NCBI GenBank assembly: GCA_030867685.1
Contig: JAQOWU010000008.1
Location: 1,860,001-1,924,000, forward strand
DNA: 64,000 nt
Source: Wickerhamiella versatilis
Lineage: Eukaryota
Direction: 5' to 3'
Positions 1 to 64,000 of the stretch are shown piece by piece. The position numbers were made by a program, and so were the translations under genes. Position 1 is the first letter of the stretch. Each line of letters starts with the position of its first letter. Under the pieces are notes generated by a model. The model was not told the DNA's origin. It saw only the letters and a program-made list of their open reading frames with translations, and did no database searches.

Positions 1-795
1 TTCTATAGGGTCGTAGTCGTCCTTAGCAATGTGTATCTCAACCTCATCGTTTCCACCTAATTCTTGGAGCAATTGCTCTCTAAGTTCAGGAAGAAATCCT
101 CGTTCAGTATTTGAATGTCCGCATACTATAGCTGCTACACCAGTCTCTCGAAGATAAAGCATTTCATGGTGCCCAAGTTCGCCCGTGAACCATAGGTCGG
201 CATTGCAACCACGTAGAACTGAACTGCCAGAGCCCGCACATATACCCACAGTTTGTATCTTCTTTTCTTTAATGGGTCGAACTAATTGTACCGTTGAGAG
301 TCCGAGGTGCTTCTTAACCCGGGAGACACACTCTTCAAGCGGCATTTCTTCCTTCAGATAAACCTTCCTACCCATTCCTGAATTTTGATCTAGCACTGAA
401 ACCTTTGAATCTGTGCCAAATGTGCGTGCCAGCCAATCTGTCACACCATGACTTGCCGCATCGACAGCAGTATGTGGTGAGTACACACTAATGCCTTGTG
501 TGATAAGCCTAATTATAGACCTCTGCTGAGGATCTTGTGGTGTTATACTTTTAAGACCTTTGAATATGATTGGGTGATAGGCCAGAATCATATCGACATC
601 TCGCTCTATCGCTTCATCACACACCTTTGTTGAAAGGTCTATGCTTAGAAGTAACCGCAACTTCCGATGCACCTTTTCGGGGCATAAAGAGGCATCAACC
701 AGTAGTCCTGTATTATCCCACGATGAATCTGCAAGTTCTTTTGGGTAAAGAGCCTGTATGGCCCGAGTAAGTCGCTGCACTCGTAGTGTGTTCAT
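1..795 (-). CDS. NIF3: NIF3/YbgI family protein (3' end runs off window edge)
   Basis: Manual translation from ATG at 795: MNTLRVQRLTRAIQALYPKELADSSWDNTGLLV...LAYHPIIFKGLKSIT...VYSPHTAVDA...FTGELGHHE...GHSNTERGFL; open to position 1; missing from the ORF track because no stop is in the window. Confidence 0.93.
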   Translation of the reverse strand, partial: MNTLRVQRLTRAIQALYPKELADSSWDNTGLLVDASLCPEKVHRKLRLLLSIDLSTKVCDEAIERDVDMILAYHPIIFKGLKSITPQDPQQRSIIRLITQGISVYSPHTAVDAASHGVTDWLARTFGTDSKVSVLDQNSGMGRKVYLKEEMPLEECVSRVKKHLGLSTVQLVRPIKEKKIQTVGICAGSGSSVLRGCNADLWFTGELGHHEMLYLRETGVAAIVCGHSNTERGFLPELREQLLQELGGNDEVEIHIAKDDYDPIE

Positions 796-965
796 GACTC
801 AGTCAGAAGCTAAGATTAGGATTTAGTTTAGCCTGATTCAATTAGATTATCAGCGTAAGGATCAGATATGTTTCAAAACACTAGGTTCTAAGGCCTGGTT
901 TAGAGGGTACCTGATATACTTATGAATTCGTTAAGTGAGACGTACTCAATAAAACAATCTTTGTC

Positions 966-1226
966 ATGGTCACTAAGGAGCAGTTTGAGTCGGCGCTAGA
1001 GTCGCGGCTAGACGCATCCATGGTCGATGTAGTAGATACCAGCGGCGGTTGTGGCCAGGCATTTGAAATAACGGTTGTATCCGACCAGTTTTCGGGAAAA
1101 AATCGTCTTGCACGAGCTCGTGCAGTGAATGCAGCCCTACATGACGAGATCGCTGAGGTACACGCATTCTCGCAGAAAACTTATACCAACGACGAATGGA
1201 ATGCTCTTAAAAATCGTAAGGCTTGA
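966..1226 (+). CDS. BOL2: BolA-family protein (Bol2/Fra2-like)
   Basis: DTSGGCGQAFEITVVSDQFSGKNRLAR and IAEVHAFSQKT BolA motifs. Confidence 0.9.
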   Translation: MVTKEQFESALESRLDASMVDVVDTSGGCGQAFEITVVSDQFSGKNRLARARAVNAALHDEIAEVHAFSQKTYTNDEWNALKNRKA

Positions 1227-1356
1227 TTTATTATGACGTTATGTGCCAATGAAATTTACACTCACCTACTGTTGAAATAGAGACTTATTAGTCGTGTGAC
1301 ACTATGTACTTGCTTATCTTCTCTCTTTTTAGGAAATAATAAAAATAAATATAATG

Positions 1357-3492
1357 CTAATCAAAAGCACTTAATCGATCTCGAATACGATCCATTGCCT
1401 CCTGCAACTTCACCAGGACACTTGCACCTATGCGTTGAGTAGAGGGTTCTAATGTTGAAATTTCAGAGCCTATCCAATCATACAGAATCCCAACTTGAGC
1501 TGGAAAACGTTCAAATAGTACGTCAGGGGTACTTTCACAAACACACAATAGAACAATAAACAGAGCTTCTATTACTGCAGGATCGCGTGATGATCGATAG
1601 CCCAGGACTACCTGAACCAGTTCACAAGCCATGTCTTGTTGGTACGCACTGAGACGAGCGTTATGAACAATAAGAGCAAGAGATTTAAGCCACTGTGCGC
1701 CTAACACTGCACCATAACCTTCAAAAGACGGGGCCACAGCAGCTAGTGCATAAAAATACCCAGGGGCAAATTTTCCGAACTCATTACGTTTGGTATTGCT
1801 ACCATTAGCCGTGCTGTTATCTTTTGTCACAATTAGCTGCGTAGCGAACTGAGAGGACAGCCTATCGACGTCACTTATGAAGAGGTTATGCTGTGCGTTA
1901 GGAAGTTGCTTTGACGGACCTTCCTCTATATGGAAGTCACTTAGTTCATATGAAGCGAATACAAACCCACTTAGTATACTAAGTCGTTGTGCTAAGGAAT
2001 AATCACCTTCCACAAGCATTCGAGTAGCTATAGGGGGCGCATCTCGAGGTTCCGCAACAAGTATCGCTGTAATTAACTGCTGGCGTAGTTCAGAAAAATT
2101 TTGAATGTCGAACTTATCCGTGAGGCCTGCAGCAGAGGCAAGAAGTTCTGGTAAGTACTGGTGAACTTCTGTACCAAAGCCTTTTTTTCGTTTTATCAAA
2201 GGAGGCCCTTGGTGTAGAGACAAATAATGTTTTGGATATTCATCACTCTGAAGGTATTCCACCAATGTCTTGATGTAGAGCGGTGAAGGGGTAGATTCGC
2301 CCTCCTCGTCAGTAATATCCTCATCATCGGAATCCTGCTCAACACTGCTATGTACTTCTTTGATTAATTCGGGCGGAATAAAAGCTGGTAAGTCTTCGTT
2401 ACTTTTAAGGTCCATCAGTGCATTCTCGATAGAGCTTACTGGCTGGTCAATCCCCAGGACCCAGTTGTCGAATGTCTGCCCAAAATCCAACTTTCCACCA
2501 CCGACTTTAGCGAATATTTCGGCGACAACCATTCCTAATTCTCTCACATTACTACTGGAAGATTCCATACGTATGCTTACACCGCGTAAAAAATCCTCTG
2601 AAGTCGAGATCTTGAAGGAATTCTCTGTACTGAGACTGCAAGCACAAAGCAATAATAGCTGGGTCAATGAATTCTGAGATGCATAGTGATCCCGGGGTGT
2701 CTCAGCCCATTGCTTCAATAATTGTTTAGTTGTTTCCACTAGCTGTTCTTGTACTCGGAGATAAACCACAACCGCTCTTTGGAAATTAACACTCGTCTTC
2801 AAAGAGATCTCAACAAGATCTGGGATACTGGGGGACAATTCTATCAATATTCTGGCGGTGGCACCGACCGGAGACATAGAGAGAGTGGGAGTCAGCCCAT
2901 AATGAAGTAAATATCGCTGCTGGAAAGAACGCATGCGTGAAAATGCTGCTGCAAGCTTGGGAAAGCGTTCTAAGTTCATGAAAAACCCAACAAAAGTTTT
3001 ACAATCTCCCAATTTAGCAGCTTTGTCGAATAAAAGTGGGTCATTATCATCGATATCCATCATCTGAGTTACAAGCCATAGCGTGTATTTACTTGTATCC
3101 CCAAACCATTCAGGCGAGCCAGAAGAGAGGATTTTGGAGCCCCAAAAGAGTTGTATGGCGCTTATCCTGTCCTTGTTCAACAATGTTTTTACCAACTTCG
3201 GCTGACGCAATACACAATCCAGGAGCCTCAAAATAGGCTCACTAGCCTCAGTACTTTTCAGAATTTCGCGCAGTCTACTGGTAAGTACAGATAGTCCAGC
3301 AGGTGTGCTGAATGTTGGAACAAATATGTCTACTTTCGGGGACAGTGCCACAACGGTGTGTTGCAGCAGCACAACAAGGACAGGTAGGGCTTTGGAGCTG
3401 GGAGAATCCAATCCAATATCATTAAGCTCGTTTAATACTGATCGGACATCATTTAGAGTCGGTTCACCCTTCAAGCGGGCTGCCAACTCCAT
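1357..3492 (-). CDS. TEL2: Telomere length regulation / TTT complex protein Tel2
   Basis: FLRGVSIRMESSSSNVRELGMVVAE, acidic DSDDED CK2 motif, PLYIKTLVEYL, GDYSLAQRLSIL. Confidence 0.88.
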   Translation of the reverse strand: MELAARLKGEPTLNDVRSVLNELNDIGLDSPSSKALPVLVVLLQHTVVALSPKVDIFVPTFSTPAGLSVLTSRLREILKSTEASEPILRLLDCVLRQPKLVKTLLNKDRISAIQLFWGSKILSSGSPEWFGDTSKYTLWLVTQMMDIDDNDPLLFDKAAKLGDCKTFVGFFMNLERFPKLAAAFSRMRSFQQRYLLHYGLTPTLSMSPVGATARILIELSPSIPDLVEISLKTSVNFQRAVVVYLRVQEQLVETTKQLLKQWAETPRDHYASQNSLTQLLLLCACSLSTENSFKISTSEDFLRGVSIRMESSSSNVRELGMVVAEIFAKVGGGKLDFGQTFDNWVLGIDQPVSSIENALMDLKSNEDLPAFIPPELIKEVHSSVEQDSDDEDITDEEGESTPSPLYIKTLVEYLQSDEYPKHYLSLHQGPPLIKRKKGFGTEVHQYLPELLASAAGLTDKFDIQNFSELRQQLITAILVAEPRDAPPIATRMLVEGDYSLAQRLSILSGFVFASYELSDFHIEEGPSKQLPNAQHNLFISDVDRLSSQFATQLIVTKDNSTANGSNTKRNEFGKFAPGYFYALAAVAPSFEGYGAVLGAQWLKSLALIVHNARLSAYQQDMACELVQVVLGYRSSRDPAVIEALFIVLLCVCESTPDVLFERFPAQVGILYDWIGSEISTLEPSTQRIGASVLVKLQEAMDRIRDRLSAFD

Positions 3493-3541
3493 AGACTGAG
3501 CGGATCCTTACGTCAGGGTTGTTGGTGCGACCTTTTTCTAG

Positions 3542-4288
3542 ATGCGTGTGTCTTGTCAATGCTTTGCGTCTAAGACAATGGGAATGGGTGGTGCCAAGAT
3601 GCTTGAGATCGGGAGGAAATGTCTCGACTCTAGGAATTTTGCCTGGGTGTGTGTTGACATTGAATGGTGGGAGCGAAATCCCAGGAAGATCACAGAAATC
3701 GGAATATCTATTTTAACAAGTGATCCTTTCAGACCAACTTTTGTCCCTGCCATGCAATCGTTTCACTTACTCCCCGACCCAGCATATAAAAAACTTAATG
3801 GCAGATATGTACCGAATCATCGTGATTATTTTGCATTCGGGACTTCTCGTGTCATGCCGCTCAAGGAATGTAAAAAATTCATGGAAGCTGTCTTCAATTT
3901 ATTTGCAAAAAGTCAAAGACAGCTGTTTCTTGTAGGTCACAATCTGCACAATGATATACGTCAATTACAAAATATTGGTATTGACGTTAATGCTTTACCA
4001 CCAGTTCTTGACACAATGGAAATTGGCTTGCATCTTTGGGGTCGTCCCATTGCACTCGGCGATATTTGTCGTCACATGCAGGTAGATGCAGGGCTTTTAC
4101 ACAATGCGGGAAACGATGCCCACGCAACAATGCTATTGCTTGCACAGCTTTGCGATAGAAATTTTAATATTCCTGAAGGCTCACCTGAAAAGGTTTCCAA
4201 TGATAAAGTTGAAAGAAAGTTATCACAAAAGGCGGGGTACCGCAGAAGGGAATCGGCAGAGAGTCTGGCCGATACCCTACAATGTTAA
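3542..4288 (+). CDS. DEDDh-type 3'-5' exonuclease-fold protein (Gfd2/YDR514C-like)
   Basis: CVDIEWWE...ITEIGISI, LVGHNLHND, LDT, LHNAGNDA motifs; true start could be a later Met (3578). Confidence 0.8.
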   Translation: MRVSCQCFASKTMGMGGAKMLEIGRKCLDSRNFAWVCVDIEWWERNPRKITEIGISILTSDPFRPTFVPAMQSFHLLPDPAYKKLNGRYVPNHRDYFAFGTSRVMPLKECKKFMEAVFNLFAKSQRQLFLVGHNLHNDIRQLQNIGIDVNALPPVLDTMEIGLHLWGRPIALGDICRHMQVDAGLLHNAGNDAHATMLLLAQLCDRNFNIPEGSPEKVSNDKVERKLSQKAGYRRRESAESLADTLQC

Positions 4289-4498
4289 TAAATAGCTGTA
4301 AAAAATGCTAAATTTACGAATTTAATACTCTAACGAGGCTTCAACGATTATCTGGGGTATAATGCAATAATTAGTAATACTAGGTGTTAGGGCTATTGGT
4401 AATACACTCATGGTAACCCAATCACTAGTGGGCCGCGGATAGACTTGTCAGGTTGGCAGCCTTTAAACTACTACCCTATCCTTTTTTGATAAGTTGAA

Positions 4499-5422
4499 AT
4501 GGGAGGCTCCGTTGAGAAAAAGTCTGAATACTTTAGCAAATTGCGTCAGCTGCTCGGTGAGCACAAGAGCTTGTTCTTGGTCGGCGTTGACAATGTCAGC
4601 TCGCAGCAGTTGCACGAGGTCCGTAAAGCACTTCGTGGACGTGCTACCATTCTTATGGGTAAGAACACCATGGTCCGTCGTGCCTTCAAGTCTTTCATTG
4701 CTGATATGCCAGACCTTGAGCGCCTTCTGCCTTGCATCCACGGAAACTTGGGTTTCGTTTTCACTAACGAGGACCTGAAGGATATTCGTGAGGTGCTTCT
4801 GTCTAACCGTGTTCTTGCCCCAGCTCGTGCTGGTGCTATTGCTCCCAGGAGTGTCACCGTTCCTGCTGGTAACACTGGTATGGAGCCTGGTAAGACCAGT
4901 TTCTTCCAGGCCCTTGGTGTCCCCACCAAGATTACCCGTGGTACCATCGAAATCGTAAGCGATGTCGAGGTAGTGACCGAGGGTGCCAGGGTTGGCCCTT
5001 CAGAGGCCACCCTGCTGAATATGCTGAACATCTCTCCTTTCACCTACGGTCTGTCTGTTGAGCAGGTCTACGATGATGGTCAGGTGTTTGCTTCCAGCAT
5101 CCTTGATGTTACTGACGAAGAACTGTTGTCCCAGTTCTCCAGCGCTGTCCGCAACGTCGCCCAGGTCTCTTTGGCTACCGAGATCCCCACCCTTCCTGCG
5201 GTCTCCCACTGGCTCATCAACAACTACAAGGACTTGTTGTCTGTGTCTTTGGCTACCGACTACACCTACGAGGGCTCTGAGGGTATCAAGGACCGTCTTG
5301 CCAACCCTGAGGCTTATGCTGCTCCTGCTGCCGCTGCTCCTGCTGCTGCTGAGGCTGCTCCCGCTGCCCAGGAGGAAGAGGAGGAGTCCGATGAAGACAT
5401 GGGAATGGGTCTCTTCGACTAA
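4499..5422 (+). CDS. RPP0: 60S acidic ribosomal protein P0 (uL10)
   Basis: [27 protein letters not shown], Ala-rich hinge and [15 protein letters not shown]-terminus; strong codon bias. Confidence 0.99.
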
Positions 5423-5595
5423 TCTTAGAACTATATAAAGTTGGTAAGTCTATGATAATCTCTATCATCATCACACACACACTTGTCGTAACTCCGAAAG
5501 CTACTTTTCATTACGGATGTCTAATAGGTAGTGGTCACATTATAAAAGCTTGCCTATAGGAAAGGATACATGAACGTTTAGATAGATATCTTAAA

Positions 5596-8500
5596 TCATT
5601 TGGCTTCATTTACGTCAAAATTGGAATTCTTGCCCTCAGGCGTGGCACGGTGTCCTTGTACCTTAGATAGGTTTGGTAGGTCCATAGCTGTGTTATTCGC
5701 GGCCTGAGCGGTTGCTGAAGAATCAGCATAATGATTGCCACTCATGACCTCCGTGGTAATAACTGCACCTTTCACATTGGTTGCTGATGGGCCCAATGCG
5801 AGACTTCGTAACTGAGTCACTGCAAATACACACTTATTGATCACCTGCAGGAGAAGTGCAGGCTTCAGAGGCTTTGACAAATACTCATCCATTTGAGCCT
5901 GCATACATCTCTCACGGTCTCCCAGCATTGCATGTGCTGTGAGTGCTACAATAGGGGTTCGCGTACGCGTACCAAAGTTCTGCTTTTCCCAGTCTCTGAT
6001 ACAAGCAGTTGCTTCGAAGCCTCCCATTTCAGGCATCTGAACATCCATAAGAACAACATCATAACGCTTTCGTTTAACAGCTTCGAAAGCCTCGCGGCCA
6101 TTCTCAACCACCTCAACCTTGTGTTTGTAGTTCTCAAGAATACGAACGGCCAACTGTTGATTGACAATGTTGTCCTCTGCGAGCAGAATATTATATTGCT
6201 GCATACCTTCCTGATTAGCTGGTGCAGCACGAGACTCTAGGGCGCTGCGCATTGTTGTAGCTAGGTCGTGAACAGGACACGGTGTATTACCATACGAGGA
6301 TATACCTAGGTCAAGGCACAACTTGAGATTCACTCGTGGTATACATGGATTTAACAACACCAGGGGAATATACTTCAGATATTGCAGAGATCTGACATCC
6401 GACGCAACTTCCAAAGTATCTACTACAATAGTATCAAATTTGGGTGAGTTTTCTCTATCTTTCAGGGGACTGTTCTCAAGACCTTGCACTATGGTACAAT
6501 CTAGCAAGAGCTCCTTCATACCATGCCTAATATCCTCAACAATCTCTGGACTATGCTCAGTGTTGATAAATAGAACCCTATGGCCCTTGAATGGGCGAAG
6601 GCTTTCTAGAAGAGGGCCCCACGGCGGTGTCGTGGGTTTCAGTGCAAGAGTAAAGTAGAATTGTGATCCCATTCCATAAGAGCTTCTTACCCATATATCA
6701 CCGCCCATTAAGTTTATCAATCGCTTTGAAATTGACAATCCAAGTCCAGTACCACCAAATTTACGGGTGGTAGAACCATCTGCCTGACAAAATGTATCGA
6801 AAATCACGTCCAGCTTGTCAGACTTAATACCAATACCCGTATCACTGACGCAGAATTCAATCATCATGTCACCAACAACGTTACTAGGAGGATTTGCTTT
6901 CCGCACAGTCAATGCTACCTCACCCTTTTCTGTGAATTTGATCGCATTACCCAGAAGATTAAGAATAACTTGCCTTAGACGGAAGCTGTCACCGACAAGA
7001 GAATCAGGGAACGTATTATCAACATTGTAAAGGAGAACAAGCGGCTTCTCATTAGCCTTGACTACAAGTGTTTTGAGCGCACCGAAGACAGTTCCTCTTA
7101 ACGAGAAAGCTATCTTTTCTATAGTCATTCGATTCGCTTCAATCTTGGAAATGTCCAGTATATCATCTATAATATTCAGCAAAGAATTCGCAAGATTGTG
7201 AACTATTGAAAGCATCTCGCGCTGATATTGGGTCAACTCGGTGTCCAATGTTAACTGTGTCATACCTATGATACCATTCATCGGAGTACGAATTTCGTGA
7301 GACATATTTGCGAGAAACTCGGACTTAGTTCTATTCGCAAGCTCTGCTGCTTCACGAGCTGCTGTATTACGCTGGATCGATTCACGCAAGTTAAGAACCA
7401 TTTGGTTGATCTTAGTCTTCAATGCATTAATTTCACCTGATGCCTCAACTGTAATGAAACGAGCGAAATCACCCTCTGTCGCTGCTGCTGTGATTTGAGC
7501 GAATGCGCGAACCTGTGTTGTGAGATTTGCAGCCATCGTGTTGACATTCGTCGTGATTTCCTTCCACAACCCATCAACATCAGCTACCTGGGCTTGGGTG
7601 TCTAGTTTACCATCGATACCGACATCTTTGGCTACACGGGTTACTTCAGAGGCAAAAAGTTGCAATCTATCAACCATCTTGTTGATTGTGATTTTCAGTT
7701 TGAGGACTTCACCTTGGGCATGAACATCAATTTTTTGACTCAGATCACCTTGTGCAATAGCAGTTGTAACATGTGCAATAGCTCGCACCTGCGTCGTAAG
7801 ATTGGAAGCCATTACGTTTACGTTCTCGGTGATTTCCTTCCATGTACCTTCAACATCCTGTACCTTAGCCTGTCCTCCTAGTCTACCTTCCGTACCCACT
7901 TTTCTTGCCAAAGTGGTAACTTCTGTTGCGAAGCCCTGTAGTTGATCCACCATCTGATTGATGGTACTCTTCAAACTAAACAACTCACCTTTACAATTTG
8001 CCGTCACCTTTTGGCTTAAATCTCCCTTGGCAACTGCTGTCGTTACTTTAGCAATATTCCGTACCTGATCTGTGAGGTTGGAGGCCATAGCATTCACATT
8101 ATCCGTCAACTCCTCCCAAATTCCCGAAACACCGGTTACCCTGGCTTGTCCACCTAGCCTACCCTCAACACCTGTTTCTCGCGAAACGCGCGTTACCTCA
8201 AAGGCAAAAGTTCTTAGTTGGTCAACCATCTGGTTGATAGTCTTCTGCAATCCTAGTATCTCTCCCTGAGCTTGAACATTAATCTTGCGGGATAAATCAC
8301 CTTGAGCAACCGCTCGCGTAACATCTGCAATCTCTCTTACCTGATCTGTTAAATTGGAGGCCATAACATTCACGTTATCCGTAAGATGTCGCCAGACACC
8401 TGTCGTACCTTCACCCTCAGCCTGTCCACCTAACGTGCCGCCAGCGACTTCCGTTGCTACCCTCGTCACCTCTGACGCAAACCTCTGCAACTGGTCCATC

Positions 8501-8985
8501 ATAGTGTTAATAGTGTTCTTAAATTTCACAATATCTGGATCCAGCTCTTGGCTGTGTACTGTGACTTTCTTGCTAAGGTCACCTTGTGCGACGGCAATAA
8601 CAACCTCTCCAATTTCCTGAAGTGCGCGCTGAAATGCCCTGTTAGCATTCTGTGACTTCCGCAGCTCTAACGCTAGCAAATCCTTGTCCATGGGCAGACC
8701 CTGCTCTGTGGAGGCAGTAAGTTGTGTGACCATATTTTGCGCGTCTACAAGACGATGTTCAAGGTCTACTGTGGTATTCAATTGAATTTCAATATCCTTT
8801 TGCTGTCTCTCAACTCTTTTGTATACTTCGGACCAGGCAGCATCCCCACCCCGAGGATTAGCTATGGCCCTTTGCATGCGTTGAATTGACCGGTGAAGCA
8901 CAGGATCTAAATCATCCCCAAAATCATATCGCGGGCTAAGTCCGCTGTCAACGTAGCTGTCTATGCGTTGAGCTAGCGTCGTCAT
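5596..8985 (-). CDS. NIK1: Group III hybrid histidine kinase (poly-HAMP, HisKA, HATPase, receiver), Nik1/Os-1 type
   Basis: Five ~92-aa repeats (xAxGDLS), [17 protein letters not shown]-box, [10 protein letters not shown]2 box, LMDVQMP receiver. Confidence 0.96.
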
Positions 8986-9527
8986 GCCGCGACGTCACTA
9001 AATAATAATCAGACGGTTGCTTAGCTGATTGTTGTAGAGAGAGAGAGAGTGGCGACAACACTATTGTTAGAGCCCCCTCCCCTCACATTCTGATAAAGCA
9101 GAGTCAACGTCAAAATGTAATATTCGATTCGAATAAATAAAAAAAGGTGTGTCTAGATAAATACTAGTAGCTGGAAGTGTGTGTGTGGTGTAGGCTATTT
9201 ATAAAATGAGGTGATACCAAATATAACCAACAAAAGTTATTCTAAAAGTAGGAGCAACTCTAACCTAAAAAACTTTCGCTCGTTGGAGTGGTTCATTCTA
9301 TGAGATGTTAAAACGTTCGCTAAAAGTATACCAGGTAAGGGTATCCACTTTCTTGGGTACGGGTTACTACGCCTCTATTTTTGGGATAAGAACAACAGTG
9401 GCATGGCCTTAAGCCAGTTTAAGCCGACTAAACACAAACAAGCATAGGAAAAATTTGAGGAAAGAGGAAGATTTAAATTTGTTATCGTACGTTCACTCAT
9501 ATCTATAATTGGCAGATTTTCTAATTA

Positions 9528-10115
9528 TTATTCTTCTTCCAATAAACTATCATCTCTGACCCACACAGCTAAGTCGCTGAAAGCTGCGTACCAACGACTT
9601 CCAGGAATCTCCGGAATTTTTTTAAACGTTCCATTACTTCTCATTGTCTTAATAGGATTTAGAATCTCTGGACCAGGTGTGGGTCGGGGTTGGAAGTTTG
9701 TTAGGTTGTTACCCACATAATACTCGCAGTTAGGCTGGATTTTAGCAATGAGTGAAAGGGGAGCATGTGGTAGGTACCAGAGCGTCTGCTCCTTGCCCTC
9801 ATACAACTCTACTACCTTTATTCCAAAGCTATTTTGCAAGAGTTCAATATCTCTGGCGGTGAAAACTGGATCCCATGCGGTCACCTCCTTAATTTCAAGC
9901 ATATCAACTAATATAAGAAGCAAGGCCAATTGAAATCGTGGCCCCTGGTTCTCGGTTGGACTACCCAGGGCTAAGCAATGGAGGGAAGATATGGAAACCT
10001 CATCCAAATGTGATATCGATTGACAGAAAGATCTATACCAAGGAGATTCCTCTAATTCTCTTCGAAGTCCTTTGACTCGCTGGGCCACATACTCGAGAGA
10101 ACCTAAATTTGGCAT
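9528..10115 (-). CDS. BER1: SRR1-domain protein (Ber1-like)
   Basis: CLALGSP...RFQLALL, WDPVFT..D, LWYLPHAP, GNNL, AFSDLA; first ATG at 10115 (track start 10121 is GTG). Confidence 0.82.
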   Translation of the reverse strand: MPNLGSLEYVAQRVKGLRRELEESPWYRSFCQSISHLDEVSISSLHCLALGSPTENQGPRFQLALLLILVDMLEIKEVTAWDPVFTARDIELLQNSFGIKVVELYEGKEQTLWYLPHAPLSLIAKIQPNCEYYVGNNLTNFQPRPTPGPEILNPIKTMRSNGTFKKIPEIPGSRWYAAFSDLAVWVRDDSLLEEE

Positions 10116-10169
10116 AGGCACATTTATTAAGTCAGCGGGTTGTTTTCATTTAGCCAAATCGATAAAGCA

Positions 10170-11555
10170 ATGAGTGAACTTCATCAAGACTATGTACGGG
10201 CTAGCCAAGCACAGGTGCTGGATTTCTGGTCCAAATTATCCGATGAGGAGCAAAAACAACTTGATGCGCAGCTAACAATGTTTAATCCTGAGGAGGTAAA
10301 TAAAAACCTCAAACATGCACTCAACACCAAGGAAACACCCTCAGAAATAACCCCTCTTCCTGTCGATCAAACAGCAAGCGTGATAAATTCGCAGCCTGCT
10401 CAAATTGCGGAATGGCGCAATGTTGGTTTGGAGGCCATTAAGAAGGGTAAAGTCGCTGTCCTGCTTCTAGCTGGTGGACAAGGGACGCGTCTCGGCTCTT
10501 CTGCACCTAAGGGATGCTACGATGTGAATCTCCCCAGCAAAAGCTCATTGTTTGAGCTGCAAGCTCGAAGAATTGCCAAAATAGCGCAGCTCGCCCAAGC
10601 TGAGTCTGACGGAATACCTTGGTACATCATGACCTCTGGGCCTACAAAAGCTCCCACCAAGGAATTTTTTGAGAGTCACAAATATTTCGGCCTGGACCCG
10701 AAAAATGTAGTGTTCTTTGAGCAGGGTGTCCTGCCATGCACCACATCAGAGGGCAAGATACTATTGGAGACACCCTCTAAGGTCTCAGTAGCCCCGGACG
10801 GAAATGGCGGTGTTTATAAAGCCCTATCAAGAAGTGGTGCGCTTAAGGATATGCAATCTAGAGGAATCGAACATATCCACATGTATTGTGTGGATAACTC
10901 GTTAGTGAAGGTTGCCGATCCCGTATTTATTGGGTATGCGGCGTCCCACGATTTTGAAATTGCCACGAAGGTGGTTAGAAAGAGGTCCGCTGAAGAACCA
11001 GTTGGTCTTATTGTTGCAAAGGATAACAAGCCTAGTGTTATTGAATACTCAGAAATTTCTCATGAATTGGCCGAGGCGACAGAGCCCGACTCAAATCTAC
11101 TAAAGTTTCGTGCTGCTAATATCGTAAATCATTACTATTCGATGCGATTCCTCTCGAAATCAGAAGAGTTAGCAGGGGCTCTTCCATTCCACGTCGCTCA
11201 TAAAAAGATTCCCTGCGCATCCGAGAGCGGAGAAACAATCAAACCCTCGAAACCAAATGGAATCAAGCTCGAACAGTTTGTTTTTGACGTATTCCCACAA
11301 GTTTCCCTGAAAAAATTCGGCTGCCTGGAGGTTTCCAGGGAGGGTGAGTTTTCGCCGGTGAAAAATGCACCTGGTTCTGCTGAAGACTGCCCGGAAACCG
11401 CCAGAAGCGATGTCATGCGCGAGGGACAACGATGGCTCACAGCAGTGGGAGCTAATTGTCCTAATCCTGTTGAAATTACACCTGCAGTCAGTTATGGTGG
11501 GGAAGGCCTTGAATCTTTCAAAGGTGAAGATATTGGTGTGGTTCTATTAAGCTAA
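10170..11555 (+). CDS. QRI1: UDP-N-acetylglucosamine pyrophosphorylase
   Basis: LLAGGQGTRLGSSAPKG, PDGNGG, KLEQFVFDVF, EFSPVKN; first ATG at 10170. Confidence 0.97.
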   Translation: MSELHQDYVRASQAQVLDFWSKLSDEEQKQLDAQLTMFNPEEVNKNLKHALNTKETPSEITPLPVDQTASVINSQPAQIAEWRNVGLEAIKKGKVAVLLLAGGQGTRLGSSAPKGCYDVNLPSKSSLFELQARRIAKIAQLAQAESDGIPWYIMTSGPTKAPTKEFFESHKYFGLDPKNVVFFEQGVLPCTTSEGKILLETPSKVSVAPDGNGGVYKALSRSGALKDMQSRGIEHIHMYCVDNSLVKVADPVFIGYAASHDFEIATKVVRKRSAEEPVGLIVAKDNKPSVIEYSEISHELAEATEPDSNLLKFRAANIVNHYYSMRFLSKSEELAGALPFHVAHKKIPCASESGETIKPSKPNGIKLEQFVFDVFPQVSLKKFGCLEVSREGEFSPVKNAPGSAEDCPETARSDVMREGQRWLTAVGANCPNPVEITPAVSYGGEGLESFKGEDIGVVLLS

Positions 11556-11773
11556 AACTAGCCACTAAATGATGGCCATATAGGAACATAGAAGACAAAA
11601 AATTCTGTTTTTTTTTCTGAGCTACCCCTTTCATGGACAGAGTTAGAACAGAGTTCGCTCACTGAGACGGGTTTGATAATGCCAGATGGCACCCAGATAC
11701 CCCCCCCCGGAAAAAACCCGGCTTTTTGTGGGAGGCTGTGCATGGAAGATCTTAATCTCTGATATGAAATTTT

Positions 11774-11992
11774 TCATCGCTGGGACTTCATTAGCGACTC
11801 TATATATTCTTGTATAAACTTGTTTTCGGTTTGAAGCCTCAAAGACTTTTGTTTGATATCCTGCACTGAATCCAAAATGAGCCCCAAACGCTCTTGCATC
11901 AATATAGCATGTTTACGGAGTAGATCAGCCTTTATAGGTGGGGAGTTATCCTGATTAGCGTCCTCAGCTGGAGCAGAGGGCGGGCTGCCCAT
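11774..11992 (-). CDS. SLO1: Short coiled-coil protein (SCOC/Slo1-like)
   Basis: C-terminal LQTENKFIQEYIESLM coiled-coil signature. Confidence 0.75.
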   Translation of the reverse strand: MGSPPSAPAEDANQDNSPPIKADLLRKHAILMQERLGLILDSVQDIKQKSLRLQTENKFIQEYIESLMKSQR

Positions 11993-12096
11993 GGAATCCA
12001 GCAGTGTTGTGGTTCTGCGGTCGCTGACTCAGTCTGACAGGTGACGTCAGGAATGAGGCGGAAATGAATTATGACGTAATGTAGGCTGCAAATTAG

Positions 12097-12861
12097 ATGA
12101 GAGTTTTTCGCGATGAATTTCGCGTGCTACGGAGGCGGTATCGCCCTACAAAATTCCCGATAGTATTGTGTCACGGGCTGTTCGGATTTGATAAGGTTGC
12201 TGGGTTTTCTTATTGGAATGGCATCAAGGAATACCTGGAGCGCTATGGGGCCACAGTAATTTCCGACTCGGTCCCGCCGTTGGGTTCTATTGGGTCACGT
12301 GCAGAGCAACTAAAATCGTTATTGGAGCGGAAAGGATCCCAGCCAGTTAATTTAATTGCACATTCTATGGGTGGGTTAGACGCTCGTTATTATATTAGCA
12401 TGTCACCAAATGCACCAGTCGCTTCATTGACAACTATAAGTACTCCACATCATGGATCGACCATAGCAGACGTTTTTCAGGGGTGGTCCAAGAGCCTACC
12501 TCCTCAATTGGGTGCATTTTCAGAGCTTACCACTGAATACATGGAGAAGGAGTTCAATCCGAGGATACGGGACCGGCCGGGGGTGTCCTACATAAGCTAC
12601 GGTGCACAGTTCTTGCCTACCAGAACATCCCCCCTATATCTTCCCTGGAAATTCCTAAATGGGACAGACGGGGCTAATGATGGAGTAGTGAGCGTGAAGA
12701 GTTCTCACTGGGGGTCCTATCAAGGGACGCTGGAGGGCTGCGATCATTGGGATCTGGTTAATTTCACTTTTCACAGAAGAACGCAAGCGAATGAGCCCGG
12801 ATTTTTTGCACCAGCCATGTATTTACATGTCATGGACTCTTTGGCTGACATGGGATTTTAA
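12097..12861 (+). CDS. TGL2: Triacylglycerol lipase, Tgl2-like alpha/beta hydrolase
   Basis: PIVLCHGLFGFD, AHSMGGLDARY nucleophile elbow, TPHHGS, NDGVVSV, DHWDLVN. Confidence 0.9.
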   Translation: MRVFRDEFRVLRRRYRPTKFPIVLCHGLFGFDKVAGFSYWNGIKEYLERYGATVISDSVPPLGSIGSRAEQLKSLLERKGSQPVNLIAHSMGGLDARYYISMSPNAPVASLTTISTPHHGSTIADVFQGWSKSLPPQLGAFSELTTEYMEKEFNPRIRDRPGVSYISYGAQFLPTRTSPLYLPWKFLNGTDGANDGVVSVKSSHWGSYQGTLEGCDHWDLVNFTFHRRTQANEPGFFAPAMYLHVMDSLADMGF

Positions 12862-12916
12862 CCTTTGGCTTTGATTTCAAACTCAGATCTCGCGGGTAAG
12901 GGTTTGTTATGCTCGC

Positions 12917-14077
12917 ATGTCAGCAAACTGCACTGTGGAAATAGATAGCGAAAATGAATGGTTTACAGCGGGTGACAGAATGGCTGGTACCGTTCAGATA
13001 AACCTTATGAGAGCTACAGCCGTGAAGACAATATCTATAGGCCTTTTTTGTGAGCTGTTTGCCTCCTTGACAAGAGTGGATGATAATGGGCACAAGTGGA
13101 CTGACTCCGAAACCATCTCAAGAAATATGTGCGAGGAGTGGAAGCAACTATTTCCAGCGAAGTCATTGACAGGAACGCAGTACACACTCAACGCAGGACT
13201 GGCGAAATTCCCTTTTTTCTTCACGCTACCTCGTACTAGCAAGGACAATAATCATATGTTGCCACCGAGTCTCTCTGACGTTAATGACGACATAATTATC
13301 AGGTATTTCCTCAAAGTAAAGATCAAGAAGCCTAATTCCCTAACAAGCTCTTACTGGAAACCCTTCATATATCTTCCAGTGGATCCTAACCTGGATTTCT
13401 TGCCAGCGTTTGCAACTAAGAAAACGCATGCAAGCAAATTTCCCAAGAAAAACACGATGAAGAGCATTATTGGGCGTATCAACAGACTGACTCAGGATGT
13501 GACATCTGCTTGCGATGCAACATTCACCCTTCGTTGCGAGACTCTCTTAACCCCGGCCGTGAAATTTGCTCTGCTCATAAGTGCAAATAATAAGTCTGAG
13601 TCTTCGAGCATACACGTCAATGAAATATGCGTGACCTTGATAAGTCGAACTGAGACGACGGTAAAAAATATCCAAAAAGTCGCGGAGAAGCAACTGGAGC
13701 TTTTTCATCAACGACAAATGAATATCGAGGTACCTACTGCAAATGATAATATGGCCAAGTTAATATCTGAGTGCGGCTTAACCTTACCTGATACAGTTCC
13801 TCCCACTTTTGCAACAAATGAAATAAAGAGAAGCTATGCGCTTGATGCGAAAATTGGGTTCAAGTGTAATGGTTCTTCCTCGACTCATACATCCCATCTT
13901 GTCCAAAAAGTTTGGGTCTGCTCCGGTGTGAGCTCTGAGGATTATGGGGAAATGCTACCAGCATACGAGGAGTACCTAAATGTAGAGGTACCATTGTCAA
14001 GACCCACCAGAAAGTTTCCGCAATTACGGAGGTACTATAATGAGCGAAGCTTGACTTGGATGGCCGCACCAAATTAA
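12917..14077 (+). CDS. Arrestin-fold protein (Art10-like alpha-arrestin)
   Basis: FTAGDRMAGTVQI, FPFFFTLP, LPPS, IRYFLKV, VPPTF arrestin N/C motifs; LPAY PY-like motif. Confidence 0.7.
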   Translation: MSANCTVEIDSENEWFTAGDRMAGTVQINLMRATAVKTISIGLFCELFASLTRVDDNGHKWTDSETISRNMCEEWKQLFPAKSLTGTQYTLNAGLAKFPFFFTLPRTSKDNNHMLPPSLSDVNDDIIIRYFLKVKIKKPNSLTSSYWKPFIYLPVDPNLDFLPAFATKKTHASKFPKKNTMKSIIGRINRLTQDVTSACDATFTLRCETLLTPAVKFALLISANNKSESSSIHVNEICVTLISRTETTVKNIQKVAEKQLELFHQRQMNIEVPTANDNMAKLISECGLTLPDTVPPTFATNEIKRSYALDAKIGFKCNGSSSTHTSHLVQKVWVCSGVSSEDYGEMLPAYEEYLNVEVPLSRPTRKFPQLRRYYNERSLTWMAAPN

Positions 14078-14184
14078 TCTGGTTCACCACGCATCACATT
14101 ACTACTCATGACCGATTATCTTAATTATCTTATTTTTATTTACAGCAACATTGATACTTAATTTTATAGACAATGAATTTTCGA

Positions 14185-14703
14185 CTACAATGTTAGTTCC
14201 TTGTACCACTTGGGTTCGATAGCAAGCAGCTTGGCTTTCATTGTAGGATTTGCCAAGTCGGCCAGCGACATCTCGTCATTCACAACGTAGGTGGCAGCCT
14301 CAACCCATACCTTCCGGCCAATTACTTCACTAGTACGTGCATGAACAAGTACCTTTGAGTTGGCTGGAGATGGTGCGCAATAGTCAATGTTCAAATTAGC
14401 CGTCACACCTACCTTATGCGGCAACATGGCAAAGCCACAAAAGCACATCGTTTCATCGAGAAGCGTGGCTAGTGCACCCCCATGCAAAACATTATGGTGG
14501 CCAGTGAGGCGAGAACCCATTTCAAATATAACATATATTTCGTTGAAATCTTCCCCCAATTTCTGGAATAATGGCGGGTCTGGCGTAATGCAACCCTCAC
14601 TGGTCATTAAAAGACCATACATGAGATCAGTGCGGCCTATATCAAGGTATTTAAGCTCACGGTATTCCCCTTTGCCCAGTAAATCTTGAACAATTCGGCT
14701 CAT
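14185..14703 (-). CDS. Hotdog-fold acyl-CoA thioesterase (PaaI/THEM4-like)
   Basis: GHHNVLHGGALATLLDE, GVTANLNIDY, GRKVWV. Confidence 0.88.
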   Translation of the reverse strand: MSRIVQDLLGKGEYRELKYLDIGRTDLMYGLLMTSEGCITPDPPLFQKLGEDFNEIYVIFEMGSRLTGHHNVLHGGALATLLDETMCFCGFAMLPHKVGVTANLNIDYCAPSPANSKVLVHARTSEVIGRKVWVEAATYVVNDEMSLADLANPTMKAKLLAIEPKWYKELTL

Positions 14704-15486
14704 AGCTAGAATCGGGCCGCTGGTCCTATTTACCTGAGTAATCGCAAGGGAATACGTAATTAAACAAGACCAGATTGACCCGGTTGAGGACCAATTTCTT
14801 TTGTCAATAATAATATGGAATATAAGTTATAATACCTGAATCATGAAAAAAAAAGGTCTAGACAAACTGTATTCATATTGTGTCTTCTGCTGGATGTCAG
14901 AGAAAAACAGATTTAGGAATGAGGGGGATTGTATCAGTATTTTATAGCATGGCGGAGAAATACCAAACACTTGTGTAGCAAAGTATGTATCTACCTCATA
15001 TATATCGCAAGCATAATATAATCGGCAACTAAATTTGTGCATAACCGGTGGTGTGGGGTGGCTGGGTTGGACTGGACTGGGCTTGGTTTGCTAAGAAAGG
15101 TACGAGTCATCCGTAGTTTGCACCATGGTGAACGCTGCTGCACTGGATAAGCAACAAAATCGATACATAAAGATAGAAATAGTATAGAAGGTTATGCTCA
15201 AAACAGAAAAACAAGGCGCAGGGTGGCAATCAACTAAAAATAGAACATTTATACATGTGTGTGTTGTATGAAGCGAGAAGAAGTTCCAATATAACTGTCT
15301 CACTCAATAAATCCCCGTTGATCACCTCATGATAGTGGAATTTGACGCGTGCAGATTTGCGACACGTGAACGTAAGCATCACGCGCATCTTTATCAGCAA
15401 ATTGTGAGCTCTTATCAAATGCTAACTAACTCTGGTCGTCATCCCTGCGCCTACCACACTGAGCTTTTCAGCCACTTTTTGAAATA

Positions 15487-17193
15487 ATGGGTTGGCGAGT
15501 AGGAGCGTCAGTCTTGTGTTTCTTATTGTTTGTGGCATTTGGATTACAGTTGATAGGATGCGTTTCTGTACCTGCCACGAAGCCTATTTTTATGGCTGAT
15601 CGCGACGGTTATAAGTACGGTGTCTGGGGAACTTGTAAGTCAGATGGAAGTGATTGCAGTTCAGTTGGTATTGGATATACGCTGCACAATGAAGACAGTT
15701 GGTACCTTGGCTCCTCATCACAAAAGATTTTAACAAAGCTGCTTCTAGTGCATACAATCGCTGCAGGTATATTGCTTATTACCTGGATAATGAGTTTTGG
15801 GCTATTAAAGCGCAACAGGGGCTTTGTGATCACGATGATTGTGGCCACTCTAATTAGTTTTATTGGTGTACTCTTCTCTTTTATTGTGGAAATACTGTTG
15901 TTCAGGGAACATCTTAAATGGCCTGGATACCTCAGTGTTGGCTCCATAGTACTTACAATCTTCGCATTTATCGGCCTTATGGTGATGTCACGCCGTAGTA
16001 AGGATGACTCGCGTGGTGAGATTGTAGTGGGTCCTTTTGGTGGCGACCAAGAAGAAGAAAAACTTATTAAACCGTCAAAGTTTGTACCGCCCGCAAGGCA
16101 GCAGGCACCTCCACTGGCCCTCAATTCATTGGGGTCAGGAGACACTAAGAAACCGTCGCCTCAGCCTAGAACGGTACCGCGAACGCAATATTCCTCCAGT
16201 GACCTAGCTGCACAACGTGAGAATAAACCTTCACAGCGAGTTGAGCAGACAACAGCAGACTCGCAGCTACCGCGACCAAACGGGCGCCAGAAGATGCCGG
16301 TGGGGCCTCAACCGCGGTCAGAGGGCACCCAGAACCCTCGTACGTTCCCTGGCGACAGGAATGAGACACCAGGGGGTCCACGTATTCCTGCGGGGGCTCC
16401 AGTCCCAGGAATGGATGATGATCGTCCCTACAGTGCCAGTGTCATAAGTGCTTATGCTTCGCGACCCGACCCTTCAACCCCTAACAGGGCTGAGGAAACG
16501 CCCCAGGCCCGAGCAACTCCAGAAGGACGACCGATTTACGGTGTTACGCATAGTGATTCTCAGCATGCAATGATAGACTACATGGGTGATAATGCTGCTG
16601 CCAATAATGATGGACCGGGAGCCCGCCGTATCCAAAGACCCCCTAACAGACCAGAAACACGCCAAGTTAGGCCGTACCAAGCTCAACTACAACCTCCAGT
16701 TGAACCTATTCCTGAAACACAGCCTATGGATGAAGAAGGCCAGACGCCTCTGGACTGGTATTTGTCAAATCCGCCCCAGCACGGCCAGAACGCATACTTT
16801 GAACCGCCGGTCACACAGTATGCGTATAATGTACCACCCTCTCCAGAGGGATCCGAGGGATCTCACTACACATCTATCAGCCAGCGTGCTCCACCTATGC
16901 CAATGGTCATGGGACCGATGATGCCGCCAGCAGGCGCACAGCCAATGTTCTCGAGTTATCCTGCACCTGTCATGGCACCACCAATGCAGGCGATGGCGCC
17001 ACCACCAATGCCGGGTATGGCACCGGGTATGGCACCAGGCATGGCACCGGGCATGGCACCGGGCATGGCACCAGCACAAGGGCCGCCAAAACCTTCGAAG
17101 CCCAATCGCTCAGAGCTGGCTCTTGACACAAACCCAGATTTCAGCATAGGCCCTGTTGGGCGTAGACGTCGCCCTGGTGGCGGTTTTGCTTAG
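15487..17193 (+). CDS. SUR7/PalI/Rim9 family membrane protein with long Pro/Gln-rich tail
   Basis: CVSVP, YGVWGTC...CSSVGIGY, four hydrophobic segments, then low-complexity C-terminus. Confidence 0.85.
   Translation: MGWRVGASVLCFLLFVAFGLQLIGCVSVPATKPIFMADRDGYKYGVWGTCKSDGSDCSSVGIGYTLHNEDSWYLGSSSQKILTKLLLVHTIAAGILLITWIMSFGLLKRNRGFVITMIVATLISFIGVLFSFIVEILLFREHLKWPGYLSVGSIVLTIFAFIGLMVMSRRSKDDSRGEIVVGPFGGDQEEEKLIKPSKFVPPARQQAPPLALNSLGSGDTKKPSPQPRTVPRTQYSSSDLAAQRENKPSQRVEQTTADSQLPRPNGRQKMPVGPQPRSEGTQNPRTFPGDRNETPGGPRIPAGAPVPGMDDDRPYSASVISAYASRPDPSTPNRAEETPQARATPEGRPIYGVTHSDSQHAMIDYMGDNAAANNDGPGARRIQRPPNRPETRQVRPYQAQLQPPVEPIPETQPMDEEGQTPLDWYLSNPPQHGQNAYFEPPVTQYAYNVPPSPEGSEGSHYTSISQRAPPMPMVMGPMMPPAGAQPMFSSYPAPVMAPPMQAMAPPPMPGMAPGMAPGMAPGMAPGMAPAQGPPKPSKPNRSELALDTNPDFSIGPVGRRRRPGGGFA
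17014..17073 (+). repeat. Coding 12-bp tandem repeat (GMAP)x5
   Basis: GGYATGGCACCR x5 in the PalI-like C-terminal tail. Confidence 0.95.
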
Positions 17194-17335
17194 AAGTTTT
17201 CTCCTAGTATCTAATTATTTAAATCTATGGTTCTCATTCTCAATTAGTTTGCCCCGGGATTCGGCCAATCCACACTGCTTGGTCACCTTCCTGACTAAGC
17301 ATAAGGTTCTAACCTATCAAGCCTAAGGCAAAGTA

Positions 17336-17797
17336 ATGCTCAGTCGTTCAGTGCGCACCGGTCTTGCTCGCCCGGTGTCTAGAATAGCGCTGCCTAGGCG
17401 TTTCCAGAGTACAGAGAAGTATGACTTTGACCAAGACTCGCGGATGATTGGGCCATATCCTCATGTCAAGTTTGAGTACTATAACCATCGTCCCCAGGAC
17501 ATTAAGTATGATGATCAGCAGGGTCGCCGTAATCTAGGAGAGCCACTTCACCACCAGTATGATCTGATTGATGTCTGGTCGCCTGACCATTTCGATCAAC
17601 GGCCTGACTCTACCGCCTTCCGGTGGACACTCTACTTCGCGGGAATTATTTCCGCTTTCTCATACTACTGTTATTATACATGGGAAGATCCGAAGTTTGT
17701 TCGCAGGGAGTACCCGTATGATGGCCTTAACAAGGCTCTCGGTGGCGAAGATCACACTAAGGAGTTGTTCCAGGCCCGGCCTGATGTTGGAAAATAA
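17336..17797 (+). CDS. NADH:ubiquinone oxidoreductase accessory subunit NDUFB8/ASHI
   Basis: Mitochondrial presequence, YDDQQGRRNLGEPLH, WSPD, single TM, REYPYDGLNKALGG. Confidence 0.88.
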   Translation: MLSRSVRTGLARPVSRIALPRRFQSTEKYDFDQDSRMIGPYPHVKFEYYNHRPQDIKYDDQQGRRNLGEPLHHQYDLIDVWSPDHFDQRPDSTAFRWTLYFAGIISAFSYYCYYTWEDPKFVRREYPYDGLNKALGGEDHTKELFQARPDVGK

Positions 17798-17953
17798 ATT
17801 ACTTAGTCTTACACTTGCGTGAATCCTCTAAACTATATATGTATAGGTTCTTTCTTCCCTAAATGCTTTAGAGGCAGGTATTACTGAATACAATAGCCAT
17901 CCTGCTCCTCTTCCGTGAACCCAATGCAATTGAATTTTACGACAAATTTACCG

Positions 17954-18364
17954 CTACCAGACTCGGCATGTTTCCACTAGGCGGGTTATTGTCAGAAGTT
18001 CTTCTCTGTCTGCTTTGGAAGGGGTCTTCTCCGGCCCTATTGAGCTTGCTAGAGCTATAAACACACCACGGTTATCGTCAGTGCTTTGCCGGTTGATCAT
18101 CGAAGCAAGGATAGAGGCATATAACTGTCCATTGGAGTCATTAAAATTTGTTCCAATTAAAGGTCTGGGGGAAATTGACGGCAGAACAAGATCATCTGAG
18201 GAAACAAGTCCACCAGGCTGAGGGTACAACTGACACCAAAATGCTTTTCCAAGCCTTGCATTCTTGTAGACGAAAATAGAAATAACGTCTACGTAAGCCT
18301 CAGCAATAACAAAATATTCATCTTTGCCAGATTCACTTCTACCAGCAGCTGTTCGCCGTCGCAT
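17954..18364 (-). CDS. Probable proteasome assembly chaperone 3 (PAC3/Irc25-like)
   Basis: AYVDVISIFV..NARLG, PRPLIG, LYASILASMI, VFIAL pattern resembles fungal PAC3. Confidence 0.6.
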   Translation of the reverse strand: MRRRTAAGRSESGKDEYFVIAEAYVDVISIFVYKNARLGKAFWCQLYPQPGGLVSSDDLVLPSISPRPLIGTNFNDSNGQLYASILASMINRQSTDDNRGVFIALASSIGPEKTPSKADREELLTITRLVETCRVW

Positions 18365-18408
18365 CCCTCCTTATTTTCTCAGGCCTGGTTTGTAATCAAC
18401 TAGTCTGA

Positions 18409-18822
18409 ATGAGCAGTGCAAGGGCAGGCCCGGGTGCTCACCAGCGCGAAAGGACTCAACTTTTTGCAAATGCCAGGCCCCTTGCATCACGTAGTGGCAC
18501 TCCTATTGGGAGAGAGCCAACCCCCAGTTTCAATGATAGCGTTTTGAACCAGCTCGAGCAACAGCATGATGATCAGATTGATGGACTAAGTGCCAAGGTG
18601 CGGGTGCTGAGAGACCTGTCTGTGCGTATAGGTGACGAAGTAAGAGATTCTTCAAGTCTTCTGCAGACTATGGAGGGTGGATTTGAGACTGCGCGAACCT
18701 CTGTTAAAAATGTCATGACTCGCATGATTCGGACTGCGGATCAGTCTGGTATAAGTTGGCGTTCTTGGCTAGGCTTTTTTGCCATCATCGCATTATGTTT
18801 CTGGTTTGTTCTATGGCTCTAA
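18409..18822 (+). CDS. BET1: ER-Golgi Qc-SNARE Bet1
   Basis: RTQLF, LEQQHDDQIDGLSAKVRVLRDLSVRIGDEVR SNARE motif, C-terminal TM. Confidence 0.9.
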   Translation: MSSARAGPGAHQRERTQLFANARPLASRSGTPIGREPTPSFNDSVLNQLEQQHDDQIDGLSAKVRVLRDLSVRIGDEVRDSSSLLQTMEGGFETARTSVKNVMTRMIRTADQSGISWRSWLGFFAIIALCFWFVLWL

Positions 18823-19329
18823 ACTGGGTGCTAAAGTTTTGGCAAGTTTGCCTAGATAAGTTGCATCTACCTCGTCAAAACCTTGAGGATCTAGACAGTC
18901 AATGTCGATCACGGCCAAGACTTCCTGATGATTTTTGGAACTAATAATTGGCACCACAATCTCGCTTTGAGTCTCACTGTCACAAGCAATATGATTCGGA
19001 TGGCTGTTGACGTCGTCCACAAGCTGTACCTCTCGCGTTAGAGCTGCAGTTCCACATACACCGCTACCCACGGGTATTTCTTGACATGCTACTTTGCCCA
19101 TGAAGGGTCCCAGAATGAGTTTAGGTTCTCCAGTTTGCATAGTATAGAACCCTGCCCAATTGACCCGAATTCCTTGGCTCTGAAAATGATGCCATAGTAA
19201 TGATGCTGCATTAGAAAGGTTTGGGACCCAGAAAGGCGTGAGGAGGCCTTCCATGGATAGGAGAAGGGAATTATAGGACTCAGATTTGCTCAGTCCAGCT
19301 GAAAAGTTTGCGCTATCGGCGTGGACCAT
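18811..19329 (-). CDS. Free methionine-(R)-sulfoxide reductase (GAF domain, YKL069W-like)
   Basis: NLSNAASLLW, NWAGFY, LGPFMGKVAC, GVCG, HIACDSETQSEIVVP, IDID. Confidence 0.93.
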   Translation of the reverse strand: MVHADSANFSAGLSKSESYNSLLLSMEGLLTPFWVPNLSNAASLLWHHFQSQGIRVNWAGFYTMQTGEPKLILGPFMGKVACQEIPVGSGVCGTAALTREVQLVDDVNSHPNHIACDSETQSEIVVPIISSKNHQEVLAVIDIDCLDPQGFDEVDATYLGKLAKTLAPSLEP

Positions 19330-19442
19330 AGTGACGTTATATAATCTAGGAATGGTGCAATATGAGAGATGATTACTTCACATAAATAGCTAGCAGAGTC
19401 AAAATCACCATCACTCAGTGCTTTAATTATGCTATCTTATTC

Positions 19443-20741
19443 CTATTCCATGTGGCCACTATAATTTCCCAAACGATATTCCAAATGGACAAATGCTCGC
19501 TCAACAACAGGCATCGTTTCCAATGCATATTGTAGGGCTTCTCCTAAATCGTGACTATCACGCATCGACAGACTTGGGTCAAGGATCAGGTCAACCTCTA
19601 CTATGAGTCTGTCTCCCGCGTGATATGCATTGAGGGCTGTAATGTATTTAATTTTCTCCGAGAAGCGTGTGCATAAATACAAAAGCATTTGTCGTTCCTG
19701 GGGAGTTGCAGCTGCTCCAGTTAAATTATCTATATGCTCCAATGCAGTATTACACCAAGAATAAACCACATAGAGTGACAACAGCAGGGCACCAACAGGA
19801 TCTAGTTGCCATATCCAGAGCCAATAACCAACAACAGGGAAAAGGATCGAGAAGAAGTTAAACTTGACGTCAGTTTCCGCATCCTGGGCTAAGGCCTGAA
19901 TACTTGAGCTTGGTATGGTGCTGCATTTTATCCACAGCACGATCTTTATACCAATTGTCATGGTCATGATTATCAGTGATGGGGAGCCAATTCGAACAGG
20001 GTCCGTTGCACCTTGTAAAAGACCTTCAATTGATTCATCAGCTATCTTGAGGAATGACACAACCATGATCACACTGAATACAAGTACGCCGATAGGCTCA
20101 AGGCGACTTCGTCCCACTGGGAAGGCATGCTTTGTTTTCCAATCGCGCCGATCTGCCATCGATGCACTTATATAGATAATTATTGTAGAGAGCAGATCAA
20201 GCGCAGAATCCACCAGACTTGCGACCACAGATAAAGATGAGGTGAGCCACCAGACCACCAGCTTACCCGCCATTAGCAGCACGTTTGCAATCAGGTTCAC
20301 GTGAATCCAAAAAAGAATCGTTTTAGGGGTGGTGGTAGACCAATTGTCCAGTTTTATCGACCTTGGAGCCACATCTCTTCGTGTCGGGTTTAGCGTACCG
20401 ATATCATCGCCATATTCCTCAATGAGATTTATATGCACGGCACGATTGTCTAAAAGGTCATCCACTTTTTCAAATGCCTCAATTTGTGCATTTTGACGAA
20501 TATAGAACTCGCGAAGAGCTGGTGAACGTATCTTGGAAAGTTTTTCGATGCTAACGAATGCCAATGGCCACTGACAGAGAGGTCGTGACCGACCGATTAG
20601 ACGGTAGGGTCGCAAATGCTGCAATGTGGAAGCACGCTGATGGTGATTCGTAGTGTCTCCCTCTAATTCGTCAACTAGAATTTTGCTGCGCCGCCGTCTT
20701 TCCTCACCAGGCCCAGACATGCTTGTTCTTCGCGGAACCAT
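19443..20741 (-). CDS. Cation diffusion facilitator, Mn-CDF/MTP-like
   Basis: ASLVDSALDLLS (DxxxD), FPVGRSRLEP, AQDAETD, HDLGEALQ..LE..P.VERAFVH. Confidence 0.9.
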   Translation of the reverse strand: MVPRRTSMSGPGEERRRRSKILVDELEGDTTNHHQRASTLQHLRPYRLIGRSRPLCQWPLAFVSIEKLSKIRSPALREFYIRQNAQIEAFEKVDDLLDNRAVHINLIEEYGDDIGTLNPTRRDVAPRSIKLDNWSTTTPKTILFWIHVNLIANVLLMAGKLVVWWLTSSLSVVASLVDSALDLLSTIIIYISASMADRRDWKTKHAFPVGRSRLEPIGVLVFSVIMVVSFLKIADESIEGLLQGATDPVRIGSPSLIIMTMTIGIKIVLWIKCSTIPSSSIQALAQDAETDVKFNFFSILFPVVGYWLWIWQLDPVGALLLSLYVVYSWCNTALEHIDNLTGAAATPQERQMLLYLCTRFSEKIKYITALNAYHAGDRLIVEVDLILDPSLSMRDSHDLGEALQYALETMPVVERAFVHLEYRLGNYSGHME

Positions 20742-20865
20742 CTAGCTTATATAAGTAGTAACCTCAAGTAAAGTATTGTGATAGTGATCGCTAAAATCAA
20801 CGTACAAAATATATTAAGGGAAAAAGATTAGAGCCGGACCCTAAGAAAGGGCACTAAGCATGATA

Positions 20866-22471
20866 TCAGACTGACAGCCGCCAACCGATGTCCGTGGTAA
20901 ATACTCTATCAGCCTCAGCGTTTCTTCGTGGCTCCGTAGGATCCAAGAGAAAGCAGACCTTAATTCCGTCGAGGAGCATGCTTAGGGTATTCTCTGACGC
21001 ACCTGCAATAGTCCATCCGAAGAAAAGGGCTATAGAAGCAACCACATATCCGTACACACTCGCAGAGTCATTCATACGGTCCGCATGAACCCACGCTATC
21101 AATGCCACACTAAGAGAGCAACACATGCGGGCCGCCTTAAGGAACACCTTAGCCAATCGGAATGCAGAATCATCGCTAAACTTAGCAACTTTTGAGGCAG
21201 CCTCTGCCAGAGAGCACCGACAGACCGTAGCTGTGGGCAGGGTGAATGGATCCAGTAGTTTTCCCGAAGATGCATGCACCAGGGAAATAACGACCGAGCT
21301 GAGCCACCTCACGGGCCGAGCTGGGAGAATCAGGAGAGGAAGGCGAATGGCCAACTGCAATAGGGCTGATAGCGCTGCGCTTCCCAATTGTGCCTGATAT
21401 ATGGGCACAGCGAGCCCCATTGGCTCTTGTGCATTATACCACTGACATGCAACTCCAGCAAGCACCTCGCGACTTAATGCACATACAGTGTTCCATGACC
21501 ACATGTACATGAAAGTAAACCAGAACGCAAGAATGATGGAGCTCCCCCCCTCGAGAAATCCCCTGGCTATGAAAAGTGCCCAGAGACCCGACGAGGCTAA
21601 AGCAGCCACTCCAACTCCCAGCGGTACAACCCAGAGGGTAGGGACTTCATTGTATACCCGAGCCACCAGTGCTATTATTTCCGCTGCCCGTCCAACAAGC
21701 TCTCTACGGTGTCTGAGATATGCCACACCTCCTCCTGCCAGCGATAAGGGGATTAAACTCGAACAACGAAGTGCAGCATGGGCTAGACCATGGTGAGGTG
21801 CACTGTGGATACTCATCACCATTGAGTAAATGCCAATGGCAGCCAAAAACCCTGGAATTGCAATTGTACCCATCTGCACCATTGTGCGAGCATGATGAGC
21901 CATAACTCGCAGCCAGACGAAAGCTACCAGCGCTGAGAGACAGCTATACCCAAGTAACGCCTTGGAACTCCGCACCAATAAGGGATACACGCTACTATCC
22001 CGATTTGGGGGAGCTGTTATGGATACCAGTATTGCTGTCGCCAGCGACAGCGCCATGAAAGTCAGATAGGCAACACCTGTTGCAGCCTCCACCTTCGAAG
22101 AGTCATGCCCGGGCTCTTCAACGCCTTGATTTATATTGACAGGTTCCTGGGGCACGCCAACATCCACATCGGGGTCCTGTGGTGGTGGGGGTGGCGAAGC
22201 TACTTGTGATTGCTCATGCCACTGCTGCACATTCTGAGCCCAAAGTGAGTACGCAGGTCGTTCCACATGGAGATCTTCTGGCGGATCTGAACCTGTGCTT
22301 GAATTCATGCTTTCATTAAGGAAATGCTCTGTGTCACTGTCAACTCCACTCAGAGCGCCATCAAAGAGTGGAGCAGGACGCTGTGACTTCGAAAGGAATT
22401 TCGAAGCATCTTATGTTAGCAATTGATCATTCCGCAACCGTTTAATGCGAATACTTACACTCAGAGAACAT
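20866..22471 (-). CDS. Choline-transporter-like (CTL1/PNS1 family) membrane protein; exons 22471-22459 and 22409-20866 (518 aa)
   Basis: Multi-TM CTL-family body; splicing out 22410-22458 gives MFSEYASKFLSKSQ..., in frame with the ORF at 22308 and matching the N-terminus I recall for fungal homologues. Confidence 0.82.
22410..22458 (-). other. Spliceosomal intron, 49 nt, AAG acceptor
   Basis: GTAAGT donor, GCTAAC branch point, then ATAAG; removal restores frame. Confidence 0.85.
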
Positions 22472-22540
22472 CGCGCCTCTTATGGAGAGATGCGATTACA
22501 AATAGAGATACCGCCCCATCTAGGTCTAGTTATTTACACA

Positions 22541-23416
22541 CTACTTACTTCCCTTAACAACACCTGATTCAGGAGCACGAAGTGCCCACTCAGACCAGGA
22601 TCCATCATATAACCTGGCTGGTGATTTAAGAAGCGGATCCAATGCCGCCTTTATAACACAAGCAGTCACTCCACTGCCACACATAACTATTGTGGTTAAT
22701 TCTGGATTAATACTTTTCTCTTTCAGGAGTTCCTTAATTTTTTCCGGTGACTTGAAGGTTCCGTGTTCCAAAACTGCAGGGAATGGTACGGAAACTGACC
22801 CTGGAATATGGCCACTCTTCATGCCCGGCCTCTGTTCGGGTGTCTCCCCTGTCCAACGTCCATGGGGACGGGCATCAAGTAGATTTACACTTTTACCATA
22901 ATCCCCACTGGCCAGCAGTTTGCTAATTTCCTCAAAATCGGCCACGGCGTACTCCTTGATGGCTTCTGAGTCCGCCTCTGCTGGGGTCTCGTAATGAACT
23001 GGAGATGGCTTCGATGGTTCACCATGCTCCAAGGCACCATTAAGCCGTTTATATTCCTCGTAATTATCGAGTAGATAAACCTCTGGATGCTTGAAAAGTC
23101 CAAATAGAAACATCGCTCGAGGAGCACTTAAGAATCCAGGCTTATCGTATAGAACAACAACATCATCGCGCTTTATTCCCAATGAGCCAACATAGCTGGC
23201 AAATATACTTGCAGTGGGCAACATGTGCGGATATGGCGATGGCACTTTAGGTGCATCCACACTAAAATAAGTAGCGTTGGCAATACGGTCCTTGACGAAC
23301 TCTGAGTAGCCAGCGCCACCATCTGGAGGATACCATGTGGCATCAAGAATTTTGACCGGACGCTGAAGCGCCAGTAAAGCTTCCGCACTTATCGTCCGGA
23401 TCCGAGGAACTGCCAT
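22541..23416 (-). CDS. TUM1: Thiosulfate/3-mercaptopyruvate sulfurtransferase (tandem rhodanese)
   Basis: ILDATWY, PHMLP, DARP.GR, SGHIPGS, CGSGVTAC active loop, YDGSWSEW; in-frame upstream ATG also at 23476. Confidence 0.95.
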   Translation of the reverse strand: MAVPRIRTISAEALLALQRPVKILDATWYPPDGGAGYSEFVKDRIANATYFSVDAPKVPSPYPHMLPTASIFASYVGSLGIKRDDVVVLYDKPGFLSAPRAMFLFGLFKHPEVYLLDNYEEYKRLNGALEHGEPSKPSPVHYETPAEADSEAIKEYAVADFEEISKLLASGDYGKSVNLLDARPHGRWTGETPEQRPGMKSGHIPGSVSVPFPAVLEHGTFKSPEKIKELLKEKSINPELTTIVMCGSGVTACVIKAALDPLLKSPARLYDGSWSEWALRAPESGVVKGSK

Positions 23417-23514
23417 GACGTAATATGGTATATAAGCTAAATTAAATAGAGGAGGTGGGAAATTCACCCGCCACATTTATGCAGAAAGCCATGGCCAGGC
23501 CACAAATACATGGC

Positions 23515-24999
23515 TTAGTCCATACTGTTAGCCTTTGGAGGGTCTGTTGATGATTTTGGACCGGTTATCCTTGAGCCTATAGACCAGCGCATGAATTTTA
23601 GAAACCGTTCTCCATATTCTGCAGCAGGAACCGCGGACAACTCCGACCGCTTATGCACAAATCCTTTACAGAATGTTTCAACCCGTTTCCTGAAGGTGTA
23701 CCCTGTGAGGAAATCAATAATTCCAACATAATATATGACGTCCAGCGTCTGATTGTTCTCGTCGGTGGACTGGTATCCGCAATGATCATGGTAAAAATAA
23801 AATTCCGAGCGGAAGTTATCCGCGAATGTAAACTCCGTTAATTTTTGAGGGTTCGTATGGGACAGAACTCGCTGTAGTTCTGCAAAGTCGCTCACATGTC
23901 TATTCTCTTCTGACCCTTCTCTACCAATTGGTCCGAACTCTTGAAGTCCTAGCAACCTGCCAAGAGCTGAGTTTCCACGTTTCATATCATGTATTCCTAC
24001 CAACAGCGAGTAATCCATAACATTGGCGCGCTCAAGCATTCGAACGTCAGATTCCAACTGTTTAAGTAAGTTTTCTCTCTTTTCAGGGCCAACGATTATT
24101 CTCTTGTGCTCTCGAAGCCAGTCCAGGTCCTTGTAGACTGTGACTGGCTTGGGATGCGAATCTTCGAGATAACTTCTGCCTAGAAGTGACCCCTTAAGGT
24201 CATACTTCTCGTGAATTTCATACAATGCTGGAAATACGTTGTTCATAACTAGAAAATGAATTTTTCGACCAAAAGGAAGTCTTACTCGATGGAGGCCATA
24301 GATTTGCGAGAGTAGGGTATTAGGATTGTTTTTTACATGATGATAATATTCATGCAGAATCTTGCGCAATTGCTTATGCTCCGCATGCCTGATTGTCTTG
24401 ATGACAAATCTATAATCACGCGAATAATAGAAAAAAGAACCACTCTTTCCCGGCGAGCCTAATTCGCTCACAATATACTTCGCCGTCAAAGACATTAAAT
24501 AGTCAGCAGGATCAAGTTTAAATATCTCGCGCAAATGGCGGAACACCCATGGCGCATAGTCCTTAAACCGGAAATCGTATTTTGAAGCAGCGGTAGTTCC
24601 AGTCCCACTTAAATCAAAACTCATCTCCTCCACTCTGTAAAAGTCAGAATCAGTTAAAGGGCGATCATTTTTTGCATTGCACCGCGACACAGCAACACGG
24701 ATACCCGTCAACATATTATATGCGGTCACAAAATTCTCATGTCCCTCGGAAACCCGGGTTCCCACCAGAACATCGTCAAGAGATTGTCTGTGCTGGCGCT
24801 TTACAGCCCTTGGCGGTGGCAATGGATTCGGTGCCTCGTCAGTACCCCTAATGACGGCCACTTCATCAGTTGTCTCAGTAGGCATCTGGGGCTTCTCCAC
24901 TTCCACATCTGTGTCTGTGCCTGATGTGTCACGTCGTTGCTCTGAAATGCTAGAGGAGCCTTCAGGAGTCACATATGGTTGCAGCTCTACTGACGCCAT
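23515..24999 (-). CDS. MSS4: Phosphatidylinositol-4-phosphate 5-kinase
   Basis: AYNMLTGIRVAVSRC, FKDYAPWVF, SPGKSGSFFY, YDLKGS, MDYSLLVG, GIID. Confidence 0.96.
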   Translation of the reverse strand: MASVELQPYVTPEGSSSISEQRRDTSGTDTDVEVEKPQMPTETTDEVAVIRGTDEAPNPLPPPRAVKRQHRQSLDDVLVGTRVSEGHENFVTAYNMLTGIRVAVSRCNAKNDRPLTDSDFYRVEEMSFDLSGTGTTAASKYDFRFKDYAPWVFRHLREIFKLDPADYLMSLTAKYIVSELGSPGKSGSFFYYSRDYRFVIKTIRHAEHKQLRKILHEYYHHVKNNPNTLLSQIYGLHRVRLPFGRKIHFLVMNNVFPALYEIHEKYDLKGSLLGRSYLEDSHPKPVTVYKDLDWLREHKRIIVGPEKRENLLKQLESDVRMLERANVMDYSLLVGIHDMKRGNSALGRLLGLQEFGPIGREGSEENRHVSDFAELQRVLSHTNPQKLTEFTFADNFRSEFYFYHDHCGYQSTDENNQTLDVIYYVGIIDFLTGYTFRKRVETFCKGFVHKRSELSAVPAAEYGERFLKFMRWSIGSRITGPKSSTDPPKANSMD

Positions 25000-25374
25000 C
25001 TCTTTTGCCGGGCGCTATTGACTCAAGCCTTTCGCAGATACCCCGTTAGTTAGCTTTAGCTGACTCAGATGGCCTTAGGGACCAGGTCGTATCCTCCCCG
25101 TCCCGTCATGTACCCTAGTCCGTTACATGGTGCAAGTAAAAAAAAAGATAATGGATTGTTCTAGCAAATAGAGGGAAAAGACTTCTTGTTCTTATTTCTA
25201 TGATAGAGTCATATCTAGAAGTTGCAGGGTGACAAAAATCTTTTTTTTTATCATTGGCTGCTTCTAACTATCCTTTATCAGTCACTAAGAAACGAATAAT
25301 TTAAGAAAAATTGAAAGGAACCTTAGAATCATTTGATTTAAGGAAGGCCTTTCAGCAAAAAGTCATATCTATAT

Positions 25375-28300
25375 TCATAAACCAGCTGACCGTGTTGACG
25401 ATGAGAACGTAGACCTGAGGTGCTCTGGGGCAACATTATTGCCAATCAATTCCACAACCAACTGGCGTCCTTCCATCCAGGGGTGTGCAAGTCCCAACCA
25501 AATGCCGTCAAAGTCACTCAACAGCCTAAGGTCTTTTCCAGTGATGATCTGGACTAATCTAGCTGGCCGCTGAGGGTCTGAGACCAAGCGAATCTCCACC
25601 ATTTCGGAAGATACTGCAATAACATAAGGAGGCATGTATGCCACATTTGTTGCTGGCGCTAGAAACCACGTAGGAACTCCAATGACATTGCCCTGAATGT
25701 CTGTAGATATGCAGCAGTGCTCGAATCCAATTAACAATCCTCCTTTCAACTTAGGGGTGACTGAGCGCACCGAACCCATAGCTTTCGTAGAAAACGGAAA
25801 CTCAGCAACAAAGTTGTAATCTATGGAAGCCCACTCAACGCCATTACTACGTGTATGAAGACATGCTCCTGTTGAGAAAGGAGTGAAGCCTACCACTGAA
25901 GATCCCACAGAAATACGATTAAATTCTCGGAAATAGTCAACACAGGCCTGTGGATTAAACGATGATGCGGTCTGTAAAGGTCGAGAACCGTGGGAGCGAA
26001 TCGGTTCCAAAAACTTTAGCAGGCCTGACTGTAAATAAATTACCACGGAACGCCCATTGCAGAAACCTGTATTTATGGAGAGGACACGCTTTTGTCTGTT
26101 AAGCCTATGCCCGAGTGTTCGGTGCTTGTCTCCTAAACCACGTGCAATAATTTGGTCCAGTGGATACCAAACAACATTCCCTTCTGTTACCAAAATTAGG
26201 CAATTGATTACCGGCAATAATTTTACCTGAGTGACACGAGGAAGGTCAATTACAGATTTCCATGTACCGGAGGTGGTGCCAAGCCATAATCCACCGTCAG
26301 TGCCGACAAGCATATATTCAGCACAAAGGTGTACACAATTGATGCGCCTTCGCAAAACAATTCTTTCTGTTCCTGCCTCATCAACACAACGTTGTAATCC
26401 TGTAGATGGAATTGGAACGGGTAGCCGCGGAGTATCTGCTTCAGGATATCCAAAAGCATCAGTAGTTTGGACCAAACGAAATGGCTCCGTTGATCTCGCA
26501 AATGCTGCGGCACAGCGGAGTCTTTTTGCTTCAATCAGTGAATCTATCCAAAGCTTTCTTTCCTGCTCAGATGTGGCGGCTAAGACATAAATGTCACCGG
26601 AAGATCCCAAATGCTTTATATGAAATGGCCACAGCTCCTCCTGGCGCGTCCTGTGAGATGCATCATCTACAGTCTCAATCACGAGTAAGTCCAGAGGGAT
26701 AGGCTGGCGCGTAATGTAAAAAGACGTGCCATTTTGACCTTCTCGAAGCTTACTGAGGATAAGGAAATGATCCAGAAGAAGCAAATGAACAGGAGTCCAC
26801 TCGATACGACCCTTTCTCTTGAGATCACCCCGTCTAATTAGTCTTCTACGTTTGTCAGTGAGACGGAGGTCTGCCATAACGTCATGGCTTTTAAAGACAA
26901 TTTGAGCCCTGAGGTTTTGTACATCAAGAGCTCGTTGCTGGGTAGCAATATGTTCATCACACAGCGTAGCAAGCCCATTGCAAGCTTTTTCAGCCTCCTT
27001 TATGTGTGACTCACTTCCTGCTTTATTGATAGCATGGAGCAGTAATTCGTACTTTGCCAAACGTGGCACAATTCGAGTGAAGAAAAAAGAGTGAGGCCGT
27101 CCACCTAGACGAGGATCATGGCTTGCCATATTCATCCACTCGGAGAACTTGCTCGAGCGAGCGAGCTCCTTTCGGAGATGGCCATCTGACCATAAGTAGT
27201 CATCGGCATATGCGGCATAGGTCTCTCGTGTAGTGGGCGAAGCGGCCCATTTTTCTACAATATCGCTCATAGCTCTAACCCATGGCCCTTGCTCTTGTTG
27301 ACGCCTTTGCAACTTTTTGAGAAATGGAACCTGAACACTTAAAACATTGCGAACGCGACCAAATACTCTTGCACAATACTCCGTTTGCTGTAGCATTACG
27401 CTTGGAATGACATTCTCCAGTGCACCATAAACATCAACAAAAATGCGGAGATCACGAACATAAGCTGCTTCACTGGTAACCAATTCATGCAGTGCATATT
27501 GCCTTTTAACCTCATCGCTTGGAGAAGGTGCAATTCCCCAGTAGGTCGCCCAGTCATCAGATTGCGAATCATTTGACTTAGATGAGCGTGAAACGGACGG
27601 TAATTCATATTGACAATGACAAGAGTAGCACCTATACGGCATAGTAGATTTTATAGGAGCATAGCATCCCGACCCTACCAATTCTGTCATTACACCTGTA
27701 ACTGATACTCGTGTGAGAGCCACAGTGTTTCCAATATTCTCAATGAATCCCTGATGCTGTAAAGACTTCACGGCTTGAATTGCTTGACTTTCAGCAGATG
27801 TCCAAGGAATGTTAGGAAGATGATAAGCTACGAGTTTAGCTAGTGCATCCTGAATACCCTGGATTTCCATATCAGTATCTGATGAAGCAAGAACGGTATG
27901 AAGCCATGATGAAATAGTAGACAGTGACCAAACATTCTTACAAGCGTCTAAATCTGCGACAGTGAGCTGCTCTGCACGAAATACCGGGCGAAACGCCTGC
28001 TCAGGAGGCAGCTGCGGCAAATTCAAGGGAAGTGATAGTGGCAAACTGGAAGTTTCCTCACCAGCGTCAATCGCAGGACTATGATCGTAGGCTGCTGGAG
28101 CTGGCACAGGCGGCAGCAGCTCAGGAGGAAACCATGGTACCTCCTCTGGGGTTAGCTCCGGCACATTATCGTCTATCGATGGGATATTAACCTCTGGGAA
28201 CGTAAGATGTGGAGGTACAGGCGGTGGTGGTGGACTCGGCGACATGTTCTCAGATGATCGTGGAAAAGGAAGGTCATTAACAGGATACGGAAGAGATACC

Positions 28301-28539
28301 GGATAAGGCAATCCTGAAGGGCTTTCGGGTACTGACGAAGGACTGAAAAGATTCGATAGACTTGCATCCTGTGTAGGATATGGCAGAGAGTCGTCGTTCG
28401 TAGGTATAGAAAGCGGTCTAGGCCCGACAGGCCGCGAAACATACTCACGCGGCTTGGCAGGTAATGGTGGTTTACCATCAAAACCTGGTATACCTGCTTG
28501 CCGCGACTCTATAGGTGGTGGACGCGGACCAGCAGGCAT
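25375..28539 (-). CDS. TUS1: Rho1 guanine nucleotide exchange factor (DH-PH-CNH), Tus1/Rgf3-like
   Basis: Pro-rich N-terminus with LPYP repeats, KRQYALHELVTSEAAYVRDL DH start, PRLAKYELLL, PH (LLLDHFLIL), CNH; first ATG at 28539. Confidence 0.8.
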   Translation of the reverse strand: MPAGPRPPPIESRQAGIPGFDGKPPLPAKPREYVSRPVGPRPLSIPTNDDSLPYPTQDASLSNLFSPSSVPESPSGLPYPVSLPYPVNDLPFPRSSENMSPSPPPPPVPPHLTFPEVNIPSIDDNVPELTPEEVPWFPPELLPPVPAPAAYDHSPAIDAGEETSSLPLSLPLNLPQLPPEQAFRPVFRAEQLTVADLDACKNVWSLSTISSWLHTVLASSDTDMEIQGIQDALAKLVAYHLPNIPWTSAESQAIQAVKSLQHQGFIENIGNTVALTRVSVTGVMTELVGSGCYAPIKSTMPYRCYSCHCQYELPSVSRSSKSNDSQSDDWATYWGIAPSPSDEVKRQYALHELVTSEAAYVRDLRIFVDVYGALENVIPSVMLQQTEYCARVFGRVRNVLSVQVPFLKKLQRRQQEQGPWVRAMSDIVEKWAASPTTRETYAAYADDYLWSDGHLRKELARSSKFSEWMNMASHDPRLGGRPHSFFFTRIVPRLAKYELLLHAINKAGSESHIKEAEKACNGLATLCDEHIATQQRALDVQNLRAQIVFKSHDVMADLRLTDKRRRLIRRGDLKRKGRIEWTPVHLLLLDHFLILSKLREGQNGTSFYITRQPIPLDLLVIETVDDASHRTRQEELWPFHIKHLGSSGDIYVLAATSEQERKLWIDSLIEAKRLRCAAAFARSTEPFRLVQTTDAFGYPEADTPRLPVPIPSTGLQRCVDEAGTERIVLRRRINCVHLCAEYMLVGTDGGLWLGTTSGTWKSVIDLPRVTQVKLLPVINCLILVTEGNVVWYPLDQIIARGLGDKHRTLGHRLNRQKRVLSINTGFCNGRSVVIYLQSGLLKFLEPIRSHGSRPLQTASSFNPQACVDYFREFNRISVGSSVVGFTPFSTGACLHTRSNGVEWASIDYNFVAEFPFSTKAMGSVRSVTPKLKGGLLIGFEHCCISTDIQGNVIGVPTWFLAPATNVAYMPPYVIAVSSEMVEIRLVSDPQRPARLVQIITGKDLRLLSDFDGIWLGLAHPWMEGRQLVVELIGNNVAPEHLRSTFSSSTRSAGL

Positions 28540-28569
28540 GGTGTCGTCGGGCACCAGGTTAGGGCTGGA

Positions 28570-29550
28570 ATGGTATCAGTCGATGAACTTGCAGATATCC
28601 TCTCACAGACAATCTTCAGTCTCCGGGGAAGCTTTGCACTTGTATTCTGTGCATGGTACTATCAGAAACTAGAATACTTAGCTCTCGCATGGACTACACT
28701 CATAAGTATAATTTACTTGTTGAGGTGTGTCAACTGTCGAATTGTATGGGGTAAAAAGCCGGAATATGATCCTAAGAAGGATGTCGTAATGGTTACTGGA
28801 TCATCAGGTGGTCTTGGACTTCTTATAACTGCACTTTTTGTTGACAGAGGGTTTAAGGTTGCTGCCGTGGATAATCGACCTGCACCGATAGATGTCTCGT
28901 CTAGCCAATTTTTGTGTGACGTTACCGACGAAAAACAAGTTCAAAAAGTGATCTTAGAGATTGAAAAAGAGTTCGGTTCGAAGCCCTTGATTTTGGTCTC
29001 TTGTGCCGGCGTGGCCATTGGAGGCACAGTCTTAAACACGGAGTCCGATGAAGTAAAAACTTGTATTGAGACTAATGTATTAGGCTCATTATGGGCCCTT
29101 CGCGCTGTCTTGCCGCACATGACAAGCAAGAAACGTGGTGCTGTTGTTGGTGTCTCGTCGTCTACCGCCTTAGCTTCACCAGCAGGAGCTGGCATTTATG
29201 CCGCTTCGAAAGCTGCAGTCCTGACATTTTACGAATCCCTGAGATATGAACTGCGGCATTCTGGCGTAAAAGTACTCTGTGCTGTTCCAGGACAACTAGA
29301 TACTCCTATGTTTGCCAGTATAAAGACACCCTCGCAGTTTTGGGCACCGGTATGTCCTGCCATTGATATTGCTGAAAAAATAGTGGACTCAATAATTCAA
29401 GGTCGCCAGGGACAGCTCGTTCATCCATTATATGTGCGACTATTGCCAATTATACTTGCGGTATTACCCACTGCTATAGTGGATCTCCTAAGGAGATTTT
29501 TTGGTATCGACCAGGCGATGCAAACTTGGAAGAAGACAAAGTTGCAGTAG
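28570..29550 (+). CDS. Short-chain dehydrogenase/reductase with N-terminal TM (Tda5-like)
   Basis: VTGSSGGLG Rossmann motif, YAASK catalytic motif, PGQLDTPMF; first ATG at 28570. Confidence 0.88.
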   Translation: MVSVDELADILSQTIFSLRGSFALVFCAWYYQKLEYLALAWTTLISIIYLLRCVNCRIVWGKKPEYDPKKDVVMVTGSSGGLGLLITALFVDRGFKVAAVDNRPAPIDVSSSQFLCDVTDEKQVQKVILEIEKEFGSKPLILVSCAGVAIGGTVLNTESDEVKTCIETNVLGSLWALRAVLPHMTSKKRGAVVGVSSSTALASPAGAGIYAASKAAVLTFYESLRYELRHSGVKVLCAVPGQLDTPMFASIKTPSQFWAPVCPAIDIAEKIVDSIIQGRQGQLVHPLYVRLLPIILAVLPTAIVDLLRRFFGIDQAMQTWKKTKLQ

Positions 29551-29601
29551 TATGGTAAATAATAGCCCTAATAACACTGATAATAAATATTCTATGAGAG
29601 A

Positions 29602-30330
29602 CTAATAGTCTATAGCCATAATTTCTACCATGCCGAGGCCTTGAGACGCATCCCGCACTAGCTCATCAATGTCTCTAAAATCAGAAGGATCTATCAGACC
29701 TACGATTTCAAAGTATTCGTTCTCCTTGTGCTCAGATTCAATGTTCATTCGTTCCCGTACCTGGTCCTCCCATGAGCTGAAGTTTTGGGCATCATCACTG
29801 ACTCTGATACGCATACGAGCCCTGACAATCGGAATAATTTGTGCCTCAGTCAGAAGCTTGATGGCCTCAAGCGCTTGGCCCTTTGCTGGCTTGCTTGTGT
29901 ATTGAAATGACAACATATTTAGGAGTTTTGCTATAATTGTAACAGGGTAAGGCCGTCCTGATCGAGGATTTACCGTTTTGGAGGCGATTATTTCTAAAAC
30001 AGAGGCATGTAGTCTCATTTGCTGCTGTTGACGTTCTTTATCACCCACCTGCAATTCGCCATTGTTGAGAATTTCTAAGACGACTTCGTCGACATTTGCC
30101 GTACCAAATCCCTCTTTCAAGGCTTCAGAGTTTGCCACTTCTCCTTTACCAACATTCACAAAGACCTGTGGTACTTGCACAACCTCGTCAATATCTTTTT
30201 CAATCCCTTTTCTCCAATCCTGTACTTTGTTCTGGTAACAAACCACCACAAAGGTTCTTTTACCCCGGCGAGACTTTACTTGTGAAACATTGGTGAATTT
30301 AATACTACCACTTGGCTGTTGAATCACCAT
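29602..30330 (-). CDS. SDO1: Ribosome maturation factor Sdo1 (SBDS)
   Basis: IQQPSGSIKFTNVS, CYQNKV, VFVNVGKG, VNPRSGRPYP, RARMR. Confidence 0.95.
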   Translation of the reverse strand: MVIQQPSGSIKFTNVSQVKSRRGKRTFVVVCYQNKVQDWRKGIEKDIDEVVQVPQVFVNVGKGEVANSEALKEGFGTANVDEVVLEILNNGELQVGDKERQQQQMRLHASVLEIIASKTVNPRSGRPYPVTIIAKLLNMLSFQYTSKPAKGQALEAIKLLTEAQIIPIVRARMRIRVSDDAQNFSSWEDQVRERMNIESEHKENEYFEIVGLIDPSDFRDIDELVRDASQGLGMVEIMAIDY

Positions 30331-30434
30331 TTGCAGTTAGTAGCGCTTCAGATTTTCCAGTCTATATCAGTCCTAACCCTCAACTTGATTAATAACTATA
30401 ACAAACTAACCAACTCAACACTACTTTTCTTACA

Positions 30435-31982
30435 ATGGATGCTTTTAGTGGTACGTTAGGCGAGTTGCTGGGCATCAAGCCACCGGGGGTTAGTGGTTCA
30501 CGTATTAGAAAACTTCGTGAATTCGCTCATTCCCATTTAAGTGATGCTCCGGAGATCGTCGACCGGGTGTGCACTCATGTTCGCACTTCCCCAACGACTC
30601 ATAAATTAGGCGCGTTGTATGTCGTAGATGCACTTGTACGTGCATATGATGAAGAAGAAAAACGTTCTGGAGATGAAAATGCTAGGCGTGGTCATGAGCT
30701 GTTTAAGAACGCTCTCCCGCAGTTAATGGAGGATGCTGCCATTCGGCAGCAGTCTTCAGATGTATTTGAGAAAATGCACAAGCTCCTCGATATTTGGCGG
30801 CGAGCAGGAACGTACTCAGATTCACAGCTTGACGAGATTGAGGATAAGTACTTTAAACAGCCACGGTCACAGACACCGCCTGGTAGCCCACCTAGTAGAC
30901 TGGGTGGGCTTCCGCCGACGCCACCAGCCCAAAAAGCACCCGATACAAATCAAGTACTGAGTATTCTACAGAATTTAGCCAAATCTAAGGCTCCTACTAC
31001 AGCTTCAGTATCCAGTGAACAGCCTGCGCCACCCCAGGCGCAGGCGGATAGTCAGAACCCACCCCAGCAGGGTGGTAGCTTTTTAGAAATGCTCATGGCT
31101 CAGTCTAAAGGAGAGAGAGGTAGAACAGCTACTCCTACAGGTGGTCGTGATTCATCACGGTCTCCTTCTAGGCAGGAAGGTGGAACTTCTCGTATTGGTA
31201 GTGCCGCGCATAATCTTAAGCATGATCCTGCACTTTTGCCCGATCGTATACGTGTTTTTAGTCGCACTTTATATGTTGGTAGCATACCCGATGGAATGCC
31301 TGAAGAGGAACTTAAAGCAATTTTGGAACAATATGTACCTGTCCAAAGTATTATATACCATCGCGAGAAGCGGCATGCGTTCGTGAAAGTTTTTACCCGT
31401 ACTGATGCTGAGAGCATCAAAAAGTCATTTGAACAACGCAACCGTGATGGAATTCCACCATTACTGCGTGTCCGTTGGGGCGTAGGATTTGGTCCTCGTG
31501 ATTGCTGTGATTATCAGAAGGGAGTGTCAGTAATTCCTATAGTGCGTTTGACCGATGCTGATGTTCGATGGGTCAAAACTGCTGAATATGGTGGAACTGG
31601 TGGCCAGTCGTTAGAAGGAGGGCAGGTAATGGAAGAACCAGATATTGAAATAGGTTCAGGTGTATCGTCTAAAGCAATGTCAAAGCGAACTGTGGCACCA
31701 CCAACACCAGCTATGCCAGGAGTTCCCCCAGCAGCAGGAGGGATGCCGATGATGGGTATGCCAGGAATGGGCATGCCGTTCCCTATGATGCCAATGGCAA
31801 ATGCGCCCGGGAGCCAGATGCCTTTCCCTATGATGATGCCAGGAATGCCAGGAATGCCAGCCATGCCTCCAAATACCGATATGCAATCGTTATTTAGCCA
31901 GATGGCGCAATCTCAGCAAGGTCAACAACAGCCGCAAAGCGGTAGTGGTGAGCGCACGCAAGACCCGCGTCGTGTATCTTAA
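30435..31982 (+). CDS. NRD1: CID + RRM RNA-binding termination factor Nrd1/Seb1
   Basis: KPPGVSGSRI, HKLGALYVVD CID; IRVFSRTLYVG RRM; RWGVGFGPRDCCDY. Confidence 0.93.
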   Translation: MDAFSGTLGELLGIKPPGVSGSRIRKLREFAHSHLSDAPEIVDRVCTHVRTSPTTHKLGALYVVDALVRAYDEEEKRSGDENARRGHELFKNALPQLMEDAAIRQQSSDVFEKMHKLLDIWRRAGTYSDSQLDEIEDKYFKQPRSQTPPGSPPSRLGGLPPTPPAQKAPDTNQVLSILQNLAKSKAPTTASVSSEQPAPPQAQADSQNPPQQGGSFLEMLMAQSKGERGRTATPTGGRDSSRSPSRQEGGTSRIGSAAHNLKHDPALLPDRIRVFSRTLYVGSIPDGMPEEELKAILEQYVPVQSIIYHREKRHAFVKVFTRTDAESIKKSFEQRNRDGIPPLLRVRWGVGFGPRDCCDYQKGVSVIPIVRLTDADVRWVKTAEYGGTGGQSLEGGQVMEEPDIEIGSGVSSKAMSKRTVAPPTPAMPGVPPAAGGMPMMGMPGMGMPFPMMPMANAPGSQMPFPMMMPGMPGMPAMPPNTDMQSLFSQMAQSQQGQQQPQSGSGERTQDPRRVS

Positions 31983-32167
31983 ATTCTATAAAACAAACTA
32001 GTTAGTATATGATATCCGTGTCTGCAGTACATATAAATTAAGTTGAAGTTTTTGCATAGCTTTTCCTAATTTGAGAGCCTATTGACTACTGCTACAAGAA
32101 AATAAAATCAGGTACAACCATAGAACCTGTGCAGGTACTCAGCCTGCGCTTCAGAGAAATATGTACA

Positions 32168-32872
32168 CTATAGGAGAGACTCAACCTTTTCATAATACTC
32201 AGGGGATACTGTATTTTTGATTTCGTCCTTAGAAAGCCACCGGAAGTCGCCTGAGTGAGGGGCAAACTTGCCATGAAGAACATGAGACTTGATAAGGAAT
32301 TCAGGGATACCTTTATCACGAAGAACAGCAGCTGGAGTATTAGAAACAGTCCAAGTGTTGATGTTCTCACCACCTAATTCACGAAGCCCACGTTCAGCGG
32401 CCTCATGCAATGATTCATTTGACTCTTGCACTTCGAATGATGGAAACCTCCATTCTTTCCCATCTGTGCATATTAAAAGAAATAGAGTTTTATCCAGTTT
32501 TCTTGCGAGAGTCTGTGGATTTTTATCAAGATCCTCCGTAACGCGGGGCTGAGGCGTAATAGCCTGATCTCTTTCACCTCTTGGAAGCGCCACATTCTGC
32601 TTGAATCTTCTCTCACGATCGTGATGAACATCAGGGATACCTCTAGGATACCATACACCAGCATGCCGAGGTACAGGGCCTCTTTGGAGATCATTAAATC
32701 TATGTTGGGCCAGTGTTCCACGCTTGAAGTAAAAATATGCCGGAAAAGTCCACATTAGGCGCTTTTCGAGTTCACTCATGTATTCATAGTACTTCTTCAG
32801 AAAAGTGGGTGGCTCAGGTGTAACAACAGGCACTCGGCTCAGGACAAGCCCTGCCCTTAGAGGCTTCGGCAT
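32168..32872 (-). CDS. MRPL17: Mitochondrial ribosomal protein mL46
   Basis: AGLVLSRVP, KRLMWTFPAYFYFKRG, LARKLDKTLFL, INTWTVSNTP. Confidence 0.92.
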   Translation of the reverse strand: MPKPLRAGLVLSRVPVVTPEPPTFLKKYYEYMSELEKRLMWTFPAYFYFKRGTLAQHRFNDLQRGPVPRHAGVWYPRGIPDVHHDRERRFKQNVALPRGERDQAITPQPRVTEDLDKNPQTLARKLDKTLFLLICTDGKEWRFPSFEVQESNESLHEAAERGLRELGGENINTWTVSNTPAAVLRDKGIPEFLIKSHVLHGKFAPHSGDFRWLSKDEIKNTVSPEYYEKVESLL

Positions 32873-32900
32873 AAGAAGTTCAGCTTAGTCAAAAATTCTA

Positions 32901-32950
32901 CAGATGGATACAGATGAATATAAATGAGTATAGATGAGTATAGATGAATA
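32901..32950. repeat. Degenerate 10-bp tandem repeat x5 (YARATGRRTA)
   Basis: cagatggata/cagatgaata/taaatgagta/tagatgagta/tagatgaata. Confidence 0.85.
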
Positions 32951-33228
32951 GCATGAGATCAAATATATTTAAAACCGGTATTTTTAGTTCTAAAAATTAA
33001 TGATGAATCCAAATATACCACTATACAGAACAGTGTCATAAAAAAGCTTTTTGCACCTGAATCGAATGAACGGACGAAAGCACGGAATAGATTAGATTAA
33101 AAACTACGAATAGAGGTCTAATTTTCGCGCACTTAGCTCGAGCACAATTTAATACAAGGAGACAGTTTTCATATTTTCAGACTTCCCTTATATTTTTCAC
33201 TTTAAAAATATTTTGTCAGCGACCAGGT

Positions 33229-35217
33229 ATGCTCATTTCGGCCGGCACTAACGCGTTGCCTCAATGTGCCAGTCGATTGGCAGAAGATTTTGTTATTTAT
33301 GCATCCGGTGAACTGCTCGTACTATGGAGACTTAGTGGAAGATTAGAAAAAGCGACAAGTTTGGGATCACATGTCACATGTGTGGAAGCATTGTCTTCTA
33401 CTTGCGCTGTAGCAGGGACACAGAACGGCCAACTCTTTTTGGTTGATGAAGAGCTTAATATCCGTCTTTTAGAAGAATTACCTGCCAGTGTCATATGCCT
33501 AGCAGCAAGTGGAGGTATGATCTCTGCGGGAACAAGTGACGGCTTCATTACGATTTACGACAAAGAAACACAGGTGCGAAGGTTCAAGATAAATGACCGT
33601 GTGTACCCATTGGCGTTAGCAATTTGTGAGGGCGTTGTTGCTGTGGCTGGTACATCAGGATCTGTTTGGGTTTTTGAGGATGAAAAGATGGTTGAGCTCT
33701 CAGGACATGAGAACTGGGTTCATTGCCTCTCTTTCACCATCTCTGAGGGGTCTCTCATTTTAGCAAGTGGTTCACAGGATAGATATATTCGTCTTTGGCG
33801 CTTTGTGAAACCCTCTTCTCAGAAACCAGCTTTGGGTGTGAAGCAGCACTTTTTACCAAGTTGGACTGTAACCTTCGAAGCGTTACTTATGGGACATGAT
33901 GACTGGATTCTAAGTGTTCAATGGCATCCGCAAGAATTAAGACTACTATCTTCATCCAGTGATTCCACTCTAATTATTTGGGCTAATACTGAAGATGAAG
34001 AAATTTGGACACCTCAAATTAGAGTTGGAGACGCCGCAATAATGGGGGCCACTACTGCAACAGGTGCCTCTGGTGGATTTTGGACTGCTATGTGGCTTCC
34101 TGGATATATTGCTACTGTGACTCGGCAAGGATCCTGGAGAGTTTGGTCCGTCGATTCATGGGCTCCTGTATGCGCCCCTACTGGGCACACAAAGACCGTC
34201 ACCGATATTTGTTGGTTTGGCATGGACTGCGTCTTGTCGGTATCACTCGATCAGACGACGAGACTTTGGTTGCTTGCGCAAGATTCTGTACATGAAGTTA
34301 GTAGACCTCAAATTCATGGCTATGATATGATAGCAGCCTGTCCTTTGTCAAAGAGATGCGAGTTTGTTAGTGCAGGGGATGAGAAAACAATTAGGGTATT
34401 CCGCATGCCTGAGCCAACTGTAAAACTTCTTGGAAGTCTTGGTTGTAGGGACTCCTGGCCTCGAGAACTACTAGCTCCCCTTGCTGGTGTTCCCGCATTG
34501 GGGCTTTCGAATAAAGCAGAGAATGCTGACGAGCAGGACAATATCCCTCTGGGTGCATGGCCACGAGAAGACATGCTGCAGCGACAGACTCTTTGGCCGG
34601 AAGTGGAAAAGCTTTATGGACATGGTTATGAAATTCGTGCTTTGGCGGTGAATCATGGACTGAGTCTATTGGCTTCTTGTTGCAAGGCTAATACCGAAAG
34701 ACACGCAGTAATAAGACTATTCGATATCAAAGACAATTGGCGCCAACATAGTAAGCCTTTTGTTGGGCATTCTCTTACAGTAACCCGTTTGCAATTTTCT
34801 CCCGATGACCGATGGCTGCTATCTGTTGGTCGCGATCGTAAGTGGTGCCTCTTCAATTTAGAAACTTCTACTTCTGAGCTAATAAAGGAAAAGGCACATT
34901 TGAGAATAATTTGGGACTGTTGCTGGTTATCAAGTGAGGCTTTTGTGACAGTTTCCCGAGATAAAACTATCAAGAAATGGAACTGCAAAGGTGAACTGCT
35001 CGGTCAAGCTTCCTTTGATCAGTCTTTGACTGCCTGTGACTTTAATGGTAGCTTGATTGCTGTTGGCTCTGAAAACGGAGTAATTAAGATCTTATCTGCT
35101 GATTTCACGGAGCTAAAGTCTTTTACAGCGGAAGGGCGAATCAATCGACTGTCATGGAACTGCGATAGACTTGCCATAGCTAGTGATACTGCGAGAGTCG
35201 AAACTGTAAAAATATAA
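33229..35217 (+). CDS. ELP2: Elongator complex subunit Elp2 (WD40)
   Basis: GHENW, ASGSQDRYIRLW, EALLMGHDDW, SRPQIHGYD, TLWPEVEKLYGHGYE. Confidence 0.96.
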   Translation: MLISAGTNALPQCASRLAEDFVIYASGELLVLWRLSGRLEKATSLGSHVTCVEALSSTCAVAGTQNGQLFLVDEELNIRLLEELPASVICLAASGGMISAGTSDGFITIYDKETQVRRFKINDRVYPLALAICEGVVAVAGTSGSVWVFEDEKMVELSGHENWVHCLSFTISEGSLILASGSQDRYIRLWRFVKPSSQKPALGVKQHFLPSWTVTFEALLMGHDDWILSVQWHPQELRLLSSSSDSTLIIWANTEDEEIWTPQIRVGDAAIMGATTATGASGGFWTAMWLPGYIATVTRQGSWRVWSVDSWAPVCAPTGHTKTVTDICWFGMDCVLSVSLDQTTRLWLLAQDSVHEVSRPQIHGYDMIAACPLSKRCEFVSAGDEKTIRVFRMPEPTVKLLGSLGCRDSWPRELLAPLAGVPALGLSNKAENADEQDNIPLGAWPREDMLQRQTLWPEVEKLYGHGYEIRALAVNHGLSLLASCCKANTERHAVIRLFDIKDNWRQHSKPFVGHSLTVTRLQFSPDDRWLLSVGRDRKWCLFNLETSTSELIKEKAHLRIIWDCCWLSSEAFVTVSRDKTIKKWNCKGELLGQASFDQSLTACDFNGSLIAVGSENGVIKILSADFTELKSFTAEGRINRLSWNCDRLAIASDTARVETVKI

Positions 35218-35278
35218 GTGAGCAAACGTTATAATTTTTTTATAGAATTTTAGTCAAGTTGGCTATAAAAGCCACTAT

Positions 35279-37498
35279 TTAACCTTCACCAGGATGCCAA
35301 GTGTCAAACCACCTGAGATATTCGAAGTCTCTTGGCTCTCCATCCATACCGAATGCTATGGGTTTGAAGTACCAGAAGAATCCTATAGTGATTACCTCCA
35401 GAGACAAAGCAGTCAACAAGTAGGCCTTTTTGCAGGTCAATTGGTCCACAAGGAATCCTAAAATGAAAATTGCAAAATAGAGGGCTGGCATGTAGTGATG
35501 CAGATACGTCACACGTGCCATTATAACGAAAGGAGCATAGTGGAAGAACCACCCCAAGAAGGGGAGCCCTCCAGCAACAAGATAGTGCTCCAAGCTGTCC
35601 AGGGTAAAGTCATGAATACCTCGCTGCCAGCGAAGAATATATACACCTGTCAACACGACAAATAGTATTGCAGCAAGCGTAGTGAGCCAGATAGTGGATG
35701 GCGTTCCCAGCAAATAGTAACGATAGTTATCATTGCCCCACCCACACATACGAAGGCCTCGATGCACTATAGGCCACTGCCACCATGAAGATGCCAAGTC
35801 ATCGTTTTTGTCTTGATCAGGCACAAGGGCGTTATTAGATGCCATCTGCGCTACGTTTAGTTGTACGAAGTCACGCAAAAACTTTGACTTAGGCAATTCG
35901 CGGTCAGGAGCATCCGGAAGACGCGCATTCCAGTGCTGCTCGATATTCCACCAGGTATTCTTATTGCGTCGAGCAACGTTGGGAACACAGGCTACTTCAT
36001 TCTGTCGGAAACCCCACTCGGGCAACTGCTTGCCATCTGCAGACAAGTAGCATCCTAACTGCTGATGACGCAACCGGAACGATGTTGTCAAAGGATGGAG
36101 AGATTTAGGATCGTCTTTGCCGAGGGTCTCTGCAATTTCAACAACCCAATTGTCCTTTTCATCCCCAATTGTATCATTGCCATAGCCACTGACCTCCCAA
36201 GCACCTTTTGATAAGGGGGCCCTTATTTCATGAGAATGGAGGTTCCGTCCCATATTATAGTGCACAAGCCTGATGACATCACCATCTTGAACAGTCTGAA
36301 TGTCGCGGTCCATCGTATATGGTTCTTCCCAACGTGGATAATCCACAATCCACTCGTTGTTGGAATCCATATGACCATAAGTAGTTACTTGCTGCTGCTT
36401 GCTACCCTCAGGGAATGTCTGGATATGCGAGTGAAGTAGACCTCCACCCAGACCTCCATTCTTGATTGTTACTCGTGAGCCATAGGCGAGATCCAAAGGA
36501 CCCATGTCCTTGTTTTCTCCTTCCAAATTAGCCTTGAAAAGAGAACTCATAGTAGCAACACCATCTCCCGTTTTTGTTAGGAGCATGAAGTGGACCTTAA
36601 AGCACGCAATGAATATCAAGATTGGTACGACAATGAGTGCGAAAGCTCGGGCTGCGAAATGGATCACAAACTTCGTAAAAGGAAGATCACGGATTCCAAA
36701 GCGCACCCAAAGATCTGCGATGGTGTAAATACCGACGACTGTGGTAATGAAAAGTCCTACCATTTTGACCGACGTGGTTAGGCCTATGGAAGCTCCTGTA
36801 AAGACTAGCCAGAACCACCAGCCAATGCTAAAAGGCTGACGCTGCCATTGGTGAAACTTGGAGAGCCCCAAGAAAGAGGTCGTGGTAAAAAGAATTAACA
36901 TCGAGTCAAGTAGAATGAAACGAGCTAGAGCTGCCAAACTGAGCTCCAAAGTAACCATGGTGGAAACGAGCCAAACCGTGGGTAAACGGAATCCCAGGGC
37001 CTTGGCTGTGAAATATGCTGTAGGCACACTCAAGATACTGAACATAGCGTTGAATTCACGCATAGTTGTATAGTCAACCCACTCCGGGTATTTAGTACCC
37101 GACTCGAAACCAAAAGTACCGTTATAGCCAGCAATGTATCCGCTTAAACCGCACAACATTTTACCCAAGGGAGGGTGGACGTCGAAATAGTATTGGTGTT
37201 TGAGATAAAACGATCCGAATTTACCAAAATGAGCTTCATCCCATACCACGCGGTCTCCAGCCCCAATACCAGACAAGCGCACCCAAGCACCCACAAGAGT
37301 GAACAGAATAGGACCGATCACAGATTCAACTTTTCCCCAATCTTTGAACAAGGAACCGTCGACATCATCACTCGGATAGTGTGGCTTCTGCCCAGCCGTG
37401 TATGATAGTGCTTCCTTCGCTTGCTTCTCTTCAGCAATATTAACGCGTCGGTTTTTGAGACTGGCTGCCTCATGACGCTTAGAAGCCGAGGTGGACAT
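35279..37498 (-). CDS. PMT2: Dolichyl-phosphate-mannose:protein O-mannosyltransferase, PMT2 subfamily
   Basis: VVWDEAHFGKFGS, FDVHPPLGKML, MIR domains, RMCGW, RVTYLHHY; first ATG at 37498. Confidence 0.93.
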   Translation of the reverse strand: MSTSASKRHEAASLKNRRVNIAEEKQAKEALSYTAGQKPHYPSDDVDGSLFKDWGKVESVIGPILFTLVGAWVRLSGIGAGDRVVWDEAHFGKFGSFYLKHQYYFDVHPPLGKMLCGLSGYIAGYNGTFGFESGTKYPEWVDYTTMREFNAMFSILSVPTAYFTAKALGFRLPTVWLVSTMVTLELSLAALARFILLDSMLILFTTTSFLGLSKFHQWQRQPFSIGWWFWLVFTGASIGLTTSVKMVGLFITTVVGIYTIADLWVRFGIRDLPFTKFVIHFAARAFALIVVPILIFIACFKVHFMLLTKTGDGVATMSSLFKANLEGENKDMGPLDLAYGSRVTIKNGGLGGGLLHSHIQTFPEGSKQQQVTTYGHMDSNNEWIVDYPRWEEPYTMDRDIQTVQDGDVIRLVHYNMGRNLHSHEIRAPLSKGAWEVSGYGNDTIGDEKDNWVVEIAETLGKDDPKSLHPLTTSFRLRHQQLGCYLSADGKQLPEWGFRQNEVACVPNVARRNKNTWWNIEQHWNARLPDAPDRELPKSKFLRDFVQLNVAQMASNNALVPDQDKNDDLASSWWQWPIVHRGLRMCGWGNDNYRYYLLGTPSTIWLTTLAAILFVVLTGVYILRWQRGIHDFTLDSLEHYLVAGGLPFLGWFFHYAPFVIMARVTYLHHYMPALYFAIFILGFLVDQLTCKKAYLLTALSLEVITIGFFWYFKPIAFGMDGEPRDFEYLRWFDTWHPGEG

Positions 37499-37749
37499 CA
37501 CTGGTGAAATCAAACGATGTGTGACCTGTCCAATTAATCCCTGGGTTAGGTTCGTATCACGACCGTAAGTCACGTCTCACGTGAAGGGGAAACTGGGGGG
37601 AACTTACTGCTGTATCTAGAAAGCTAACTACTTCCCGACCAGGAAACTCAGGTTTGTTTGACAATTACTAGAGCTCTCTGTGATTCCAGTTTTTTTTTGG
37701 ATAAAGGATAGATATATTCACAGTGAAATTTAAATCCATACACAAAAAT

Positions 37750-37847
37750 ACGCGTTTCAGGATTAGGGGCTATGCGACGCAGTCACTAAAAGTTGTCTAC
37801 GTATATTTACCACGTCAGTCGTACGCGCTTAATCTCAGCTCGACGCG
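37750..37847. promoter_or_regulatory. Cluster of MCB-like (ACGCG) elements in the PMT2/FUN26 divergent promoter
   Basis: ACGCGT at 37750, ACGCG at 37823 and 37843. Confidence 0.35.
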
Positions 37848-38246
37848 CTACGGCCCGCAAAAAATTTGGGTTTAGTTAATCTCACTTGAGGTAGGTTTAT
37901 ACATTAAAAGTGTAGCCTACTGGAATACCAATAAAAAATGAAATTTAATCCAAAAATAGGAGCATTAATGTAAGATTTCACCGGCAGGCTATCTGTCTAC
38001 AAGCGGTTAGATTTGAGAGTGGGCAACAAGCCGAAGGGTTGCTACAACGATGTTGGCCCCTAATTATCTTGCAGCATACATATAACATTGAAGAGAAGGA
38101 AGATAAAGAAAAAAGAGAAAAGTTCTAAAATAAATCTATTATACCTGTTCTCTCTGTCTGACAGGTGTCTGGATCAGCCATTTCGCTATATCAGCATCAT
38201 TATCTTGGCTCACTAATCGTAAGGAGGTGCGGCTTGCAGTAGTTCC

Positions 38247-39377
38247 ATGACCGGCGGATACCTCACTTATTTGGCAGTCGGTGCATCATTCCTTTGGCCT
38301 TGGAATGCAATGATCACTGCGGGTGCCTTGGCCAAGCATCATCTTGCCCATAATCCTGTGCTTTTGGCTAACTACTCTAGTACTGTCATGACGATATCAA
38401 CAGTGATTGGACTAGGAATGAATATGTGGCTTGCATCTCGACCCAGAGGATATGAGTTTCGTGTCCGTTGGGGCGAGATTCTTATTGCTTTAGCGTTTTT
38501 GTGCTTTGCCATATCAGACGTCTTCAAACTCAGTGGGCCTTCTTGGTTCTGGGCCGCTATGCTTGTGACAGGAACCTCTAGTGTAGGTACAGCGCTGGTC
38601 CAGAACGGTGGTATGTCAATTACCCAACGTATTCCTGGTGGGTACCATGCACTGGCCATGATGAATGGACAAGCAGTGGCTGGAGTTGTGCCGCCCATAA
38701 TGTCCATGGTCCTTGGTACAAGCGCTTCAGTGGAGGCTATTTCAGCGCCTTTTGTGTTTGCTAGTGTCACTCTATTGGCATTGGTGGCCCTCGTAATGTT
38801 TGAAAGTAAGTCCAATGCGGAGTTCGTTCGGTTAGCCCAGCATGAGGCCGAAGACGGCGAGCCAGGACTGCCTCCAGTCAAGTTGATAGAGCTGATTTGG
38901 CGTCCAGGAACAGCAATTTTCGTTGGATTTATTGTCTCTCTATCATATCCTGTCTTTGCAAATACGATTGAGTCAAAGTCCATAACTGCTAGTGTGTGGG
39001 TACCATTGGTACACCTTGTCTGGAACAGTGGTGACCTCGCGGGAAGAATACTTTGTGAGGCTCCAAAGTTTCGTATACGGACTGATAATGGTCTTTTAAT
39101 ATATTCATTGGCTCGATCTTTGCTAATTATCGGGCTGCTGGTGCTCGCTAACTTCGGAAATCCGAGTGACTTAGTGTACCTTCTGGTTCAACTGGTGTAT
39201 GGCGTCACAGGTGGACACTTGACATCAAGTGCGATTGCGATAACCCCGACCCGGGTGCCAGTGCATTCCCAGCCCGCAGCAGGTGGTTTGATCTCTCTTG
39301 TAATTGCACTGGGCCTCACCGTAGGTGCATTTGTTAGCTTTGGAATCGTGAAATTACTCCTGTTCTGTCTAAAATAG
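38247..39377 (+). CDS. FUN26: Equilibrative nucleoside transporter (Fun26-like)
   Basis: LWPWNAMITA, MMNGQAVAGV, WNSGDLAGR, GVTGGHL; ~11 TMs. Confidence 0.88.
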   Translation: MTGGYLTYLAVGASFLWPWNAMITAGALAKHHLAHNPVLLANYSSTVMTISTVIGLGMNMWLASRPRGYEFRVRWGEILIALAFLCFAISDVFKLSGPSWFWAAMLVTGTSSVGTALVQNGGMSITQRIPGGYHALAMMNGQAVAGVVPPIMSMVLGTSASVEAISAPFVFASVTLLALVALVMFESKSNAEFVRLAQHEAEDGEPGLPPVKLIELIWRPGTAIFVGFIVSLSYPVFANTIESKSITASVWVPLVHLVWNSGDLAGRILCEAPKFRIRTDNGLLIYSLARSLLIIGLLVLANFGNPSDLVYLLVQLVYGVTGGHLTSSAIAITPTRVPVHSQPAAGGLISLVIALGLTVGAFVSFGIVKLLLFCLK

Positions 39378-39607
39378 AGCCTTTCTAGGCTGTTAAATGT
39401 ATTTTTCACTCATAAATTATGGAGGAAAAATAACATATGTAATAAAACATTTCGCAATTATGAACGATAAGACGAACACCACACATTACTAGCGTGTATG
39501 AATAGCCTCTATTAATCTTATGTTTGTGTGCTCTGCGGTCGCAGAGGGAAGAAAGGTACATTAAAATGTCTATTGAAATAAATAAGCCTACGAATAGGGC
39601 GAAAGTA

Positions 39608-42166
39608 TTAGACCTCAAGGTACTCACTGAGCACCTGTCTCGAGAGATTCATATTCCCAGAAATTGCCCAAATTAGGTGAAGGTTATACGCAGCCTCACA
39701 GGACAGATCATACATGGGTGGCACCTCCTTATGGTATTTTAAGGCCTGTTCATAGAAATCGGCAGCTTGAGTCATTAGTCCGATACCATGCAAGAATCGC
39801 CCCATATTATATAGAGCCTCTTGCTTTTCCTCGGGTGTCGTATTACGCAAAGCAAAATATTCTTGCATAAAGCTGAGGGCTTCTAATATTTGAAGCTGAC
39901 GGTTGGTACTAACTCTTTGGATAGCCCTCTGCAAATGTACTACTGCTATGGTCAGTGGAATAGCAGGGTCTTTGGGGATATACTGATAAGCACGCATTAA
40001 ATATGTCAGTGCTGGTGTGTAGGATGGACCTAGCAGCATGATATTTGCGTACATAGCATGCAACAAAGGAAACTCTTTGGTCAATTCGGACGCGCTATCC
40101 GATACTCGAGCCGCTCCCTCAATTCGCTTCTTGTAGACAGCGCTGTCAACAGCTTTAATCTGTCGTAGAAAGAATTTCTGATTATTGCTTGAACCAAAAA
40201 CTTCCTCAGCATCCTTTCCACTAGCAAGACAAACTTGGTAGAGAAGCAAAACTGTGTGGCTGAATTGATTCCGACTCCACATGTGTCGAAGCGTATTGCT
40301 GATCAAATTCGCATCCTTGCATACATGAGCGCAAGCAAGCTGAACCAAGTCTAACGTTGCTTCTTTAAAGACAGCATAAGAGGCCTGTCTTAGGGTTTTC
40401 AGAATATCAATACTCTCCGTCAACCTCCCAAGCTTTGATTGAACCAATGACAATCTCAAAAATGTGCTAAACCAAGTCTCCAAAGAGACGCCCCGAAAAA
40501 CTGCATCAGAGGGACTTTCATCAGCAGCCTCCTCCTCATTGCGTTGGGTGAATAATTTACGTGTCGAACAAAACATTTCAAAAAGTTCTAATGCTACACG
40601 TATCCATTCATTCGTGGCAACAATATTCCCAGCATCCAAGCCAGTCTCGAACCGATCCAGCGTCTCAAACATAGTCTCTGCACGTTTTTGAGCCTCTCGC
40701 TCCTGCTTTTGGCGCTCTGCCTTCGAGGGGCGATATGTGGGTGGCCTAACAGCAGTAGTCGCCGTATCAGGCACAAAAACTTCGTCCACTTCCTCCATTC
40801 GTGGCTGTGCCGCTGGGACTTGGCCTGAACGGATTGCTGCAACCCTCTCCAACGCATTACGGGCACTCGCTGGCCTGTTGGTTGCCTGATATATCTCGCC
40901 AATTCCAATAAGTGCATCAAGCTGATCGGGATTTCCGTGCAATATTTGATTATAGAGAGCCTCAGCATGGCCTATCCTGCCCAGTTGTGTATGGCACTTC
41001 GCTGCCTGGTCCAGATATGTATGGTATTCCGTGAGAGACTCAAGTGGTATTTCTGAAAGGGCATCGTAGAGTGTTAGTGCCTCTTCATATCGATGTGCTT
41101 GGAAAAAAGATGCCGCAGCTCTTGCATACAGATCAGCATAATCAGCCACAGGCTGGCAATTCAAGAGAATTGTCAAATGTCTCAAAGCATCACGCAAATC
41201 ACTGTCTTTTTGCTGCGCTCTCCATATCTTTAGTCGAGAAACCAATAACCAAATTCTTATATCAATTGGTAGTGGGTAATTGTCGAATTCTGTATCTGGG
41301 GCATCACCATATTCTGGCATTCCAAGCAGAAAACGAGAACCAGTTTTGGTGATATGAATTACACGATCATATTCGGCCTGGTCGAAAAGCAGCTCGGCCA
41401 ACACATTCAGATTTTGCCAATTAAGAGGAACATCTGGTGAGGTTGACTCCAAGGTCTTTTCATATATTTCAAGATACATATTGGTGGCCTCCTCAACCCT
41501 ACCAAGTTGCTTGAGGATCCGGGCCATAATAAGATACACCTGTGTTTTGACCTCGGCATCAAGTTTATCCCAAAATTTCCGCCGAAGACGATTGAGCAGT
41601 GCTAGGGCCCGTGACCACTCATTAAGCTGTTCATGAATATGTGCACGTCTTAATATTAAGACCCAGTCGTCACGTACAATACGGTTGGCGTGCTGGAAAA
41701 ATAGAGCTGCTTGCCTAAGTAGTCCCAGCTCAGTTGAACGCTCACCAATTTCTATCCAGTCATCCTTGGCTTGTTTATTTAGATGTGCAGCCATTACCTT
41801 TGCTAAAAGTGCTTTGTGTGCGTCTCCGATATCATCATATATCGCGGTCAATAGATTGTAAGCTATTCGTGCTGATCCATCGAGTGCAATGGCCTCTTCG
41901 ACTAATTGGATTGCAGTGTTATGCTCACCTGTACTAAAAGCCTGCTGGGCATGGTTTATCAATGAACTTACCTCGGGATCTAGATCCCGCTCCCGTTGTT
42001 GACCACGTCTACCTCGAGGCCTTCCTGGACCACGATTCGGCTCTCGTGTTCGCGTACGACTCTGCGAAATGAGCTCATCATCAATCGCCAAATCGTCAGG
42101 TACCTCGAAGTCTTCATCGCTTTCGCTGTCAGTAAATAGATTTGCGATGTCCTCCGCGTCAGACAT
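39608..42166 (-). CDS. TFC4: RNA polymerase III transcription factor TFIIIC TPR subunit
   Basis: LDPEV..L..A..AF, MAAHL, PIDIR, NQKFFLRQIKA.D, QEALYNMGR, EAAYNL. Confidence 0.93.
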   Translation of the reverse strand: MSDAEDIANLFTDSESDEDFEVPDDLAIDDELISQSRTRTREPNRGPGRPRGRRGQQRERDLDPEVSSLINHAQQAFSTGEHNTAIQLVEEAIALDGSARIAYNLLTAIYDDIGDAHKALLAKVMAAHLNKQAKDDWIEIGERSTELGLLRQAALFFQHANRIVRDDWVLILRRAHIHEQLNEWSRALALLNRLRRKFWDKLDAEVKTQVYLIMARILKQLGRVEEATNMYLEIYEKTLESTSPDVPLNWQNLNVLAELLFDQAEYDRVIHITKTGSRFLLGMPEYGDAPDTEFDNYPLPIDIRIWLLVSRLKIWRAQQKDSDLRDALRHLTILLNCQPVADYADLYARAAASFFQAHRYEEALTLYDALSEIPLESLTEYHTYLDQAAKCHTQLGRIGHAEALYNQILHGNPDQLDALIGIGEIYQATNRPASARNALERVAAIRSGQVPAAQPRMEEVDEVFVPDTATTAVRPPTYRPSKAERQKQEREAQKRAETMFETLDRFETGLDAGNIVATNEWIRVALELFEMFCSTRKLFTQRNEEEAADESPSDAVFRGVSLETWFSTFLRLSLVQSKLGRLTESIDILKTLRQASYAVFKEATLDLVQLACAHVCKDANLISNTLRHMWSRNQFSHTVLLLYQVCLASGKDAEEVFGSSNNQKFFLRQIKAVDSAVYKKRIEGAARVSDSASELTKEFPLLHAMYANIMLLGPSYTPALTYLMRAYQYIPKDPAIPLTIAVVHLQRAIQRVSTNRQLQILEALSFMQEYFALRNTTPEEKQEALYNMGRFLHGIGLMTQAADFYEQALKYHKEVPPMYDLSCEAAYNLHLIWAISGNMNLSRQVLSEYLEV

Positions 42167-42358
42167 TTCTATCTAGCAGCCCGCTTATGCAAGCAGGAGA
42201 GATATTCATTTATTCACTCCAATTAATGCTATCTACCTAACACGAGTCATTTTTAAAATTTGAGAGATCACATTTATTAGAATCTTCTATATTACCTCTA
42301 TTATAACAAGCTAGCATAGCCCTTTTGCTGAACTTCTTGAAGGGTCAGCTAGCTACCA

Positions 42359-43879
42359 TCAAGTTCGAACATTACTTGGCCATTTAGCCATCATAGAATC
42401 ATATGCTTCCTGTGGGGATTCTTTCAATGCGTTAACTACAGTATTTACCATAGAAGGTGAGTCTGTTCTCGGGATTGGTCCAAATAGGGTGGGATCAATG
42501 TCCGCCAGCGGCCACTGATCCTGCGTGCCCCAGTCGATTTGTCGCACAGGATTCGGTCCTTTTGTTGCATCCCAATCAAGCTTAGTACAGAGCGAATCGA
42601 AAAAAGCAACCCCAGGATCACGGAGCTGTGATCCCAGCCTGCGAATAATTTGGCGGCCCCATATGCGAGATTTCGGCGTCAATACTTGACGGCTAGCTAG
42701 ACATAAAATCATTCCTGCTGCAATAGAAATATTTGGGGCTTTTTTCATAACAGCCAACGTATGTAGCATGTGCTCCCATGTTTCAGGGTCGGGTGATATT
42801 CCATGTTGTCTCTTGAAATACCCCACAAGTCCGATATGCCAGTCAAGGCGCCGAAACCCCCAAGTACTTTTCAGCATAGCATTGAGTAAACTCACGTCAG
42901 GTTTCATGTCCTGTACATTTACCGCGTGGCTTAGAAATTTGAAAGCCATCTGGGCCCGTTGTAAAATAGGTTCCTGTCTGTTTTGCAACAGCTTGGTAAC
43001 TAACAGAATCACTGCCTCCGGTGGGAGCTTTTTGCCTTGGTCGAGTGCATATTCTAAAGCACGTTCCAGGCCATGGCTGGTACACACTATGTCAAGGCAC
43101 ATTGCTAGAGATCTACCATCGAGTGGAATTTGTCTTTTGGTCATTTCCTCTAAAACCAAGCTTTTCCCAAAACCCATGGGCGATCCCTGTAAAACCAGAT
43201 TCCAGGTAAGGGAATTCGCGGGTAACGAGTGCCGTTTCATTTCGTTCAAGACACTAATCGTGCGCAAACATGGGTTACCACCTATCAACGTTGCGGGAGC
43301 CATCGCCTGCGATCGTAGGAAATGATGCATCGTATCAGGCGTTGGTTTAATAAATACAGCATTCATATTGGATACCATTTGACGCGCTTGCTCGAGATCT
43401 CTTATACGGACAAAATATTCGATGGCTAGATTAAATGCCGAAGTATTAAGTGAATCCACCGTGCGCTCATTAGTTGGTCTCAAAACATCCCTGACAACGA
43501 TGCTTATAAGGCCTGCAGGATCAGTTAACCGCTGAGCTCCAACATATCTCCACTTGGTGATTTCGTGGATAAAATGCGTTAACGACTGCTTGCTCCATAC
43601 ACCAGGTATCGCAGGAAGCGATTTCTGCGAGCGATAACCAAGAAATTCCGAGTTCTCCGAGCGTGCTTCGGTCGGATGTATACTCAATTCATCCAAGCTA
43701 CGTATTATCGAGGATAACAGGACTCGAGTTTGACGAAGGTACTGGAGCGTATCTCTCTCCGTCCAGTTACCTTGCCATTTAAGTTTTGGATATAGTTTTG
43801 GCGCAGGATTTGGACTACCCACACCGAAAAACTCGTTCAGTTTGTGCTTTAATGGTCCGAGCTTAGCGCCATTTTTCAT
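42359..43879 (-). CDS. Mitochondrial PPR-like protein (Aep3-like)
   Basis: AFNLAIEYF, KPTPDTMHHFL, ANSLTWNLVL, KPDVSLLNAML, SPDPETW PPR-type repeats; first ATG at 43879. Confidence 0.65.
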   Translation of the reverse strand: MKNGAKLGPLKHKLNEFFGVGSPNPAPKLYPKLKWQGNWTERDTLQYLRQTRVLLSSIIRSLDELSIHPTEARSENSEFLGYRSQKSLPAIPGVWSKQSLTHFIHEITKWRYVGAQRLTDPAGLISIVVRDVLRPTNERTVDSLNTSAFNLAIEYFVRIRDLEQARQMVSNMNAVFIKPTPDTMHHFLRSQAMAPATLIGGNPCLRTISVLNEMKRHSLPANSLTWNLVLQGSPMGFGKSLVLEEMTKRQIPLDGRSLAMCLDIVCTSHGLERALEYALDQGKKLPPEAVILLVTKLLQNRQEPILQRAQMAFKFLSHAVNVQDMKPDVSLLNAMLKSTWGFRRLDWHIGLVGYFKRQHGISPDPETWEHMLHTLAVMKKAPNISIAAGMILCLASRQVLTPKSRIWGRQIIRRLGSQLRDPGVAFFDSLCTKLDWDATKGPNPVRQIDWGTQDQWPLADIDPTLFGPIPRTDSPSMVNTVVNALKESPQEAYDSMMAKWPSNVRT

Positions 43880-43925
43880 TTCATAGCCTTCACCCAATTA
43901 GTCATCCACCGGTTTATTCACAGCT

Positions 43926-44123
43926 ATGAATAGAGATTCATTTGTGCCACCCACTGCTGGAAGCAGCGGCCTGTCAAAGTCATACGGCGCAAGGTACTTG
44001 TGTGCTAGCTGTGCCTCATATGTATCTCTCTCTAAAGGTGAGCCTGTGAGATGTAAAGAGTGCGGGCACCGGGTTTTGTACAAAGAACGATCTCGCCGAG
44101 TCATTCAATTCGAGGCACGCTGA
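43926..44123 (+). CDS. RPC10: RNA polymerases I/II/III shared subunit Rpb12/ABC10alpha
   Basis: YLCASC...VRCKECGHRVLYKERSRRVIQFEAR zinc ribbon. Confidence 0.97.
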   Translation: MNRDSFVPPTAGSSGLSKSYGARYLCASCASYVSLSKGEPVRCKECGHRVLYKERSRRVIQFEAR

Positions 44124-44330
44124 GGACTGTATGAAGTTGCCAATAAACGGCAAAAAAATTTTTTATACTACGAGACTAATATGTTGTGATGTTTGAGTTT
44201 TAGGGAACATGCTAAGATTAAACTCAAAGGCCCGGCGGTATTTTGTGATTATAATATTAGAATGCAATTAAGTAGAGAGTATCATAAATCTCGTGTCATC
44301 AATGTAAATACTGATAGTCCATCTGTGAGT

Positions 44331-44801
44331 TCAAGACATCAGTTTTTTGTCGTTACCGCCATCAACAATCAATATAGGCTCGCATGGGGTGGATAGCCTA
44401 AAAAGCTTTCTGCGGGGTCGCTTCCACAGTCTCTTACGCACAAATGAGCGCAAGTACGAGTGTCCACCATGCCATTTCTTACTTCTGAAGTGGAATGCAT
44501 AACACCAGCCCTGGTCGTCAACATGGTGGTTCATCTCAATGAACCATCGAGGCCAAATCCATTCCCAGCTATCATCTGGCGTTTCAAGAGTTCTCAGGTC
44601 AGTACCTAAAGGTAAACCCTCAAGTGAAGAGAATGGCGCTGGGTCGAGTGGCAGAAGAGCGGATGCGCTAAAGAATGGATATCCAAACATGAAAAGCCCC
44701 CGCTGCGATTCAACCTGATATTCGACAACAACATCAGCCATTTGCTTGGCCACTTTATTGCCCTCGGTAGAGCGCGACTGTCGCGCCTCAATGTTGTGCA
44801 T
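44331..44801 (-). CDS. SPO73: Dysferlin-domain prospore-membrane protein (Spo73/Mug65-like)
   Basis: ESQRGLFMFGYPFFS..LLPLDP, WEW..PRWFIEM..VDDQGWCY, FVRKRLWKR; start 44801 or 44741. Confidence 0.8.
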   Translation of the reverse strand: MHNIEARQSRSTEGNKVAKQMADVVVEYQVESQRGLFMFGYPFFSASALLPLDPAPFSSLEGLPLGTDLRTLETPDDSWEWIWPRWFIEMNHHVDDQGWCYAFHFRSKKWHGGHSYLRSFVRKRLWKRPRRKLFRLSTPCEPILIVDGGNDKKLMS

Positions 44802-45358
44802 ACGGGGGAGGAATAGGGCAATGCGGGATTCAGAAAGCTTACAAACAAATGTGGGTCCACCTTCCTCATCAGACCAGCGCAAGCAACAGTTTCATTGAGA
44901 GGGTGTGTATCAATGCGCTCATTCAGGGCATGATATGATACAGTCTCTTTATTGACCTCACATCTGGGTAGATTTGTAGCGAAATATTAAAGCATTTGTA
45001 TAGCCGCTTTTAAACACCTCCACCAATATCAAAAACGAAACTGAGAATAGAAATAGAAATAATAAGGAGTGAAACACTAGCGGAGTTACAATGGCAACAC
45101 AGGACTGCAAGTTGGTATTATAAGGTCAATAGTCGATTCGTCATTCGACGTATCCTTCACCATTGGAATCCAGCATTCTACGAAGAGGTACCGAAGTGTT
45201 CCACTATCCAGTTATATTAACAAAGCAGTATTATTATAAGCCTTAAGCGAAGATCGAAGTGTCAGCAAAAGCGGAGAAGTAAAAGTAAGGTTTGGGAAAT
45301 TAGAGTGTAATTCGTGGGTAACCTTTGGATCATAGTCAGAAGTTTTCCTAATTGAAAT

Positions 45359-46891
45359 ATGATTCTTGAAGTGCTGAAATTACTTGGAATCCTCGTTGTT
45401 GTCCATTATACATACTTCTTTGTCTGGTATAACATTCAAGCGAAGAGAGCTGGTTGTAAATTGCCCCCCACATATATATCGTTTCCATTTGGGATTCGCG
45501 AAGTTTTACGCACTTGGTACTGGTACCATCATCACGATGCTCTTGAATGGGTACGCCGTGAGGTATTAGTAGGATCAAAGCGTACTTTACGCTCAACACT
45601 GGTAACGGTTCCCGCGGTAGTGACTAGCGACCCGGAAAATATCAAGTCTCTATTAGCCACAAATTTTGAAGATTTCTCACTTGGTCGTCGATATCAAGTA
45701 TTCTATCCTCTTTTGGGTAATGGTATATTTACTCTGGATAACAATGGGTGGAAGCACTCGCGTGCACTTTTGAGACCTCAATTTAGTAGGCAGCAGGTTT
45801 CACATTTGGAAAATGTTAAAAGCCATGTCAATCAGCTAATGAATATAATGTCTCGTTTGCCTAGTTATGATGCGCAAGACTTACTCCATCGTCTGACAAT
45901 GGATACCGCCACGGAATTCTTATTCGGGGAATCTTCCAATACCCTCAATGAACTTTCAAGTGGAAGTGTAACCAGCCACCAACCAGTAGCAGCAGATTTG
46001 TTTTCGCGGGCTTTTGGAGATGCATTAGAGATGTGTGCATATCGATTGTTTCTAGGGCCTTTCTACTGGTGTCTTGACTCCTTGAAGTGGAGAAAAGATT
46101 GTCGCACGTGCAAACGCTTTGTAGACTATTACGTCGAATTAGCACTTCAGAAACCAATGCAAGAGGGTGAAGAGGCAGACAAATATGTGTTCATTCGTGA
46201 ATTAACGAAAGAGACCAGAGATCCTCTAGCGATTCGCGATCAGGCGCTAAACATCCTTTTAGCTGGTCGCGATACTACAGCATCGACCCTCAGTTTTACA
46301 ATATGCTACCTTGCAAAGAATAAAGATGTTTGGCGGAAGCTACGGAACACAGTTCTCGAGCAATTCGGACGGGACTTCAGTAGTGTAACGTTTGAAAGCC
46401 TCAAGAGTTGCAAGTACCTGCAGCATGTGATATCTGAAGTACTTCGACTTCACCCCATTGTTGCTGCTAACTTCCGAGAAGCTGTACAACAAACAAAGTT
46501 ACCCCGTGGTGGCGGACCGAATGGTGATGGTGAGATTTACATTGCCAAAGGCACATTCATCCTTTATTTGACATACATATTACAACGTGATCCCGAGTAC
46601 TGGGGTGAGGATGCCGATGAATTTAAGCCTGAACGCTGGGAAACCCCCCAAAAGAACCACAACTGGACTTATATCCCATTCAACGGGGGGCCGCGAATAT
46701 GCCTGGGACAGCAGTTCGCACTTACAGAGATAGGAATTGTTATAGTACGGCTGTGCCAGTGCTTTACAGACTTAGATGTAAAGCTTCAGGTCCCCAGCTT
46801 ATATCGGATGAAGTTACATGAGCGTGTGACCATATCTGTTGAGGGAGGCGTACCAGCAAGTTTTACTCGAGACCCTGAGACCTGCATTTGA
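45359..46891 (+). CDS. Cytochrome P450, CYP52 family (alkane/fatty-acid hydroxylase, CYP52E-like)
   Basis: LLGNGIFTL..GWKHSRALLRPQF, AGRDTT, EVLR, PERW, YIPFNGGPRICLGQQFAL heme motif. Confidence 0.95.
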   Translation: MILEVLKLLGILVVVHYTYFFVWYNIQAKRAGCKLPPTYISFPFGIREVLRTWYWYHHHDALEWVRREVLVGSKRTLRSTLVTVPAVVTSDPENIKSLLATNFEDFSLGRRYQVFYPLLGNGIFTLDNNGWKHSRALLRPQFSRQQVSHLENVKSHVNQLMNIMSRLPSYDAQDLLHRLTMDTATEFLFGESSNTLNELSSGSVTSHQPVAADLFSRAFGDALEMCAYRLFLGPFYWCLDSLKWRKDCRTCKRFVDYYVELALQKPMQEGEEADKYVFIRELTKETRDPLAIRDQALNILLAGRDTTASTLSFTICYLAKNKDVWRKLRNTVLEQFGRDFSSVTFESLKSCKYLQHVISEVLRLHPIVAANFREAVQQTKLPRGGGPNGDGEIYIAKGTFILYLTYILQRDPEYWGEDADEFKPERWETPQKNHNWTYIPFNGGPRICLGQQFALTEIGIVIVRLCQCFTDLDVKLQVPSLYRMKLHERVTISVEGGVPASFTRDPETCI

Positions 46892-47091
46892 GAGTACAGG
46901 ACACTTTTAGACTTCTCCTTAGAACAAAAAATTGTTAGGGATAAGGTCGAGACTAAGGCTCAATGTTCAACATATACTATTCAATTTACCTTTTTAACAT
47001 ATCTTCGTTTGCAGCTTCAATGGACTACATATACCACCACCATATCATAAATAAATCTATACATCTATAAGTCTAAACGAGCAGTAATGCT

Positions 47092-49614
47092 TTAGGAGCC
47101 TATCCCAGCGATACGATCATCATCTAAGCTCAGCTTGCCTATGTCGGTCGGTTCAATAACCGCCTTGTTCAAGACCTTCCCAAGCATAACCTGGAAAGCA
47201 GGCAGAACTTTCTCGATTTCTTTCGTGCTTGGGCGGGGTTCCATTTGTGCTTTACGTGAATCACTTTCTGCCTCATATAGTCTTCGATACTTTTCCCGGG
47301 TTACTGCATCCTGCGAAACGTTTTCTTGCATTTCAGGTAGGAATTCCTCCTGTATATCAGTTTCAAGCTCTGCAAATCCGTATTCCACATCGTCCCATGA
47401 AAGGCCTACATCACTTATGTCGAGATTACTCTGCCCCACGGGAAAGTCGTCAGTTGTTGGTTGATTAATATTACCAGAAGCAGTTTTACGTCTATGATCC
47501 AACCAACTTTGAAGAGAGTCCAGCTCTTTCACAACCTTTTCGACATCCACATTATCGGCAGTGGCAAGCAGGCCCAACAAGTCAAGATTGTGTAACCCCG
47601 ACTTACCGTCCTTGACGAAGTTAACCACAAGAGTAGACCAACCAAGAGAATCTGCAAAGAACCCACTGTCGCGCTTGAAAACACGATTGAGGAATCTAAA
47701 AATACTGTTTTGATGTCTCTGAAGAATATCTATTAAGTCCTCGACAACATGGGCACTTGTTGGACCACCTTGGTTTTTCCCAAGAAATTCCAACACTTCC
47801 GTCATAAATTTCTCGAAATCGCCTACGGATTCCGAAATTCCCGCATGACGGAATACATCAATAAAAACGTCGTAGAGCAGATTAACCACATTCCGAATGA
47901 ACCGAATTGTTGAGGGGTCGGCCCAGAACTCCGACAGGATCTGCTTGTCTCTTTGGCGCACTTTTAACTTTAAAAGATCCTTGAGTTGGGAATATCGCTC
48001 CACATCTGGATCATCATCAGGAACCTCATTCTTGACGGCGAGCTGCCACTTTTCATGCCATTTAACCACGTCCTTCAAACATGGTGAGTTAAAAGTTTCA
48101 AATATACCAACAACAATGTCTGTTTCGTTACTTGTGGAAGAGTGAATGGCCTCTCGAGTGTAATGGTCTGTCCATGAATATTTCGTTAAAGCCTCTATCA
48201 GCTCTGGATTTTTCACTTTGCTCTCCAATTCAGCGATTAGAGTATCTTGGCTACGCATGTCGTCATTCAGTATACGAATAAACATGGTTTGCAGCAAGCT
48301 CTGAGAGCCAAATGGGGTGGCCATAAAGACATCGGTGAGCTTCTTCAAGATAAGAGCTGGGTTCGAGAGCTTTAAAATGCCCTGAACCACTTTGTAAGGC
48401 ATCAGTGAATGCAAACGGTAAATTTGACTATAAAACTCTGAACCGTCGTCCCTTGCGATAAAAGTCTCGTAAAGAAAAGTGGCCACATGGACATCACACC
48501 ACTCAACAACTCTTTGCATTAGCGGAGACATGTCCTCAACCTGGCTTCGTGTCTTGAGCTCATATAGAATTCCGGGTAAAGCATCCTCGAGCAAAATTTG
48601 CTTCTTTACCTCGCCAATTGTTTCATTTAAACGATTTTCGCGCTCTGCTGCAAGATCAAGGAAACGGCGTAGCTCCTGGGCTACCATCTTCTGAAGCTCT
48701 ATACGAAGCTTAATATCTTTGATTTCTGAATCGGAAAGCTCGATTGGATCTTTGAACAGAAAGTCAAGAAAAGGCTCGCTGTTGGAGATCCGCGGTGATG
48801 CACATATTTTTGAGAGATAATAACGGAGGCTTAGCCTTTGCTGTTCTCGTAGCAGCACCACCTTCTCTCCATTTATAGTGGTAGTGGTATTCTTCTGGAC
48901 CTTGACGGGTAGTTTGGGCAATACTTTTCCAGGGAAATATTCAATGAGTTTCTTCTCAAGGGTTTTGAAGTCGTCCCATGAGCGAGCAACCCATATGGGA
49001 GGTACATGCGCGAACTGCGCTTCAACTATGTATTCTGAATGCTTTGTTTGAAACAAGTTGCGGGAGGGCACCTCCCTGACACCTATAACAGAGGAATAGG
49101 GTCCTGGTGGTAATTCAGGCAGCTTTGCTGGTTCTATCGGTTGCTCTGGTACTTGGACCCCAGGTGCTTCAGAGGATTCGTCCGCTGACGGCGAAGGTTT
49201 AGGTGTCTTTTTGCGATTAGATCCCAATCCCGCGACAAATAGCATTAGAAGAGTCCGCTTGATGCCACGACTAATTCTTCGTCGCTTTGTTGCCTCATCC
49301 CGGTCGGCACTTGACGATATATCTTTAGAGGCTAGACCCTGAATAAAAGGCTGAGCAGAATCGACCCAAAACTCTTTATTGGCATTCTTTAACAGCGGAG
49401 AAGTCACCAAGAAATTACTCAAAACGTACCGGAAAATGGGAAACTCGCTCCCAGAGTCATAAGTCCCATTTGGTCGAACAAAAGGTTTACCGAGCGCATC
49501 TATATTCACAAGATTATCAATACGTGCACTCTCTTCATTCATCTCAAGTCTGAGAAGCTCCCTTTTGAGTAGATGTTCATTCTCTACACTGAGAATTGCA
49601 GCCACATCTAACAT
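47092..49614 (-). CDS. PX-domain protein (YPR097W/Lec1-like)
   Basis: EHLLKRELL, LGKPF, SSSADRDEATKRRRI, PX (VARSWDDFKTL..FPGKVLPKLP), REQQRLSLRYYL, LMPY, PFGSQSLLQ. Confidence 0.85.
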   Translation of the reverse strand: MLDVAAILSVENEHLLKRELLRLEMNEESARIDNLVNIDALGKPFVRPNGTYDSGSEFPIFRYVLSNFLVTSPLLKNANKEFWVDSAQPFIQGLASKDISSSADRDEATKRRRISRGIKRTLLMLFVAGLGSNRKKTPKPSPSADESSEAPGVQVPEQPIEPAKLPELPPGPYSSVIGVREVPSRNLFQTKHSEYIVEAQFAHVPPIWVARSWDDFKTLEKKLIEYFPGKVLPKLPVKVQKNTTTTINGEKVVLLREQQRLSLRYYLSKICASPRISNSEPFLDFLFKDPIELSDSEIKDIKLRIELQKMVAQELRRFLDLAAERENRLNETIGEVKKQILLEDALPGILYELKTRSQVEDMSPLMQRVVEWCDVHVATFLYETFIARDDGSEFYSQIYRLHSLMPYKVVQGILKLSNPALILKKLTDVFMATPFGSQSLLQTMFIRILNDDMRSQDTLIAELESKVKNPELIEALTKYSWTDHYTREAIHSSTSNETDIVVGIFETFNSPCLKDVVKWHEKWQLAVKNEVPDDDPDVERYSQLKDLLKLKVRQRDKQILSEFWADPSTIRFIRNVVNLLYDVFIDVFRHAGISESVGDFEKFMTEVLEFLGKNQGGPTSAHVVEDLIDILQRHQNSIFRFLNRVFKRDSGFFADSLGWSTLVVNFVKDGKSGLHNLDLLGLLATADNVDVEKVVKELDSLQSWLDHRRKTASGNINQPTTDDFPVGQSNLDISDVGLSWDDVEYGFAELETDIQEEFLPEMQENVSQDAVTREKYRRLYEAESDSRKAQMEPRPSTKEIEKVLPAFQVMLGKVLNKAVIEPTDIGKLSLDDDRIAGIGS

Positions 49615-49998
49615 GATGTCTACTGGGGTTAGGGGGATGGATTTCCAAGACTTGATGTCTTTGTCTTAGCGAATCCTTTGCCATACATGCTGATGAACTA
49701 AAACAATTTTTATTGGGTAATTGTTCCTGCTAAAGATACTCTTCACAATTCCGTTTGCCAGACAGGCTAAAGGCCACCAGGAGTAATTCTCCAGCCAGGC
49801 CCCACTGTAAAAAAAACAAAATAGGGGACCTAGTAGTTCAAAAATAAATTTACCCAAATACAGTATGATGGTTAGTATGATTTAAATTATTCAATTCAAT
49901 ATTTATGATGGTTAACAGCTATTTTCTGATAACCAAACGCACGAACGGCGATTCACGTTACTCCCACATATTAGTCACAGACACGACGCCCGTACATC

Positions 49999-52900
49999 AT
50001 GGCGGATGATGAAATCCGAGCTATTGAGCCGCCACGCACGCGGACGGAGCTGGCGCTTCTAATTATGCGTTGGAATGCGCTGCGTTCGCAGGGCATGCAG
50101 CCGGCCTTTAGCGAGGAAATGGCACATCTCACCACCCTGCTTCAGCAGCTCTCTGCGCAACAGCGGGAGTACAAGGCTCGTGTAGCGAGCCTGCCCAGAT
50201 CACATTCGCGTGGGTCGCTGAAACCTCATTTGCGTGCACTCAAGCTGCTGACTCGACAGGTTGATATCCCGGAAGACTTACAGGCTGAGTTATGTCAGGC
50301 AGCAGGAGTCCCTATCGGCCATGAGGCACCAACCGGGACCACAGTCTTTGACAAGAGGGTCCAACGCCTTGTCGGGTCTCCCCATCCGGTGGCAGAAACC
50401 GTGGTACGCAACCGTGTTATGCACAGAGTCACAGAGCTCGAAAATTTGGCAGCAAATTTGGGTACCTTGAACGTCGAATCCACCAATCTCCAGGCTCCTG
50501 AAGAAATACCGGATGGCTGCGATGAATTAAAGATGCGGGCATTGGTTGAGCTGAAGCAGCTTCGGCTTCTAACGAACCAGAAAGCCATGCGACAGCATGT
50601 GGTTTATCATTTGGCAGCCGACAGCCGGGACCCAGCATGGAGGGCACTCCGACGCAACCTTAATCGGCGGGTGAAGGTTCCAAGCTTCCAGGAACTGCAA
50701 CTGACGGAGAATTTGGAAAAGCAACAGAGGGCAGAACGGGATTACACGGCTCGTGCTCATAGAATGAAGCTGGTCAATGCGGCTCTCTCGCGTGCGGGAG
50801 AAATTCATAATGAGACACAGCAGGTTAAACAAAAGCATGTTCATCTTTGCCGCCATATACAATCGTTCCACGCTCATGTGGAGAAGGAAGAGGCGAAACG
50901 GGCAGAAAAGACCGCAAAACAGCGTTTGCAGGCACTGCGCTCTAATGATGAAGAGGCTTATATCAAGCTGCTTGATCAAACCAAGGATACACGTCTCACG
51001 CATTTGCTGAAGCAAACAAATCAATTCTTGGCTAGCCTTAGCCAGGCAGTCAGAGTGCAGCAGGCAGAAACGGGTGTTGAACAAGAACTCACCGATGAAG
51101 ACCTTGAGAAGATAGACTATTATGAGGTGGCACACCGTATAAAGGAGCCAGTCACGAAACAAGCTTCTATCATGGTTGGTGGTACGCTCAAGGAATATCA
51201 GATTAAGGGCCTTCAATGGATGGTTTCACTGGTCAACAACAACCTGAATGGTATCCTGGCTGATGAAATGGGTCTAGGAAAAACCATCCAAACAATTGCA
51301 CTCATTACATATCTAATAGAGGTTAAGCGCTGGTCTGGCCCCTTTTTGGTTATCGTTCCCCTCTCCACTATCACGAACTGGACTGTAGAGTTTGAAAAAT
51401 GGGCCCCATCTGTCCGTAAAATTGTTTACAAGGGTCCTCCGAATGCACGAAAGTCTCTTCAAGGCCAAGTCAGGGGAGGAGATTTCCAGGTTTTGTTGTC
51501 CACATATGAGTATATCATTAAGGACCGTCCCCTCCTTTCCAAGGTGAAATGGCAGCATATGATAATCGACGAAGGTCATCGAATGAAGAACACCCACTCA
51601 AAGCTTTCCCTCACGTTGGCTCAATATTATCACTCCCGGTTCCGCTTGATTTTGACTGGCACACCTTTACAAAATAATTTGCCAGAGCTTTGGGCCCTTC
51701 TTAACTTTGTACTACCAAAGATATTCAACTCGGCGAAGACATTTGATGAATGGTTCAATACGCCTTTCGCAAACACAGGATCTCAGGACAAGATGGAACT
51801 TACGGAAGAAGAGCTGCTGTTGATTATTCGACGTTTGCACAAGGTATTAAGACCGTTCTTGCTTCGTCGACTGAAGAAGGATGTTGAGAAGGACTTGCCG
51901 GACAAGGTTGAGAAGGTGATTAAGTGCAAGATGAGCGCTTTGCAGCAGGTTCTGTATCAGCAAATGATAGAACATAATATTGTCTATATTGGTTCATCCA
52001 CTGATGACAACAAATTGAGCACTGGGTTTTTGGGTCTGAACAACAAAATCATGCAGCTTCGAAAAATTTGCAACCATCCATATGTATTCCACGGAGTTGA
52101 GGACCTTGTGGATCCGACACACATGAATGTTGATCTGTTATGGCGTACTGCTGGTAAGTTCGAGTTGCTTGACCGTATACTTCCAAAATTCTTCAAGACT
52201 GGGCATCGTGTATTGATTTTCTTCCAGATGACTCAAATTATGGATATTATGGAGGACTATCTTCGCACCCGGGGTATGCACTACTTACGTTTGGACGGTG
52301 CAACCAAGGCCGAGGAGAGATCGAATATGTTGAACTTGTTTAACGACGAAAACTCTCCTTACTTCTGCTTTTTGCTAAGTACAAGAGCTGGTGGTCTTGG
52401 TTTGAATTTGCAGTCTGCTGATACTGTGATCATTTATGATACGGATTGGAACCCTTTCCAGGATTTGCAGGCCCAGGACCGAGCCCACAGAATTGGACAG
52501 ACAAAAGAAGTTCGTATTCTGCGTCTGATCACCAATAATTCTGTGGAAGAGGGCATTTTGGATCGAGCAATGTCTAAACTTGAGATTGACAGCAAGGTTA
52601 TCCAAGCCGGAAAATTCGACAACAAGTCAACGTCCGAAGAGCAAGAAGCTTTCCTGAGGTCACTATTGGAGGCCGAGGAAGCCAGGCGTGAAGCGAAGGA
52701 TGACGACGAAGAAATGGAAGAGGAAGAACTCAACGAAATTCTGGCAAGAAGTGAGAATGAGGTGGAGCTTTTCAAGAAAATGGATGCTGAGCGGCTTGCC
52801 ACGGATCCTCCTCAAGGCCGCTTGTATACAGAGGAGGAGTTGCCGCAGGTATATAAGGAACCGGTCACGAAATTCATTGATGAAAAACCAGAGCCCCGCA

Positions 52901-53370
52901 ATCGCCAGCGACGCCGTGTGACATATGATGATGGACTCACCGAGGAGGAGTTCCTGCAGCTGGCTGAGGATGCTGAGGAAGAACGTAATCACTCGAGGCG
53001 GAGACCAAAGAAGCAGCGTGTAGATCCGTTATCCCCAGAGGAGCGTAAGTCGTTGACCACGAGGTGCAACGAGCTTATAGATGAGATTATGAATTCAGTT
53101 GCTGAAGATGAGGACCACGTGCGTTCACGGGCTGGCATTTTCTTAGAACGTCCATCCAAAAAGCTATACCCTGACTATTACAAGGTGATCAAGCATCCGA
53201 TCTCACTGTCGGAAATCAAAAAGAATATCGAAACTACTGCTTATAATTCATTTGATGAATTGAAGAAAGATCTTGATCAGATGCTCGCAAACGCACGTAC
53301 TTATAATCAGGAGGGTTCTGTGATATATGAAGATGCCAATGTGCTCCAAGGTATAGTTGATAATGCTTAA
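49999..53370 (+). CDS. STH1: Snf2-family chromatin-remodelling ATPase with HSA and bromodomain (RSC Sth1)
   Basis: HSA, ILADEMGLGKT, DEGH, QAQDRAHRIGQ, YPDYY bromodomain; N-terminus resembles Sth1 more than Snf2. Confidence 0.88.
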   Translation: MADDEIRAIEPPRTRTELALLIMRWNALRSQGMQPAFSEEMAHLTTLLQQLSAQQREYKARVASLPRSHSRGSLKPHLRALKLLTRQVDIPEDLQAELCQAAGVPIGHEAPTGTTVFDKRVQRLVGSPHPVAETVVRNRVMHRVTELENLAANLGTLNVESTNLQAPEEIPDGCDELKMRALVELKQLRLLTNQKAMRQHVVYHLAADSRDPAWRALRRNLNRRVKVPSFQELQLTENLEKQQRAERDYTARAHRMKLVNAALSRAGEIHNETQQVKQKHVHLCRHIQSFHAHVEKEEAKRAEKTAKQRLQALRSNDEEAYIKLLDQTKDTRLTHLLKQTNQFLASLSQAVRVQQAETGVEQELTDEDLEKIDYYEVAHRIKEPVTKQASIMVGGTLKEYQIKGLQWMVSLVNNNLNGILADEMGLGKTIQTIALITYLIEVKRWSGPFLVIVPLSTITNWTVEFEKWAPSVRKIVYKGPPNARKSLQGQVRGGDFQVLLSTYEYIIKDRPLLSKVKWQHMIIDEGHRMKNTHSKLSLTLAQYYHSRFRLILTGTPLQNNLPELWALLNFVLPKIFNSAKTFDEWFNTPFANTGSQDKMELTEEELLLIIRRLHKVLRPFLLRRLKKDVEKDLPDKVEKVIKCKMSALQQVLYQQMIEHNIVYIGSSTDDNKLSTGFLGLNNKIMQLRKICNHPYVFHGVEDLVDPTHMNVDLLWRTAGKFELLDRILPKFFKTGHRVLIFFQMTQIMDIMEDYLRTRGMHYLRLDGATKAEERSNMLNLFNDENSPYFCFLLSTRAGGLGLNLQSADTVIIYDTDWNPFQDLQAQDRAHRIGQTKEVRILRLITNNSVEEGILDRAMSKLEIDSKVIQAGKFDNKSTSEEQEAFLRSLLEAEEARREAKDDDEEMEEEELNEILARSENEVELFKKMDAERLATDPPQGRLYTEEELPQVYKEPVTKFIDEKPEPRNRQRRRVTYDDGLTEEEFLQLAEDAEEERNHSRRRPKKQRVDPLSPEERKSLTTRCNELIDEIMNSVAEDEDHVRSRAGIFLERPSKKLYPDYYKVIKHPISLSEIKKNIETTAYNSFDELKKDLDQMLANARTYNQEGSVIYEDANVLQGIVDNA

Positions 53371-53587
53371 TTTACCTTCGAGACATGTCTCTTTAAGTTA
53401 TCTCTTGCAAATCTAATAAGAACGCGCTCCGGGCCGTGCTAAGGGTGGTTTGCGTACTGGTTAAGAAATTTTGTATAGCGCTAATTATCTTTACTTAGGC
53501 AGTTATAAATATTTTAAATTGCCTATATTAACTTACACATATTTTTTTCCATTAAATATGTAACGTGGATCAAAATTAATTAAGACA

Positions 53588-54802
53588 TCAAGGCCGTAGA
53601 GTGCTACGTGGACCATTCGGCACAATTGAAGTTGTTGTTTCAGGTTTTTTCTCAGTCTTTTGGTCTTCTTTTGGAGCCTGTTCTTCGCGGCGTCGCTTCT
53701 TCGCCTCGAAGTCATGCCATTCTTCATTACCTGGCTCAACATTTTTCGCTAGCGGTTCTTCGCTAAAAAAAGGATGTGATAAAGCCTCCTGGGCAGTTAT
53801 ACGCGACTTTGGATTCCACTTCAAAAGTGATTCTACCAAATCACGAGTATGTTCAGTTATATTAGGCCCAGAAAATATTTCACGGAAGTGGCTCTGACGA
53901 GCACGCTGGTTAGCTGCGAGATAGAACCAAGGAAGTGTATACCTTTCAGGCCACTCATCATATGTAGGAACTCCCATTTTGTTTTGAATCTCTACAATTT
54001 GACTTACTTCAGAATTTCCATGAAATAGTGGTTTCCTCAAAAAAAGTTCACCCAGAATGCAACCAGCCCCCCACATATCAACTTCCGCCCCATAGCGAGT
54101 TGCTCCTAGTAGCAGCTCTGGTGGACGATACCACAAGGTAATAACCCTGTTTGTTAAATCTCTAATTTCATCTCCCCACGTGCTGCGGGCCAGCCCAAAA
54201 TCAGCAAGTTTCACATGACCCCGTAAATCCACTAGAATATTAGAGCCCTTGACATCGCGATGAAGGATTTTTTTGTGATGTAAATATCCAAGCGCAGATA
54301 GTGTTTGCTTCATTACACTTTTTATTTCAGCAGGACCCCAGGTAACGCTCGGGTTCTGCAGTAGTCCTGCCAGGTCATGCTGAATATACTCGAAAGCCAT
54401 ATAAATGTCTCCCTCAGAAACAATCATTTCACGCAAACTTACAATATTAGGGTGTTCCATCGATTGTAGGAGCCGTATTTCTCGTGCAGCTGTCACCGGG
54501 AAGCCTTCTCTCTCAGCCTCAAGTCGTAGCCGTTTCATTGCGACCACCAGGCCAGTGTGTATATTGACTGCTTTGTACACTTTGCCATAGGTTCCTTCAC
54601 CGACCTGTCCTACCTGTTTAAAAACAAGTTCATCAGTGGTGACCACCCCGTTGGCGTCAGGCTGCGGAGTCTGACTGGGGCGTCCTTGAGAGCGAAATTT
54701 AGAACCAGATTTCCATCTACCTCTCCCACGCCCCTGATGGAAGTTATTCCCGCGTCTCTTGGTAAATTCTTGCCGAGGACGCTTAACCGGCGGACCACCC
54801 AT
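53588..54802 (-). CDS. CTK1: CTD kinase catalytic subunit (CDK12-like)
   Basis: QVGEGTYGKVYKA, EREGFPVTAAREI, HRDVKGSN, TNRVITLWYRPPELLLG, EWHDFEAK; first ATG at 54802 (track start 54883 is GTG). Confidence 0.93.
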   Translation of the reverse strand: MGGPPVKRPRQEFTKRRGNNFHQGRGRGRWKSGSKFRSQGRPSQTPQPDANGVVTTDELVFKQVGQVGEGTYGKVYKAVNIHTGLVVAMKRLRLEAEREGFPVTAAREIRLLQSMEHPNIVSLREMIVSEGDIYMAFEYIQHDLAGLLQNPSVTWGPAEIKSVMKQTLSALGYLHHKKILHRDVKGSNILVDLRGHVKLADFGLARSTWGDEIRDLTNRVITLWYRPPELLLGATRYGAEVDMWGAGCILGELFLRKPLFHGNSEVSQIVEIQNKMGVPTYDEWPERYTLPWFYLAANQRARQSHFREIFSGPNITEHTRDLVESLLKWNPKSRITAQEALSHPFFSEEPLAKNVEPGNEEWHDFEAKKRRREEQAPKEDQKTEKKPETTTSIVPNGPRSTLRP

Positions 54803-54846
54803 ATAAGCCCTGAGATCCTTATTCAGCTTGTTGAATACACTTAACA

Positions 54847-55275
54847 ATGTTTCGTCTCGCCCAGAGGAATTTTGTACAGGCACGTTTTGCCACTCCGCCT
54901 CGAGTATTAGGCAACTTTGGAATTAAGCGGTGGATGAGCGACGAGATTCGTCATGCAATTGACAGTGCCGTGGCCTCTGCCCCGGTGGTTCTTTTCATGA
55001 AAGGAACTCCAGACGCACCAGCATGCGGATTCAGTCGCAATACAATCCAAATTCTCGGCTATCAGGGTGTGAATCCTGCGAAATTTGCCGCCTATGATGT
55101 GCTTGAGGATCCAGAGCTTCGTACTGGTATTAAGGAGTACAGTCATTGGCCCACGGTCCCACAGCTCTATGTGAACAAGGAGTTTATCGGTGGACATGAT
55201 ATTATAGTCTCCATGTCAGAGGATGGTGAACTCGCTGATTTGTTGGAAAAGGAAGACGTTCTTATTGACGCTTGA
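54847..55275 (+). CDS. GRX5: Mitochondrial monothiol glutaredoxin
   Basis: Presequence, VVLFMKGTP..P.CGFS, WPTVPQLYV, GG. Confidence 0.96.
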   Translation: MFRLAQRNFVQARFATPPRVLGNFGIKRWMSDEIRHAIDSAVASAPVVLFMKGTPDAPACGFSRNTIQILGYQGVNPAKFAAYDVLEDPELRTGIKEYSHWPTVPQLYVNKEFIGGHDIIVSMSEDGELADLLEKEDVLIDA

Positions 55276-55637
55276 TCAGAACGCTCACTTTCTTTCCATG
55301 GAAGCACGAACATTTGCCACACTCGCCCATTCGCATCTGAGTTAAGTGGATGGCAGGTGGGTACTGAATATATAGCTTAGAGAATGTTTATAGAGGACCT
55401 TATACAGGTAAAATTTTGTCAATGTCATTAGAGGGTTTCAGTGGCAACACACTTGTACACCTTGGAGTAATTATGGCAACAGTCACTCAGCGGTTCACGT
55501 GCTTAGCAAGAGTAAAAAAACCTATATGTCTACGATTAAATGCTGCATTATAATGCCAATAATGGGACATGCAAGTTGGGGGGAAACCTTATACATCCCA
55601 GTCTAGTACCTGGTATATCAATTGCTCAAAGGCAGAG

Positions 55638-55911
55638 TCAGGGAAGACGGCGTTCAAAGTAGCCAGAAGCACGCATTATCGTAGCGCTGGTATCGAGCAT
55701 CCATTCCCCCACCTCAAGGTACTTAGCAATGAATGTCTGTGCGTCTTTATTCTCGACCGTGTTAGAACGCAGGGTCAGACCGGTATTACGGCGAACACCC
55801 GCAATCAGTGCAGATACAAGCACTGCATCAAAGGAAAAATGCATCACTTTACCGAACTACGCGTTAGTTTTCCACATGTAAAATCTTAGCATTAACACTT
55901 ACCAATCCCAT
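55638..55911 (-). CDS. DUF1748-family small protein; exons 55911-55903 and 55856-55638 (75 aa)
   Basis: Spliced MGL|FGKVMHFSFDAVLVSALIAGVRRNTGL...YLEVGEW. Confidence 0.8.
55857..55902 (-). other. Spliceosomal intron, 46 nt
   Basis: GTAAGT donor, ACTAAC branch point, TAG acceptor; phase 0, supplies an upstream ATG. Confidence 0.88.
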
Positions 55912-56085
55912 GATATTGTTTATATGACAAATCGCGATATGTAGTAGATAGCTGTATATGAATGTTTCACGACAGTAAGGATCAGCTGCTATTGCAATAA
56001 AAATGCACGTATCACACGCGATTATAATAAGTTGGTGTTTTACGCACAGTCACAGACCAAATCGGAATCAAGAAAAAAAAACAGC

Positions 56086-56317
56086 AAAAAGATAACCGTT
56101 GACAACCCTCTGGCCTCTCATAACGGCCACACGCCATCCGAATCGCCGTCCCCGGCAGAGAAGTTGGCTGCGCTATTGCTAGCCTGACCCGTCCTTCTCA
56201 TCTAAGAACAGTAGTCTCATGTTACCAAGAGACCGAAATGCTCACCCGGAGACTCGAACCGGACATGCGGCCATGACGAGGGGACGCCAGGCAACTCCGG
56301 CAAAACCCATGACAGGC
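56086..56317 (-). ncRNA. SCR1: Signal recognition particle RNA (fungal SRP/7SL RNA), Pol III gene
   Basis: 5' GCCTGTCATGGG (fungal Alu-like), internal B box GGTTCGAGTC (56251-56260), helix 6 GGTCTCTTG-GTAA-CATGAGACT, helix 8 TCAGGCTA-GCAA-TAGCGCAGC, long helix-5 complementarity, T5 then T9 terminators; ends approximate. Confidence 0.88.
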
Positions 56318-56415
56318 AGAATTTACTTGTGCAAAAATTATATATTGATAGCTACGTGATATGTATAGAATGTTTTTAAAAGTTAACATTACAAGCGTTA
56401 ATCACTACTACATGT

Positions 56416-57849
56416 CTAGTTGTTCTTTTTCCAAATCCAAACCCTGCCGTCGGCCGTGGATGCAAATAAATGGGTCTTCGTGCAAAATACATCCGACAAT
56501 GGCGCGTCACCAAATTCTGACAAAATGGGTGTGATATGCATTGCCGGGAAACCGAGGGGCGTCTCGTTCATGGGTCTGGCGCGTTGGACGCGAAGACCAT
56601 GGACATCTAAGGGTTTCACCCAGTCCAGTTCTGCCATGGTATTTGGAACAAAATCAAAAATGATCAGTTGCCCGTCATCGCCAACACTTACAATGCGGTA
56701 GGCGTCAGTATCATCGCAATAGTGGTCGAAAATGACTTTCACTGGTCTAGCGTTATGGCCCTGGAACCGCACTACTGGAAGGAGATTCTGCAATTCGTAC
56801 ACGGACACCATGTCATCCTCCCCTCCAATAGCCATATATTTGCTATCACCCGAAAAGGCTACTGTCTCTACCCCTAGAAATGTAGGGATGACGTCGGTTA
56901 TTTTCTCAGTGTTTAGGTCGAAAATTCTGGTATACCCATCAGAGGACGTCACGATGATGGAATTCTTACCCGGCACGAACCTGAGACAGGTTAGCGAATG
57001 GTTTGACAACTTGTATGCCGCTGCCAAGGACGTTTTAGAAGAGCTATGCAGAGACTTAAACGTATGCTGCGTTGAGTCTTTCGGCGAGTCAGGACTATTC
57101 CACCGTATATCGGCTGGACCATCTTCAGCATCAACATTGTAAATCACTACTATGCCATCTGCATGCGCGGCAACGACGAGATTAGCCGATTCTGGGAACC
57201 ACTGAATTGAAGTAATTGGTGCATGGGTAACATTCCCCGCCTTGTTTAATCTTTCGTATCGAGCCGACGTTAGTTCTAGCCATATCACATCTCCGGATGA
57301 CATCCCCACCACGACATCAAGCTGCTGCCTGGATTTAGTGGTTTCATTTAGTGCATGACATAGAGGCCAGTCCTTCGTGAAGAATATTTTAATCAGCGGA
57401 TCGGCCTGGTGAGTCGCTCCCTCCTCCAGATCGAGTAAACTAAGCGTTCTCTTGAAATTCATGAGACATACCAGCGACGAGGGATGAGATCCCATGACGC
57501 GTCTTGAGAATGATTCATATACAATACCCCTGCTAATGTACGAACTCTTCGAGTTTCTGACACTTGACTTGGGCCGACGTTTTCCCGGCTTATCTGGAAT
57601 GCCCGACAGAGAGATAGGCGTGAGCAATGTTCCTGACGAGTAAGAGCCCGGATTGAGGTAATCTGCTGCCAAAAGTGACCCGTTATTATGCGATACCACG
57701 CTCGGATGTGGCAAAGGTTTCAGCAGTGAAATACATGTTTGTGCCTCGTAGACATACCCACCACCATTGAAACTGTAATGAGGCCCCAGCTTTGTTGTCA
57801 TATTGCCTGACTCTGACACCTCTGTCGCTGGAGGCCGGTTACTACGCAT
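56416..57849 (-). CDS. creC: WD40 protein CreC/WDR20-like (deubiquitinase cofactor)
   Basis: KRRPKSS...SSYISR, KIFFTK..PLCH.LN..TKS...LDVVVGMSSGDVIW, RYERLNK, GGEDD, YRIVSVGDDG. Confidence 0.85.
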   Translation of the reverse strand: MRSNRPPATEVSESGNMTTKLGPHYSFNGGGYVYEAQTCISLLKPLPHPSVVSHNNGSLLAADYLNPGSYSSGTLLTPISLSGIPDKPGKRRPKSSVRNSKSSYISRGIVYESFSRRVMGSHPSSLVCLMNFKRTLSLLDLEEGATHQADPLIKIFFTKDWPLCHALNETTKSRQQLDVVVGMSSGDVIWLELTSARYERLNKAGNVTHAPITSIQWFPESANLVVAAHADGIVVIYNVDAEDGPADIRWNSPDSPKDSTQHTFKSLHSSSKTSLAAAYKLSNHSLTCLRFVPGKNSIIVTSSDGYTRIFDLNTEKITDVIPTFLGVETVAFSGDSKYMAIGGEDDMVSVYELQNLLPVVRFQGHNARPVKVIFDHYCDDTDAYRIVSVGDDGQLIIFDFVPNTMAELDWVKPLDVHGLRVQRARPMNETPLGFPAMHITPILSEFGDAPLSDVFCTKTHLFASTADGRVWIWKKNN

Positions 57850-58062
57850 GTTAATCAAGTTGCTGGTGCAATTCGAGGAAAGGGATAATCGTGGGCCGTG
57901 CTGACAAAGTTAGCCAGATGCAGTACATTTACACCTATTTCCTGAAATGCTAAATTACATCACGTGGCAATCTGTAAACTCACATCCATGTGATATAATA
58001 ACAAAATCATTTAAGGATTTACACCGTTATAAGAAAAAAATAATATTTATCGTAACAAATCT

Positions 58063-59271
58063 CTAACGCCCGTCGCATACACGATGAATATATAAGGCAA
58101 GAGGAGTCTTCTCCATCGTCTGAAGAAGATCTTTTAACTTCTGTATTACATTGTGCTGTTTGGCATGCGACAAGAGATAAATAACCTCGCTGATGGGATC
58201 ATCAGTGGGTTCTGGCGGTGGGCTCCTCATATTATCTTCACACATATCTATGCCAAGAATCAGGGCGATTTTCCGGATTCTTTCAGGGGCATACAGTGCA
58301 TACGGCCTTGGAACTCGTGCCAGCATCGGCTCTGTCTTAAAGACCATGGAATGAATCTTGTCCAGTACAGCCACCACCGTGTAGAGCCGCTTGGAATGCT
58401 GCGATGGAGCACTATACGAATTCAGAGCCAAAATGTTACCAACAGCTGCACCCAGCCACATGAAATCTAACGTTTGAAGGTACAAAAGTAGCAGCGCCAT
58501 TAATTGCATCGTGTGCCCCTGCGGCGTCATTGCACTGTGGGGGTCAACAGGAGCCGTCCTTGCCGTGCCATTAATCACACTAATTAGCCAGTCAGAGCAC
58601 GGCATGAAAGACAAGAATTCATTGAGTTCATTCAATGTGTCGGGGAGAATGGGGAATACTGGATGGCAATGCTTATAGTACTCATTCAACTTCTCTTCAT
58701 TAACTGATGTTTGAATAGGACGCCAAATGGGATCAGGCTTTGCCGGTGTCCCGGTTCCTAAGGGCAGGTTCTGTGCCCGTAGCGGATAATACGAGCTTCG
58801 GGGTAAGGGTGGGGCTAAGGGCTCGCCCTGCATTTGCGGGGAGAGCGAGTTTGACGAGCCTAGACTGGGCTCCAAGGGCTGCCAGGGCAATAAGCTTCCA
58901 ATTCCTGGAAGCGAAACATCTAACGTGTTATTCTGGGGGGGTTGCTGAGTCGAGAGGGATACCAGGGGCGAAGTCGGAAATTTCGGTGGTGACCCACCGG
59001 AAGTTTCCGAAGAACGTCTCTTTGTGGGGCCGCGCTTGAGCTGAGCTCTAGCGAAAGTACAAGGGATATTTGCCCTTCGACACGTTGAGCATCCCACAGG
59101 CGCGAGATCGCATCTTGTCTTTTTCCTCCGACATTCATCACAAGCTCGGCTCACTTTGGTGCGCTTGACGCTGCCGCCTATTGGAGGCCTGTCTGCTTGT
59201 AGAGTCTCTTCCGGTGATGCATGTGTCTGTAAGGTGTAGAAGTGCGCCATATATGGCTGCTGTGTTTGCAT
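58063..59271 (-). CDS. RGT1: Zn(II)2Cys6 transcription factor, Rgt1-like
   Basis: KRTKVSRACDECRRKKTRCD...CSTC...CTFARAQLKRGP; YY...HPVFPILP. Confidence 0.7.
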   Translation of the reverse strand: MQTQQPYMAHFYTLQTHASPEETLQADRPPIGGSVKRTKVSRACDECRRKKTRCDLAPVGCSTCRRANIPCTFARAQLKRGPTKRRSSETSGGSPPKFPTSPLVSLSTQQPPQNNTLDVSLPGIGSLLPWQPLEPSLGSSNSLSPQMQGEPLAPPLPRSSYYPLRAQNLPLGTGTPAKPDPIWRPIQTSVNEEKLNEYYKHCHPVFPILPDTLNELNEFLSFMPCSDWLISVINGTARTAPVDPHSAMTPQGHTMQLMALLLLYLQTLDFMWLGAAVGNILALNSYSAPSQHSKRLYTVVAVLDKIHSMVFKTEPMLARVPRPYALYAPERIRKIALILGIDMCEDNMRSPPPEPTDDPISEVIYLLSHAKQHNVIQKLKDLLQTMEKTPLALYIHRVCDGR

Positions 59272-59625
59272 CGCTTTGTCCGGGGTGGGAAAGTAACCTT
59301 CTTAATTATCCGGCGATAATGCGGGGGAATAGTAAATATACCCCGACCCCTGCTGCGTGCTTAGTAACATCTGGGGTCCGTATTACGGGTAGATATACGT
59401 ACGGGTTTTATTGAGATTATTTACCGCAGTATCTTAAATTAACTCTATTTTTTGATTCGCACCTATCCGACTCCCTTCAGCCAAGCAAAACATGCAGTTT
59501 CCTGATTTGGATAAATCACAGCCGATTTTTTCCGATGCACAACGAGTGAGACCGGGGTAATACGCTCAGGTAAGCCGGCCTTAGAAAAATAATAAGTTTA
59601 ATTGTGATATTCTTAAAGAGGGTTT

Positions 59626-60687
59626 TCATAGGTCCTCCACTGCATTTTCATAGGCTGAATCAATATCTTCATTTCTCAAAGGTTGGAAAAAGCAACCTAT
59701 TCGGGCCCAAAAACATTGCTCTCTAAGCCTCACACATTCGTCATAGGCCCGTCTTTGTTGGGCCTTCGTTTCAATTTTACGCACCCCATCGGCCAAAGAT
59801 TTGATAAAACTGACAAGTTCACAGCCTGCCCTCACGCTGGCTAGGCAAGAAAGACACATCGGATATCTATCATCCTCATGTCTTGGCAGCTTGGCATGAT
59901 GTAATCGGGCATGACTCTCACTCTGAGATTGCGTCCCGCATATGCAGCAAGGATGACTTGGCCGTCTCGCCCAAACACGCTCGCTTTGGGGAACTGGCTC
60001 AAGCACAATTGTTGATTCTAGAACTGCATCTCGCCAGCTCCGGCATGTAAGCCAATTAAGATGAACTGCAGTATCAAGGCCCAATGCAGGCTCAATATCT
60101 TGACTAACTAATCGATACCCAAATTTCGTTTTCTTCCAATTAGACTCAGTCCCACTTATAGCCAGGAAATCAGGGAATTCTCTAGTGACATCATAGCGTA
60201 TCGTCGGCCGTATAGGTGTATAATACCTGGCTCCCTCTAGAGCGTCTGCTACCTCCTCGTCGTTATCAGGGTCTATTAGCTCGAGCTTAGAGCTCCGCTC
60301 TTCGGTGGGTGCTTTAGCGTTTTCGGTAGACTCAAGCATTTCTTTTAGCGCCGCCAACTGCTCACGCTGAGTGTCTATTACTTGTTCCCGCTCCTCAACG
60401 AGACGATGTGCTAGTGCGGCCTTCCTATTCGCATCACCTGCCTGACGATTGGCCTCATCCAGTAAACTGGTAGAAAAATCCGACATCTCATCCTCAAGCT
60501 CGCTGATTCTCTGCTTGGCTTGCTCAAGAGCTGCCTGGCTCCCTTCTGCCTGCTTTAGTGAGACTTGCAGCTCAAGACGCATCTGCCGTACTAGCTGATC
60601 CAGCTCGCTCCGCGAGCTCTCCGACTCCAAGAGCCGCGAGCTTAGGCTTTGGATCTCGCTGGTCAGGTCGGGGTCAGTGGTGGCCAT
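59626..60687 (-). CDS. SEC2: Rab GEF Sec2-like
   Basis: Coiled coil ELEDEMSDFSTSLLDEAN, DIEPALGLD.A..L.W, C..CG, YPMCLSCL..VR..CE, LR...FWARIG; first ATG at 60687. Confidence 0.85.
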   Translation of the reverse strand: MATTDPDLTSEIQSLSSRLLESESSRSELDQLVRQMRLELQVSLKQAEGSQAALEQAKQRISELEDEMSDFSTSLLDEANRQAGDANRKAALAHRLVEEREQVIDTQREQLAALKEMLESTENAKAPTEERSSKLELIDPDNDEEVADALEGARYYTPIRPTIRYDVTREFPDFLAISGTESNWKKTKFGYRLVSQDIEPALGLDTAVHLNWLTCRSWRDAVLESTIVLEPVPQSERVWARRPSHPCCICGTQSQSESHARLHHAKLPRHEDDRYPMCLSCLASVRAGCELVSFIKSLADGVRKIETKAQQRRAYDECVRLREQCFWARIGCFFQPLRNEDIDSAYENAVEDL

Positions 60688-60996
60688 GCCCCTCTGCAAG
60701 AGCCGTGTGTATATGTATACCTTGGTAAGTAAGCCTCCTCTCCCTCCTCCCACGCTTCGCCTGGCTGCCCTTCCTTTCGCCTCCTGATACCGTACTTTGT
60801 GCTAAACTGACAGCAAAATTGCTAAACTAAGCGGTAATTGGATCGATTGGAGTATAGCCAAGACCAGAGCTGGTTGGTTGTGTAGAGCCTTGCTAGAACT
60901 TACTCCTAAAACCTAAGGTAACGTCCTTCTATGGATTTCCTAAAGCTTCATTATTTGTGCAAGAATTTTAAAGTAAAACTAAAGCCCGCCTGCAGG

Positions 60997-62061
60997 CTAA
61001 TCCAGCAGTGAATACTCTGCGACACGCTCACATTCACCACCTTTCTCCATGTTAATTGCATAGTGGTAGAGGATTCCTGAAGCAGTGGCGACATAGACAA
61101 TATTTGACAAAGGGGCTATTGCCAGGGTCGACCGCGTACCAGGCTTGCTCGGTACCTTGAACCAAGCAAAGCCTCGCCCACGCTGGTCTCTAACTGCCTT
61201 TCCTACTGTTTTACGCAATCCATAGGTATAACCATGTTTCTTTGGAGGCGTAGCACTAGCCTCGTCCCCATCCTCATCGTCAGGCTTGTTCAGACGATAT
61301 ATATGAATTGTTTGTGTCGAGCTCGAAACACAAACAAACGTGGACGATAAGTTGAATGTTATGCAATAAACTGAACTTTCAAATGACCCACGCCGAAACT
61401 CATGGAGTAACGTTCCCGCTGGTATACTAAATATTCGGATGAGGGTGCCTTTCTCTGACACAGTTGCCAGCAGAGTTCCATCGGAATTTAGTTGCGCCAG
61501 TGCCAGGGAATTGCGATGTGCTTTCACAACATTTAAAGGCGCACAAGAGTCGAGGTCAAATACAGTAACATCTCCAGTTTCGTTATGCAAAGTTGTAGGG
61601 TCAATAACATGTTTTGCTGGTGGACCACTAGGGTACACTAGGACATTCGAATCACGAGAGGTACTTAATGATACAATTCCCTTGGGGTTCATGGAGGTCT
61701 CCAATGTGTGCAAAAGACGCATATTTTGGATGTCGTAGATATAGATCTGGTCCTCAAGCGCGACGACAACTCGTTTCCTATTCATAAGGACTTTTACAAT
61801 AGTGGTCGGAAACGTCAGCTCACACACTACCTGCCGCTTTCTCGTATTGACAATTCGCAGCTTGCGTGGGCTTAATTGTGCATCTTCACCTTGGCCGACT
61901 ACTGCCACTAAGGAAGTTGCGAACAGCATTTCGCACAACGCCACCGATCCATCATCTGCTGCAAAGAAACGGCCAAATGGGTTGCAATTGTATATACGAT
62001 AGCCCTTTTGCGTGGCCACAGCAAGACAGCTGGCATCTTGATTGAAGCTCGCAACGGCCAT
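60997..62061 (-). CDS. ATG18: PROPPIN autophagy protein Atg18
   Basis: FNQD, EMLFATSLVAVVG, SPRKLRIVNT, SEKGTLIRIF, FRRG phosphoinositide-binding motif. Confidence 0.93.
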   Translation of the reverse strand: MAVASFNQDASCLAVATQKGYRIYNCNPFGRFFAADDGSVALCEMLFATSLVAVVGQGEDAQLSPRKLRIVNTRKRQVVCELTFPTTIVKVLMNRKRVVVALEDQIYIYDIQNMRLLHTLETSMNPKGIVSLSTSRDSNVLVYPSGPPAKHVIDPTTLHNETGDVTVFDLDSCAPLNVVKAHRNSLALAQLNSDGTLLATVSEKGTLIRIFSIPAGTLLHEFRRGSFESSVYCITFNLSSTFVCVSSSTQTIHIYRLNKPDDEDGDEASATPPKKHGYTYGLRKTVGKAVRDQRGRGFAWFKVPSKPGTRSTLAIAPLSNIVYVATASGILYHYAINMEKGGECERVAEYSLLD

Positions 62062-62268
62062 CAGTGACCCAGAGAAGGCTTATCTCAGCAACGTCATGGG
62101 CTACTTGCACAGGGGAGCAGATGGTGGGTGGCCCATGCTATTTTAAAGAAGTGACAGTGCGAGGATAAGGACATTTTATTATCTTGTTTAAACACAAATT
62201 TAGTTAAGAGCTCTTGCTAAGATGAAGCCGGACTTAAACTATTCATTATCTTGAACTTAAGTAAATAT

Positions 62269-62562
62269 TTACTTGCGATGATGATCTATGCTACGACGCC
62301 ACTGTTCTGGGGAAGGTCCCTCAGAACGAATTACCGAGCCAATACCCATAAACATGGCAAACATAGCACCAGATCCCAACATGTATTGACCCATCGTACG
62401 CATATATCCTCGAGGGCCCGGGCCATACTGGTAGATGGCCATGCCGCCGAATAAAACACCGATCATGGCACCAGCCATACCACCCATTGTCGCACCCATT
62501 GTTATGCGATCCCAAAAAGTAGGTTCACGAGTTGTCTGAACAGGACGGGATACCACAGGCAT
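62269..62562 (-). CDS. MGR2: TIM23 complex subunit Mgr2 (Romo1 family)
   Basis: MGATMGG..G..IGVLFGG, GQYMLGSGAMFAMFMGIGSVIR; first ATG at 62562. Confidence 0.93.
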   Translation of the reverse strand: MPVVSRPVQTTREPTFWDRITMGATMGGMAGAMIGVLFGGMAIYQYGPGPRGYMRTMGQYMLGSGAMFAMFMGIGSVIRSEGPSPEQWRRSIDHHRK

Positions 62563-62661
62563 CTTTTTTTCTTCGATTTGCACCGTCGGGGACTGCTTAG
62601 ATAATCATATGTTTGAAATTTATATATTTACACATGAATGCGAGCAATAAATGCCTAGAAA

Positions 62662-64000
62662 TTAACTATATATACCTTGTGTGACAATCTGGAACTGGTC
62701 ATACAGCCGAGTATAGAAGCTTCCAGCGCTCTTGAAAACCAGTTTTTCGATGAATTGATCAGCCTCCTCATCGTTAAGATGAAGAACGAACCGTGCTTTC
62801 AGTTGCTGAGCAGTTTGTGGCCCACTCATAAAACAAGGCAATTTGGACTCTTTCGACATAATATCGACGAAAGTTACGAATTCATCTGCATGCTGTCTCA
62901 AAACTCGAAAGGCCTGCTTCAAAAGCGAAACAAATTCCGCAAATGATTGAGAGTCTTGTCCGCCCATTAGGTCAATGTATTCGTGAGTCAATTTGAACGG
63001 CGATGCCTCGAACCCTATGTGACCTGGAGCATTGGAAAGCATGAATCCAAAATCTATATGGATAATGTGGCCTTCATTATCAACAAGTATGTTACCATTA
63101 TGTCGGTCCTTGATCTGGAGAATATAACAAAGCAGTGAATAGGCAGCAAGAGACTTCACAAAATTATGCACTGCTCTTACATGGCGGGCCGATGTGGCAG
63201 CGCCAAATTTATGCTCGAAATGTTGCGAAAGCTGTGCGACATGACGGGGATCACCGCCCTCTGTAACGTTCGCAGAAGTTAGAGCCTTCTTGATGGAATG
63301 CAAACTCAAGGCATTTGTGATAGTTTCCACTAAGCCTGAGTTTCCACCGGCGATCATAATACGCATATTTTTAACCCAAACGTCGACACCAGCATCACGC
63401 CAAAGGTGACGCGCATGCGTGATTAGTTGGCTTGCAAGAGCCTCCTGACGAAGGTCATCTCCGGTTTTGATGATGACACTAAATAAATCCCAGTTAGGAA
63501 GATGACCAAAGGGAGAGCTTTGGCGTATTCTCCGTTTACGACTCTGCCAGTCCTCACCCAAATTGGCTGCACTGGGGTCCTCATTGGTATTAGAAAGTCC
63601 TGATGTTTTAAGATCATTTTCCAATTTGCGTTCACCCGCTTCCCCTACGAAAAGGGCATCATGGTGCTGCATGTTCTGCATACTAGCCACAATCTTGTGG
63701 CGGATCAGGTCTACTTCAGCTTTGGGCAGTTTGGAAGCATCCGCACTAACATCAAGTTGTGCAAGAATGTGGGCAGCGGTACGCATCTGGGTCGCTAGGT
63801 CTGCAATATCCTGGTTTTCAGATTCATTGGAGGCAGCAGCTGCTTCAAGTTCAGGTTGAGAAATCGGCATTTGCCGCTCCTGATGTGGACTAGTTTCTTG
63901 AAATTTTACCAGGCTGAGTTGCCCGATATCTTGTTCCTCGTCCTCCGGGGGAGTTTGGATTCTAGGCTGGTCCACACGCTTCTCAAGTAAATTAGAACGT
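62662..64000 (-). CDS. PIK1: Phosphatidylinositol 4-kinase Pik1 (C-terminal part; 5' end outside window)
   Basis: EDPSA, KTGDDLRQE, KDRHNGNIL, HIDFGF, TRLYDQFQ..TQGIYS; frame open to window edge. Confidence 0.96.
   Translation of the reverse strand, partial: RSNLLEKRVDQPRIQTPPEDEEQDIGQLSLVKFQETSPHQERQMPISQPELEAAAASNESENQDIADLATQMRTAAHILAQLDVSADASKLPKAEVDLIRHKIVASMQNMQHHDALFVGEAGERKLENDLKTSGLSNTNEDPSAANLGEDWQSRKRRIRQSSPFGHLPNWDLFSVIIKTGDDLRQEALASQLITHARHLWRDAGVDVWVKNMRIMIAGGNSGLVETITNALSLHSIKKALTSANVTEGGDPRHVAQLSQHFEHKFGAATSARHVRAVHNFVKSLAAYSLLCYILQIKDRHNGNILVDNEGHIIHIDFGFMLSNAPGHIGFEASPFKLTHEYIDLMGGQDSQSFAEFVSLLKQAFRVLRQHADEFVTFVDIMSKESKLPCFMSGPQTAQQLKARFVLHLNDEEADQFIEKLVFKSAGSFYTRLYDQFQIVTQGIYS

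Follow-up and report, generated by a model that had tools for sequence, protein, structure and literature searches.

The window analysed (the whole 64,000-nucleotide stretch of Wickerhamiella versatilis DNA, within which all positions are given) contained six head-to-head pairs, each of two opposed protein-coding genes with none between. The tightest pair consisted of a TUS1-like RhoGEF gene (25375-28539, minus strand, 1054 amino acids; Pfam WH_RGF3, RhoGEF, PH and CNH) and a gene for a membrane short-chain dehydrogenase (SDR; 28570-29550, plus strand, 326 amino acids; Pfam adh_short), with a spacer of 30 bp (28540-28569). The other pairs, named with the minus-strand gene before the plus-strand gene, were PAC3-like (17954-18364) and BET1 (18409-18822), with a spacer of 44 bp (18365-18408); CTK1 (53588-54802) and GRX5 (54847-55275), also with 44 bp (54803-54846); the AEP3-like PPR gene (42359-43879) and RPC10 (43926-44123), with 46 bp (43880-43925); TEL2 (1357-3492) and a DEDDh exonuclease gene (3542-4288), with 49 bp (3493-3541); and BER1 (9528-10115) and QRI1 (10170-11555), with 54 bp (10116-10169). 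Minus-strand ORFs ended, on their ATG side, at the higher coordinate given and plus-strand ORFs started at the lower one. Open reading frames were listed under the standard code with ATG starts only, and the coordinates were also confirmed by direct reading.

Gene identity and spacing

Pfam matches agreed with the labels of the preliminary description for 10 of the 12 ORFs (RhoGEF plus CNH, adh_short, Pkinase, Glutaredoxin, PPR, RPAB4 zinc ribbon, Telomere_reg-2, DEDDh exonuclease, SRR1 and UDPGP). The sole Pfam match of BET1 was a weak one to Use1 (E 0.003; 17.7 bits vs. a cut-off of 38.3). The Pfam search returned no match for the PAC3-like ORF, which had a 136-amino acid orthologue at 73% identity and a high-scoring proteasome-chaperone lead in a protein atlas.

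The preliminary description had reported six divergent gaps of 30-54 bp between first ATGs and gaps of 104 bp for SLO1/TGL2 and SDO1/NRD1; the ORF list and direct reading returned the former, and the 45-gene map of the window agreed with the latter. On that map the tight pairs were 6 of 14 divergent pairs (gaps of 30, 44, 44, 46, 49 and 54 bp; 104, 104 and 170 bp; and 356, 384, 557, 748 and 783 bp), or 6 of 13 if the family-less orf156 and orf106 are not genes. With a rate of 2% taken from the quantile in Table 1 of Chen, Wei & Lercher (2011; PMC3128071), at least 6 tight gaps among 14 had p = 1.7e-7. The window was 84% coding (46 ORFs). Two tandem stop-to-ATG gaps measured 38 and 55 bp, and one convergent overlap of 12 bp occurred, which indicates a general compaction of the window.

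Start codons

Judged by domain positions, alignments to solved structures, orthologues and coding potential, the first ATGs appeared to be the real starts. In the 8 genes with a Pfam domain near the N-terminus, the domain began upstream of the second in-frame Met, as in SDR (adh_short from residue 72, next Met at 74), CTK1 (kinase domain from residue 62, next Met at 89) and BER1 (SRR1 domain from residue 38, next Met at 72). This test was ambiguous for the TUS1-like and exonuclease genes, and BET1 and the PAC3-like gene had no domain usable for it, their starts resting on other evidence: a stop codon lay immediately 5' of the BET1 ATG, and Met1 of the PAC3-like protein was common to its 73%-identical orthologue of equal length. 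Residue 1 of SDR was paired with the first residue of 4 of the 6 best non-self representatives. Alignments to solved structures covered GRX5 residues 31-140 (residues 2-111 of 121 of the yeast Grx5 chain 3gx8_A), RPC10 residues 1-65 (1-72 of 5xog_L) and TEL2 residues 385-585 (372-587 of 3o4z_A), and QRI1 residue 3 aligned to residue 9 of 9g53_B. The exonuclease shared its starting Met with orthologue P0006 (64% identity), and FASK was conserved upstream of Met13. For the AEP3-like start, the basis consisted of the next Met, at residue 168, and of coding potential. In all 16 N-terminal segments tested, the annotated frame outscored the other two forward frames.

Residues 77-98 of the TUS1-like protein were conserved in a relative's protein (P0004), and no Met occurred between residues 1 and 99; residues 1-68 were missing from the 79%-identical orthologue of a related species, which begins at the position of residue 69. 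Comparing the window with run X20, 16 of 21 differences were synonymous, including 5 of 7 within TUS1-like residues 1-98. We infer that the TUS1-like protein is translated from Met1. The preliminary description had allowed that orthologue alignments might place the real starts well downstream; this was found for none of the genes checked, with the TUS1-like residues 1-68 absent from the relative.

Transcripts of the TUS1-like/SDR pair

RNA reads were aligned to this one pair (27940-29139). They came from two runs of a single sample (X23 and X24), picked by species label; the libraries were random-primed, seemingly unstranded and not 5'-end-specific, and 540 and 550 reads were placed. There were no spliced reads among those placed in 27940-29139, and no joints or loose ends in the reads placed at the pair, where partly placed reads numbered just 6 and 12.

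The TUS1-like and SDR genes gave two discrete transcripts at about 60-70x, similar in depth for both genes (two runs, one sample). Depth decreased about four-fold, to about 16x, in the 40-bp bin with the spacer, and rose again on both sides: summed depth in the two runs was 49/46 at 28500-28539, 16/16 at 28540-28579, 36/37 at 28580-28619 and 60/57 at 28620-28659. Coverage of the TUS1-like RNA reached up to the ATG. All 9 fragment-end pile-ups listed fell within 28546-28614, and 5 of the 9 at 28546-28549. The cluster at 28546-28549 (minus strand, both runs) was read as TUS1-like mRNA 5' ends with a leader of about 7-10 nt, and the pile-up at 28565 (plus strand, X23 only, 6 molecules) as an SDR mRNA 5' end with a leader of 5 nt. 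The begin and end columns of the pile-up table are ambiguous, so that the SDR start is either 28565 (leader of 5 nt) or 28546-28548 (22-24 nt). Minor pile-ups were located inside the SDR coding sequence at 28592 (6 molecules) and 28614 (5 molecules), both in X23 only. The contigs of a third run, X20, which may be RNA, stopped at 28548 and resumed at 28588, and none spanned the spacer.

A dip in depth is no finding by itself, and the argument is made by the dip, the end pile-ups and the contig breaks together. With fragment ends at 28546-28549 and 28565, leaders would be about 5-24 nt long and start sites 0-19 bp apart. The pair thus gave separate mRNAs with very short leaders from a shared region, and most molecules did not cross the start codon of the partner, as the depth drop and the contig breaks indicate. 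The depth of about 16, rather than 0, in the spacer bin may reflect a minority of longer overlapping transcripts, and the pile-up at 28614 could be a TUS1-like start within the SDR coding sequence.

Spacer sequences

The TUS1-like/SDR spacer, with the RNA depth minimum in its bin, was 67% G+C and contained the telomere-repeat-like motif GGTTAGGG (28557-28564) between the two start-site clusters. The spacer of CTK1/GRX5 included GATCCTTA, that of AEP3-like/RPC10 TTAGTCA, that of TEL2/exonuclease GATCCTTACGTCAGGGTTGTT and that of BER1/QRI1 GGGTTGTT. Four short spacer motifs were singled out (GGTTAGGG, TTAGTCA, TTACGTCA and GATCCTTA). GGTTAGG had 6 copies in the window, 4 of them within divergent spacers (post hoc p = 1.2e-4), and 11 of 24 matches to the AP-1-like heptamer fell in promoter-containing intergenic DNA (10.9% of the window). 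The enrichments of the AP-1-like heptamer, GGTTAGG, GATCCTTA and GGGTTGTT were chosen after looking and are leads, not findings.

The six spacers and their 160-nt flanks had no excess of TATA-like sequences (5 one-mismatch matches in 1920 nt vs. 3.95/kb/strand window-wide), and an A/T-rich dip was likewise absent from their surroundings. Direct repeats were absent from the spacers among the 20 listed of 35 window families, and inverted repeats of at least 8 nt were absent from 5 of the 6 spacer regions; one 8-nt inverted pair flanked the AEP3/RPC10 spacer, which is within chance by a rough estimate. By eye, no motif was shared in the 70 nt upstream of the 45 genes. A purine stood at -3 in 7 of 12 tight-pair genes vs. 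22 of 33 others. The next ATG, counted in any frame, lay no farther from the start in the 12 genes than in the 33 others (median of 41.5 nt vs. 54 nt; one-sided p = 0.73), which gives no sign of adaptation to leaky scanning. The AEP3-like and BER1 genes had two upstream ATGs each, on the sense strand and inside their own spacers.

Discussion

The six tight pairs probably have minimal bidirectional promoters for Pol II, interdigitated with one another, in a budding-yeast genome that is strongly compacted. At TUS1-like/SDR, separate mRNAs of similar abundance have their 5' ends inside the 30-bp spacer, and the DNA between the two start sites would have space for a single factor-binding site at most, here GGTTAGGG. 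With 0-19 bp between the start sites, not even one pre-initiation complex fits there, so that core-promoter DNA would lie in the transcribed and coding DNA of the partner; upstream of each start site, the DNA covered by a pre-initiation complex would coincide with the opening tens of bases of the transcribed and coding sequence of the partner. Simultaneous loading of polymerase by both genes on one DNA molecule would probably be impossible, and the first AUG would be used despite its distance of 5-10 nt to the cap. By analogy only, the other five pairs (44-54 bp) would follow the same mode; each has one or two short motifs in mid-spacer, and TATA boxes and A/T-rich stretches are absent from the vicinity. 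The lack of a leaky-scanning adaptation and the upstream ATGs in the AEP3-like and BER1 spacers weigh against this explanation.

The preliminary description had proposed either near-leaderless mRNAs from a minimal bidirectional promoter or promoters embedded in the partner's coding sequence with overlapping 5' ends. For TUS1-like/SDR, to which the RNA evidence applies, near-leaderless mRNAs and a minimal bidirectional promoter held, and ordinary leaders with wide 5' overlap did not hold as the main form; the promoter within the partner's coding sequence survives as what the start-site geometry would imply.

That second form, in which starts deep in the partner's coding sequence give head-to-head transcripts with leaders of at least 50 nt and sense/antisense 5' overlap, is unlikely. 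The compactness of the window, with its short tandem gaps and convergent overlap, forces overlap somewhere, depth in the spacer bin stayed above zero, a pile-up occurred at 28614, and RNA reads cover one of the six pairs; against this, depth fell four-fold exactly over the TUS1-like/SDR spacer and recovered on both sides, fragment ends gathered in the spacer and the X20 contigs never spanned it. Far less probable, and largely refuted, is that starts were mis-called and that real starts downstream or in an upstream exon would restore ordinary spacers. The related species' TUS1-like orthologue beginning at the residue-69 position would fit such an error, as would the further Met residues of the exonuclease (13, 15 and 20) and of GRX5 (30) and the AEP3-like start, for which the next Met and coding potential are the basis. 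However, domain, structure, orthologue and coding-potential evidence favoured the first ATGs, spliced reads were absent from 27940-29139, and the latest possible exonuclease start would still give a gap of 106 bp.

A further route, compatible with minimal bidirectional promoters and which we regard as possible but doubtful, is that ORFs were extended upstream and absorbed their leaders when an in-frame ATG arose near the cap, the promoters themselves not having shrunk. The 68 extra N-terminal residues of the TUS1-like protein relative to its 79%-identical orthologue are in line with it, as is the location of the least conserved parts of the PAC3-like and exonuclease alignments at the spacer-side N-termini. 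Conversely, the N-termini of RPC10, QRI1 and SDR align from their first residues with distant orthologues, which argues that these starts are old, and upstream growth of ORFs leaves the near-coincidence of two start sites unexplained.

Returning to minimal bidirectional promoters, it may be speculated, tentatively, that the lineage swapped the usual promoter plan of about 150 bp for a point-like bidirectional initiator in a large fraction of its divergent pairs. One factor site, about 15-45 bp long, would fire both ways there, Pol II pre-initiation complexes would assemble on coding DNA, and ribosomes would as a rule initiate at AUGs that lie 5-10 nt from the cap and lack a TISU-like context. 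If true, this mode would be microsporidian or Giardia-like expression evolved independently in a free-living budding yeast. The known minimum between two Pol II genes in a free-living eukaryote, about 80 bp, would then be lowered to about 30 bp when measured between start codons and to nearly zero when measured between start sites. In many genes the first tens of codons would double as the neighbour's core promoter, a dual constraint that could shape N-terminal evolution, and recognition of an AUG 5-10 nt from the cap poses a translation puzzle. Spacers of 30-54 bp would be natural two-way promoter parts for yeast engineering, and, if short leaders are general, RNA 5' ends could be used to call start codons in such genomes.

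Comparison with known systems

In shared promoters of Saccharomyces cerevisiae, the promoter elements lie in a nucleosome-free region of roughly 100-200 bp with start sites on either side; TUS1-like/SDR, with start-site clusters 0-19 bp apart, did not match this layout. No prior description of such tight pairs was found in the literature searched, supplements aside, and the portions of the W/S-clade paper (PMC13376923) drawn on here treat gene density along chromosomes, not spacer lengths. When metagenomes were scanned with the SDR protein, the 80 loci retrieved were all distant SDRs (24-40% identity), and none was orthologous.

Among conserved divergent inter-CDS regions, the 2% length quantile was 78-255 bp across 11 Saccharomycetaceae (Chen, Wei & Lercher 2011, Table 1). 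The sections of that paper used here describe divergent lengths as bimodal, the short mode being one promoter acting both ways and the minimum scaling with genome compactness, and call promoter-containing regions under about 130 bp practically absent (PMC3128071). Set against those bidirectional promoters, 6 of 14 regions here were 30-54 bp long, with start sites 0-19 bp apart in the pair tested; the tight pairs are an extreme form of the known short bidirectional promoters as that source presents them.

Lu & Lin (2021, PMC7849388), in the parts consulted, distinguish classic initiation (TATA at about -30) from a scanning mode among yeasts; the DNA needed upstream of a start site is put at about 30 bp for fission yeasts and Yarrowia lipolytica and at 50-120 bp for the remaining budding yeasts of that study. 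There was no TATA-like excess here, and under either of these models the upstream DNA would be the partner's coding sequence.

Mammalian genes with very short leaders carry TISU, an element at the start codon with the core AAGAUGG (Elfakess & Dikstein 2008, PMC2518114). As described in the portion of that paper used, one short start-codon element could likewise serve both transcription and translation of very-short-leader mRNAs, with the core, as defined there, present in 0 of the 12 start contexts.

The microsporidian Encephalitozoon cuniculi, an obligate intracellular parasite with a 2.9-Mb genome, has leaders under 7 nt, a CCC-like motif preceding the ATG and transcripts that often overrun, according to the parts of Peyretaillade et al. 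(2009, PMC2803860) relied on here. Unlike it, W. versatilis is a fermentation yeast; its runs gave assemblies of about 9-11 million letters, no common motif was apparent by eye upstream of the 12 starts, and no overrun occurred at the TUS1-like/SDR 5'-5' junction. A compact genome and leaders of a few nt (about 5-24 nt here) are common to both, and with such leaders transcription signals would adjoin coding DNA or sit inside it.

Gene Arrangement and Identity

Spacers (the DNA between the first ATGs of head-to-head genes) were located from a list of ORFs (standard code, ATG starts) and by direct reading of the sequence. All coordinates in the preliminary description of six tight pairs were borne out: TUS1-like/SDR (minus-strand ATG 28539, plus-strand ATG 28570, 30 bp between), PAC3-like/BET1 (18364, 18409, 44 bp), CTK1/GRX5 (54802, 54847, 44 bp), AEP3-like/RPC10 (43879, 43926, 46 bp), TEL2/exonuclease (3492, 3542, 49 bp) and BER1/QRI1 (10115, 10170, 54 bp). 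Its two 104-bp divergent pairs were also as claimed. Its gene labels were backed by Pfam for 10 of the 12 genes; BET1 matched only Use1, weakly (E 0.003, under the cut-off), and the PAC3-like ORF had no Pfam match. The latter had an orthologue of the same length at 73% identity, and the protein atlas gave a proteasome-chaperone lead.

The window held about 45 genes and was 84% coding. Tandem stop-to-ATG gaps reached minima of 38 bp (23476-23515, PIP5K to a same-strand rhodanese-domain gene) and 55 bp (12861-12917, TGL2-like to a same-strand arrestin-like gene), where the 3' end of the upstream gene and the promoter of the downstream gene must overlap coding DNA. BET1 overlapped a convergent GAF-domain gene by 12 bp at the 3' ends (18811-18822); the convergent gaps SDR/SDO1 and WD40/PMT were 51 and 61 bp. 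Given the short tandem gaps and the convergent overlap, compaction is general here and is most pronounced in the tight head-to-head pairs.

Four ORFs lacked a Pfam family (44331-44801 (-), 156 codons; 55569-55889 (+), 106; 11558-11743 (-), 61; 14827-15042 (-), 71); how two intergenic regions are classed depends on whether these ORFs are genes, and the six tight pairs are unaffected. The window also carried a hybrid histidine kinase of group-III type that has repeated HAMP domains (5596-8985 (-)) and a complex I NDUFB8-like subunit (17336-17797 (+)), neither of them known from Saccharomyces, and a 12-nt tandem repeat (17011-17074; four overlapping 28-nt copies, 12-nt spacing) in the 3' part of a SUR7/PalI-family gene.

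The 14 divergent gaps measured 30, 44, 44, 46, 49, 54, 104, 104, 170, 356, 384, 557, 748 and 783 bp, and the tight pairs made up a low mode of their own. Conserved divergent inter-CDS regions of 11 Saccharomycetaceae have a 2% quantile of 78-255 bp, and that account describes regions below about 130 bp as practically absent (PMC3128071). Six of 14 gaps below 55 bp (p = 1.7e-7 at a 2% rate) lay far beyond the range which that source describes. Genome-wide mean intergenic lengths in three yeasts of the Starmerella clade are 370-549 bp (10.1101/399394).

Start Codons

Real starts lying well downstream, the outcome that the preliminary description named as refuting its reading, were looked for in the genes; none came to light, and the first ATGs are the probable starts. 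Where a Pfam match lay close to the N-terminus (eight genes), the second in-frame Met fell within or past the domain. This test was ambiguous for TUS1-like and exonuclease, and BET1 and PAC3-like had no usable domain, their starts resting on other evidence; the basis for the AEP3-like start was Met positions and coding potential. Scored by a codon model that had been trained on the remaining genes, the annotated frame came out ahead of the two other forward frames in each of the 16 N-terminal segments tested.

RPC10 residues 1-65 aligned to residues 1-72 of the solved yeast Rpb12 chain, QRI1 residue 3 to residue 9 of a 484-aa UDP-GlcNAc pyrophosphorylase, TEL2 residues 385-585 to 372-587 of yeast Tel2, and GRX5 residues 31-140 to residues 2-111 of yeast Grx5 chain 3gx8_A (121 aa), the leftover 30 N-terminal residues reading as a putative mitochondrial presequence. 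SDR aligned residue 1 to residue 1 in four of its six best non-self representatives (40-44% identity). The exonuclease orthologue P0006 (64% identity) had the same start Met and kept FASK upstream of Met13.

The TUS1-like orthologue P0004 (79% identity, 985 aa) began where TUS1-like residue 69 aligned. Because residues 77-98 were conserved in P0004 and the window gene lacked any Met from residue 2 to residue 98, Met99 was excluded and Met1 was the only AUG available. Residues 1-68 (28336-28539) were proline-rich, with no counterpart in P0004. Relative to X20, a run guessed to be RNA and about 98% identical, the window showed 21 differences (16 synonymous), with five of seven synonymous in TUS1-like residues 1-98. 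X20 showed no differences between 28480 and 28726 (about 4 expected; p = 0.018), which hints weakly at added constraint near the starts.

Transcript Ends at the TUS1-like/SDR Pair

RNA data covered this pair, as runs aligned to 27940-29139 in 40-bp bins. X23 and X24 were raw-read RNA runs from one sample with the same species label. Their depths (X23, X24) were 68 and 73 at 28420-28459, 49 and 46 at 28500-28539, 16 and 16 at 28540-28579, which contains the spacer, 36 and 37 at 28580-28619, and 60 and 57 at 28620-28659. All nine molecule pile-ups lay within 28546-28614, five of them at 28546, 28548 and 28549 in both runs; further ones, at 28565, 28592 and 28614, occurred in X23 only. On the TUS1 side the X20 contigs stopped at 28548, those on the SDR side began at 28588, and no contig spanned the spacer. 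The assembly-like run X4 was flat at 16.4 across 27940-29139, with zero differences.

A depth dip by itself proves nothing, as the alignment tool warns; here dip, end pile-ups and contig breaks coincided at the 30-bp non-conserved spacer. A strain-specific indel does not account for the break, since only 6 of 540 (X23) and 12 of 550 (X24) reads were partly aligned. Neither run had spliced reads or loose ends over 27940-29139. The RNA-run strain had four fixed differences from the window in 1200 bp (27985, 28483, 28787, 28821); one changes Val to Ala in SDR and the rest are synonymous.

The libraries look unstranded, and "begin" and "end" in the pile-up table are open to two readings. The ends at 28546-28549 can all be read as TUS1-like mRNA (leader, from start site to first AUG, 7-10 nt), with SDR ends at 28565 (leader 5 nt), 28592 and 28614; or 28546-28548 can be read as also an SDR start, with a leader of 22-24 nt. 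Under either reading, both mRNAs start within the spacer, 0-19 bp apart, as two discrete molecules of similar abundance. There may be a minority of longer, overlapping molecules.

Spacer Motifs

No motif was common to all six spacers, and all those reported were picked post hoc, as leads only. The TUS1-like/SDR spacer had GGTTAGGG between the two start clusters. The telomere-repeat-like GGTTAGG, presumably Tbf1-type, had six copies in the window, four in divergent spacers (28557, 30372, 37544, 49627) and two in coding DNA. The AEP3-like/RPC10 spacer contained TTAGTCA and the TEL2/exonuclease spacer TTACGTCA; the latter shared GATCCTTA with CTK1/GRX5 and GGGTTGTT with BER1/QRI1. Promoter-containing intergenic DNA, 10.9% of the window, held 11 of 24 matches to AP-1/Yap-like heptamers (TGACTCA, TTAGTCA, TGACTAA) and 3 of 6 to TGACGTCA-type octamers (795, 12025, 25019, 25061, 32885, 43898, 49971 and others among the two sets); judged from these matches, a bZIP factor may commonly serve as an activator in this yeast's genome.

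There was no TATA-like excess or A/T-rich stretch within 160-200 nt of the six spacers, no meaningful inverted repeat at them, and no dispersed repeat in them among the families listed. The start codons of the 12 genes showed no TISU-like context, and downstream ATGs were not depleted after the starts.

Discussion

With TUS1-like and SDR start sites so close, the size of the Pol II initiation complex implies that the DNA upstream of each start would be the partner's leader and first codons. Since the upstream DNA needed is about 30 bp in fission yeasts and Yarrowia, and 50-120 bp in budding yeasts otherwise (PMC7849388), the two core promoters would interdigitate; their simultaneous occupancy is probably impossible. 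The spacer would have room for one or two factor sites at most, and translation would begin at an AUG lying 5-10 nt past the cap. The other five tight pairs may, by analogy, behave likewise.

The 68-residue TUS1-like extension, set against a 79%-identical orthologue, may be a recent one over a former leader, and suggests reading frames growing upstream across former leaders as one route to small gaps. The weakly conserved first residues of the PAC3-like and exonuclease proteins point in the same direction. Such growth cannot be the whole story, because the RPC10, QRI1 and SDR N-termini are old and the start sites nearly coincide.

In the literature on Starmerella/Wickerhamiella and other compact yeasts, supplements aside, the arrangement was not found described. 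We rate the tight pairs as a real, extreme variant of the known bidirectional arrangement, on the basis of a single pair examined with RNA reads and of 64 kb of sequence. Three precedents come nearest. The short mode of Saccharomycetaceae bidirectional promoters is much longer than these spacers (PMC3128071), and the start-codon context of mammalian TISU differs from that of the W. versatilis genes (PMC2518114). The third is Encephalitozoon cuniculi, with leaders below 7 nt; this organism is parasitic, its transcripts overrun, and it has a CCC-like motif (PMC2803860).
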